A stretch of DNA of 63,694 nt, filler included, from Collodictyon triciliatum (taxonomy: Eukaryota), in assembly GCA_043381765.1 (NCBI GenBank). It is 10 parts of 10 records of this genome, joined end to end, with 100 filler letters (N's around TTAATTAATTAA, not from the genome) between each part and the next. Parts side by side here need not be neighbours in the genome. Positions count along the whole stretch, not along the records: positions 51,051 to 57,322 come from JBHJMP010004586.1; 9 more parts are not named here. The stretch is one strand, 5' to 3'. This document shows, in pieces, positions 1 to 63,694 of the stretch. The translations under genes were made by a program, and so were the position numbers. Numbering within the stretch: the stretch's first letter is position 1; each line of letters starts with the position of its first letter. The notes below the pieces were generated by a model. That model worked only from the letters and a program-made list of their open reading frames with translations. It did no database searches and was not told the origin of the DNA.

Positions 1-75
<75 letters not shown>

Positions 76-382
76 TTCTCTCCTTTTCGATTTATGCAAA
101 AAGATCTGTAAATGTATTTATTTTTTTGCAAAAAACAGGTTCTAAAAATCACACAAAAAAGAATAAAAGTAAATAAATGTGGTATACCTCCGTAATCTTC
201 CCTTCTTATTTATCTACTTTATCAAACAGTAGAGAAAACTTAATATGTTGGAGACCGTCATGCTAAATTGATGATATTCTCTAGCCCCTAGAAAAACTAG
301 CCAAACATACACAAAAACGATAAATATATATCCCATAAAAATATTCTAATACATGTCAAACCCATTACTCAGGGTCAGATAA

Positions 383-2102
383 ATGGATAGCAACCACGGA
401 CCACCTCCAAAGAAAAACCGAGTGGAAAGTACTTCAGCCAGTTCGGAATCCAGTGTTAATCCGGTTGTCAAGTCTAACGACAGCCATGTCTTGAACCGTC
501 TTATTTCAGTAAGAAAAGACATCGAAACGCGGTTGGACGTGGTAAATACGTGTTATTTAACCTTAGTATACTTCCAAAAAAATGCACCGTGTCGAACATG
601 TATAACATATTTCTTGTCTGTTAAACAATGTGAAAGTTAGATGTCTAGTTTGCGTATGTGGTCAGCACTTTTCGTTTATATTTTGTTTATTGATACTTCT
701 TGAAAAATTAGATAAAGGGAAAGAAGAAAGAGTTGGACCATACTATCGGAAATACTTTCATGAAAATATTACGTCATTTTGAACTAGCTGAGGAAAGTGA
801 TGTCAAGAAGGTAATTATATTACCGAAGTAATTTAGCTGTAACCAACTCATGACAAAAAAAAAAAAAAAAAAAGAACACTGGCAAAAGCAATGTGTTGGT
901 GACAAGCATATCCTCATGCACCATCATGCGACCATATCTGAGCCTAGCACTAACGAAAAGGTACTGCGCCATAGGTCAAGACAATATCGTTGAAGGTGGC
1001 CAAACTATGTTGTGTGCAAACGTTGCGACACCAAACAGCACTCTATTGGTTGAATTCTGTTCTTGGCTTTCCAAACACTCTGCACCAAAAGTTTTTAAAA
1101 CTTGCTACCCTTCATAATATGAAATATGCCTCCGAAGTTGTAATGGAATCGAATGCTGGTGTATACTTTCCAGTTACAAAACCTAGAAGTATTCACATGT
1201 GTCCTCCACTTGAAATTCTCGTCAGCAATCCAAAGACCTTCTACTCGGACATATACCTTGGGCCCTGGTTGATTCCAAACATTCCCAAGAGCCCAGAGAA
1301 AGTAATGGAACTGAAGCAAAGTAGAGATGGAAGAAACATATTCAGCCGACCCCTTGGTTTGGCTGTGCACCCATTGACAGAAGACATATATGTAGTGAAT
1401 ACAACTACAAGCCAAATAGCCATTCTTGACAAAACTCTTACCTTCAATTCATACTTTGGTAGGAAAGGAACAGAGGTAGGCAGTTTTTATTATCCGTCCG
1501 ATATTCAATTTACTTGCCAGGGAGAGATGGTGATATCTGATTGGGGCAATAATCGACTGCAAATATTCGACCGTGATATGAATTTGCGGCTTGTCATCGG
1601 TGGAAGGAGAGAGGGCGGAGCCCCGGTGCTTCGGGCTCCATCTTGCATAGCAATTGGACCGTCACGGGATATATTTGTCTCGGAGCCGGACGAAAAACGG
1701 ATTCAGCGATTTTGTTTGGACACCGGCAACATGATTAATGTCATTGGAGAACCTGGCTCTGAGGCACCGATAGAGATTGCGAGTGGGGTGTGTATCTCTG
1801 AGGCTGGCGAGCTTCTTGCGATGGGGAAAACGAAAAATATTGTTCGTGTGTACGATGTTACCACCGGAAGGCATCTGCGAGATATGGTGATTCATCCAAC
1901 AGAAAATGATAACAGCATCACCAGAGGGCCAAATGGGGGGTTCGTTGTGTGCGACCCAATAGGAAACCAGGCCCGGATTTATTCACAGAACGCCGAGCTT
2001 GTGTGCACAATCCAAGAGAATGGAGTATTTGCTTGTGCTGTGAACGAGGAAGGAACAATCTATATGTCCAGCTATCGCGGGTTCGTCTCCGCCTATCAGT
2101 AG
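383..2102 (+). CDS. NHL-repeat beta-propeller protein (TRIM-NHL-like C-terminus, no RING/B-box seen); exons ~383-541, 712-810, 975-2102
   Basis: NHL motifs FSRPLGLAVHP, FYYPSDIQFTCQGEMVISDWGNNRLQIFD and PSCIAIGPSRDIFVSE. GT-AG introns (branch-like CACTAAC near 948) join the exons in frame. Confidence 0.85.
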
Positions 2103-2805
2103 GTACACTCTGCTAGCAAATAAACACCACGAAGCAAAAACATTTTCATCTGGAAAACAATAGCAAAAAGAAATGAATAGGGGGTGCGGGGGTTTGAGAG
2201 AAAAATAAGTAAGGATTGATTCTTGTGCAAAAAAAGGGTATTTATATACATATTGTAAATTGGATATTTATACTATGGGTTCAAATGTCAATTTGGGTGA
2301 CGCAATCCCGCCTCCACAAGCTCAAGCATACCACCACATTTTCCCGAAGGCATCATTTCCCAGACAGCTCCATCCATGTGCTTTTTCTTTGCCGTTCCTT
2401 TCCTTACCTGATTCTTTTTCTTTTATAATTTCCTATTTTCTTTTTCATTTTTATTTTTATTTTTCATTTTTCATTTTTCATTTTTCATTTTTCATTTTTC
2501 ATTTTTCATTTATCTTTTTCTTTTTCTTTTTCTTTTTCTTTTTTAGTGGTTATGTATTTCTTTTATCTTTTTCTTTTATCTTTTTCTTTTATCTTTTTCT
2601 TTTATCTTTTTCTTTTATCTTTTTCTTTTATCTTTTTCTTTTATCCTTTTCTTTTATCTTTTTCTTTTTCTTTTATCTTTTTCTTTTTCTTTTTCTTTTT
2701 CTTTTTCTTTTCTTTTTTAAGTAGTTATGTTTGTGAGTTGAAGCGCCTTGGGAAATCGGTCTCGAGAGACCAGTTTTGACAAACAGTGATCGATTTTCTG
2801 CAGGA

Positions 2806-4857
2806 ATGTTTGTGCGCATTTTTATTTCGGCACTGTTTCTGTGCTCGGTCGCCTCCGCCTTGCAGGACGGGTTTGTGCAGGTTCGTTGCAGACTTCAGTA
2901 ATCTGTCCAGTTCTGCTCCACTTTTCCTTTATTTTTCTTTCACTCCTCAAGTTCATACTTTTAAAGTGTTTGATCGGTGTTATCACCAGTTCTTTTTTTG
3001 TTTCTCGCTCCATTTTATTACACCTCTTATTTTGCTATTTCTTTTTCATTTGTCGACGGCCATGACGTGATAAGCCTTCCTTCTCTACTTCAATTCATAT
3101 CCACTGATGTTTATAAAGGATGTTTGGCTCGCTGTGAAAGGACTGCCAGAGCCAGTTGTACACGAGTTGATTCCTGTGGTCGATGTGCGCGACACCTACA
3201 AGGGAACTACGTTGATGGTTGTGAATGAAGGTTCTGTCTGGCCTTAGTCATGTTCTTTCTTATTCTGATTTTGTTCGCAAGGCACTCGCATATTTCTTTT
3301 TTTCGTTGACACACAAATATACACATTAAAAGAGATAAATATTCTTCTAATAGCTGAGTTTGCAAAGATTTCTGCCTTCGTCAACGAGTTTGAACTCATT
3401 GGAGTATATGACAAGTCGAGCCCTCTGTTCATTGTCGACATACCAAAAGGCTTACAAGATGCCACTGCTGTTTTTGATAAGGCTGCTATGCATGTATGAC
3501 TGCGTGTCTTAATTATGAAATGACTAATGGCCATTTGATAAATCTAAACATTTACAGCCTCGTTCTTCTCTAAATTTATACATGTAATACAGGCATCTGC
3601 AAAGCTTCTCATGGCGAACTCTGAAATCGTGGTTGTTCAATTCGCAACCTATGCCGATGCTTATACAGTTTAGTAGTAAATAATTATGATAATACTTACA
3701 AAAATCATAATTATCAAAAATTTCCAAATCAAATAAATATCATGAAATAAATTTTTATTTTTGAACTAAATTTACAGCATTTACAAAGTCAAAAAAATAA
3801 AGGAAAAAGCAAGAATAGGAATTTGTAGATATAATAATATTCACCCAAACTTGTGCAGTTCGAAGATGTTCTTCCGTTCTCAGCCGAACTCATTCCAGTT
3901 GCCCGAGAAAGGATTTCTCTCCCAGCTTCACTTGACGATAGCCCGCTCTCTGCTATTTTTAACACATCAGTGAAATCGGTTGGTTAGAATGCAAAATTTA
4001 GTTTCATTAACGAACAATACTACCGCTTTTTTCTTTTCTTTTCTTTTATTTCATTTTCATTTTCATTTTCATTTTCATTTTCATTTTCCTTTATTTGTGT
4101 AATTTGTTTCGCCTAATCGCATGGAAAATAGGAGGCTATCCAAAAGCTGGTGAACTCCATCAAGACTGAAAATCTCTATAATGTTTTGAATCAACTATCC
4201 AACAACTTCTACACTCGTAACACATTTTCTACGGGAGCCGTTGATGCCCAAGATTGGATTGCAAGAATGTATGTTACCACAAATAATTTTTCCTCTTGTG
4301 TGTTGAGTAGCTGCTTCGGTCTAAAATAATACTCAAGTTCTATTACGATATCTGCATTTTTTTCTAACCCAGTGGAGCAACCCAGCTGTTTTCATTATAA
4401 AAATTTTGAATGAAATTTGTCGGCAGAGTCTAAAATAAAACAAAAAATCATTGAACAGTTATGCATCACTTGGATATTCTGTCAGCATTTTCCCTCATAC
4501 AACCGGAGCTTCTGCCAACATCATCGCGGAACTTCGTGGAGCTGTGGAGCCTGATAAATACGTTATCATCGGAGCACACTACGATTGCAGGTTTAAATGA
4601 CTGTTATGAATCACAAATGATAGAAAATATCAACTCTGTGAATATATTCTTGTTCCAGCTGCTGCTTGTAAGATAATTCCTGCCATCTTTTGTCGCTTTT
4701 TTTAAGAACATTTTGCACGGTTTTTTTTTTGCGCATATTATTTTCTCTTTGGTAGAATGAGCAATGCATACGATAACTCGTCGCGTGCCCCTGGTGCTGA
4801 TGATGATGGAAGTGGTACCACGACTGTTCTTGAAATCGCCCGTGCTTTGGTGGACAG
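2806..4857 (+). CDS. Secreted M28-family zinc aminopeptidase, multi-exon, 5' half only
   Basis: Signal peptide MFVRIFISALFLCSVASA; exons encode NIIAELRGAVEPDKYVIIGAHYD and RAPGADDDGSGTTTVLEIARAL, the M28 metal-ligand motifs. The downstream EE motif is not seen before the microsatellite/gap. Confidence 0.85.
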
Positions 4858-4930
4858 GTTGATATTTGGGCAAACGTCAATGATTTAATTCTTTGTATAT
4901 TAGTATTATTAGTATTATTAGTATTATTAG

Positions 4931-4962
<32 letters not shown>

Positions 4963-5250
4963 GTATTATTATTAGTATTATTATTATTAGTATTATTANN
5001 NNNNNNNNNNNNNNNNNNNNNNNTAGTATTAGTATTAGTATTAGTATTAGTATTAGTATTAGTATTAGTATTAGTATTAGTATTAGTATTAGTATTGTTA
5101 CTCTTGTAATAACTCCAACAAATCTTTTCGACTATGGGTTATAGCAAACTAGAAAATACGAATTGAATAATTAAATCTACAAGAAAGAATAATCAGAATA
5201 TTCCAAAACATAGATCATCAACTGCACTAATTCACTACTTTTGCATAAAA

Positions 5251-6223
5251 ATGAATGGATTTCGTCTGCTGCGTGTCTTGTGCAAGCGAAGGTATGAGTC
5301 TGTATCGATACATGCCGCTCACATACAAATTACCCGTCTCCACAATAGCAGGTTCCATCCTTTTCTCATGGCTCTGATTGACTGCTTTCTCTTGTCATAT
5401 ACTTCAATAAATGAACGTAGTGACCTTTTCCATTCTTTGTGATATTGAATAGATGGCCAATTCATTAAATTCTTCAGCGCCAAGATTCAGGTCTCAGATT
5501 TCCATCATGCTTTCCAACTTTCAAGCCGTCACAGAAAAGGATGAAAAGCTAAGGTTACAACTTTTGCCACTCCCCATCCTAAAAGAAAAGACCCATTCAA
5601 TTCATTCTTAATTGATTTTTTTCGACCTTATTCATGTCCCTCATAGCTTTCTCGCTGCTATACACAGCATCTCGCGCCTTCTAAGGCTGACATCAAACGA
5701 AAGCACACCAGTAGACATTCTCGAGTGGCTTCTGAATCGCTGGGCGAAGTCGGATACCCTCCAAGCTGTTACGGTCAAAAACCTGTTCGGTAGTCGAGAT
5801 TGGTGGGCAGCGCAGTCTGCTCAGAACTACAAGGCAATCCTGACCTTCTTGCTGAAGCGAATATCTGCTGCAGAGGCCAAACAGCAACTCCCGGAAGTCT
5901 GGCGTCTTCTTCAGCTATTCGGAATGCCTCATGTGGTGCCGATTGTCCTTCGCTCGCCCCAGTTTGTCCGGTCTCTCTGGGACGCCGTCCTGACTCTCCA
6001 TGACTCCAGCCGGGACTGCCACTTCACCGCGAAAGAGGCTCGATGCCTGCTGGCAACATACTTGTCCACCCCTGCGTGCAGATTGACTCCGGCCCAGACC
6101 CAGGAACTGCCTGCATGGCCAGACATCATGAGCCACCCGCCATCCGCACCAGACAGTCTCTGGCCACGCATCATGGACTTTGCGTTTGGCAACTTCCAGG
6201 CGCGTCTTCCCCTCGCTGCGTAG
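5251..6223 (+). CDS. 3' part of an unknown gene (last exon ~5649-6223)
   Basis: ~190 open codons after an acceptor-like CTCATAG, GC-richer than the flanks; no family recognised. Confidence 0.4.
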
Positions 6224-6384
6224 GGTTGGTTTGGGGAAGGAGAATCCATCAATCCTGCCTGCCCTCCCCTCCCCCCCCCCCCCCNNNNNNNNNNNNNNNN
6301 NNNNNNNNNNNNNNNNNNNNNNNNNNNNTTAATTAATTAANNNNNNNNNNNNNNNNNNNNNNNNNNNNNNNNNNNNNNNNNNNN

Positions 6385-7016
6385 CTCTAATGCTTTATAT
6401 CACCAATAGGTAGCTACGGATAGGCACACGCGCGGCAAAAGCTGGCAAAGTCTCCCAACAAGGCACATTTTGCAGCAACGGTGATGAATCCATTGAGCAC
6501 ACATTTGTGCAATGTCCCTTCGCTCAAAACCAGCACGAAATAGCCGGTGAGATTCTTCGACTGATACTCAAGACAGCTGCGGCTGTTGGCCCAATCCAGG
6601 CGATATTTTTGCCTCTGCAACAGCTGCGTCCAGATGCAAAAACATTCTGGGCAGTGATGTGAGGCCATTTGCTACGGACTATTTGGATATCACGCATATA
6701 CCCATGCAAATCAAAACTCAACAACCAGCCACACATTCCTGATAATAGGCTGGATGACATCATACAAATGTCTTTCCTCAATAGCTTTCTTCGCCACCTG
6801 CACGTTCTCTACTACTCAGAACATGTGAGAAGAGACATGTGGATAGAAGCTGAGAAGGATATTAAACCTCGCCTTGTATCTCTCATGCAAGCACAAGACC
6901 CAGGCTACAGGCCAAACCGCAGGATGCAATTCCTGAGCACCGACTACTTCTCCGCCACCCGGCCACCAAGTATTGTCCATGCGCAACAAGGGCAGGTTCT
7001 ACGAATCAACACATGA
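6385..7016 (+). mobile_element. 3' end of L1/Tx1-like LINE ORF2 (zf-RVT region), degenerate
   Basis: Frame reads FCSNGDESIEHTFVQCPFAQ...FWAVM*GHLLRTIWISR, the typical zf-RVT 'E(S/T)xxHLFxxC' and 'W.IW..R' motifs, with one in-frame TGA. Confidence 0.75.
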
Positions 7017-7779
7017 ATGAGACAACTAAATAACACACGATTGATATATTACATGTAGTAAATGAGCCCTTAAGAGGAACTAGAAATTTTCCACATATGA
7101 AGCGAAACTGACACGAGGGTATTGTCTCCTTGATTTGTTTACTAGTAAGCTACATATTAGCTATATATCTATATTCCTTTTAATTTTCTAATACAAAAGC
7201 TTAAAGGAATACTTGCACTGGTTAATTACCTTAAACAATATATATTCCACATTTAAGACTTTTCCTGGTGAGCAAATATGTGGCCACGCTATGTTCGCTA
7301 AGACCCGCTATGGCCAACGCGGTGCTTGGCATGTCCTGCGCGTTTTCAGTTTGCCGCGTGAGATTTGAGCACCTCCATCTTAAGCTATTCGGTGAGATGC
7401 TTGTCTATCCTAATGTGGAAAAATGGCATGTATCGTTATGGGCGCACGCACGCAGAATTGCAGCGCGTCTGCAGAAGGTCGAAGATATAAGCAAAGCAGG
7501 ACACGGACAAGATAGAAGAGGAAAACTAACTTACTGGCTATGTACACACTTTTCCAAATTTTCTGATGTTTCTCTTCTCATTTTCCTTCAACTAATTCTT
7601 TTTTTCGCCGCATAAAATTGTGTCTTAAGCTGCAGTCTCCGCACCGCAAGGTTTATGCTTTCGTGGGCAAGATAAAATGATAATTTTTTTCCCCCTATCT
7701 TAGGCACTTACATCGCATAAATATACTTTTTTTTTCATGTCCATAAAGTATCGGCAATGCCATGGGCTGATTGATGTTC

Positions 7780-7839
7780 ATACTCTCATCGTACCTACTT
7801 TAAATCGAATAAATGGGAAAAAAATACTCTCATCGCACC
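7780..7839 (+). mobile_element. Family B micro-insertion (TACTTTAAATCGAATAAATGGG-An) with 16-bp TSD
   Basis: ATACTCTCATCG(T/C)ACC at 7780-7795 and 7824-7839. Confidence 0.7.
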
Positions 7840-8685
7840 AAATGATTTAGAGATAAAACCATCCTGCTTCTCAGCCACACATGACCATGAGATTCCTTTC
7901 CTTTTGAGATATTTTGCAATCGGATGTGCATTCTAATGGGGCCAGAGCTTTGGTGAATCAATAAGCTCTCAGAAAAAAAAACTTTGCGTACGGTTCTTCT
8001 ACAACTGCATCTTTAGTGTTTTGGGTCGTATGAAAAATAGGGGATATAACTGCTCGAGAAGAGCAGTTATTTGCATATCACAGCCATCCGAGACATCAGA
8101 TGTAGACAAGTCTCAGCATGGAGTCACCATTCGCAGCCGGCTAGGCGCAATACAGTCAAAGACATTATTGGAAAGATACCATAGCATCACCCCGCGTTGC
8201 CGCGTCCAACCAGGCAACCACTCGCGCCCTATGTCTTTATACACCGGAATTTTGCCGCGTCATCCTTATAATTTCCAGATCAACCACGCGGCAGAAACCG
8301 AATATTAAAGACTCGCAACAAAGCAGCCGCGGCATAATGTGTAACGTAGAGTCCAATCACGCGATGGCCTTCCTCAACATACAATCATAGCAAGCGACAG
8401 GCTGAGGTAAAAGAAGCAGAGGAAAAAAAAGGAACAAAGAAGCGGAGCGCAGTGGTGATGCGACAACCAATATGAGAGGCTACCTTGTTTGAACCAAACA
8501 CTTGAGACCCGCCAATTGGCCTAATATTACCCCCCCCCCAGCACTATTCCCCTCCTTCAAACTTGTGTTGATCCCAATGTCCAGTATTCCCATTCAGCCA
8601 AAGTCAAACACAGTGCCATATCCTCCTTTGTCTTGGTCTTGACTTCTCCATGTTTTCCTCCCTTCGTGTATAGGACTTCCCAAGG

Positions 8686-10911
8686 ATGATGAAAGTAACC
8701 GATATTCCTTTGCGCGACTTCCCGGCAAGCGCAACTTCACACGCGTCCTCTTTCCTTTACCATTACAAGTGGTCTCCTGAAGCCCAGCAGGACTGTGACC
8801 AGTTCGGCCGGCCTTTTCAACCTCCGACCCGTACTGAGCGCCACATGAATGACGACATTCCCGACTTCCTGGAGATTCGCGATCTGCACAAAGGCCAACC
8901 AGCCGACCAATCAAGTGGTGACAAGACTGCCCCTGGTAAAGGGAAGAGCAAGAGCAAGGACAAGAGCGAAAAATCGGCCAGGAAGAGTGAGGTCCAAGAA
9001 GAAGAGGAGGAGGACAAGCCGTTGTGGAATATGCTCGTGGATGCTATCATGAGCGAAAAGATCTCCCTCACGGTGTTCTTGATTACTTTGATTCTTCTCT
9101 TGCTTCTCCGCTACCAAACGTCTTGGAAGGAACTCAGCAACGATGCCTGGTATACCATATGGACTCTCTACATTGCCATCGTTATTCTGGTTCGAGGAAT
9201 CACCGACCCTGATATCGCCCTCTTTGGCTGCAGCACCTTGTTGCTGTATCGCGAAATCATTACTCCAGCTCAATCATTCAAAGGCCTGGGAAACGACTCC
9301 GTCTTGACCATCGCACTCATGTTGACAGTGGCTGCTGGTATTGAGGAATCTGGAGCCATCGAGTTTATCTCAAAGTTTTGTCTTGGCCGCCCGTGGACAG
9401 TGCGTTCATCACAGCTGCGCCTCATGTTTATGAATGTGAGCCTTTCTGCCTGGACAAACAACATTCCTTTGGTTGCTGTCTTCATCCCGGTGGTCGAGGG
9501 TTGGTGTCAGCGCTACAATCTCCCTCCATCAAAGTTCATGATTCCTCTCAGCTTTGCCACCATCTTGGGAGGTCTGATCACAATCATTGGCACTTCCACT
9601 AATTTGGTCGTGAAAGCCCTTGCCTCGGTCCAGTATCCCGACATGAAGCTAGGATTCTTTGAAATCGGCGCTGTCGGTGCTCCGATGGCAGTTGCTGGAA
9701 TCATTTATCTTGCCCTGGTGTCTCCATATCTTCTCCCTGACCGCAAAGGAATCCGTGCGACCATGAACGAAGACAGTCGCAGATATACCCTTCGTGTCAT
9801 TGTCCGTACTGGAAGTGATATGATCGGTCATTCGGTGGAAAGAAATAATCTTCGCCATTTGCCCGCCCTGTTCCTTGTCGACATCGAGCGCAAGACTGGT
9901 GAGGTCATCTCTGCCCCTTCAGGCGATGTCATCATCGAGGCTGGGGACAAGCTCTGCTTCACTGGAGCTGTCGAGGGTGCCCGCTACTTGTGGAAGAGTA
10001 CTGACTTCGTCCCGTCTTTTGAAGGTTCCATCGGTATTGATGGGCACCGAATCCTCGTCGAAGCTGTGGTGAATGTTCGTTCTCCTTTGATTGGAAAGAC
10101 TGTACGAACTTCACGCTTCCGCACAGAGTTTGGAGCAGCCATTTTGTCTGTTCATCGTGGGGGAGAGCGCATGGAAGGGAAGATTGGCGACATTGTTCTC
10201 AGAGCCGGAGATACGCTTCTGGTTGAGGCACCACCAAATTTTGTGTCTGAGCACAAACACAACCCAGTCTTTGCTCTTGTCGCAGGTGTTGCTGGAGGTT
10301 CTGCGACCGCTGGTGCTCGCTGGAAAATGTATGTTGCTCCTCTACTAATGTTGACACTAGTTATTTTGAATGCACAAACAGGCATCGAGATTGAACTTTC
10401 GAATACGGCTCTTGGTTGTGTATTTGCTTACTTTGCTCTGGGTATCTTCGGAACCGTGGAAGCAAAGAACAGAGTCCCTGCTTGCACCCTCTTGACTATT
10501 GCTGGTGGTGATGGGATTGCTACCGCCCTGACTATCACTGGAGTTGCAGACAAGCTAGCTGGGAATCTTGTCTCTGGATTCGACGGGCTCGGTCCGATAG
10601 GCGGCATGTATGGTGTGTACCTTGGCACTGTTATTCTCACGGCACTGTTGTCCAACGGTGCATCTGCTACTCTGATGTTTCCTATCGCCGTGAAAACAGC
10701 GATTCTTACAGGAATCAATCCAAAGGCATACGTCTACACCATCGCTCTCGCTGCATCTGCCGACTTCTCCACGCCGATTGGATATCAAACAAACTTGATG
10801 GTTTCGGGACCTGGAGGATACAAGTTCTTTGATTACCCGAAGATTGGTCTCCCGCTGCAAATACTTTGCTGCCTGATTTCTGTTCCCCTCGCTCATAGAA
10901 TATTTGGATAA
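8686..10911 (+). CDS. SLC13/SLT-type (CitMHS-like) anion transporter with TrkA-C (RCK_C) domains, probable Na+/sulfate cotransporter; intronless, 741 aa
   Basis: Motifs LSAWTNNIPLVAVFIP, PSKFMIPLSFATILGGLITIIGTSTNLVV, TrkA-C segment SPLIGKTVRTSRFRTEFGAAILSVHRGGE and AASADFSTPIGYQTNLMVSGPGGYKFFDY. Confidence 0.92.
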   Translation: MMKVTDIPLRDFPASATSHASSFLYHYKWSPEAQQDCDQFGRPFQPPTRTERHMNDDIPDFLEIRDLHKGQPADQSSGDKTAPGKGKSKSKDKSEKSARKSEVQEEEEEDKPLWNMLVDAIMSEKISLTVFLITLILLLLLRYQTSWKELSNDAWYTIWTLYIAIVILVRGITDPDIALFGCSTLLLYREIITPAQSFKGLGNDSVLTIALMLTVAAGIEESGAIEFISKFCLGRPWTVRSSQLRLMFMNVSLSAWTNNIPLVAVFIPVVEGWCQRYNLPPSKFMIPLSFATILGGLITIIGTSTNLVVKALASVQYPDMKLGFFEIGAVGAPMAVAGIIYLALVSPYLLPDRKGIRATMNEDSRRYTLRVIVRTGSDMIGHSVERNNLRHLPALFLVDIERKTGEVISAPSGDVIIEAGDKLCFTGAVEGARYLWKSTDFVPSFEGSIGIDGHRILVEAVVNVRSPLIGKTVRTSRFRTEFGAAILSVHRGGERMEGKIGDIVLRAGDTLLVEAPPNFVSEHKHNPVFALVAGVAGGSATAGARWKMYVAPLLMLTLVILNAQTGIEIELSNTALGCVFAYFALGIFGTVEAKNRVPACTLLTIAGGDGIATALTITGVADKLAGNLVSGFDGLGPIGGMYGVYLGTVILTALLSNGASATLMFPIAVKTAILTGINPKAYVYTIALAASADFSTPIGYQTNLMVSGPGGYKFFDYPKIGLPLQILCCLISVPLAHRIFG

Positions 10912-11639
10912 ACAGAAGACTCTATAGACTGACAGGAAACCTCCTCGGTTGCCTATAAACTTCTGGACTGGTAAGGTCTAAGCCAAAACCTCTCAGCTTT
11001 TTTTGTTCTCTTACTATCTGAGAGTCCAACCCATATCCCTTTCAATCGTTTATTTTCCTGGCCAAATAACCTCGAGCAAACACACACTTGGTGATATCGT
11101 TGCATGCCTTCGTCGATACTCATTGACATGGTTGCTCTATTTTCACTTCTTTTTTTTTTTTCCACTTTTTTTCCACACTCCTCCCCCTTCTCCTCTCCTC
11201 TCTGCATGGCCGTGGTAAAAAGCGAATAAATAAAATTTCAATAAAAAAATATGCTTGCAAAGAAAAAAAGAAAAACCGAGGGGCTTCTCGTATTCACCAA
11301 TAAATTCGATGCCGTTGGAAAACCCGGCGTGTTGCGTGTGCTCACTAAAACTTCACTGAGTCAACAGATATCATAGCCCACGACATCTACCACGACAGAG
11401 ACGTATTGGCAGGCCACTTCGTGACTGTTCGATGTTAATAAAATTTAATACATATTATTAAGCAAAAGTATCACTGTTGATGTGAAATCGGTAGCCGATG
11501 TGGTACCCAACCAATCGACCTTGAGGCAGTAAATCGGTATTTACCATTCTCGTAAGTGGTGTGGGTTGGTGAGCTGATACTTTTTTTTCTTTTTCTTCTT
11601 CCCATCCCAATCACCAACTCATCCTAACTTCTTTCCTCA

Positions 11640-12207
11640 CACGCATGAGCTTCTGGTATGGCAGTGGTTGCAAGGGCGGCCAAATAAATAGTGTTCATCT
11701 ATATCAGTCGCACACGTCAAACATCCGGCTGACCGCGTTTTTCTTCTTGTATGGCGCGCTGAAGACCGCGGCTTGCATTCAGATATTGTGCAAAAGAAGC
11801 ACCATATTGAAGCAGCAAAGATGGAAATATCCAAAGAATATGACAGAGCTATTGCCGCGTAGATAATCACCTTGGGAATAGGGAGACACGACAACATCCA
11901 TGTGCGATGGATACAATTTGCCGCGTCAGACAAAAAAATTTCCTTGGGATTTATAATCAGCCCATCCTTGTATCTGGTACAATCCCACAGGGCTGATGTG
12001 GCGTTGTCAGCGTCACACGTGGGTCCAAACAACATTCTGGCCGGGATATCCACAATATTGTCGTGAAAACCTCGTGCGGGCGTGAAGAAACCATCGCGTC
12101 CTCTGGGAGGCTGGCAGCGTTGAGCTGGATGGGTGCTGGTCAGTGACCACGACCACGACTACGACTACGACTACGGCTACGAGCAAGCCAAAACATACTA
12201 TATTCAT
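11640..12207 (-). pseudogene. Possible decayed secreted protein with NHL-like segment
   Basis: A signal-peptide-like start (MNIVCFGLLVAVVV) and a segment DADNATSAL...GLIINPKEIFLSDAAN lie in different frames; the resemblance is weak. Confidence 0.2.
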
Positions 12208-12418
12208 GAAAACTCATCTGCCTCCCAACACCTTTTCATCCTCCCTGGAATGTTGACTTTTTCTTCTCGTGTGCTCTGACCTCCTTCCCACAACAAGTGC
12301 TTTTAATATCCTCCTTCTCCTTGATTGGCAAACAAGGTATATTCAAGGGGAATGATTTGGCCCAGAGATTTGCTGATACAATCACCCTTGTAGACTTATC
12401 TGGATATCATGTATATAG

Positions 12419-12668
12419 ATGGCTCAACATTTGAAACTTGAGACTGAGACTCCTATGCAGACTCTCACCTTGGGGCCGACCTCCCACATATCCTCATTCT
12501 TCTATCCATATGGCTGGTCATCCGACAGTAAAGAGGATTGTGACCAGTTCGTCCGGCCTTTTCAAGCCCCAACCCGTGCCGAGCGTCACTTGAACGATGA
12601 TGTCCCTGATTTTCTTCAGATTCAAGACCCCCACAAGAAACATGGACCGCATAGCCACCACTTCAACC
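12419..12668 (+). CDS. 5' start of a tandem paralog of the SLT-type transporter (cut by scaffold end)
   Basis: TSHISSFFYPYGWSSDSKEDCDQFVRPFQAPTRAERHLNDDVPDFLQIQDPHK aligns without gaps to TSHASSFLYHYKWSPEAQQDCDQFGRPFQPPTRTERHMNDDIPDFLEIRDLHK of the 8686 gene. Confidence 0.8.
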
Positions 12669-12768
12669 NNNNNNNNNNNNNNNNNNNNNNNNNNNNNNNN
12701 NNNNNNNNNNNNTTAATTAATTAANNNNNNNNNNNNNNNNNNNNNNNNNNNNNNNNNNNNNNNNNNNN

Positions 12769-14800
12769 TAACGTTCCACGACAGAACGTTAAAACGCATG
12801 AATAATCTATTGGCTTTTGGAGGCCGTAGCCTCCGGTGGTTGGCCCTCTCCGCTGGAGCTGGGTTGCTCAGAGTGGGATGGTTTACTCGGGGTGTCCTTC
12901 ATTTGGCCGGTGTTATGATTGCTCGCGGTTCGGCCAGGATTTGTCGGATGGTTTTGAGCTTTTGGCTGCAGCCCCTTTGTAGCTGGTGTGTTGGGAGATG
13001 CACTCTGTCGGTCACTAGCAACCCCTCGGTTCCAATTCCCTCTCTCATCCACGCGTTAGGCAGGGCCAACCATGTTTCCGCTTTCATTCTGGCTTGCTTT
13101 CTGGCTCGCTATGTTCGGTGGTGTACTTGACTGATTCACTCTCTTTTCATCGGGCGATGCTTTATCTTCGACGGTTTCGATATTTTTTGGTGCGCCAGTG
13201 ATTGCATGATGAGTAACCGGTGTTTTATAATCGTCTACGTTTCTTTTTCTTTTATTGGAAGGTTTTTCTCGCTGGGGAGTCGCAAGAGTTTCGACAGTAG
13301 GTCTGCTCCCATAAACAGTGCTTGAGGAGTAGTTTGTCGATCCCGAAGCTTCAAGGTGCTCGCTTTCTTCTTCAGCAGAACCTTCTATGATGACGATAAG
13401 TTGGATGGATTGTTGTTCTTTAAATCCCGAGTCTGGGACGTCGCTTCTTATGGATTGCGCAGTACTTGCTGAAGAAAGAGTCTCTTGGGTGGTTCCAGGA
13501 GCCATGACCTCTAAGGAGGTAGGCGGGTGTGGTTTGCTGGGTGCCATTATGCTGTTTCCCGATTCTGTTACCGAGCTGGCTTGAACTTCCCTTTCCTCGG
13601 CGTCCTCTCCATGGTTTAACGGAGAGCTTAGTGAGATATCATCGGCTTGGGGATGTTGGAAATCTTTGAGGTTATCGATGTTTCCTCCACTTTGAAGCCA
13701 TTCCACGATTGATACTGCTTCCTCTGTGTTCACTGGTGAACTTGATGCACTTTCGGAAAAATCGCCTGATGTTTCGTCCATCATTTCGATATCCATTTCT
13801 TGATTTTGGGGCCGCTCTTGAACCTTTGTCTTGATTGAGACTTCGAGCACTTCATCCATGGGTGTCTTGTCACGATTTCTCCTTCTGACATAAGAAGACG
13901 ACGCGTGTTGCCTTTGGCCTTGTTGGTGGGCTCTGGGCTTGTTTTGCCAGACGATTCCTGCACGGTTGGCCAGTCTTTAGCACTGAAGTCGGCTACTTTT
14001 GTGTGGAAGCCTGAGAAGCGAGTGGCGGTGTTTTGTTTGTTGGTGGCCGCCTGATTGGTGGGCATCGGCTTGGCAGTAGTAGCTGTTTTTTTTGTGGTTT
14101 GTGGTTTAACCTTGTGTGTCATACCCTTCTTTGTTGGGGAGAGTTGATGGGATGTCAGACTCTTTGAGGGCGTGTATCTCCACGCGACAGCGTCTGCCAT
14201 GAATGACGACAAAGGGAGGTATTTCCCATTTTTTTCCTGTTCTTTGTCAAATGTAACGAGTGCATCATCCATGCATATTACTCCAGGCTTTGTCCAGCTG
14301 ACTTTGATAAGGTGAAGTATTCGCTGCAGGCTTCGAAAATGTCAGTCCAGTTGACCCCCAGCGGTATGTTAGACAGGTGCGCAACCTTTGTGACAGTTTT
14401 TGGCTGGCATGGGAGTGTATTGGTGATTGAGGAGCTTAAGCGACCCCTCCTTAATGAAGACAGCTGCGTTTTCTTTTCTTGGGAAGGCGATCCGGAGTCC
14501 GAGGGCCGGGCTGTCCATCATAAGTGTCACGTCTTTCTCGTAGCACTTTCGGGCTTCCATTACAGCCCGCAGTTGCTTGCACATATTACTACGGTTTGCG
14601 AAAGAGAGAACCGGCCATTGCTTGCCCCGAAGGCGGACAAAGCAGCAGTCGATTTTGAAGAGTTCGTTTTCAATCGCACTTTTTGATCACGGTACGTCAG
14701 TCACAAATGGTCGATCAGAAACTTTACTTCCCGATGCAAGCTCGACCCTGCACGAGGCTGACTGGCGCCATCATGTCAAACTGTCTAGATGAGTGCGCTG
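12769..14800 (-). mobile_element. 5' part of a LINE (L1/Tx1-like): frameshifted ORF1 and the start of the ORF2 APE endonuclease
   Basis: A long broken ORF1-like frame (pieces 14584-14369, 14272-13781, 13859-13056, 13052-12807) is followed immediately by ATG at 12799 reading MRFNVLSWNV, the canonical APE start (xxSWNVxG). Confidence 0.8.
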
Positions 14801-15138
14801 GTAGCATAATTAAACCAAAGATGAAACCTGCTTATTCCATACTTTAAATACCCTGTGTGTATGATGTCACGATATTTTAGCTTCAAAATTAACAACTTAA
14901 TCACCAAATGCTCACAAGACATGTAATCGAGAAAGAAATATGAAACAACCAGCCATTATACTTTGTGGGCTAGGGTGTACCTTGGCCCTGAAGTCCGGAC
15001 CTCGGGTATGAGACTTGGGTTAGATGTCCATGATAACATTTGTCATTATAATCATGATGAATTTAGTTTCTATTTTGCCGAAAACTGAATTGAAACGAGC
15101 AACAAAATCTGAGAGTACTACACCCAAGAAAAAGATTT

Positions 15139-15195
15139 AGCCAACCAACATCACATTTTCCTCTTTACTTGATTCGAAGCCAACCAATACCACAT
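15139..15195 (-). mobile_element. Family B micro-insertion with 18-bp TSD
   Basis: AGCCAACCAA(C/T)A(T/C)CACAT at 15139-15156 and 15178-15195 flanks the reverse complement of TCGAATCAAGTAAAGAGGAAA. Confidence 0.65.
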
Positions 15196-18100
15196 GAGAG
15201 AATCGGTTTATATTTCATATTGTCTCTGTATCAAGGGCTATCAAGTCAATAGGAAATTGCGGATATCAGATGCATTTTAGGCATCCCTGCTCAATTAAGT
15301 ACATACATTTGAAAATTGGCTACGAGCTTACTGTTCAGAAGAACTAAAAAAATAGGGAAGAGGCACATATGAAAATACATGGATACATATCCATCCAGAA
15401 AATATTCGAAATATAAGCTTTCACTGTGGACAAATAACTTTCCAACTACCAGGCGACTCTTTCTGTCCTTTTTTTGAGAGATAGAAAGAGTAAAGTCAGC
15501 ACCTTCTGAGGAATTTTGCTACCAATATATAATCATTACTCGCACATTTTAATCAAGAAAGTTTTGGTATATGTGTATATGCTGCTTTAAGTTGTCTTTT
15601 ACATATCCATAAATTGTATGGAATTAAAAAAATAAATGACATCCCTTTTTCATCTAATAATTCTGATGGCTCTCAACCAAAAATCTTGCGAATGCCAAAA
15701 AAATCAATTCGAATTTCTATGAAAGAGTACCGTTGGGTCAGATAGAATGATAAATGAAGATGAAATCACAGCCCGCAACTCACTATAGTATAGAGTACAT
15801 CCTTAAAAATGATTTTAATTTACATTCTTTTCTGAATAGACCTAGTAAGGTGCACCAAAGTACAATAGTGTATCACATTTTTTGATTTCCCTTGAAAGAA
15901 GCAGAGAAGCGAGCGAAGGTGGTGGGTGCAATTTATTTTTGGCTTGATTATATCGAATATCTTGAAGGACTGTGCCACATGATATAGTGTGAAAAATAAA
16001 TATTAGACATCTGGTTCTGTCAAACAAAATCTACTCATTTTTCAACCTATCAAAGTCTTCATCTTAACGAGACTCACTCACAGTGTCCACCTGACAGGAG
16101 CATGTTGTTGGTATACTATTTTATGTGTGTGTTTGAAGAGTCTGAGGAGAGATTAATACACAGTTTTATATCTGCATTTTTTAGGGCGTGTTCACAGCAC
16201 TCGCCTTCTGCGTGATAGTGCATGACTTATTTTTCTGATGTCGCGTATTAACCTATATAGAGACCTTGTCGTGATAGTTCACATTCAAATACGTGAGTTT
16301 TGTGGCGCTGTGATTTTTGCTGGAAGTTCTTCCGTATTGGCGCACTGTTTTTAGTCACTTTCATTTTCAGTATGACAAAATATTAGAGGAAATGTTTAAA
16401 AAGGTGCCAGCTTGTATGATTAAAGATATTATTGAGGTCATTAAGATGCGATATTTCTAAAGGTATAAATTGCATCTATTCTGCTGTAAAGATGCAACGA
16501 TTTTATACCCACCAAAAAATACCACCAAGTGGGGAAAACATAAGCTTACTTTAAAGACAGCATACCTATAGCTTTGCATATCTGTATTAAGGCGAATAAA
16601 AATTTCATTGAAATTATCTGATGGCATATTTTTGTCAGCCATTCCAATGAAAATAGGACAGGGACAGTTTGAACAGGTTTTCGGGCTGTATGAGTCATTG
16701 AATAAGGATGTGCGTGAGCGATTCGCACACTATCTGTCTGTTTTATTTCCTCGGTTGACCAATAAAACAGAGAGCGTCTGTCGTGGAATAACATAAAAGA
16801 TACCAAGACGATTACATATTAGTGATGTAATTGTGAACCTAAAAGTGATGAAACTTACGCAGCACTGATTTTGACCGAGACAATCTCAAAAATTCCACAA
16901 ACATCCCACAAATATCTCTCTTCGAACAATTGATTCTTGCTTACAATTTACCATGAATTACTTGGTTTTTAACAGCCTGTATCAATTGAATAGCTCGAGC
17001 GGTGATTAGATAGGTACAGAAAATGAATTAGTTTTACTCAACGATAAAGTTGCGAGTACCAATTAATCAAAAAGAACTAAAATAAGAACTAATATCAACT
17101 ATGTATTTCGAACTCGACTGATGTTGAGTAAAGTAACTCAGAATAGTGATTTAGGGGTATTGTGTCTCTGCAAGCTACAAACTCAGGACGGACTGTTCAA
17201 ACTTTTGTTATTAAAAATATATACTATTAAGAAACTACTATATATGAGTGTTCACATATGCTCTTGAAATAAAAAAATTTCCTGACTCAAAAATATAGGA
17301 AGGAAGTAATATATGTGCCAGGAAAAAGTCTAGAAAAAAATCGATGACATATTCACTACTAATACCAAAGCAACCTTACGGAAGCGCGTTGGAACTCGAT
17401 TTAATCAGAAAACTGCCACTCCTTAGGATAAACCAGAGTTCTGGCCCAACAAGAATCTCGCACCAGATTTGCTTATGCTCAAAATTTTTGCTCGAATTTG
17501 ACCCGCTGATTAAAAATTGAAGGCCTATATCCCGTATCTAACTGAGGGTCGTAGCATGATGAAAAGCCCCGAATGGGACCGCAAGTCAACTTACTTAGAT
17601 TTAAACCTCCTCTTACCTTAAGTGAGCCTCAGAAACTTTAGGTGTAGATGAAATAATATTTAAAATCAGAAAGAGACATGTTACTTCACGTGAATTTACC
17701 TGAAAAAAGTACAACTATGATGTGATGCTGCATACCCAGAACCAAAAAACTTTTACGACACACAAAGGAAATCCTACTACCTTTTGGTCACCAACCAAAC
17801 CGCCAAGGTTTTTGCTATAAACAAAGTCAATCATTTAGTCCTAGAATAACTTCATTAAAGGACCAAAATAGAAGACATCCAACACAAATTGAGGTCGTCA
17901 TGAAAATTAAGTCCATTAATAGCCAACAAAATTGTCCATTAATCGGAAACGTATCTTCGCCTTTGATGGATTAAAGTGAAAAATGCTCTAATAAAGTATG
18001 AAAATCAAAGGCGTGGACTTTCCCATAATGTGGATAAAATTTAATCCCACCCACATCCCACAATCGAACGAAGCTCTAGAAACAAATTTTATCATATAAA

Positions 18101-18668
18101 TGAAAGAAAAAAGAAAAACCTCAATTCTTTAGATCTAACCCAGATTTAAAGACTTAAAAACCACAATAAAAATAACAGAAACTGTAAGGACTTTGGGCGG
18201 TGACAATAGTGTCTCAGAATCCTCTAGGAATTTTGTAAGTTCCCCTGGGGACAAGAATTCTAAAAAATAAAAAGTATATCTCCAGGCTCAACATAACATA
18301 CTTCCAGAAGGAAAGAAGTATCAGTTTGTAAAATTACCGGTCACAAACACAAATTCACAAAATACGGCTCTTCCGCCAACTGTAAAGACAAATAAAATTA
18401 TGTCAGAAATGAAGCTGCTGCACATGAGATAATCACAAGAAGGAACTCATGAATGCAACCCAAAGCGACAGATATAACTGGAAACCACAAAGACTATACT
18501 GAATCCAACAACCATAGTCACACACATATATTGGAAGCAATACAAGATATCAAAATAAAAACGATGGAGTTAGAACACAATGAGGGACAGTCAAAAACAA
18601 TTACCAATTAGCTGGAGCTAGCATCCATCTTGGTGCTTCCTTATCCAGTAATACAATGAGGCTAACTG

Positions 18669-19050
18669 TTTCTTTTTTTTCTAAAAATCTTAGCTGTTGA
18701 GCCTGTCTCAACAATCTTTCATTCAACCATCAGGAAGTAGTTCCAAAGTAGGCGGTGATGTAAGGGAGATAGAAAAAAGAAAAACAGGGATGAAAATAAA
18801 AGGAAAAAAAGGGAAAAGAGAGGTCCTTGAGGCTTGATAAGAGACGCATGGATTTCTTTTGGGGACGCATGATAGTATCCCACGAGTATGTAAAAAAGGA
18901 GCGTGTGATATTGATTGGACGGAGGAGGGGGAATACTACTTTGATGGCGCAAGGTGTCGAAAAGGATGGTGAAAAGAGAAGTGAGGTTCGTTTGATAAGC
19001 ACTAGGTCGAGTGCAAAGAGGACTTCTGCATGGTTGACTCACCTCCTTCC
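18669..19050 (-). mobile_element. LINE 3' end (ORF2 tail, 3'UTR, stem-loop, polyA), family A copy 1
   Basis: The reverse complement is colinear with 48550-48980 and ends in ...CTCAACAGCTAAG...(A)n. Confidence 0.75.
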
Positions 19051-19150
19051 NNNNNNNNNNNNNNNNNNNNNNNNNNNNNNNNNNNNNNNNNNNNTTAATT
19101 AATTAANNNNNNNNNNNNNNNNNNNNNNNNNNNNNNNNNNNNNNNNNNNN

Positions 19151-19246
<96 letters not shown>

Positions 19247-19285
19247 GACGTTAGAAACCATTTTTGTACTTTTTTTCTGACAAAG

Positions 19286-19881
19286 ATGGTTATTCAGGTT
19301 GATGAAACACCCATATGTCCATGTCCAGGCTGCAACAACTCTTTCTTGATCCTCAGAAAAACGAAGCAAACAAAATATATGATAGGTTAACGACCATAAT
19401 AGATTAGAAATGATTGATATCAATTTGTTAAAGTTATTTTGAAAATTTTTGGATTGATTTATTTATATTTCTATTCGTTTATTCTCATTTTATATAAGCA
19501 GTTGTTTAATACTTTAGTTTTTCTTCATATATTTCTTCTATTCACTCGTCATGTCATTCGTTTCCCTAAATGTTAGTGTAATTTTTTGTTTCGTTTTATT
19601 GTTGCTATATTTTTTGACAGAAAAAAACAAATAATTTACATTTTTTTCAAGGACAGCATGTAAGCGACTTAACGTAACTTAATTCTCACCCCTAACCCTA
19701 TGGAACGAAAGCTTGTAAAGGCAGCCCGGAGTGCACCTACCGGTGGTTTTTTCCAGAGGCAGTTATGGAAGCGTCGGTGGACAACTCTACTTGCCCAACC
19801 TGCCAACCGTCTCCACTGCATCATCTTAGATTGGTGTTAAAGCAAACTCTTATCCCGATGTATATTCAGCCATCGGTAAGT

Positions 19882-19946
<65 letters not shown>

Positions 19947-20717
19947 AATTATACCCTATCGAATTTTAATATGTTTATCATATTTGATTAACCTATTTTT
20001 TCTATTTTTTCCATTTTTACCAGCATACTGGCTGCATTGGTGGATGCGATTCAATGATGAAAGAAATCTTTCAGCTCGGTGGCTCGCTTCCTCATCTTTC
20101 AGGCCCTTCCGTGAGGAGCGCCATACCCCACAGAGCCGCACCGCCTTTCCCGTCCAATGCTGGAAACAGTAAAGACAGCACTATCATCGGAAAAATTCTC
20201 AAATGCTCATCAAAACATCCCATCATCTCATCCAAGACATATTGCTTTATTTTCTCTCTATGTCAGATGCAGCGCCCATGCGAAATCCACCTCCGATTCC
20301 ATCGCATCATCACCCCAACCAAAGTTTGCTGATTTTTCTCTCTCATTGGATGAGGCACCATCCCACCATCCCACCATCCCATCATACCATCATCCCATTC
20401 AAAACATACTGCTTTATTTTCTCTCTATGCCAGACGCAGCGCCCATGCGAAATCCACCTCCGATTCCATCGCGCCCTGCAGGCCCGGGCGTGATCCTGGC
20501 CGCACCGCAGACTGCTTCAGCGCAAAGAGCCCGCGCAAGGCCCGTGCCACCAACAACAGCCACGCGAGCAGCAGCAGAGCCTGCAAAGGCAGTGCGAGGC
20601 CGACGCAAAGCGACCGCGAGAGGATCGGAAGGCAACGGCCCGGACGCGGATGCGCAGAAGCCCAAACGGAGGCGAAGCAAAAAAGACGGCGCAGGAGACG
20701 GCGATGCCGATGAATAA
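19286..20717 (+). CDS. TOP3A: DNA topoisomerase III alpha, 3' end (zinc-ribbon region and low-complexity tail), multi-exon
   Basis: Spliced reading PICPCPGCNNSFLILRKTKQTKYMIACKGSPECTYRWFFPEAVMEASVDNSTCPTCQPSPLHHLRLVLK...HTGCIGGCDSMMKEI matches the recalled Top3a C4 zinc region (CMGFPECRSAVWLPDSVLEASRDSSVCPVCQP...CIGGCD). Confidence 0.85.
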
Positions 20718-21182
20718 TGACACTGCAACAAAGCCTCTGCACGGAGAGAATTATAAATGCACAGGCGCCAGGAGGGTGAAAAAAGGAAAAGGAAGGCAGG
20801 TTATCTACACGGAGAAAGCACAGCCTGGATTATCGCGAGCGGCATTTATTGATTCGCGAGCTTGCCAAGCATCTCGCGCAGCACCCGCGAACGCAGCGGA
20901 TTTGCACACGTGTAATAAACAAGAACAGCGAGGAACGGCGGCACGAGAGCGTGGCTTAAAGAGAGGACAAGGAGGCGGAGGCTGCGCAGGAACAGAACAG
21001 AACAGAACAGAACAGAACAGAACGAGAGAGCGAGAGCGGGCGGCTGTGCGACTCTGCAGCTGGGAAGGAGAGAAGCCCCGGCGCACAAACACAGCGCGAC
21101 ACAACAGGCAGCCCACAGCAAGGACTCCGGACTGGATGGCCCAGTGCCGGCCTTGGGCGGGCGATGCGGCGACACAACGAGG

Positions 21183-22319
21183 TCACGTGGGCGCATCGGC
21201 CTGCCTGGCGAGAGTGTCCACCCCACCGGGCAGGCCGTCGTCGAAGTTGTCGGCCACTGAGACGCGGCCACGGCCCGAGGAGGCGTCCGGCCGGGGTTGC
21301 GTGCGATGCAGAGAAGGCAGCGGGGATATCGGCGTGAACACAGGCGGCTCGTGCTTGTCGCGGACCGGCGGCGTGGGCGGCCCCGTTCTGGCCTTTGTGC
21401 TTGGCGCCGAGATGCTGTGGGCCATGCCGCATGCGCGCGGCAAAGAGGCTGGAGGGGACGATGCGCGGGCCATGCAGGTCTGGCTCTGTGTGTGCGCCGG
21501 GGCTGGGATTCGGTGGCGCAGGGCCGAAGGCGTGGCTTCAAACAGAAGGCCCGGTCCGAGTCCGGCGGGTGGCTTCTTGTCCGGCGGGCTCCCTTGTGCC
21601 GCTGCTTCGTGGCTTGTGGGGCTTTGCTCCGTTGCTTTGGCCCGGGGCCTTTTGTGGTGCCCACCTTGAATCTCTGTCTCTGCATCTGCATCTGCATCTG
21701 TACTTGTATCTGTATCTGCATCTGCATCTGCATCTGCATCTGTATTTGCGTCAGCGTTTGCGTCTCTGTGTGCTGGTTCTTGGTCCGCGTTCTGCCGCTG
21801 CTCTGCCCCCGGTGTATCGCCTTCGTCTGGCTTTTCGTCTGTCTGGGGTTGTGTGCTTGTCGTGCGCGTCTTGCTGGCATCGTCTGGTTCCTCATTTTTA
21901 CTCGGCGTGGGCCTTTTATGTTACATTTGATTATGAGGCGTGATGGTAATGTAATTGGATATGCGCTATCTTTTTTTTAAAAATAATAATAATAATAAAA
22001 ATCAATAATAAGTGGCAATGGAGGGAGGGAGGGAGGGAGGTAATAATACGCTGGTTGTTGTAAGGGCTCTGTGTTCTGAGAGCTAGAAGCAGGAGAAAAT
22101 GTCAGTCCCTTGGTCTTTTCTCGCTCCTGTGCTACCTTTTCATTTGGTCCGAAGAAAATCATGAAAATGCTGTGTTATGGTTTCCATATGCCCCTTTTTT
22201 TTTCTATTTTCTATTCTCTATTCTTTATTTTCTATTCTCTATTCTCTTTTTTCTATTTTCTATTCTCTATTCTCTATTCTCTATTCTCTATTCTCTATTC
22301 TCTATTCTCTATTCTCTAT

Positions 22320-22359
<40 letters not shown>

Positions 22360-23572
22360 ATTCTCTATTCTCTTCAGGTACTTGAAGATGGAGATGGAAC
22401 TCACTTGTTGAATCTTGCGAGTGACAGTTGGATATTGCTCGATAAGGTCATCGAAATCAACTTTATGCAGCTAAGCGATGAATTAATTTGTTTGTTTTCT
22501 TCTTTTTAAAATAAATATTACAATTGATGGGAGAATATATTGCCAAGATTTTTAAAATTATTCAGTTGTGGTGATATTATGAACGAATGCAGTTATGAAA
22601 GCGAAATGTATTGTGCACGAAATTACCAGCCGAATGATATGAGGAAGAAGAAATACTTACCACGAATAGCTCACACACTTCAACAGCTTGAGCTGATGCT
22701 GTTCTCATAACGTTGGTGAGGAGGGCAATCTCACCTGGGCAACCATCGCAATATTTCAAAAAAAAATAGAAAAATGAAAACGAAAATGAGTCAAAATTAT
22801 ACGCAGCGTGGGAAAGATGAAGAAAAAAAGTGGGTCATTTTGTGAATGAAAATACAAAAAGACTGCAAAGGAAGTAAGAAGATGAACTCCACTCACCCCA
22901 CTAGAAGGAGAATAGAGTATTTTCCGATAAATAAAAAAAAAATAACCAAAGCTATCATAATAATAACAATAATAATAATTATGGTGTGTAGTTACCAAAG
23001 TAAGAGCCGTCGCCAAGTTCAGCAATAACAGTTTTACAATCTGCACCGAGAATCCTGACTTTCCCACGACCAATAAAATACATTTCGGCTCCTCGCTCCC
23101 TGTGCGCACATATGAGAAAATAAATTGAGTGGCAAACTACGTTTAATTGGGAAGTTGTACAAATGGCCAGATTTCAATCGACGCGGAGTGGGAAAATATC
23201 CAAGAAATAAGATGTTTTTACCCTTGTCGGAATATAAAATCACCCGGCGGACATATCTCTGGTTTGATTTTTAGACACAGTGCGCGAATAAATGCTTCTT
23301 CAGAGTCACGGAATAATGGGACCTTCTGAAGAAGGTTGCGATGGACGTGGGTAGCCACCTCCATTTTTAAGTCGCGTGGGAGGTCCTCCAATATGTCTCT
23401 TTCATCAAGTCCTAGAATGAGTTTTTTTTAAAAAATATATATATTCTTTCATCCATCTTGGAAATAAAATTAGAACGAAAGCATATTACTGAAGAAAATT
23501 GTGTGAGAATAATGATAGCCTGATGAAACTGATAAAATTGTGTGGAGGCCTTTGTAAAAAAAAAAAAAATGC

Positions 23573-23647
<75 letters not shown>

Positions 23648-25361
23648 NNNNNNNNNNNNNNNNNNNNNNNNNNNNNNNNNNNNNNNNNNNNNNNNNNNNN
23701 NNNNNNNNNNNNNNNNNNNNNNNNNNNNNNNNNNNNNNNNNNNNNNNNNNNNNNNNNNNNNNNNNNNNNNNNNNNNNNNNNNNNNNNNNNNNNNNNNNNN
23801 NNNNNNNNNNNNNNNNNNNNNNNNNNNNNNNNNNNNNNNNNNNNNNNNNNNNNNNNNNNNNNNNNNNNNNNNNNNNNNNNNNNNNNNNNNNNNNNNNNNN
23901 NNNNNNNNNNNNNNNNNNNNNNNNNNNNNNNNNNNNNNNNNNNNNNNNNNNNNNNNNNNNNNNNNNNNNNNNNNNNNNNNNNNNNNNNNNNNNNNNNNNN
24001 NNNNNNNNNNNNNNNNNNNNNNNNNNNNNNNNNNNNNNNNNNNNNNNNNNNNNNNNNNNNNNNNNNNNNNNNNNNNNNNNNNNNNNNNNNNNNNNNNNNN
24101 NNNNNNNNNNNNNNNNNNNNNNNNNNNNNNNTTTTGTTTTTGTTTTTGTTTTTGTTTTTGTTTTTGTTTTTGTTTTTGTTTTTGTTTTTGTTTTTGTTTT
24201 TGTTTTTGTTTTTGTTTTTAACATTCAAATAGTTGCATGTGCTTTTTGTACAATCTTGTTTTCTCCTATATAATTACAATCTATTATCGGCTTCATTTCA
24301 ATTTGGTGAATTTCATACCGATTGCTGAATTCATAGACCCAATTATCGATGCGAAGACAAAGAGGGATATCATCACAACGAACAAAGTCAAAACACACTC
24401 AGCATCAGTCTCAGGGCTTAAATTCCCACCGAGTCCTGCCAAGTTTGTGAAGCCCCATGAGAGAGTGCGGAGGTACTTCGAAGTGGGTGACTATTGTTTC
24501 ATTTGCAGTGAGAAAAAAATAACAAGGAATTTCATTATTAGTTTATTATTTTCCGGAAAATATCTACACACGAAGTTGCTTATTTCGAGAGTCGCAGAAA
24601 ATCCATTGTCTTTGAATCCCTATGAAGGATATGCCACAGATATTGTATATGTGGCTTTGTATCAAAAGTGAAAAGCATAACTCAAATGCAACAACCAACA
24701 CAATAGAGCAACAGAAATGATAGATGGGTGAAATTTACTTGGATTCTAGATACATAATACCACGCGCATCCCACCCAATGAGCAATTACCCCAAACTGGG
24801 TACTCATCTGTAACACGCGAGATGTGTTTGATGTGGAAGCCCATATATTTACCTATTTTTTTTATCGATTCTTTCAAACACGGGTATGTTTTGTTAGAAA
24901 AAGAAGAAGGGGAAATTTCAAATAGAATTGAAAGTGACTAGCATGATTATAATCATAGGCCGACCTTGGCCAATCTGAGAAGACGTGTTAATCTTATCAA
25001 TCTAGGGACTCTTAATGGATGGCTGTACTTTGCATTGTTTATAATCAGAGAGAACGGAAAAGATGCAACAATATCGAGAAGAAACCATGAACGAAGATAT
25101 TTCTTTCCAATCGCCCTCCATTCTGTGATTGTCTGTATCAGGCGTAATATAGCGTGAATAAAACCCATTACCAAATACACTCGCAATTTTGTTGATTCAA
25201 ATTAAATAGTTATCAATGTGGCAAATTATAAATCATAGATGTGAAAGCGTAAGTACATCATTTTCATCCACGACAGCAGTCCGAAATATAACGCCTATGT
25301 TAATCATGAAGGAGCAATCTACAAACAGATCCCATACCATCCATCCACCAGTCACGTCAAC
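21183..25361 (-). CDS. Cyclic-nucleotide-gated/CNBD cation channel (6TM + C-linker + CNBD), 5'-truncated, with long disordered C-tail
   Basis: S4 LRVPRLIRLTRLLRLAK, S5 IAHWVGCAWYY, pore YLRTLSWGFTNLAGLGGNLSPETDAE, C-linker ILEDLPRDLKMEV...KVPLFRD, CNBD EMYFIGRGKV...GSYFGEIALL...RTASAQA. Confidence 0.9.
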
Positions 25362-25593
25362 CTGAACCGCATATTGTTAACCAATTAATTATGGTATTGA
25401 ATATATGATTTTCACGGGGGGGGGGGGGGGGNNNNNNNNNNNNNNNNNNNNNNNNNNNNNNNNNNNNNNNNNNNNTTAATTAATTAANNNNNNNNNNNNN
25501 NNNNNNNNNNNNNNNNNNNNNNNNNNNNNNNTATCAATATTTGAAGTATTTTAAAATCTCTTTGATATATAAAATGCCACTTAGATTCATATT

Positions 25594-28355
25594 ACCAGTG
25601 AACATGACAGTTACATTCCTGCGGTCCAGGAATAATTGACCTTGATTACTTGAGTCAGCGACAATTCTCTTTACAACCGCCATGGGGACGAATTTTCCGA
25701 ACGATTGAAGAGCTGTGTCCATTACCTGCATAGCGGAATGATAATAAGCGCCAAGATATTTTTTTTGCACCAGAAAAGTCTCAGGAAAGTTAAATTTATT
25801 CTTCAGAACCTGGAACGACGATTGAATCATTCGAATCTCACGAAGTGTAGAACTGGAGTCACTCTAAAATAAAATGAGAAAAATGTTTTTAAAATATTTT
25901 TAAACCCATTTTAGGAACATAGTAAAAATGATTTTGAGAAACTCAATGTAGTCTAATAACCGAGGTTTTTTTTTCAAAGTTGAGCTTGGAGATGTTTTGC
26001 ATGGCGTCAGCAACAACATTAAGTGGTCTGTTATTGGAAAATTTTAAATTTCAATAGAAACAAATAATCTTTTATATATACCATTTATATGTAAATGGGA
26101 TTCATATTATTATTGAACTACCACCTGCTAATATATGTCGAAACCACCAAAGTTATAATTAGTGTCAAAACGAACAGAGCGGCGGTGAGAGAGGATGATA
26201 GAACAATCATACTATCTACTTTTGCAAAGATATCACTGCGAGGAATCAGAATGACAACTGTCTATTAATTTATGTTAAGGATTAGTTTTCAAACATGAGT
26301 ATATATATGATTCAGTTAACATTATGTAAATATTTATTTGATTATGTACCCATTCTAAGCCCCCTCTAGGATCAACTATAGTGGAAGCAAAAGTGAAATA
26401 TTCTTCATCTCCTTTGTAAATGGAAAACGTTTTTATGCCTTGGATAGCTTCGAAACTTGCATCTGGCAATTTCTTCAGCTTCTGCAGTTTTATTTAATCG
26501 AAATTTATAAGTTGTCATCAATAGTTGATTATATTTATAAAAATACTATATTACATCTGCGGACTTAATCATGAGTTGGTTTTTGGAATCCTTATAATGA
26601 ACCATTTTGACATCTTTATCAAAATTAGGGACTCCCAAAGTATTTGCAATGATTTTTCCATCCTGAGTACATTTTTTAAAAATTAAATTTATAATATCAC
26701 TACAAAGTAAATGAGATTGATATAATTTCCCAAAATTATAAATTTTCATACCTTTTGAAGAACATAACCGTATCCATTATCACTAATTCTTATAGTCTTA
26801 AACTTTGCTTGTATCACACCCAAATTCATACCAATGCAGGCAACCCCAAGAAAAATTTCTTTGTGCAAAAGTAGGGTAAGTTTAAAATCCAAAATATGAA
26901 TTTTTTCTACATAGAAAAAAAAGTGAAAATCCGGTGTAACTAATTATTCTACTTTCACTAATGTCCTCGAAAATAGGCCTGCACGCGGATAAAATCAATA
27001 CACCTCCACCGTTACCGATAGAAAAGTAAACTGGGGACCAAGTTGGAGCCTTCCTGCTTTTGGTTGCTTTGTACCTTTGATAAAAAAAGTATAATAGAGT
27101 TTTTTTGAGTCCGGCAAAATTTCAGAATATATATCATAGAGCTGAAAACATAAGGATTTTACCATGGTCTCAATGTGGCATTGTAAGGGATACTATTCAG
27201 AATAGAAAGCTCATTAAAAGGTGTCATTATTGTTGCTCTAGTCATGTATCCATCTCTTAATTCGTAGTTAGTCTCTGCGTTAGAGCATCCCAAAGACGAA
27301 ATTGGACCTCTATCCTTATAGAATACTATTGAAAGATGTATGAGTTGTGTAGGAATCTTAGAAACTCTTTTTTCTCAAGTTTTGATGCAATAAACAATAC
27401 AATGTGCGCTTCCATCTTCAATTCCGAAGTATGCTTGGGTAAAAATGTCGGATTTCTGTTTTCATTTATAAATTTGTAAACTGGTTTATAATTCTATATC
27501 GTAAAAAACTCTTCCTTTGAATGATAATATATTAAAAACTTCAATCTTTGAATCGAATAAAGGAAATAAATTGTTAAAAACCTCAAGAACACCAAGATTC
27601 ATCTGGCGTGCTGCAAAGTTATCACACTTTACTCCATTTTTATGTAACTCCATTTGAAATAGAGTAAGTTCGAACCCTCTCAGCAATTCGTGAGGAATAT
27701 TGAGAATTGCCTGTATTTCTTGTCTAATGCGCTCCACAGTCTAATTTTTCGTACTTTAAAAAATTTCTCCGACATAATTTGACATATTAATAGAACCTCG
27801 ATTTTACCTGTGTTTGTAATTGATCGGAAACATCATTGACGGACTATATCGTAAAACGCAAAATTTTAATGTTAGCACATCAAAATAATAACTAGGTTAA
27901 TCAATTTATATCAAATTAAATTAAAATTCCAATAACTAATTAATTCCTATACCGAAAAACCAAACGTATACGACGGAACCACGCTCACTAGAGCAACAGA
28001 AACCACAGAAAAAAACGAAAGAAGCAGAATCGAATTGCGCAGAGAAATGGTTCTTCTTATTCCTTTTCTTATTTCCACCTGAATTTAAGCATTTATGTTT
28101 CATTAATATCTACTTGCTGCATGACGTAAATCGAATGATAGCTCCATGAAGTCTTAGCTATAATTAATATATTGAATGAAAACATCTAGTATTCAAGTCA
28201 ATTATGAATGGAACCGCTCTATGTAAGACTAATTCAGTATATAAAATAAGAAATATGACTTCAGCCCAAGCGTTGTTGTTAGAATCCTTTGGACCAGACG
28301 ACTCATCAGACACCAGCGAGATACGCGGCTTGTTTTCTTGGGTGCGTGTGGTCAT
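25594..28355 (-). CDS. Receptor-type class III adenylate/guanylate cyclase (TM, Cache-like extracellular domain, TM, HAMP, start of cyclase), 3'-truncated
   Basis: N-terminal TM (SILLLSFFSVVSVALVSVV), HAMP-like RPLNVVADAMQNISKLNF and LREIRMIQSSFQ|VMDTALQSFGKFVP, then RRNVTVMFT (first strand of the cyclase domain). Confidence 0.8.
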
Positions 28356-30219
28356 TTTTTAAATTTTTTTCTAAATTATGAATGTATGATATTGAGTTAT
28401 TGAAAAATGGTGTTATCGATATTTTATTGCATTATTATAAATACGAGGACGGATAAAAATAATATAATTTTCGAATTATACATTAAATGATTTCATTAAG
28501 TAAATAATTCTTTTGTCCTTTGAGTGGCTTAAATCCATCATATAGAATTGACTAAAGGAAACTCATAAAATGATATTGGAACCACATTTTTTTCGGATAT
28601 TTGTTGAAAATTCGGTCAATTGGTTGAATAATTGGTTGGATAATTGATTGATATAAATATGAACTTATATGCGACTGTATACGAAGAGCTTTATCATATG
28701 TCCATATGTCCCTCGCTTTATGTGCATTGAAAGTTTTTCGTCGTAATAATTTGTATGATATTTTTTGCGCCTATAGTTGTGGTTTTCTGAAGTGTTATAC
28801 AGAGAGTCACACTTGAAATATGATACAATACCCAAAGCCACGGACTCCAGTAACCGATATATTTATATGCTTGCTCTGAGCGCCTAGAAACATCACCAAT
28901 AAATAACCCATAATCACAATATATAGTGCAAAAAATCGTCTTCAATATATTTCGATAGTATTAAGTCTATAATTAAGTTATTTATATTGACGTTTGGCAA
29001 AAAAATAATAAGAGAGTACTGGTTAGGCTATTATTTGAGCTAATAAATAATCGACAATAGCAATAATAGTGACTAATGTATGATATAAAACGCTATTAAC
29101 AGCTGATTTAGCCTCAGCACCAGGGAGAAACCGTTACTTTGAGCAAAGAATTATGCAAGAGTTTGGCGCCAGCTAGCCAATTATTCAGTGATTATTGACC
29201 ACTTTGTTCAATATTCATGAATTCTAATTGAACTCGCGGCAATAACTGTCATTAAAAAAATATAAAATTTATATAATAGTTTTAGGAGAAATTTATTTGC
29301 ACAAAATGGTCTCTGAATAAATGCATTTCTTTGCAAATAATAACGGCGCTTCAAGCTTGCCTCCTTCATTTTTCACCTTTATTTGATTCATAGAGGCTTG
29401 CCTTCTTAAATAATTAATGAATTGATTATGTCTCCCCAAAGATTAGGTTTACCATCGGCACATGATTTTGTGAGGAACAAAATGAAACACTATTAAAATA
29501 AAAGGTTGAGAGAACTAAAAAATCTGGTTGCGAGGAAAATTGTCTCGTCTTATCTTAAGTATTTTCTAAAGTAATCAATGCTTAAAGTCTCATTATTTTG
29601 AAACATTAAGATAGTCAACACTGATGAAGTGGATTGTATGGGAAAAAGACATAAATTAAGAATTATAACAGCAAAACTGGTACAGACTAGAAACTTTGAA
29701 AACTAGACAAGTTTTTTATAATGCTTTCAATCAATGAAAGATGATAGGCGTCACTCTTGGTTTCTAGCCTTCGTTCACACACAATATCTAGTATTGGGTG
29801 CTCTTGAATCGAAAAAAGAAAAAATCTGGGGTTGGCTGCAGAAAGGCAAATCTCTTATTTTTTTTTATTCTTCCTTTCAATTTTGTGCAGGATGGTGGAG
29901 ATGCAGACAAGCGAATCTCTTAATAAAATTGTTTGTATCTCGATTCGAAAACTAGAATAGCTGGTATATATGAAGAGTGCATGCAAATCAATCATGTGAA
30001 AGAACTTTGTTTATGCGCGGTCATGTTATCATTTAAAGTAAAAACAAAAGATGAAAAATGAATAAATTGATGGCAATTGCAAATACGAATATATTCGCTA
30101 GATTATTCTCTTTTCCTACTCTTAATTATTTTTGAGGTGCTTGGTCAACAAGAGAGATGAAACGTGCAACGCGGTAGCAAAAAAATGGGAGACTATTGTG
30201 TTTTTTTTCAGGTGTGTAT

Positions 30220-30288
30220 AAGATTGCTTGAGAAGATGTCCATGAATCGAATAAAGGAAAAAAAGATTGCTTGAGAAGATGTCCATGA
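30220..30288 (+). mobile_element. Family B micro-insertion (ATCGAATAAAGGAAAAA, 17 nt) with perfect 26-bp TSD
   Basis: AAGATTGCTTGAGAAGATGTCCATGA at 30220-30245 and 30263-30288. Confidence 0.8.
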
Positions 30289-31125
30289 CAATCTGTAAAT
30301 TAGATGAGCGACCTGGCTTTTTGCTGCGCGGTGTGGGCTAAATGGCCAAATTTTTGTTTTACGAAATGTGATATTCTCTCTGAATCTAAAATTTATCGAT
30401 CCTTTTTCGGTGTTAAAAAAACCAAATTCGCATCGAGCAAAATAATCAAGAAACTGTGCAGCATAATGTTTTCAGCCTGGTTCATTGCTTCTCGTTCAAT
30501 CAAGCAATTGGAGGATGATTAGCATCTACACGGTGTAATTACTAAATAAAAATATAACTCATATTCCTGTTCACATTATTCTAGAATCGTGGAACAACTT
30601 TAGTTTTCAGTTTTTACAGATCGATGAGTCCACCAAAATCCCTTGTGTTTCACATATTTGAAGGAAATATTAAAAAAAAATTTATTGAGTCTATCATACA
30701 TATATTTTCAGCATATCTTCTCATTTTTGGGGCTCGTAAATAATCATGTTGATTATTTTATATCAAAGAACTTGAAATAAATATTTTATGAGATTTGCAG
30801 GGTTTATATGCCAGGCAACATGTTTTTTTGACAACCGAGGGAATTGTGATGACTTGCGCACATAAACAAAATATATTAATTGATTAAAATATATTCAAAT
30901 CGACGAGGCTGATATTATTCGCGTATATGGGTCTTGATGATTTAATCGATTGTTCTTTTAAAAAACTACTATTATTTTGTTCAATAATCTCCTTTGTGAG
31001 CCATTGATGAGGTTTTTATGGTTTATATCGAAGCTTATTCGGATATTATTAAATATCCACACCTTTTTTTCGTCGATTGTACGATTTTATGGTTAATTGA
31101 GAGCCTGATTTGTTACATGGGCGCA

Positions 31126-31593
31126 TTATTGAGAGAGATGGAGGAGCCACAAAGCAGCGTTTATTATGGGCTCACTTTTTGTGCTAATACTGAATATTTT
31201 TTGTGTGTTTTCAGTTAAAGTCGAGGCGTCTTCAGCACTGTCATAATCAATAGTAAGCTTAGGAGTAAAGACAATATCATGGTAACTAGAAAGGCTAGAA
31301 GGTTCCACAAAAATGGTTTTCTGTGTGTCTTCATGGGTAATCTCGGATGCATTTGCATGAACTGGGATATTTGTGGCAGATTTCGAACAAGAGTAAATAT
31401 TTCTATGGTGTTGTTTGGATTTAAGGTGTTCTTTGCGAGCTTGCTCCGAGAAGCCTTTCCATGTTGGACAATCAGCACACAGAAATACAATCTGATGACG
31501 CTCCGGGTTGAGTTTGCAAATATTTAGATGCAATCGGCGATTTCGTGATGAAGATAGCCTCTTAGTGCAGTAAGGACAGACGGCTTTTTCCAT
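31126..31593 (-). CDS. Two-C2H2-zinc-finger ORF, intronless, possibly the N-terminus of a decayed transposon protein
   Basis: CPYCTKRLSSSRNRRLHLNIC and CADCPTWKGFSEQARKEHLKSKQH; the downstream sequence is stop-riddled. Confidence 0.5.
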   Translation of the reverse strand: MEKAVCPYCTKRLSSSRNRRLHLNICKLNPERHQIVFLCADCPTWKGFSEQARKEHLKSKQHHRNIYSCSKSATNIPVHANASEITHEDTQKTIFVEPSSLSSYHDIVFTPKLTIDYDSAEDASTLTENTQKIFSISTKSEPIINAALWLLHLSQ

Positions 31594-32376
31594 CTTTTCC
31601 TTTTTCCTTTATATGTGAATATGGAAAATTTTTAATTGATTTCATTTTATTTTATGTGTTTTATGTTTTTTATGTTTTTTTATGTTTTTTATGTTTTTTA
31701 TGTTTTTTATGTTTTTTTATGTTTTTTTATGTTTTTTATGTTTTTTTATGTTTTTTTATGTTTTTTATGTTTTTTTATGTTTTTTATGTTTTTTTATGTT
31801 TTTTTATGTTTTTTTATGTNNNNNNNNNNNNNNNNNNNNNNNNNNNNNNNNNNNNNNNNNNNNTTAATTAATTAANNNNNNNNNNNNNNNNNNNNNNNNN
31901 NNNNNNNNNNNNNNNNNNNTTTTTTTCTTTTTTTTTTTTTTCTTTTTTTTCTTTTTTTGCATCTTTTCTTTTCTCTTTTCCAACTGTAACGCAGGGGAGT
32001 GATCGACAGGACTTATGTAGAAATCTATGCCATGTGCGTGGTGCTCTTGGAACAGACTCAGAACAAAAATCCTGCTTCCAAACCTCTGAGCCGGCATTGT
32101 GGCCATTGCTTCTCTGCAAGACAACGGCGTTTCGCACAGAACTTGACCAAGTATTTGACAGTTCTCTTCGTCCACACAGCCTCGGTGGGCCCCTTTTGAT
32201 ACTTTAATAGATGCAAAGACTGTTTGTATGAAATCGTTCTTGCGCTATGGTTTAGTTTATAATATGTTTTTTTGCTTGATATCGCACCATTGGAAACTAT
32301 CCACTTATGTTACATCGGAGTACGCAGAGCACAAATACGCTCCAACTGTTTGTTGTATTACCGGGTAGTGGTACTT

Positions 32377-35300
32377 TATTCACGCAGCAGGGCTTCTTGC
32401 GAGTGCTGGGCTTCTTTGTATATATTTATGCTTGTCTCTTGTCCATCGCAGATTGTGCGGGGAGAATCCCGCAACAACATTTTCATCGTATTAGCCCACC
32501 CAGAAAAGAAAAGAAAAGAAGAAACCCCCATAGCATACTCAACCCAAGTTAGTATCGTTTCGTATCGTATCGTGGAGCACTTTATATTAACTTGTGTTGC
32601 GACTCTGGCACCAAGGGTTGTGATGACCCCAGATGGTATTTCTTTTCACTCAACTCAACCATCACCTTTGACAATTGATCCTAATTCATAGAGAAAATAT
32701 TAGTAATTGTAGTCTTTTTTTAAAAAAAAAAAAATTCAGAAGGTTCATTTCTAATTACTCAGCAATTTATGTATATTATCAAATATCAACTGCATGCGCC
32801 AATATGGCTGCTATGGGTTATAGAAATATGGACAATTAATTTTTCATTTCCAAAAAAAAATATTGTATATAGAAAACCTCTAATTTTCGATTTAACTCTC
32901 TTATAACCCGATACTTCTCCTCAGTGACACGAATCTTAGTCTCACACATAAAATGGGCTTTTTCCACTAACAGGCGTGCCTCGTTCACTTGTGCATCTTT
33001 GTAGGCAACGTCCTTTTCCAGTGTTGCTATTTCTGCTTGAAGCTTTGGGATATCCCCCAGCGCAAGTCTAGTTCAATCAAACAGATATTCGTGCAAAGGA
33101 ATTTATGATTACTTAGAGAAGGAATTATACATCGAATATATTTTGCTACCAAACTAGTAAATGCATAGGAATAAATAAATAAAGAAACAAACAAACAAAC
33201 AAACAAACATTTGTTTATCCAAGGAAGCCTTTAATTTTATTTGTAATCCCATGGCTATGTTATATTTCCCCTTCCACTCCTCCTCGCTTCTTTGGACATT
33301 TTGAAGCAAGTTACTCAATACTTGAATTTGCTGCAACCTACGTGAATAATTTTTCTCTTTTCAAAAAATAAAAAAAACAAAGGAAGGAAGGAAGGAAGGA
33401 ATTCTATGGCTCGATTATAAACGAAACAAAATATGAATACATTTGCAGGGAACGGTCTTCAATTTGAGCAGATGGAGGGATTCTAGCTATTGCTTCATCG
33501 AGTCTGGCTTGCAATTGAAGATTTCTATTGTACCGATTTTGTAATAAATATTAAATTTGTCGGGTCAAGTATTTAGTTTGGTCATTTGATTTTGATTTTG
33601 ATATTGATATTGATATTGATATTGATTTTGATATTGATTTTGATTTTGATTTTGATATTGATTTTGATATTGATTTTGATATTGATTTTGATATTGATTT
33701 TGATTTTGATATTGATATTGATATTGATATTGATATTTCTTTTCCATTCGGGTCTATGTAGCGAAAACATACGCATTTGCCTTTTCGTTTAGTTTGTGCT
33801 TGCATATTTCTAATTCTCTCTGTGTTAATCAAATCGGGATGTATTAACATTAGTGCTTGTCTGGTTTAACATGTTTACATGTCAATTATATGTGACCCAC
33901 CCTTGTCAGCTCATATTCCTCGCTCATCAAAATGTTATGTTCGCTGAGCATTTGCCTGTCAGATGTCAGTTTTGATATTTTCAACTGTAGCTCGGTCTGT
34001 AGATATTCCGGTTGTATGGTTTAGTGAGAGGACATAACTATTAAACCATCGTATCCGTAGCTTATTTGAAACTGTGTAATTGGCGTGTGATAATGTGATC
34101 TTCAAGACCTTATAATTATCTAGGATAAATATAATTAACCTCCCATTTTGCTTGTCTCTCTTTGTACTCTTTGAATTCCTGGCGTGTGGAATCAATCGTC
34201 GATTGAAGTGACTTGATTTTTGCGTGTTGGATTTGAAGCTTACTTAGCTAAATTAAAGATATTGTAAAGAGTTTTAGAGAGCGTAGTGGTAAGATATGTT
34301 TGTTTGTTTTTTTCAGCAGTTTACTTTTGAAAAAAAAAAGCATATAATGGTTACCAGATTGTCCAATTGTGATTGACTTTCAACATGCTGAATAGATTTC
34401 TTATGCAACTCTCTATAATACAATAGCAAATCAACAAGAATTATTACATGTCCTTTCTGCATTGAAATACATGCGTTGTAGAAAGACCTTATGAAATCAT
34501 TCTGATGTCTTTGGAGGAACCTCAGGTACAAAAGTTCGTTTCGAAGAATCAAAATATCTCTTTGCAAGGCAGACACATTCTTTGATAATCGATTGCTGGC
34601 TAAAAAAGAATATGCTCCTGGGTCCTGTGAATCACAAAGGTGTTGTGCTTATAATCCCAAAGTTCAGTCATTCAGTACAAATATAAAAATCATTTAAAAA
34701 TGAAAAATTGGATTTTGCGTACTTGGATTTCAGAGTTTGGAAGTATGATAAATTCTTTCTCGATTGATTGTTGTACTGATATAATTGACTGTAAAAACTC
34801 TGTTAAATATGTTCAAGAAAACGGTTTAGTTGACGAAAAGCGAGCACTTTAAATGAGTATTTTGAGGGGAAAATCAACCTGGGTCAGGTTCGTTCAATTG
34901 GGCTATATTCGACTCTTGTAGAGTATTCTCTGAAAACAACAGAGACTGCTTCAAGAAGGATGAATACTGGGCATCGAAGGAAGACATTTGATTTGAGGAG
35001 GTACCGGCTAGGGTACTCGTCTTTGGTGAGGAGATAGTATCATCCAGCTGATTGTGACAATGAGTGAGACTTTTGTTTTTTTTGCTTTTTGTTCTCTTCA
35101 CTTTTAATGGACGTTAGAGAAATTTCATATTATCAATATATAAGCTCACTCTTTAGTACTTAAAAATATTACAAGTCTTGATGAAATAGCAATAAGATAT
35201 TCTTTTTTTAAAAAAAAAAACCTCTAATATAGACATCCCTAAAGTACTCTTGAATGAGGATTCTAATTGGAAAAAAATCGTATTGTTCTTTGTTATATTG

Positions 35301-37949
35301 GCAAAGCATTACATTCAATTAGACCTAGACATTTGCTGTTTAACAAAAAAAAAAAAGTGATGGTTTGTAATATAAATACCGAATACTTACTTCTTTGGTG
35401 AACAATAGGTTCAGTTGATGCCTATGCAATAAAATAATAAGAATAATACCCGTGTGTATAGAGACCAAAGAAGTTAGAATGTTGCATATGATCAGAATAC
35501 AAAGAATAAAAAAATATATTTATAAGAGTTCAAATTTTTTAAAAAAAAATAATAATAAATGGATAATTACATTTATCGGACCATCGGCGGAACATTCTTC
35601 GTATAATTTGGCCAAGTTCATGCCTCTCCATGATTCCGACTCGATCTCACTTTCCGGCGAGGTCATTAAACCATTTCGGAACGGCATTCTCACCAGTGCG
35701 TCCTGTTCAAGAGAGTATGTTGATAAGAATTGACGCAATAAATATTCATTTTTAAATACTTAAGCCCCCCCCCCCCCTTCTTTTTTTTTCTTTTTTCTTT
35801 TTCTTTCTGGGAGAAAATAAAAGAAGCATATTTTAAAAAGGAGTCTAATATCTATTTTGAACCTGAATAAATACGTGGACTCGCTTTTCAGGGCTACTTT
35901 CTGTCCTCACTTTTTGTAAAAAGCTCGAAGGAAATACTGAATACAGGATACGGACAAAAACTTTCGTACGGAATTGTAGCTCAGTCACGCCAGGTTCTAT
36001 TTATCACTCAGTTAAAATGGGTCTGACTGATTGGAAAAATTGATGCATAGAATGAATTTAAAGAATTACTGTACCCATAGTTAGGTATTTTTTATGACAG
36101 GCTTACTTTTCTTTAAAAAAAAAAAAAATAAGTAGACGAAGAAAAAGGAATATATAAGACCTATGATTCCTTCTTTGGGCTCCTGTTGATCCGCTACTGA
36201 CGCACGAATGCCCCTGTAGCATATGTTGAATAGCTCCGAAAGATGTGACTTTACAGAGCCTGATATCTCTGGAATTAACATCGACAATAAAAAGATTCCT
36301 TGTGTCATGACTGGGGTTTCGTCGAAATTCTATCATGGCCGCAAAAAAATAACGATAAATATTAACCCGCATGAGATATTCTGATGCCTGATGTGTATAA
36401 AGGAAAAAGTTTCGCTGTTTTTCTTGAATTGGTTTTAACATCAGGTATCCTGTTTTATTTTATTCTTTCCGAATAAATGTTATTGATGAGAACGAATTTA
36501 CCAAGCAAGTAGATATTATTGCTGCAAGCAGTGGTGTTGAAGCCATTTGGCGTATATGGGGTATCTGGGTGTAAAATAATCAGATCAAAAATCATCATGT
36601 TGCTTATTTATCTACTTATTTATTAGTATTAAGCTGGTAGATGTATGTTATGACTAAGAAAAAAAATCGCTTTTTTCTTTTCGTCCATAATGATTTACTG
36701 GGCGCAAATATCACGAAGCTAAAGCTATGAATGAAAACTTATTTTACGGGAACCTGGTATTGCATCATGAAAGTCAGCATCTCCAGGACTGGATAGTTGG
36801 TTGCTGCTTTATTGAGATACTCTGAAACCACGATGAAAAAGTTCTATTCAAACGATATTAAATATAATTGCGACCATAAGATCCAAGTAAAGAAATATTG
36901 AAATAGAATTTTGAGTGATTGCTGGATCAACTCACCTTTGGCTGTAGCTCCATCAAGCACTGTAAAGCTTGAAACATATCTTTTGATGAATTCAAAAAGT
37001 AATATGACAGCATTTTTTGACAAAAGACAAAATCATCTGATAGTAGCTCTTTAATGATCTCGATAGATACCTTGATTTTTGAATGGTTTAAGAAGTGGAT
37101 GTATTTTTTTAATAAAACAATGACAAAAATTGGTATAATTGAGTATTTCATGGATTTTACGTTCCATTGTACGTTTATGTGTAATTGTATGTGTAATTGT
37201 ATGTGTAATTGTATGTGTAATTGTATGTGTAATTGTATGTGTAATTGTATGTGTAATTGTATGTGTAATTGTATGTATATGTATGAGCATACCTGTTTAG
37301 TTTCCAAATCCGAGGAACAGCATCCTTGAACAACAAAAGTATAGAACGATTCGATTCTTTCTGTAGTTCCCTTCTTGTTAAATAATAACCGAATCACTTG
37401 TAGAAGGACCTAATGGCACAAATAGAAAGTAGGGGCTTAGAAAAATGTATATTGTGTGATTACTTTTAGATAGAATGTGTGTTTATGATTATTTGTGTAA
37501 TTAATATAGCAATATTATTTTTTTTGAAAAAATGATAAAATTGTCACTCAAATGGTTATTACTCAATGCCTTTTTGATATAGTATGGAGTATATCCTGAT
37601 ATGCCATGATGTTATACTTTTAATTGGTGATTCTGCAATGTATCAGTCGCTATTTTGTGCAATGCAAGCTTCTCCACAACGTGATTTGTCGATGATACGG
37701 CTAGTGATTCTATCGCTCGCAGTAACTCCGGGTTAATCCTAGTTCACATACAAAGAAACATGCATATATTTAGAGCAACCGGAGAGGGCATCCGTAGCAA
37801 TGGGTTGTTGTTTGGAAACAAATCTTGTGGAAAAAACTGGTGCACATTGATCGTGGCGATAGCCAAAGTGAAAGCGAGAATCGTTGTGACGGAATATACC
37901 GTCCTTCTCGAACGCAGTCCACTATGATCTTTGTAGCCTTTTCAGACAT
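32377..37949 (-). CDS. TSC1: TSC1/hamartin homolog, many exons (3' end approximate)
   Basis: MTQGIFLLSMLIPEISGSVKSHLSELFNIC, FVRILYSVFPSSFLQKVR and LQRDILILRNELLYLRFLQRHQ match recalled hamartin motifs in order, followed by a coiled-coil region. Confidence 0.8.
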
Positions 37950-38516
37950 TGCTTAACCACTTCTCTTCTCTTCCTTTTGCTTGGCTTCGCTTTTCTCTTT
38001 TGCTTTGCTATCCCTGCGGCTTAGAGCTGAGCCAGGTCGTACGTTGTGGAGTAAAGAGTTTTAGTGTTTTTGTTTTTGTTTTTGTTTTTGTTTTTGTTTT
38101 TGTTTTTGTTTTTGTTTTTGTTTTTGTTTTTGTTTTTGTTTTTGTTTTTGTTTTTGTTTTTGTTTTTGTTTTTAGTTTTTAGTTTTATTCTTTTTTATTN
38201 NNNNNNNNNNNNNNNNNNNNNNNNNNNNNNNNNNNNNNNNNNNTTAATTAATTAANNNNNNNNNNNNNNNNNNNNNNNNNNNNNNNNNNNNNNNNNNNNT
38301 AAAACAAAAATAAAACAAAAATAAAACAAAAATAAAACAAAAATAAAACAAAAATAAAACAAAAATAAAACAAAAATAAAACAATAAAACAAAAAAAAAC
38401 AAAAAAAACAAAAAAAAAACTCATAAAAAAACCCATAAAAACTGAAGCTACTCTTCTCTATTCATGAATCTAAATTAGGAGCGACGCCAGTGCCAACCTA
38501 GAGCACAATACAGTAG

Positions 38517-44032
<5,516 letters not shown>

Positions 44033-44677
44033 CTGCGTACCCTGGAAAGGATTAATCTCGGTCTCGGTCTCAACGACAGAGCATCAAAGAAGCAAACACA
44101 CTATGCGGTCCAAGGATTGCGCAAGTGCTCTCTGACGGAATAAAACTCATTCGAGCCAGATTCCCAAACTGATAGAGCTTATGTAAACCCACCAAGAAAT
44201 GAAGGTAAAGGAAAAGATAAAGCGTCAGAATCGGTCATTGCCCCGAGGCTCGATAAGAAAGAAGATAAATTCCAGATTTATATAAATCATCTTAATAATA
44301 CCAAAAGCCGTTGAATTGTAAAAGGCATCTCCAACTAAATTTAAATACCATACATTCTTTCATCGAAAATGGACTGTTTGAGTGAAACTTCAGCACCATC
44401 CAATCAAAGATCAATTCAAACAAAAAAACAAACAAACAAACAAAAAAACAAACAAAAAAACAAACAAAAAAAACAAACAAAAAAACATACAAAAAAACAA
44501 ACAAAAAAACAAACAAAAAAACAAACAAAAAAACAAACAAAAAAACAAACAAAAAAACAAACAAAAAAACAAACAAANNNNNNNNNNNNNNNNNNNNNNN
44601 NNNNNNNNNNNNNNNNNNNNNTTAATTAATTAANNNNNNNNNNNNNNNNNNNNNNNNNNNNNNNNNNNNNNNNNNNN

Positions 44678-44764
<87 letters not shown>

Positions 44765-46269
44765 TGGGGAAAAGGATGGGTGAAGAACTTGAACAATACA
44801 ACGAAACAGAGAAAGACATTAGTTACATGAATCACCCACGGATAGGGCAGCAAAAAAAAAATGTCACATTGATGGAATTTGTACAATCCTGAGACAGGTC
44901 GACAAGTGTCAACCACCAAAATTCAATCTTTTGTGAAATTCTTGATTTTAGCGTATAATCTATATATCACTAGCAAATATTCTAGTCGTCACTGGATATG
45001 ACTATAAATTTTGAACTTATTTGTGTATATAATATAAATTCCATAATTGTATACAGAAGCAATCGATATAGCGCGTTCATTTCCCAAACACAGCTCTCAC
45101 ACTTGTGGAATTTAAGTACAAATCTAATATAATAATAGAATGAATTTTTTCGCCCTTATTGTGTATGTCTTTATTCACCTATTTCATATTTTATATAATT
45201 AATCACAACTCTTCGGCCTACAGAATGGGAATGTGCTGCCTTACGTTACCACACAAAAGGAATAGACTGAAACGACATGGAATTAAAATGATCATAATTG
45301 TATCGATCAATGACCAATAACACATATGTTGTTTTCATTAATTCGAAGCAAAGTCTTTCATATTATTTGCAAATTTATTTAACATAATTTCCGCATATAG
45401 AAATGACGTCACGCGAGTTGTCACCCGTTGTTTTCAGGAATCTGCCGCCTTGATTTCTCCCAACGCAGTCTCCTGAAGCATCGGGCTAAGTGATTCCTTC
45501 GCATGCGGGACGCAGACAATCTAGACACTCACAAGACCGGCCTCCTGCCTCTTTTCCGTCCATTAGAATCTGAAACGCTTGAGCATTGAGCACATTGTTG
45601 ACTTTATTTATTTTTTTATTTTTTTTATTTTTTTATNNNNNNNNNNNNNNNNNNNNNNNNNNNNNNNNNNNNNNNNNNNNNNNNNNNNNNNNNNNNNNNN
45701 NNNNNNNNNNNNNNNNNNNNNNNNNNNNNNNNNNNNNNNNNNNNNNNNNNNNNNNNNNNNNNNNNNNNNNNNNNNNNNNNNNNNNNNNNNNNNNNNNNNN
45801 NNNNNNNNNNNNNNNNNNNNNNNNNNNNNNNNNNNNNNNNNNNNNNNNNNNNNNNNNNNNNNNNNNNNNNNNNNNNNNNNNNNNNNNNNNNNNNNNNNNN
45901 NNNNNNNNNNNNNNNNNNNNNNNNNNNNNNNNNNNNNNNNNNNNNNNNNNNNNNNNNNNNNNNNNNNNNNNNNNNNNNNNNNNNNNNNNNNNNNNNNNNN
46001 NNNNNNNNNNNNNNNNNNNNNNNNNNNNNNNNNNNNNNNNNNNNNNNNNNNNNNNNNNNNNNNNNNNNNNNNNNNNNNNNNNNNNNNNNNNNNNNNNNNN
46101 NNNNNNNNNNNNNNNNNNNNNNNNNNNNNNNNNNNNNNNNNNNNNNNNNNNNNNNNNNNNNNNNNNNNNNNNNNNNNNNNNNNNNNNNNNNNNNNNNNNN
46201 NNNNNNNNNNNNNNNNNNNNNNNNNNNNNNNNNNNNNNNNNNNNNNNNNNNNNNNTGTATAAAACCAGA

Positions 46270-46854
46270 AACTGATGGAAACGTACATCGTACATAGTGC
46301 GAAGTCTCCGTCTACACAATCAACGTGGGCCTCATCGGGACTTTCACATCACCAGACCGCGTGAACGCACTGGTTGTCTCTCCAAACGGCGAGTACATTG
46401 TTTGCGGCGGAGACAAGGGAATCATATCTGTGCGCCCACTAGTTCCGTCATCAGCCTCTTCGCACGGGTGGGTGGCTGTAAATGTCCCTTCCATCCTTCT
46501 CTTCGGCTGAAATGACAACAGGATGCTGGAGGGAACGAGATAGAGCGCACCTGCCATTCTCTTTCATCTCTCTATTATGATTACGATTATTGCCAACAAT
46601 TATCCATGCTACGAAGGAAGGAGAATACTCTGACAAAACAAAAAACAAAAACAAAAAAAACAAACAGAAACCGCGAAATCTACCGGCTCTCGATCGACAA
46701 GAGCATCTGCTCGCTCTGCATGTCTGCCTCGAACCAATACATCTACGCAGGCACAAACCAGGGCCATCTGATTGTCGTGGCCGCATTCAGACCGACTTCC
46801 ACACACTCGGGCAGTCGCCAACAGGCAGCAGACTTCCTCGATATGCGTCCGTGA
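46270..46854 (+). CDS. C-terminal WD40 repeats, probably of a BEACH-domain protein
   Basis: VYTIN.GLIGT...VNALVVSPNGEYIVCGGDKGIIS and ICSLCMSASNQYIYAGTNQGHLIV; the upstream part is lost in an N gap. Confidence 0.55.
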
Positions 46855-47130
46855 TGTTCGGTCTGTTTATTTCCACACTCCATGCCTTCATCGATTTTCT
46901 TTACCCCTTTTTTCTTTCTTTTTTCTTTCTCTTTTCTTAATAATTTTTTTTTATCCCTCTATTATTACAGTAACATATACACATACATACACACAAACCA
47001 GAACGTCAGCGTTTGCCCGATGACAACAACAAAAGAAAGGAAGAATGAATGAATGAAGAAAAAGGGAGAGAAAGAAAGGATAGTGCAGACACTCACCCAC
47101 CCACCCCTGCGACCCATTCGCTATATATAT

Positions 47131-48380
47131 TTATCGTCCCTCGATTGTTTTCTGCACATCTCTCGCCAAACATCTCCTGCGTGGTCGTCTGCTGCGTGGA
47201 GCAAATAATAAACGCCAAGCATCGTCCTTTGCCACGCCCGAGAGGTGACGGATTAGTGGGGAGGCCGGTCTTTGGGCCACGGCGCGGCATGGGCCGTCAA
47301 ATCCGCACATAGGCAACGCCACACGCCTGCGTCTTCTTCCACGAGGCCGCCCATCGATGTCGAAACCAGACATGCAGTCCCCATCACACCGCACACTGCT
47401 TGGCTGCAGACTTTTGGCTTGCCAGCAAGTGATATTTACTTAATTACACATTGGACGCATGGAACATGGCGGAATGAGTGTGCATATGTTGAGAGTGCGA
47501 ATGGATTGGAAAAGGAGACCCATCACAGTTTATCTGCTTGCCTATGAAAGGATACACACGTTGTCTGTCTTGCGCTCCGGGGCCTTTCTCGGCAAGGAGG
47601 AGGCCTCTTCGCCGCGGTTTGCCCCATGATGACCGTGGCCTTGGTGGTGGATGCGACCTCCGTGCGGCCCCTGGAATTGCCCCTGGCTGCAAGCAAAGCA
47701 CTCAAAAAGGGGTTGCGAATTGGGAGATGATAAATAGGACGGAGGTTAAAGGGAGAAAAAATGGGGGAAGAAAGAGAAGAAGAACAAGAAGAAGAAAAAC
47801 ACAGGGGCAAGTGCAGAGCAGAAGTCGAACGAGGGACTCGGCCGCGCCTTTCAAACACACCTGCTTGCGTGCTCTGCAGGACGTGCATTTCTCGCTCTGG
47901 GAGACTGGGACTCGTGGTGAGGAAGCGAGGCTGCCTGATTTTGTGCGGGATGCGTCTCCATTCCGCATAATCCGCTTCGCTCGGGAAGCTGGCTGCGTGC
48001 GTCTCTGCTCTGGCGCTGTGTCTCGTACGGAGCGCCTCGTGCAGTCGGGTTGTATAACTCGGGGCGTTGTTCTCTGTGCTCTGGGGCTCTACGGTTTGCG
48101 TATGGGTTGTGGCTTGAGTCGTGCTCTTGTTGCTGGCTTTGTCGGAGTAGCTCAAAGGCGCGCTCCTGCTCCTCGATTTGTTCCCGACTAAACGAGATGC
48201 CGATGTCCCCTGCATCTGTCTCCTCGGTCCCGGAATGGTGTCCATCGCGTCTGCTTCGCGCCCCCGCGTCGTATTTGACAAAGTACCCGTCATAGTACGA
48301 TGTGTTTCCTGAGATCTGTGCGTTGTCGCAGTGAGAGTAAAGTAGAAACGGGGAAAGCAAGAATCTTGTTCACCATTCAT
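47131..48380 (-). CDS. Hypothetical low-complexity (S/T/R-rich) protein, about 3 exons
   Basis: GC-rich open frames joinable by GT-AG introns; no recognised domain. Confidence 0.4.
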
Positions 48381-48535
48381 GGTATTTGCATCTTCTTTTT
48401 TGGTTTTTATGTTTTTTTAAATGTCTATATTAATATCTAGTTTAATATCTAGTTTAATATCTATTTTAATATCTATTTTAATATCTATTTTAATATCTAT
48501 TTTAATATCTATTTTAATATCTATTTTAATATTAA

Positions 48536-48981
48536 GACCGCTCTGCGGTCTGGAAGGAAGTGCGTAAACTTTGCAGAGAAGTTGTCTTTGCACTCGACCT
48601 AGTGCCTTTCTAACTCAATGCGAACTTCTCCTGTCCACCATCCTTTCAACACCTTGCGCCACCAAAGTAGTATTCCCATCCTCTTCCGCTCCCCTCTAAA
48701 CATAATCAAGCCCGCTACTTTCCCTCTCCCAAGGACTTCACCACAAGTCCTATCCTGAAAGGAATCCCTGGGCCTCTTATCAAGCCCCAGGGTCTTTACT
48801 TCCTTTCCTATTCCTCTTCATCATCTTTTCTCTCCTTTCTCTATTCCCCATCTCTATACTCCTCTGATGGCACATCCGCCATCACTATCCCCTTTTTAAC
48901 CTCGGAATACTTGCTTGGTGGTTGAAAAAAAGATTGTTGGCATGGGCGCCAACAGCTAAGTCTGTCGTGAATAAAAAAAAA
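48536..48981 (+). mobile_element. LINE 3' end, family A copy 2 (ORF tail VWKEVRKLCREVVFALDLVPF*, pyrimidine-rich 3'UTR, stem-loop, polyA)
   Basis: Homologous to 18669-19050 (opposite strand) and to 55278-55324. Confidence 0.75.
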
Positions 48982-50422
48982 TATATATAATTTACGGAAT
49001 TTTCAATTCACAAATTCTCTAAAATTATCGAGTATTCTTTAACATCTTAACGATGAATAGCATTATATTTGAAGAGTCAGTTAGACTTTATTGATACATC
49101 ATCTATTTACTATGGCGACTTCACAAAGTTTTTTGTGAAATAAATTATATAATTGATATCTTAAAGTTACTTGTTCGTATTAATGCAAGCAATAAGACTA
49201 TGGTGACATATAGAAGAACTTAAGAACATTGAAAAATTCAGATTCAGACAGAATAGAATTCGTAGCTTATTTCTATTACGGATTTTTCCGATATATCAGA
49301 ATTTTAAAACATCAGAGACAGGATAGATAAAACATGCACATGAAAATCACCTCACGTACCAATCAGTCAAAGGAAAAAAACCATTCGACGAAACAAATTG
49401 ATTTCTTTTGACCGAAAATTGACTTATCGTTTTTCGGCTTGCTTCGTGTTAAAATGGACCACAACTCTCAAATTACAAACACATTTATCATTCGTTCATA
49501 AATCATAGCCTTCTAGGTCTAATTACTCCTTTGTAAAGAACAACGTTTGTAACCTAACTTGTTGGTGCTGGCTCGGCTTGATCAGTTTCTTTAAATATAG
49601 CTGATCCTAGGGATTTAGAATCGTGCGGATCGTGTAAATCGATATTTAAATTGTTGGTCTGAAAATATGTTCACTAAGCCCCACAATTCTTCGTGGTATT
49701 TTGGTGCTTTGTTGATTGGCACTTTATCTGAATTTTCATGAGTTGTGACTAACACTTGCAAATATTGTAGGATCCACTCTGATGGTTATATAACATAAAC
49801 AAACTTTGAATCAATACCCCACCAGGAGCTGTTTTTATAACCTCACCAGCCGCTCCACTTGAAAACCCCATTAGGTGCATTTCTTATATAACCACCAACC
49901 GCTCAACTTGAATGCCCCTTTAAGCACTTTTTGTCTTTGTTTTTTTTCTTTATTCGGTTCGAAGTGCAGCGACGTTAGGCCATATAGGAGGCAAAAAAAT
50001 AGTGTGTGATAGAGAGGAGAAGCAAGTGGGAGACGCCACTGAAAAGAAATCCGATAGCGAGTTGGTCATTTGGGCGTCCAAATGGTTGATCGGATGCGTG
50101 GTTTGTAATTGTTGAGTATGTTGAGTTATATATCTTACGACACATCCCATACCTCTCTTTGCTTGCGGTCAGAGCTGCGGAGAATGCGGGCGTGTTTCAG
50201 CAGGCTGTTCACGGACATGTGTTGTGTGTAACTTTGTGGCCTGGACACATTGTTTTCTCGTTCGGATGATCCATTAGAGTGAGAAAATGCACGCACACTC
50301 TGTAAGGACCACATTATATGCCTCTTTGTGACCTTCCAGAGCATTCTAGAGTCATGGGTCATTTGGTATTGTGAGCCAAATAGAAATCAAATTGCCCCTT
50401 GGTTTTTCTCTGAAATCATACC

Positions 50423-50915
50423 AATGACGAGAAAAGGTGACGCTTCTGCTACCCGCAGAGTAACACGCCAAGCTGCTATCGCCGAAAAAGCTGCCCAGCA
50501 GATGTCCTCCCACCAGAGGAGTGTGTCTGTGTCCGCATCTGTGTTCCAAAGACCCACCTCCACGGCCGCCCACACGCCGGAGCAGACCGGAACAAAGCGG
50601 GAGCGCACCCACAACAGCAACGAGAGTACCCACTCCAACGAGCACAAGTATCGTGAAGGCATGTTTTCCAACCACATCCGTACACGCGGTCAGTCTCTCA
50701 CCGACGTCGTCTCGCCCGTGGTCAAGCTGAACATGCCTCACAAAGAAGCTGCCACAACCACGCAGCCTCGCAAGAATCAGGATTCGCCCTGCAGGCAGGG
50801 GAGTCCGCCATACGCAAGTGAAGCCGGTGACTACGAACCGGACCAGCCACACGGCGACACAAGGGCCACAGACCTGTCTTTGGAGGAGGGTTACGCCTCC
50901 GCCTCTTCCTCTTAA
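50423..50915 (+). CDS. Intronless low-complexity ORF at scaffold end, possibly a retroelement ORF1/gag start
   Basis: GC-rich open frame of ~163 codons from MTRKG; no diagnostic motif. Confidence 0.3.
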
Positions 50916-51269
50916 TTCGCCCAGTGTGGCCCGGCGCTCTGCCTATGAGCNNNNNNNNNNNNNNNNNNNNNNNNNNNNNNNNNNNNNNNNNNNNTTAATT
51001 AATTAANNNNNNNNNNNNNNNNNNNNNNNNNNNNNNNNNNNNNNNNNNNNGCGGCGGGCTTCGGCGTCCCTTCCCTTCGCTTTCGCTTTTTTTTTTTTTT
51101 TTTTTTTTTTGCAGCAGTCGGCCAGTCGCCAACCAGTCTCGAGTCTCGAGTCGAGTCGACCAGCCAATGTTGTCTGCAACACTCAGCTACTCGCACAAGC
51201 AACGCAACGCGGACTCACGAGCACACCTGCACCCACGAGCACGCACACTCCTGCACGCACAAGACTCGA

Positions 51270-51432
51270 ACGCCTGCAAAGGAACTCCACTATGCCGGAA
51301 TACGACGAAGTCTGCATGAGACCCGAAAACCCGCAAAGGCTCTCCACTATGCCGAAATACGACGATGTCTACTTCACAAGAACCGCAAAGGTTCTACATT
51401 ACGCCGAAATACGATGAAGGCTGCTTCACATA
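51270..51432 (+). repeat. Three ~50-60 bp tandem repeats (core GCAAAGGnnCTCCACTATGCCGAAATACGACGAAGTCTGC)
   Basis: Three degenerate copies are directly visible. Confidence 0.75.
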
Positions 51433-52139
51433 CATAGCACATGGAAGAATACGAACTCGCTGCGGCAATGATGAAAGGTTCACTCACTCATTATACAAGC
51501 CATGTAACACCCTCACAGAATGAAAAAAAAAAAAGCTAAAATAAACATGGACATTAATGGCATGAAGAAGCAACTTTAGCATCCAAAAAGGGAAAGATGT
51601 ATTTTACATTTCGTATAATTATATCCATACATTTTTCAATCTGTGGAATTTACAGCATATACAAATTTTGTGGTGCATGTCGAATACTGTGCCATAAATT
51701 ATCCGAATATTTGCAGCAGGAATACACGTCGTGCATCATTGGGAGATATCGCACCTGGAGCACTCGAGAATGTTCTGCCTTCCCAATCACCACACGAGCG
51801 ACACACAGCCCAATCCGTCCATTATATGTTGAAATGGCCACATCTTCATTCGGATGGAAGATTCGCCGGCCTTTGTGGGATATTTAAGCTTCCTGTCAAA
51901 ATAACTGCTGCCTTGTGCCCATTCTCTCTCGCTACCTTATCACATCACTCATTCGCAATGCGCGTTCTATTCTCTGTGTGCACAACCGCACTGCTCTCAC
52001 CCGAGCAACCCCAGTCTGTGTGACTTGTCAAATCCATTCACAAAACAAATAAACACTGCAATGCACTAACATAACACAGTCCACTCGCCCACACAGCCCC
52101 AGAACCCGTCCAAACCGCTTTCGCCTCACTCTTGTCATA

Positions 52140-54555
52140 ATGGCCGACCAGAACGCCCTCTTAGGAGAGGTCCGAAAAATCGCCGGGAAAGACGACATCG
52201 CCTCTTTAAAAAGCTCTGAGAGCCTGTCACTCATCGGCAAAAAGTTGACATCTGTGCCGTGTGGTGTTTTCTTGTTAACTGGTCTGAAGGAATTGAATCT
52301 TCAATTCAATCAGCTGTCGTCACTGCCTTCAGAAATATCGCGTTTGACTGGTCTCGAAAATCTTTATGTTAATGGTAATCAGTTGCCATCACTGCTTGCA
52401 CAAATATCGTGTTTGACTGGTCTCACTGGGCTTAATGTTGAAAGCAATCAGCTGACGTCGCTGCCTCCACAAATATCATGTTTAACTGGTCTCACATATC
52501 TTGGTGTTGATTGCAATCAGTTGTTGTCACTGCCTCCACAAATATCGTATTTGACTGGTCTCACACATCTTGGTGTTGGTGACAATCAGTTGTCATCATT
52601 GCCTCCACAAATATCTTGTTTGACCGGTCTCACATATTTCCGAGTAAGTGACAACCCGGTACGTTTTTATTTATTTATTTATTTATTCAATTGAATTTCT
52701 ATTTTTATTTAAGTTGAAAGAGAGACTGGCTGACAACAAAACACGCAGATGGAGGAGCTTCCGCCACAAATCACAGCGCTCACGAATCTACAGACTCTCT
52801 ACATCGAACTCTGTGGAAGAATTTCCATAAAGAGAGCGCCGCGTGGTATCACAGCTCTTCCAGTATGGAACAACGTATCAAAATCAGACTTCAAATACAT
52901 CCGCGCTCTGCAGCTCTACGACCCTGTAAGCGCACCTCCACCCACAACCTCCACATGCAAACACACAACATAGAACACAACTAACGGAACTCCAGGTCAT
53001 CACCGCAGCAGAGGCCCGCAAGGCTGAGGAGGCCAAAAGGCAATCGAAGAAGCGCAAGGCAGCCGAAGAAACCTGTAAGGCTGGAGAACCTCGCAAAGCT
53101 GAAGAGGCCCGCAAGGCTGAGAAACTGCTATCCGAACAGGCCGACGAGGCCGCGCTTTTGACTGAGCTCCGAAAAATCGCCGGGAAACCTGACATCGCCT
53201 CTTTAAAAAGCTCCGCGTATCTGTATATCGATAAAAAAGATCTGACATCCGTGCCGTGTGGTGTCTTCTTGTTGACTGGTCTGAGAAGATTGGGCCTTCA
53301 AGACAATAAGTTGTCATCACTACCTCCGCAAATATCGTATTTGACTGGTCTCACAAGGCTTTGTATTAATGGCAACCCGGCATGTTTTTATTCATTTTCC
53401 ATTACATTTTTATTCATCTTGTCAGAAAAGTGGCTGACAACGATACCTGCAGATGACGGAGCTTCCACCACAAATAACAGCGCTCAGGATTCTGAAGGTG
53501 CTCTACATCAAGGCTGGCTGGGAACAGACCATAAAGAAGGCTCCGCGTGGCATCACAGCTCTTCCACTGTGGAACAACGCAGTAGGGGACTACATACACA
53601 TCCGCGCTCTGCAGCTCTACGACTCCGTAAGGACACATCCACCCACAACCTCCGCGTACACACAACATAGAGCGCGGTTGGCGGAACTCCAGCTCGAAAC
53701 CGCAAGAGAAGCCCGTAAAGCTGAAGAAGAGGCTGCGCTTTTAGAAGAGGTCCGAAAAATCGCCGGGAAACGCAGCATCGCCTCATTAAAAAGCTCCGAG
53801 ACTCTGTCACTCTATGGCAGAAATCTGACATCCATTCCGCTTGGCGTTTTCTTGTTGACCCAATTGGAAGTATTGGAACTTTGGAATAATCAGCTATCGT
53901 CGTTGCCCCCACAAATATTGTATTTAACTGACCTCATATATCTTGGTGTTGGTAATAATCGGCTGTCATCATTACCTCCACAAATATCATGTTTGACTGG
54001 TCTCACATATCTAGATGTTGCTGGCAACCCGGTATGTTCTTATTAATTTTCTATTCCATTTTTATTTATGTTGGAAGATAAAGCGGCTGACAATAATACA
54101 CGCAGATGGAGGAGCTTCCGCCACAAATCACGGTGCTCACGAATCTGAGGAGGCTACTTATTATTAACAGCTTCGATGTTATTAACATAAAGAGGGCGCC
54201 GCGGGGTCTGTCGAACCTTCCAGTGTGGAACAACACATCATACCCAGACAACATACACATCCGTGGTCTGCAGCTCTACGACCCTGTAAGTGCACCTCCA
54301 CCCACAACCTCCACATGCACACAACATAGAACACAACTGACGGAACTCTAGGTCGACACCGCAACAAAAGCCCGCAAAGCTCAAGAAACTCACAAGATTG
54401 GAGAGGCTGCATGGCAGCCGAAGAAGCGCAAGACAGCCGAAGAATCCCGTAAAGCTACAGAGGCTCCAAAGGCTGAAGATGCCCGCAAGGCAGCCGCCGA
54501 AGAGGACGTTACCCCCGTGAGAGCTAGATTTCTCGGATGTCTTCACTATCTATAA
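52140..54555 (+). CDS. Tri-modular LRR protein, ~658 aa; exons 52140-52658, 52749-52925, 52996-53379, 53453-53626, 53693-54031, 54106-54285, 54352-54555
   Basis: 23-aa LRRs (LxxLxLxxNQLSSLPPQISCLTG). Six phase-0 introns at homologous positions give one continuous frame; the last exon could instead splice further at GTGAG near 54517. Confidence 0.85.
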
Positions 54556-55277
54556 GGGAAAGGCGGTGGAGTCCGTCATGATGGTCCACAGGCGCATGCC
54601 AACCTAAAAGGCCATATGCTACCTTCACCCACTGCACCACTCCGCTCTTTCCTTCTATTCAAGAGATAACAATACCGACTCCCATTTGCGCCTCATCACA
54701 CCTTCTTGGCCCACTCCTCAGACTCAACAAAAAAAAAGTGTTAACGAGAGCATGACTGTCAAGCAATAAGAATTGTTTGTCACTGCCTCATTACCACAAA
54801 ATAATAAGGGCTGATTCATCTCTGCACCACACGCTCTAGTTGCTGAACACCTACAGATATGATGTGAAATATAATCCTTTGGTATTGTATGTCGCAAACC
54901 TCTTGACTTGTAGTATGGATAATCTCGGAATTACATGGAGTTGCGAACGATGGCTAGCGAACCAAAGCCAACATCTCCACCATCTTGCACAAAATTGAAA
55001 TAGGAATAAAAAAAAAGATGACAATCATGACATATAAATACAAAAAATAGTCGTTTCTTGTCCCAAAGTCTAGGTACGCTATAGATATTTATGGACACAT
55101 GATAGACTTGAACAGCATTTAAATCCAAGACAGAAAGAAATTTTGGTTCTATACATGATGCCATGAAACGCTCGATTAGCTTTTCAGCACCAATACGACT
55201 GCTTGACATTAAATACAAAAACGTATAATCATTCATTTCCCTTCATGATTTTTCCAAAATAATAATTCATATTATAT

Positions 55278-55324
55278 ATATTTTTTTTTATTCTAAAAGT
55301 CTTAGCTGTTGAGCCCGTCTCAAC
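55278..55324 (-). mobile_element. 47-bp 5'-truncated family A LINE insertion with 17-bp TSD
   Basis: AATAATTCATATTATAT is duplicated at 55261-55277 and 55325-55341 around hairpin + GCTAAG + polyA. Confidence 0.85.
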
Positions 55325-56277
55325 AATAATTCATATTATATCATCACACCTTTGAATCGAATGAAGGAAAAAAAAAACCAGCCTTATTGAATATGCACTA
55401 AACAAGCTTTTGATGTTCACCCAGTTGACAACCTGAAACGGCAATCATTTCTTCTTGCTTCATAATTTTAAGCGTATGATTATGTATCGTTTGCGCCCTG
55501 ACTCTTTTTGTTCTCGACAATTGTGAGAAGTAACATATGTATTTCTACACCGAAACACACTCTCATACAAGTGCAGCTTATAAATATATCGGATATATTG
55601 CATTACACACGCAAGACAGACACGTTATCTCGAGCAAGGTGCCAAGCCTACCATTATGTAATTAATTTCCCCTGATTACCTCATCAAATGAGCTCTATGA
55701 CCCAAGAAATGCCACAACAATAAAAAAAATAAAAAAAACTATGAATATGCGTTTATTTATTGCTGTGCTATACGTTCCTGTGTACCGACATAAAATGAAG
55801 ACTGAAAATAGGAGAAAAAATATCTTATGGCACTTCGCTTTAAGTCCTTAATATACCTGTAGCAACTTTTGTAAAGTATGACTCTATCTTAACGCTCAGG
55901 AATCTGATGATGAACTCGTGGGAGGTAATTGTATAAGAAGAAAGGGGAAAACGATATGCTCATCTTCGTTTTTTAATTGAAAAAAATCGTTAGCATACTT
56001 TGTTTGATGCTAGACATTGAGGTTCATTTTTTTATGCCGCTGTATCACCCTCCCTGTGGTTCTGTCTGACTGGCGACAACATACCATAAGCGATGCAGAT
56101 TTGCAATTTAAACATCAGAATATTTCCTTCAAAAGCTGAAAGTGACAGGAAATCCTTATTTTACTTCAGGTTTGAGGTTCGTGCTGGAAGGAACAATAAT
56201 GTGAACTTCACTTTTTTTTTTCTCGTTTGGGGGCGAGCTAGGCTTCTTACTGACAGCGAAACATACGACTACAGAGA

Positions 56278-57211
56278 ATGCTAGACAGGAGCCAGATTTC
56301 ACACCAGAGCCTCCTCTACGACGCCCAGAGTGTGACGAACGAGCCTTCTTTGTCGCCTTCGTCTCCTACTTTGCAAGGGAGCAGAGGGCGCTCAGATAGC
56401 TTGGCCTACATGGAGAAGCCTCTGGTCGATCAAGAGGTCCCACGAGACGCATGGGGGCGTTTTATGTATTACTTTCGATTCTTCTGGACTTTCTTTCATG
56501 GGTTTGGAGCAACATTTGGAGGTCTTGTATTCGTTTCCCTGGTGGTTGGCGATACGACTATGACGAATGGAACCCGCATATGGTGGAGTCTTCTATGCAT
56601 CTCTGGCGGGTGCTATACAGTATATGAGGTATATTCGATTCTGAACCGCCGCGGCATTATGGTTGATTGCTCTAATACATATTTCGTATTCCACATTACA
56701 CTAGAACTTGATTGTGCCCCACAAGGAGCACAGCCGCACATATCAGGCATTGGGGTTGATGGGTGTTCCAAATGCTGTGATGGCCATGATTGACCGGTAC
56801 GAGGGAATCAACAATGTGGACCACTTTCTCACGCATCCAAACTACGTAGTGGTCTTTGTGGTGACGTGTGTAGCCTTTCCTTTCTTTATGCTGGGGGAGC
56901 CACTCACCTCACGCGAGGAGCGGAACCTGCAGAGAAGTGTGACAGCAAGCCGCTGGCGAGACCTTGTGCGCAATGCACGACAAGTGTTGAATGACTCGTT
57001 CCTTCCTTTCATGGGCAATGCAGGCACGGTCTGGGTTCTTTTTAATCTCCCTGATGTCATGTTTGAAGCTGCATGGATTGGAAACTCGGACGGTTCCACA
57101 AACGGAGGACCTGTGCTGATAGCGATTCTTGGGTCTATCGGAGTTGGGGTAGTGAATGTCGTGCTGAGCCACTATCGTCGCAGATACAATAGTTCCATAG
57201 TCATCTCTATG
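56278..57211 (+). CDS. Unknown multi-pass membrane protein (intron ~56629-56704), probably 3'-truncated
   Basis: Two ORFs join in frame via GAG|GTATAT...CTAG|AAC; several hydrophobic segments. Confidence 0.6.
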
Positions 57212-57621
57212 GTTTAGAGACTTTTTAGAAGAGATTTGAGCCAATGGCAAACAAGTGCCGTCCGCACTATCTTTTTTTTTTTTTTTTTTTTTTTTTGTGG
57301 GGGTTTTTTTTTAAAAAGAAATNNNNNNNNNNNNNNNNNNNNNNNNNNNNNNNNNNNNNNNNNNNNTTAATTAATTAANNNNNNNNNNNNNNNNNNNNNN
57401 NNNNNNNNNNNNNNNNNNNNNNGAAATGAGGCGAAAATGAAAAGAAAACAAGATGAGAAAAGTAGATATTATATATCATTTAAGCTTATCGTCGTTGGTT
57501 GTAAGTATTCTCTTTTTTTTTTCTTCTTAAACTTTGAATATCTCTGAATAAAGAGATGTCCAATATCGTTTCTTTTTTGGGAATAAAGATTACAAAACAC
57601 TTTTCGGTGTCATGATTTGCA

Positions 57622-60600
57622 TTATTCCAACATATTCATTTGATGCGACGTTTCCTTCTCTCCCATTTGGACTTTCGTATTCATACGCATTAGTTCGTGG
57701 TCTTGGCTAGATTAGAGGAAATAAACAGAAAAATATCGCTTTAGTTGTTTACTCTTTTTTTCTTCTTTTTTTCAATGCATACTAAAACAGTTAAAATAGA
57801 CTTACATTAGCCTGCTGGTTCCTCTTTTGATTGGGGTAACCTGTATAGGAGGTCTTGTAGAAGCGTCTGTTCTTGTTGGAGTTGGGCATGAGCGTTTCCT
57901 TTGATGATCTGCATTCCCGTGATGTTTACCCCCAGCATCGCCAGAACTGCCATGAGCTTTATTCGAAAGAGACGGAATGACAGCGATGATTAAGCGCTCT
58001 GGGATGAACTGAATCACCATTCCCCAGATTAGAGCAAAGAACCCAAACGCCACACACATGCCCCATTGCTCACTATTCAAGGGTTTGCAATGGAACACAG
58101 CACCGCCAAAGAATACAAGGAAGATCTGTTTACGAATGTTGTGGTTATATCGTGCGTCATACAGAAAAAATAAAACTGCGATGAGATGTTTCTCAAGGAA
58201 AGAAAATTCACCTGCACACCGAATGTACCGAACCAGATTACAATAAAAAGTTTGTTTGCAAGAATATTTCGAAATGGGTTGACTTCACCGTGCAGATTTC
58301 TATCAAGAAGAAAGAAATTTTTGGTTACTTTCGATTTCTAGGGACTATTGAGATACGTTCCATTCATATATTTAGAAAGCCCCCTAATTCGAAGGGATTG
58401 CATCGTACCTCGCATTAAACTCATTGAACAACTGCATCATTACAAAGGTGTTGAACACACAAGTCAAATGGGCCGATTCATCCTCACCAAACCCATCCTC
58501 CAAATTGAAGGAACTGGGACTGAACGTCATGGTCATTAGGACAACCAGCTGGTAGACAGACTATTGATAGGTTATAGTCCCTTGAGATATTGCGTGATGG
58601 TCATACAAGAATTACGCAGCGAATTGTTCATATTTTCCTTCTATTTCTTCTTTTGTCTCTCTTATCTGGTTGCCTTCTCTTCTGCTTTATATGAGTGATT
58701 ATAAATTACCTGTCCCAATATGTTGATGGCCATTCTAGCAGAGATAATCCCTTTGTCGCGGCCATATGGCTCACGGTTTAACAGCTCGTCGGTGGGGGGC
58801 TCAGTTGCCAGGGCCAGGGAAGCTAGTGAGTCCATCAAAAGATTGACCCAGAGGAGTTGAACAGCACCGAGTGGGGATTCCTCTTTGATGACTGAGCCAA
58901 AAAATGCCACAGTGATGGCAACCACATTGACTGTGAGCTGGAATTGGAGAAACTTTCCGATACTGTCATAAACGTTGCGACCCCACTTGACGGCTTTGAC
59001 GATACTGGTAAAGTTATCGTCCATCAGGATAATATCGCAGGCGTCCTATGAACACAAAGCTCCCATTACTTTCGGAATGAATAAGTAGGCCCTTTTTTCC
59101 CCCTTGTGTTCCTTGGATTATATAGTTAAAATGTACATTATAAAATGCAGATGATACAGCCAAAAAAATTACCTTTGCAACAGAGGTACCTTGGATACCC
59201 ATGGCAAAGCCCACATCTGCTTTTTTCAAGGCAGGTGCGTCGTTTGTTCCGTCGCCCGTGACAGCAACAACCTTTGCATATGTTAACAAGACGAAATGTG
59301 AAAAACTTCAACAAAATAAAATGAAGCGATGTGATAAAAGAGAGATAGACCAGGACAGATACATGAATATACCTGGCGATTGGGGTGAAGAGTGCTATTC
59401 AGAAGCCCAGTCACAAGAGTAAACTTATCGGCTGGGGATGACCGAGCCAGGACTCTCAGATGCGGCCAAATCTTGTCGAATTCAGTCTAAGAGCAGGAAA
59501 AAAAAATAAAGGTAAGAAGAAAAAGGCACAGATGACAGGAGTTTGCACTAATAATAATAAAAAAAAAAGTAAAATAAACCTGATTAATATTTCCGTTTTC
59601 AAGCACTCGTTTGCGAAAGACAGGTCCTTCCATAGCGGTGTTTTCGTCCATCCTTGTTTCAGGCTCAATAATACCACATTTCTTTGCGATGGATATTGCT
59701 GTGGTGTAATTATCACCTGTAGAAAAAGCAAGCGAGGAAAATGAGGTTTACGTGTGTTTAGTATGAGGCTGGATACTTGAATAAGAAAGAAGAACAAACC
59801 TGTCACCATGCGAACCGTAATTCCAGCCTTTTTGCAGATTCTGATGGCTTCTGGGACCTCTGGGCGAACAGGGTCTTCAATCCCCACTATTCCCAAACAA
59901 ATCAAATTCTTTTCCAAACTGGGTTCTCCATCAGGGTCAACCATGTCAAACACGCTTGTTTCGTTAGCTTCGAATTCCATGTAAGCAATACACAATGTCC
60001 TTAGACCTTGCGAGGCAAATGATTCGATCACCTGTGAGGAAAAACATTTATGTCAATAAAAAGGAATGAAACATAAGCGGATGCATAAGCTCATATAGAC
60101 AAAGGAATCATACGTTGTCCAGTACGTATCTTTTTTTGTCCTCCGTAAGCGGCATCAGAGTATTGTCTCCTGTTTTATAGTGGGTACATCTCTCAAGTAC
60201 GATTTCCGAAGCTCCCTTTTTCGTTTAATAAATTGTATTGATTTGGTGATTCTTTCTGAACACGAGCGAATGTAATCTCAAATACTATATTGTCGATTTC
60301 TCTCTATGGATGTTGATACATATTGGAAATGTACCTTGGTATGAATGCGATATTTATTACTTCCAGATTTAACAATGGTAGACATTCTTTTGCGCTTTGA
60401 GGAGAACGGATGGACATGAGCAACCTATGCGATGTCAATAATTTTAGATGTTGAAACATAAAGACAAAAAAAAAAAAGTTCATTCATGATTCGCATGATG
60501 CAAGTATAAGTCAAAACAACAACATAGACTGAACTCACGTCTGCATTTTCACGTATTTTCATGTAGTCGATGCCACATTCGACCAAAAATTTGACTAAAC

Positions 60601-63212
60601 TGCATTCAGTCTTATTTCCGATGTAGTCCCATAGTCCATTGGCGTCTTTGGTAATGCGACCTGTGGAATTGACCGAAATAGATTCGGCAAAAACCTGGCT
60701 GTATGACGAGTTCAAATGGGACAAACTGGGTTGATCTGCATTGCAGATAGGTGGCGTAGAGTGAAAACATCGTCAGATAACTAGTTGTATCATCTGTCAT
60801 TTGCAGCACAAATGCGGTGCAAAAGGACAGAATCATGGCATAAGATAGCATAATCTGAAAAGTGATTGGTACTGGGCATATTCTTGTCTCCAACCCACGC
60901 AGCCATGACAGACATTCGATTTGTCGTCAAAGTCCCTGTTTTGTCGCTGCAAATGGTGGTGGCACTGCCCCTAATACATTTAAGATAACCTTTAGAAAAA
61001 AAAACAGTGCGAAGCTGCATGTTACTGACTGTACATTTACATGATATTAACTAGATGTACACAGTTTTTCTTCATAGCGGTAGAGCGACAATCGTGTCGA
61101 TGACGGAAAAGCTTACATAGTCTCGCATGCATCCAAATGCTTCACAAGATTATTGTCCTCTAACATTTTTCCGACAGAAAAAGCGAGGGACAGCGTCACG
61201 GCGAGGGGCAATCCCTATGGAAAGAATCAATTATTTTCCTTTGAAGGGTAATGTATAACCTTAACGAAAGAGTAAAAATAAAAATAAAAAAAAACTCACT
61301 TCGGGGACAGCCACAACCAGGATTGTGATACCGGTGATCAAAAACTTCACTAGGTCTCCCCAATAGGAAGACTTCCAATCGTCCGCATGCTCCTCGACAA
61401 ATCGGATTACCATTACAACGACAGCAACAACAGCAACAAATGTCCCAATCTACATGTCACCATCTTAGAAATAAAAGGTAGAATAGCATGCGAAAAATAT
61501 GGTCTTATTATGAGAGAGGTGGTAAATGCACAATGGACGAACTTATAAATTTGACATGAGAATTAGAAGAAAAAAATGCCAGCTTTGATTGTTAAAGAGA
61601 ACCTTTCCAATAAATATGGCCATGACTTCAAGCTTTTCTTGGAGAACGGAGGAAGAGCCCTCGTCTTTCCTTTTTTATGGAACGAAAAATTATTTAAAAT
61701 ACGACATAAAGATCAACACTCTTTGTGCATATCATAACTTACCCTTCCTCTTCTTCTTTGTTCTCCTGGCCATCGTGCCCAAACTTTCCGGTAATAATTA
61801 GCTGCTTGATGATTCCAGCTTGCGAGTTTTGTCCAACAGCCATGACCATCATAGAACCACTGCCTTCCATGGCCTATGAAGAAAGCAGCAATGTTAAAAT
61901 TAGGATTTGTGTATATATTTTTCTTAAAAAAAAAAAAAGGAAAAGGAAAAACAGAGTAGTACGATTATTCAAACAATATAGAAGTCATTTTAGACGGTTT
62001 CACTCGAACTATGTGTTCATGTAAAATGTCAATACCTTTGTATTCGATAAAATGAAAGGACGCTCCGGTCCTTTTAGAATCAGGTCTGACTCGCCAGTTA
62101 ACGAACTCTCGTCAATCTTAAGGTTGTTGCCATGAATAAGGACGCCATCAGCTGGCAGAATGTCGCCTACGGCAATCTCGACCACATCACCAACACACAG
62201 GTCGAAGATGGATATAACCTACAACAAATATGTAAGGGAGTGACAAAGTTATGTTCCCTAGCTCGATAGAAAATTAGGCAGAGGGTATAATAAAAGAAGT
62301 GAAATTATATGGAATTTAAACCTGTTGCTTGCCTTCCCGAATGACATTTACAGGTACGTCTTGTGCCTGTGAGTTTAGCTTTCGAAACTGCTTCTCCTTG
62401 GCGTAGTCGTTTCCAGCAGAGACAAACACCACAATCACCACAGAGACTAGAATGGCGACACCTTCAATCCACTCGGCTCCGTGGCCTTCGATATTCTGCC
62501 ACACGCCTAATGTTCGTAATGAAAACAGACCTTACATGCCATCCTTGAACACGATTATTTCATTTTATATTATTAACATAATGAGAAGAAATAAATAAAT
62601 GTCAAGTACACACCCAATGCAATAGATACCACTGCGCTAGCCATCAACATGATGAGTGTAAAATCATGCAGAGCAGCCCACATCAAAGTGAGAAGTGATG
62701 TCTGCGGTTTAGTCGGCATGACATTTCTCCCAAAAATGAGCAGCCTCTGCGCCATATCTAATACAAAATGAACCTCATTCGTTCAGTTGGTTTGTAAAAT
62801 GAGAAACATAACTAGGACGTGATATTGTTGGAATTCAAAGAATTATTGTTCTATAGTCTCCCATACCATCTGAGTTACTTGAATCAATCCCATGTTTAAC
62901 GTCTAGATTTAGCTTCTGTCCTAATCCTTTCACACCTTTGAGTAGAATAGAACAATTGAATTTCGAATCATAAAAGGGTGCGACAAGATAACAGAAAGAT
63001 GATGGCGACTAAGGAAGGGAAGTACCAAGAAAGAAAGAAATCCCTTTACTACTAAAGTGAATTTGTTTGTTTATGCATACAGAGGGGCACTTTATGAAAG
63101 GCAAACCTCCATGCTTCTCAAGCATCTCCACACCAACAGATTTTTCTGCTTCGATGAGTTCTCGGAGATCCTTCACAGTAACATGAAAGTGAGTAGGGGA
63201 GACTGTCGCCAT
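57622..63212 (-). CDS. P-type 2B Ca2+-ATPase (PMCA-like), apparently complete, ~20 exons
   Basis: [64 protein letters not shown] and [22 protein letters not shown]. Confidence 0.96.
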
Positions 63213-63623
63213 CGAATCACCTGGACAACAACGGCGAATGAATTTCTACTCGGGCTAGTTGGTAGCTTTGTCACAGACTCTTTTCGATCGGCTCCTAGTC
63301 TTGTTCCCTTTACTTTTGGTGCCCAAAGGTCTCTTCGATGGTTGGGCGATTATACTCTACACGTGAGAGTTTGAGAGGGTTACATAGACTATGGAAATGA
63401 GTGAGGTAATGATGATGAAGCAAAATAAATGCTCCAGTCAATACTGTATGGAGGAGGGGTTGGATTATGTACATTCAGTGGTTTCATTATTTGTGAAAAG
63501 AGAGTTTGAAATAAGTGAAGGATAAAAGACATAGAAAGGTCGAATGAACGACAGAAGGGTGCGAGGAAAGACATTCGGTTCGTGCTTTTAAGCTCTGTTC
63601 TGTTGCGTCGTTTCTTTTTTTTT

Positions 63624-63673
<50 letters not shown>

Positions 63674-63694
63674 GGTACTTCACAAAAACGTGGA

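What the first reader, a model, noticed from the sequence alone, without database searches (positions are those of the whole stretch)
52140..54555. VLR-like, triplicated modular LRR gene with hypervariable binding faces: candidate diversified intracellular receptor system
Seen: three tandem modules, each with an N-cap (ALLxE(V/L)RKIAGKxxIASLKSS...LTSxPxGVFLLT), a variable number of 23-aa LRRs (6, 2 and 3), an intron, a C-cap exon, an intron and an EARKAEE-type helical linker. The LRR framework is near-identical even at DNA level (cctccacaaatatcgtgtttgactggtctc). The exposed strand differs in every repeat: KELNLQF, ENLYVNG, TGLNVES, TYLGVDC, THLGVGD, TYFRVSD, RRLGLQD, TRLCING, EVLELWN, IYLGVGN, TYLDVAG. 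The C-cap has two sequence- and length-variable loops (ELCGRIS/KAGWEQT/INSFDVIN and VSKSDFK/AVGDYI/TSYPDNI) in a conserved frame. Known: this pattern resembles lamprey VLRs and the shuffled LRR exons of Ectocarpus ROCO genes. Inference: a rapidly diversifying recognition-protein family, cytosolic (no signal peptide, TM or effector domain seen), chaining several specificities in one polypeptide.
Basis: partly seen in the sequence, partly recalled or inferred. Interest (0 to 1): 0.8.

Follow-up and report, generated by a model that had tools for sequence, protein, structure and literature searches.

The report
Three-module intracellular LRR gene, fast-evolving faces
This is an intact seven-exon gene of a freshwater eukaryote whose protein strings together three leucine-rich-repeat binding domains that arose by internal duplication, and their predicted binding surfaces have changed faster than silent sites; nothing suggests lamprey-style gene assembly.

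Summary
Window 52140-54555 (+) is one intact gene of 7 exons and 6 phase-0 introns, encoding 658 aa. It has three tandem modules. Each has a short helix, a first LRR, then 6, 2 or 3 regular 23-residue LRRs, an intron, a "C-cap" exon, an intron and a Lys/Glu/Ala-rich linker.

The repeats are the ordinary intracellular SHOC2/LRRD1/Leptospira class (E about 1e-50). VLRs score far lower, at 1e-27. The "C-cap" is two further irregular LRRs (RSU1 match).

The canonical exposed xxLxLxx positions evolve faster than synonymous sites. My own codon-model fits give omega 3.7-6.6 there against about 0.3 for the framework (LRT 20-28, P below 1e-5). Parsimony counts are weaker (ratio 1.5-1.7, P about 0.03).

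The VLR features tested here are not met. The gene is complete, no donor cassettes lie in the 63.7-kb window, and there are no Cys caps and no signal peptide.

A wider family is only hinted at: one NCBI fragment and divergent short metagenome contigs. No genome is held and no RNA run was listed.

Verdict: a germline-diversified, effector-less multi-LRR protein, a new variant of a known kind.

The parts
52140..52658 (+). Exon 1 (519 nt). Module 1: start codon, N-terminal helix motif, first LRR ('LRR0'), five regular 23-aa LRRs and the first 10 codons of the sixth.
   Evidence: Gene model; Pfam LRR_8 E 2.4e-18 and LRR_4 2.2e-17; SHOC2 and LRRD1 matches.
52659..52748 (+). Intron 1 (90 nt, GTACG...CAG, CTGAC branch-like site, phase 0).
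   Evidence: An in-frame stop follows if it is read through. Homologous to introns 3 and 5 at 77-82% identity.
52749..52925 (+). Exon 2 (177 nt). 'C-cap' of module 1: the rest of the last regular LRR plus two irregular LRRs and the terminal ALQLYD motif.
   Evidence: A profile of the C-caps matches RSU1 LRRs at E 1.6e-4.
52926..52995 (+). Intron 2 (70 nt, GTAAG...CAG, CTAAC).
   Evidence: Identical to intron 6 at 63 of 66 aligned bases.
52996..53379 (+). Exon 3 (384 nt). Linker 1 (52 aa, K/E/A-rich, KKRK at aa 250) plus the module 2 N-cap, LRR0, one regular LRR and the start of the last LRR.
   Evidence: Pfam LRR_8 E 4.1e-5, below the curated cut-off.
53380..53452 (+). Intron 3 (73 nt) with a GC donor (GCATG...CAG).
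   Evidence: The homologous donors in modules 1 and 3 are GT.
53453..53626 (+). Exon 4 (174 nt). C-cap of module 2.
53627..53692 (+). Intron 4 (66 nt, GTAAG...CAG). It is open in frame and lacks the CTRAC motif seen in introns 2 and 6.
   Evidence: (ORF 53438-54046 reads through it).
53693..54031 (+). Exon 5 (339 nt). Short linker 2 (14 aa) plus the module 3 N-cap, LRR0, two regular LRRs and the start of the last LRR.
   Evidence: Pfam LRR_4 E 5.6e-15.
54032..54105 (+). Intron 5 (74 nt, GTATG...CAG).
54106..54285 (+). Exon 6 (180 nt). C-cap of module 3.
54286..54351 (+). Intron 6 (66 nt, GTAAG...TAG).
54352..54555 (+). Exon 7 (204 nt). C-terminal K/E/A-rich tail (67 aa, KKRK at aa 615), homologous to linker 1. 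Stop TAA at 54553-54555.
   Evidence: tblastn of exon 7 against 53041-53118: 69% over 26 aa, E 1.2e-4.

Best explanation
The locus is a germline-encoded, probably cytosolic or nuclear, effector-less protein built from three complete LRR domains of the SHOC2/LRRD1/RSU1 class.

How it arose (inferred from the anatomy): a two-exon unit was duplicated in tandem inside the gene. The unit is [linker + N-terminal helix + LRRs] - intron - [terminal irregular LRRs] - intron. Phase-0 introns keep every copy in frame. In-register gain or loss of 69-nt repeats then changed the repeat number to 6, 2 and 3.

What happened afterwards (shown): the exposed xxLxLxx positions on the concave beta-sheet accumulated amino-acid changes faster than silent sites, while the framework stayed under purifying selection. 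The two loops of the terminal exon also diverged strongly, but I did not test those for selection.

Function (inferred): each module has acquired its own ligand specificity. The protein would then act as a multivalent binding or recognition adaptor, with the three binding arcs spaced by charged, probably helical linkers that carry KKRK nuclear-localisation-like motifs. Diversification is evolutionary, through duplication, unequal exchange and selection as in plant R-gene LRRs, not somatic.
For: - The gene is intact, with conserved splice sites at homologous positions in all three modules.
- The modules are homologous to each other at tblastn E 1e-15 to 1e-28.
- LRR class: LRRD1 E 3.2e-54, Leptospira LIC11098 1.5e-52, SHOC2 8.2e-50, against VLR-B 1.1e-27. 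The alignment to SHOC2 runs to the C-terminal '...dnp' repeat. The C-cap profile matches RSU1 LRRs at E 1.6e-4.
- Selection, repeats: codon model with a shared synonymous rate over the 11 LRRs gives omega(xxLxLxx) 3.7 against 0.29 for the framework. The LRT against omega=1 is 22.6, P 2e-6. For the 8 internal LRRs omega is 4.5 and P 5e-6.
- Selection, control: allowing repeat positions 1-9 their own rate gives omega 4.7-6.6, LRT about 20.
- Selection, modules: a three-module star tree over 20 exposed and 102 framework codons gives omega 4.4 against 0.36, LRT 27.9, P 1.3e-7.
- Selection, pairwise: exposed positions have pN 0.54-0.67, framework pS is 0.30-0.46, and intron mismatch is 0.05-0.23.
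- Framework identity is by descent rather than codon preference. ATA makes up 15 of 41 Ile codons here and 4 of 61 in the neighbouring transporter ORF.
- No TM-like segment (maximum Kyte-Doolittle 19-residue mean 1.45), a hydrophilic N-terminus, and KKRK at aa 250 and 615.
- No non-LRR Pfam domain reaches its curated cut-off.
Against: - The parsimony counts give only a modest excess: dN(exposed)/dS(framework) is 1.48-1.68, P 0.03-0.04. Within the exposed codons alone omega is about 1.0-1.2.
- The data set is tiny, 5 exposed codons per repeat. The likelihood code is my own and uses a fixed UPGMA tree.
- Recombination or gene conversion among repeats can inflate such tests. That is a real possibility here, because the introns are more alike than synonymous sites.
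- Variable x positions between repeats are a generic LRR property.
- No RNA evidence exists. Module 2 has a GC donor, and intron 4 lacks a clear branch motif, so parts of the gene may be decaying.
- No ligand, localisation or partner domain is known.
- Both structure models were of low confidence (pLDDT 53.9 and 49.3), so the concave-face assignment rests on the canonical LRR register, not on a model of this protein.
Confidence: 0.6

Rival explanations
1. It is an ordinary conserved LRR scaffold of the SHOC2/RSU1 type that happens to be internally triplicated. The exposed positions differ simply because each repeat always differs in LRR proteins, and they are relaxed or saturated rather than positively selected. 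There is no recognition or immune role.
For: - The best matches are signalling scaffolds (SHOC2, RSU1, LRRD1).
- Omega within the exposed codons alone is about 1.
- The parsimony excess is marginal (P 0.03-0.04).
- Positions 7-8 are mostly the small or polar residues G, D, N and S, as in most LRRs.
Against: - With a shared synonymous rate, omega at the exposed positions is 3.7-6.6 and differs significantly from 1 in three set-ups.
- pN at the exposed positions (0.54-0.67) exceeds both framework pS (0.30-0.46) and intron divergence (0.05-0.23).
- Cap-specific searches found no conserved orthologues: one protein scored (E 1.2e-6, limit 0.01), none (limit 0.1), and 0 of the top 150 hits carry a cap motif. 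An old conserved scaffold would be expected to have them.
Confidence: 0.25
2. It is a VLR-like, somatically assembled or somatically diversified receptor locus, as the title of the finding suggests.
For: It has variable repeat number per module, a conserved frame with variable strands, and a variable loop in the terminal exon. This is a superficial likeness to the LRRV and LRRCT insert described in PMC3308329 (passages).
Against: - The germline gene is complete and open.
- No LRR cassette lies on either strand elsewhere in the 63.7-kb window (tblastn, blastn, 30-mer).
- There is no signal peptide, stalk or Cys-rich cap.
- VLRs match 20 or more orders of magnitude worse than SHOC2-class LRRs.
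Confidence: 0.03
3. It is a decaying or silent duplicate, a young pseudogene or a mis-modelled locus. The fast change at the exposed positions would then reflect loss of constraint.
For: - Intron 3 has a GC donor, and intron 4 has no CTRAC motif and is open in frame.
- No RNA run was listed. This carries no weight either way.
Against: - 658 codons stay open across 7 exons with homologous splice sites.
- The framework is under clear purifying selection (omega 0.28-0.36). A pseudogene would not show this.
Confidence: 0.08
4. It is the LRR part of a larger gene (ROCO, LRR-kinase or NLR-like) whose effector exons lie outside the model.
For: A GTGAGA donor-like site lies at about 54518, just before the stop (read). 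Effector-less LRR proteins are often fragments of larger models.
Against: - The first module starts where modules 2 and 3 start, directly after the ATG.
- The ORF has no in-frame ATG upstream of 52140.
- The flanking ORFs I scanned (47.5-50.9 kb and 56.3-60.1 kb) have no Pfam domain. Translations at 58.6-59.3 kb on the minus strand look like a P-type ATPase by my reading, not a Pfam hit.
- The introns modelled here are 66-90 nt, so a distant exon is unlikely.
Confidence: 0.04

Closest known systems
SHOC2 / RSU1 / LRRD1 class of intracellular LRR proteins (also the Leptospira LIC LRR proteins)
   Same: - The repeats are 23 residues with the LxxLxLxxNxLxxLPxxIxxLxx pattern.
- The first repeat is of the 'xLxLxxxxLxxxP' kind, and the last regular repeat is an 'NP' repeat followed by irregular terminal repeats.
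- There is no signal peptide and there are no Cys caps.
- Sequence matches reach E 1e-50 to 1e-54. RSU1 matches the terminal exon.
   Different: - Those proteins carry a single continuous LRR arc. This one has three separate, complete arcs joined by charged linkers.
- The framework here is still similar at DNA level.
- The exposed residues evolve faster than silent sites.
- No orthologue carrying the cap motifs was found.
Brown-algal LRR-ROCO candidate receptors (Zambounis et al. 2012, PMC3341825; Teng et al. 2024, PMC11378527; passages read, supplements not seen)
   Same: - Both are intracellular LRRs of about 23-24 residues.
- Both show positive selection reported or found on concave-face positions.
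- In both, an in-frame exon structure permits duplication, shuffling or skipping.
   Different: - There, each LRR is its own 72-nt exon and the LRRs are fused to a ROC-COR GTPase.
- Here, up to six LRRs are contiguous in one exon, the duplicated unit is a whole domain, and no GTPase or other effector is present.
Plant R-gene (NLR / RLP) LRR domains
   Same: The evolutionary mode is the same: a conserved framework, excess replacement change at the xxLxLxx solvent-exposed residues, and repeat-number change by unequal exchange. The plant side of this comparison is my recalled knowledge of that literature.
   Different: There is no NB-ARC, TIR, CC or kinase domain. The LRR subtype differs, and three domains sit in one chain.
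Lamprey and hagfish variable lymphocyte receptors (review PMC3308329, passages read)
   Same: Both have a variable number of LRR modules between terminal elements, variation concentrated on the concave strand, and a variable loop in the C-terminal element.
   Different: - VLR germline genes are incomplete and flanked by hundreds of donor cassettes.
- They encode a signal peptide, LRRNT and LRRCT caps, 24-residue LRRV repeats and a stalk.
- None of these features is present here, and sequence similarity is far weaker.
Slit proteins (four tandem capped LRR domains in one chain; recalled, not tested here)
   Same: Several complete LRR domains are chained in one polypeptide, each a separate binding unit.
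   Different: Slit is extracellular, with Cys-rich LRRNT and LRRCT caps and EGF and laminin-G domains. This protein is intracellular by its sequence features and has only charged linkers.

Membership tests
Variable lymphocyte receptor (VLR) system | The germline gene is incomplete: the 5' and 3' coding parts are separated by non-coding intervening sequence (PMC3308329). | tested here: not met
   The 658-codon CDS is complete, with six short spliceosomal introns.
Variable lymphocyte receptor (VLR) system | Many LRR donor cassettes flank the gene, in either orientation. | tested here: not met
   No LRR-like match lies outside 52140-54555 in the 63.7-kb window (tblastn; blastn word 7; 30-mer). 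VLR loci span megabases, so only the nearest 52 kb upstream and 9 kb downstream are covered.
Variable lymphocyte receptor (VLR) system | Signal peptide, Cys-rich LRRNT and LRRCT caps, 24-residue LRRV repeats and a Thr/Pro stalk. | tested here: not met
   - The N-terminus is hydrophilic and no TM-like segment is present.
- No LRRNT or LRRCT Pfam hit was found.
- Only 11 Cys in 658 aa, with no conserved Cys cluster in the cap alignments.
- The repeats are 23 residues.
Variable lymphocyte receptor (VLR) system | Somatic assembly or diversification in individual cells. | not testable with these tools
   Only short metagenome contigs were available. No clonal long reads exist.
LRR-ROCO candidate receptors of brown algae | A ROC-COR GTPase lies C-terminal to the LRRs. 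| tested here: not met
   No Roc, COR or other non-LRR Pfam domain reaches its curated cut-off in any exon, or at E 0.001 in the flanking ORFs I scanned.
LRR-ROCO candidate receptors of brown algae | Each LRR is encoded by its own 72-nt exon (PMC3341825, PMC11378527). | tested here: not met
   The LRRs are 69 nt and contiguous within exons 1, 3 and 5. Introns fall only before and after the terminal exon of each module.
LRR-ROCO candidate receptors of brown algae | Positive selection on concave-face residues. | tested here: met
   Omega is 3.7-6.6 at the xxLxLxx positions, with LRT P below 1e-5. The parsimony ratio is 1.5-1.7, P about 0.03.
SHOC2/RSU1/LRRD1-class intracellular LRR domain | 23-residue repeats of the LxxLxLxxNxLxxLPxxIxxLxx pattern, with significant sequence similarity to solved members. 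| tested here: met
   LRRD1 E 3.2e-54, SHOC2 E 8.2e-50 over query residues 27-173. Pfam LRR_8 and LRR_4 score above their cut-offs for exons 1 and 5.
SHOC2/RSU1/LRRD1-class intracellular LRR domain | Orthology to SHOC2 or RSU1 themselves (a single arc and conserved partner-binding residues). | tested here: not met
   The architecture is three arcs with linkers. No close full-length relative turned up: 0 of the top 150 hits carry the cap motifs.
Plant-type NLR | An NB-ARC nucleotide-binding domain precedes the LRRs. | tested here: not met
   No NB-ARC hit was found. The Atlas look-alikes of the terminal exon are plant LRR clusters only by language-model features, with recognition below the tool's reliability mark.

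The most novel reading that the evidence does not exclude
The gene is one member of a lineage-specific, rapidly diversifying family of effector-less 'poly-LRR' recognition proteins in a freshwater protist. Whole LRR domains, not single repeats, would be the unit of duplication and exchange. The all-phase-0 exon design, together with the in-frame intron 4, would let splicing produce isoforms with different sets of binding modules. That would make it an innate recognition repertoire built on a plan different from NLRs, ROCOs and VLRs.
Probability: 0.15. Interest if true: 0.65.

Novelty: new variant of a known kind. Interest (0 to 1): 0.4.

Why it matters
Fast-evolving LRR surfaces are the hallmark of recognition receptors in plants, animals and brown algae, but almost nothing is known about such systems in free-living protists.

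This gene gives a compact, testable case. Three complete binding arcs sit in one chain, and introns at homologous positions in all three modules serve as a rough yardstick for divergence. The exposed residues have changed several times faster than silent sites.

If the wider family and its expression are confirmed, it would add a domain-level duplication route to receptor diversity. It would also supply small, naturally diversified, Cys-free LRR scaffolds.

If they are not confirmed, this is simply a lineage-specific LRR adaptor produced by internal duplication.

Tried and rejected
- Whole genome: none is held for this window, so paralogue counts and partner domains could not be obtained.
- Broad homology search with exon 1: 84,329 proteins at E 1e-3 or better. 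The top 150 are giant generic LRR proteins, and 0 of the 150 carry any of four cap motifs, so this was uninformative for the family.
- N-cap searches: 33 candidates among longer proteins and 3 among near-length proteins, none scoring.
- C-cap search: 1 hit among 4 candidates, an unnamed 121-aa NCBI protein on a 677-bp contig.
- JGI metagenome contigs: the C-cap profile found 45 pattern matches and no relative. Exon 1 found 456 pattern matches, but only 2 generic LRR loci at 33% identity.
- Viral contigs: no relative.
- Prokaryote genome contigs: no relative for the C-cap or the N-cap.
- Sequencing runs: 5 runs hold 5-13% of the sampled words and no RNA holder is listed, so expression and the splice model remain untested.
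- Read laying: only short Logan contigs. Four near-identical pieces of 151-272 nt show 0 or 1 difference each. Of the 38 pieces laid, 22 are under 90% alike (X1 17 of 29, X2 0 of 1, X3 3 of 5, X4 2 of 3). A few joined forms look like paralogous modules. Nothing is long enough to judge repeat-number variation. Parts without cover mean nothing.
- Structure prediction: single-sequence AlphaFold2 of exon 1 (pLDDT 53.9) and exon 3 (pLDDT 49.3) was too poor to use. The linker came out helical at pLDDT 56-63 only. No fold search was run. The spliced protein could not be submitted because joined sequences are not accepted.
- Protein Atlas: the C-cap exon gave only plant LRR clusters, at recognition 2068, below the tool's mark of 2300.
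- Rfam: no RNA family in the window.
- Gene conversion confined to repeat positions 10-23 as the cause of the signal: considered and judged unlikely, but not excluded. Leu codons at positions 1 and 4 have pS 0.58-0.61, against 0.64-0.89 at positions 11, 14 and 21, and a separate rate for positions 1-9 did not remove the signal.
- Not used: complex prediction, because no partner is known.
- Supplements of the two ROCO papers were not seen. Their site tables might refine the comparison of selected positions.
Full report
**1. What is there**

Reading 51600-55200 and joining the frames at GT/GC-AG sites gives one intact gene on the + strand.
- The exons are 52140-52658, 52749-52925, 52996-53379, 53453-53626, 53693-54031, 54106-54285 and 54352-54555. 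The CDS is 1977 nt and the product 658 aa.
- The six introns are 90, 70, 73, 66, 74 and 66 nt. All are phase 0, and every exon is a multiple of three.
- Five donors are GT(A/C/T)... and one, at 53380, is GC.
- Introns 1, 2, 3, 5 and 6 carry a CTGAC or CTAAC-like motif near the acceptor.
- The ORF has no in-frame ATG upstream of 52140.
- A neighbouring P-type-ATPase-like gene on the minus strand also has a GT-AG intron, so spliceosomal introns are normal here.

**2.

- The protein has three tandem modules, and tblastn between them gives E 1e-15 to 1e-28.
- Each module starts with ALLxE(V/L)RKIAGKxxIASLKSS and a first LRR; 28 of 43 columns are invariant.
- An intron follows after '...NP', then a 58-60-aa exon with a conserved frame and two variable, length-variable loops, then a second intron and a Lys/Glu/Ala-rich stretch.
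- That stretch is 52 aa in linker 1, 14 aa in linker 2 and 67 aa in the tail. The tail is homologous to linker 1.
- TRF reports period 69 with 4.8 copies at 79% matches.
- The 30-nt framework word occurs 7 times at 3 mismatches or fewer, all inside the gene, against 0 expected in 100 shuffles.
- ATA makes up 15 of 41 Ile codons here but 4 of 61 in the neighbouring transporter ORF. The DNA-level likeness of the framework therefore comes from descent or conversion, not codon preference.

**3. What kind of LRR it is**

- Pfam finds LRR_8 and LRR_4 above their cut-offs in exons 1 and 5. No non-LRR family reaches its curated cut-off; the only one listed at all is YopH_N at E 0.18 in exon 3, far below it.
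- Against solved structures the best matches are LRRD1 (3.2e-54), Leptospira LIC11098 (1.5e-52) and SHOC2 (8.2e-50). VLR-B follows only at 1.1e-27 and VLR-A at 5.5e-22.
- The SHOC2 alignment covers residues 27-173 and ends at the same '...dnp' repeat that precedes SHOC2's irregular last repeats.
- A profile of the terminal exons matches RSU1 LRRs at E 1.6e-4. This places 'loop 1' on the strand and ascending loop of a further LRR that has lost its Asn and gained three residues.
- The 'N-cap' and 'C-cap' are therefore the usual first and last elements of the intracellular SHOC2/RSU1/LRRD1 class, not VLR-type Cys-knot caps.
- The protein has a hydrophilic N-terminus and no TM-like segment (maximum KD19 1.45). 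It has 11 Cys, with no conserved Cys cluster in the cap alignments, and KKRK at aa 250 and 615.

**4. Is the variable face more than the generic LRR pattern?**

I fixed the exposed class beforehand as the canonical xxLxLxx positions, which are positions 2, 3, 5, 7 and 8 of each repeat.
- Nei-Gojobori over the 8 internal repeats: exposed dN 1.34, framework dS 0.59 and dN 0.13. Within the exposed codons alone dN/dS is about 1, but that rests on only 2.8 synonymous sites per pair.
- Positionally homologous LRRs of the three modules (20 exposed codons): pN 0.54-0.67, against framework pS 0.30-0.46.
- Introns between modules mismatch at only 0.05-0.23.
- Parsimony counts on a framework-based tree: dN(exposed)/dS(framework) is 1.48 for the 11 repeats (P 0.039) and 1.68 for the 8 (P 0.031).
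- A codon-likelihood model I wrote (GY-type, F3x4, shared branch lengths so that both classes share one synonymous rate): omega(exposed) 3.7 and 4.5 against framework 0.29 and 0.28. The LRT against omega=1 is 22.6 and 21.0.
- Giving positions 1-9 their own rate, to mimic conversion limited to positions 10-23, leaves omega at 4.7-6.6 and the LRT at about 20.
- A three-module star tree, which has no topology problem, over 20 exposed and 102 framework codons gives omega 4.4 against 0.36, LRT 27.9, P 1.3e-7.

The terminal-exon loops, which were identified after the fact, were left out of these tests.

Caveats:
- There are very few sites.
- The likelihood code is home-made.
- Recombination among repeats is known to inflate such tests.
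- Positions 7-8 are largely restricted to the small or polar residues G, D, N and S.

I read the result as good but not conclusive evidence that the binding faces diverged under positive selection after the duplications.

**5. An unexplained detail**

Introns are better conserved between modules than synonymous sites.
- Intron 2 and intron 6 agree at 63 of 66 aligned bases, while the C-cap exons next to them agree at 136 of 168.
- Either the short introns are constrained, or conversion keeps parts of the modules alike while the variable patches escape or are selected to differ.
- Intron 4 is 66 nt, open in frame and lacks the CTRAC motif. Intron 3 has the GC donor.
- Whether module 2 is spliced normally, retained in part or skipped cannot be told without RNA.

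**6. VLR-like?**

By the review PMC3308329 (passages read), a VLR locus has the following features:
- an incomplete germline gene with non-coding filler;
- hundreds of flanking donor cassettes in either orientation;
- a product with a signal peptide, LRRNT, 24-residue LRRV repeats, LRRCT and a stalk.

Here the gene is complete. No LRR-like sequence lies elsewhere in the window on either strand. The product lacks all of those elements. The window covers only 52 kb upstream and 9 kb downstream. The VLR reading is close to refuted as membership, and no mechanism of somatic change is indicated.

**7. Ectocarpus-ROCO-like?**

In brown algae each LRR is a separate 72-nt exon, the LRRs precede a ROC-COR GTPase, and concave sites are positively selected (PMC3341825 and PMC11378527, passages read; supplements not seen). 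Only the last feature is shared. Here the duplicated unit is a whole two-exon domain. The likeness lies in evolutionary mode: an in-frame exon design and selected concave residues. Plant R-gene LRRs show the same mode, which I state from recall.

**8. Is there a family?**

- No genome is held.
- The one database relative of the terminal exon is an unnamed 121-aa NCBI protein on a 677-bp contig (E 1.2e-6, 57% identity). It keeps the frame (MEELPPQIT, IKRAPRG, LPxW, LQLY) and differs in both loops.
- Five freshwater or lake metagenome runs hold 5-13% of the sampled words.
- Laid on the locus, four short contigs (one each in X1 and X2, two in X3) show 0 or 1 difference. Of the 38 pieces laid, 22 are under 90% alike: 17 of 29 in X1, 0 of 1 in X2, 3 of 5 in X3 and 2 of 3 in X4.
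- One piece matches the start and the end of a terminal exon with 74 unmatched letters between. Another resembles a module-2-like N-cap and LRR followed by an intron end and a C-cap start.
- These hint at further copies in the same or related organisms but prove no number.
- All other scans were empty or gave only generic LRR matches at 33% identity.

**9. Surroundings**

The neighbours are ordinary genes.
- A CitMHS/TrkA-C transporter ORF lies at 8674-10911 and an NHL-repeat ORF at 975-2102.
- ATPase-like exons lie at 58.6-59.3 kb on the minus strand.
- None of the flanking ORFs scanned carries a Pfam domain, so none offers an effector for this gene.

**10. Most likely working**

*Shown:*
- The gene is intact.
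- It encodes three SHOC2-class LRR domains.
- The modules arose by domain-level tandem duplication with conserved phase-0 introns, followed by in-register repeat gain or loss.
- The framework is under purifying selection, and the exposed strand positions show accelerated replacement change.

*Inferred:*
- Each arc binds a different ligand.
- The charged linkers space the arcs. They are helical only in a low-confidence model.
- The KKRK motifs may direct the protein to the nucleus.
- The protein serves as a multivalent recognition or adaptor protein, with diversification in the germline over evolutionary time.

**11. Verdict**

This is a new variant of a known kind (fast-evolving intracellular LRR proteins), not a VLR analogue. 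Interest is moderate. Expression, family size, ligands and any immune role are open.

Noticed in passing
window 6285-6384, 12669-12768, 19051-19150, 25432-25531, 31820-31919, 38200-38299, 44578-44677, 50951-51050, 57323-57422: Paired runs of 44 N separated by 12 bases recur about every 6.38 kb. Three other N runs lie at 4999-5023, 23648-24131 and 45637-46255. The window holds 1920 N in all. The regular spacing looks like masking rather than biology. One pair lies 1.1 kb upstream of the LRR gene.
   Followed up: no
window 53627-53692: Intron 4 is 66 nt and open in frame, and it lacks the CTRAC motif of its homologues, introns 2 and 6. Retaining it would add 22 residues without breaking the frame.
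   Followed up: partly
window 52926-52995 versus 54286-54351: Introns 2 and 6 are identical at 63 of 66 aligned bases, while the adjacent terminal exons are about 81% identical. Between modules the introns are more alike than synonymous sites.
   Followed up: partly
window 51262-51430: A 52-57-nt tandem repeat of about 2-3 copies at 83-84% matches lies 0.7-0.9 kb upstream of the start codon. A T24 run lies at 51087-51110.
   Followed up: no
window 20001-22000: An island of 57% G+C sits in a region of about 30% G+C. It has overlapping open frames of 190-390 aa on both strands. The two longest frames were scanned and have no Pfam match.
   Followed up: no
window 8674-10911 (+), 975-2102 (+), 58662-59307 (-): The neighbouring genes look ordinary: an intron-free 745-aa ORF with CitMHS and TrkA-C domains, an NHL-repeat ORF, and exons that look like a P-type (Ca-type) ATPase with a GT-AG intron.
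   Followed up: partly
window 54518: A GTGAGA donor-like site lies 35 nt before the stop codon. No plausible downstream exon was seen within 1.7 kb.
   Followed up: partly
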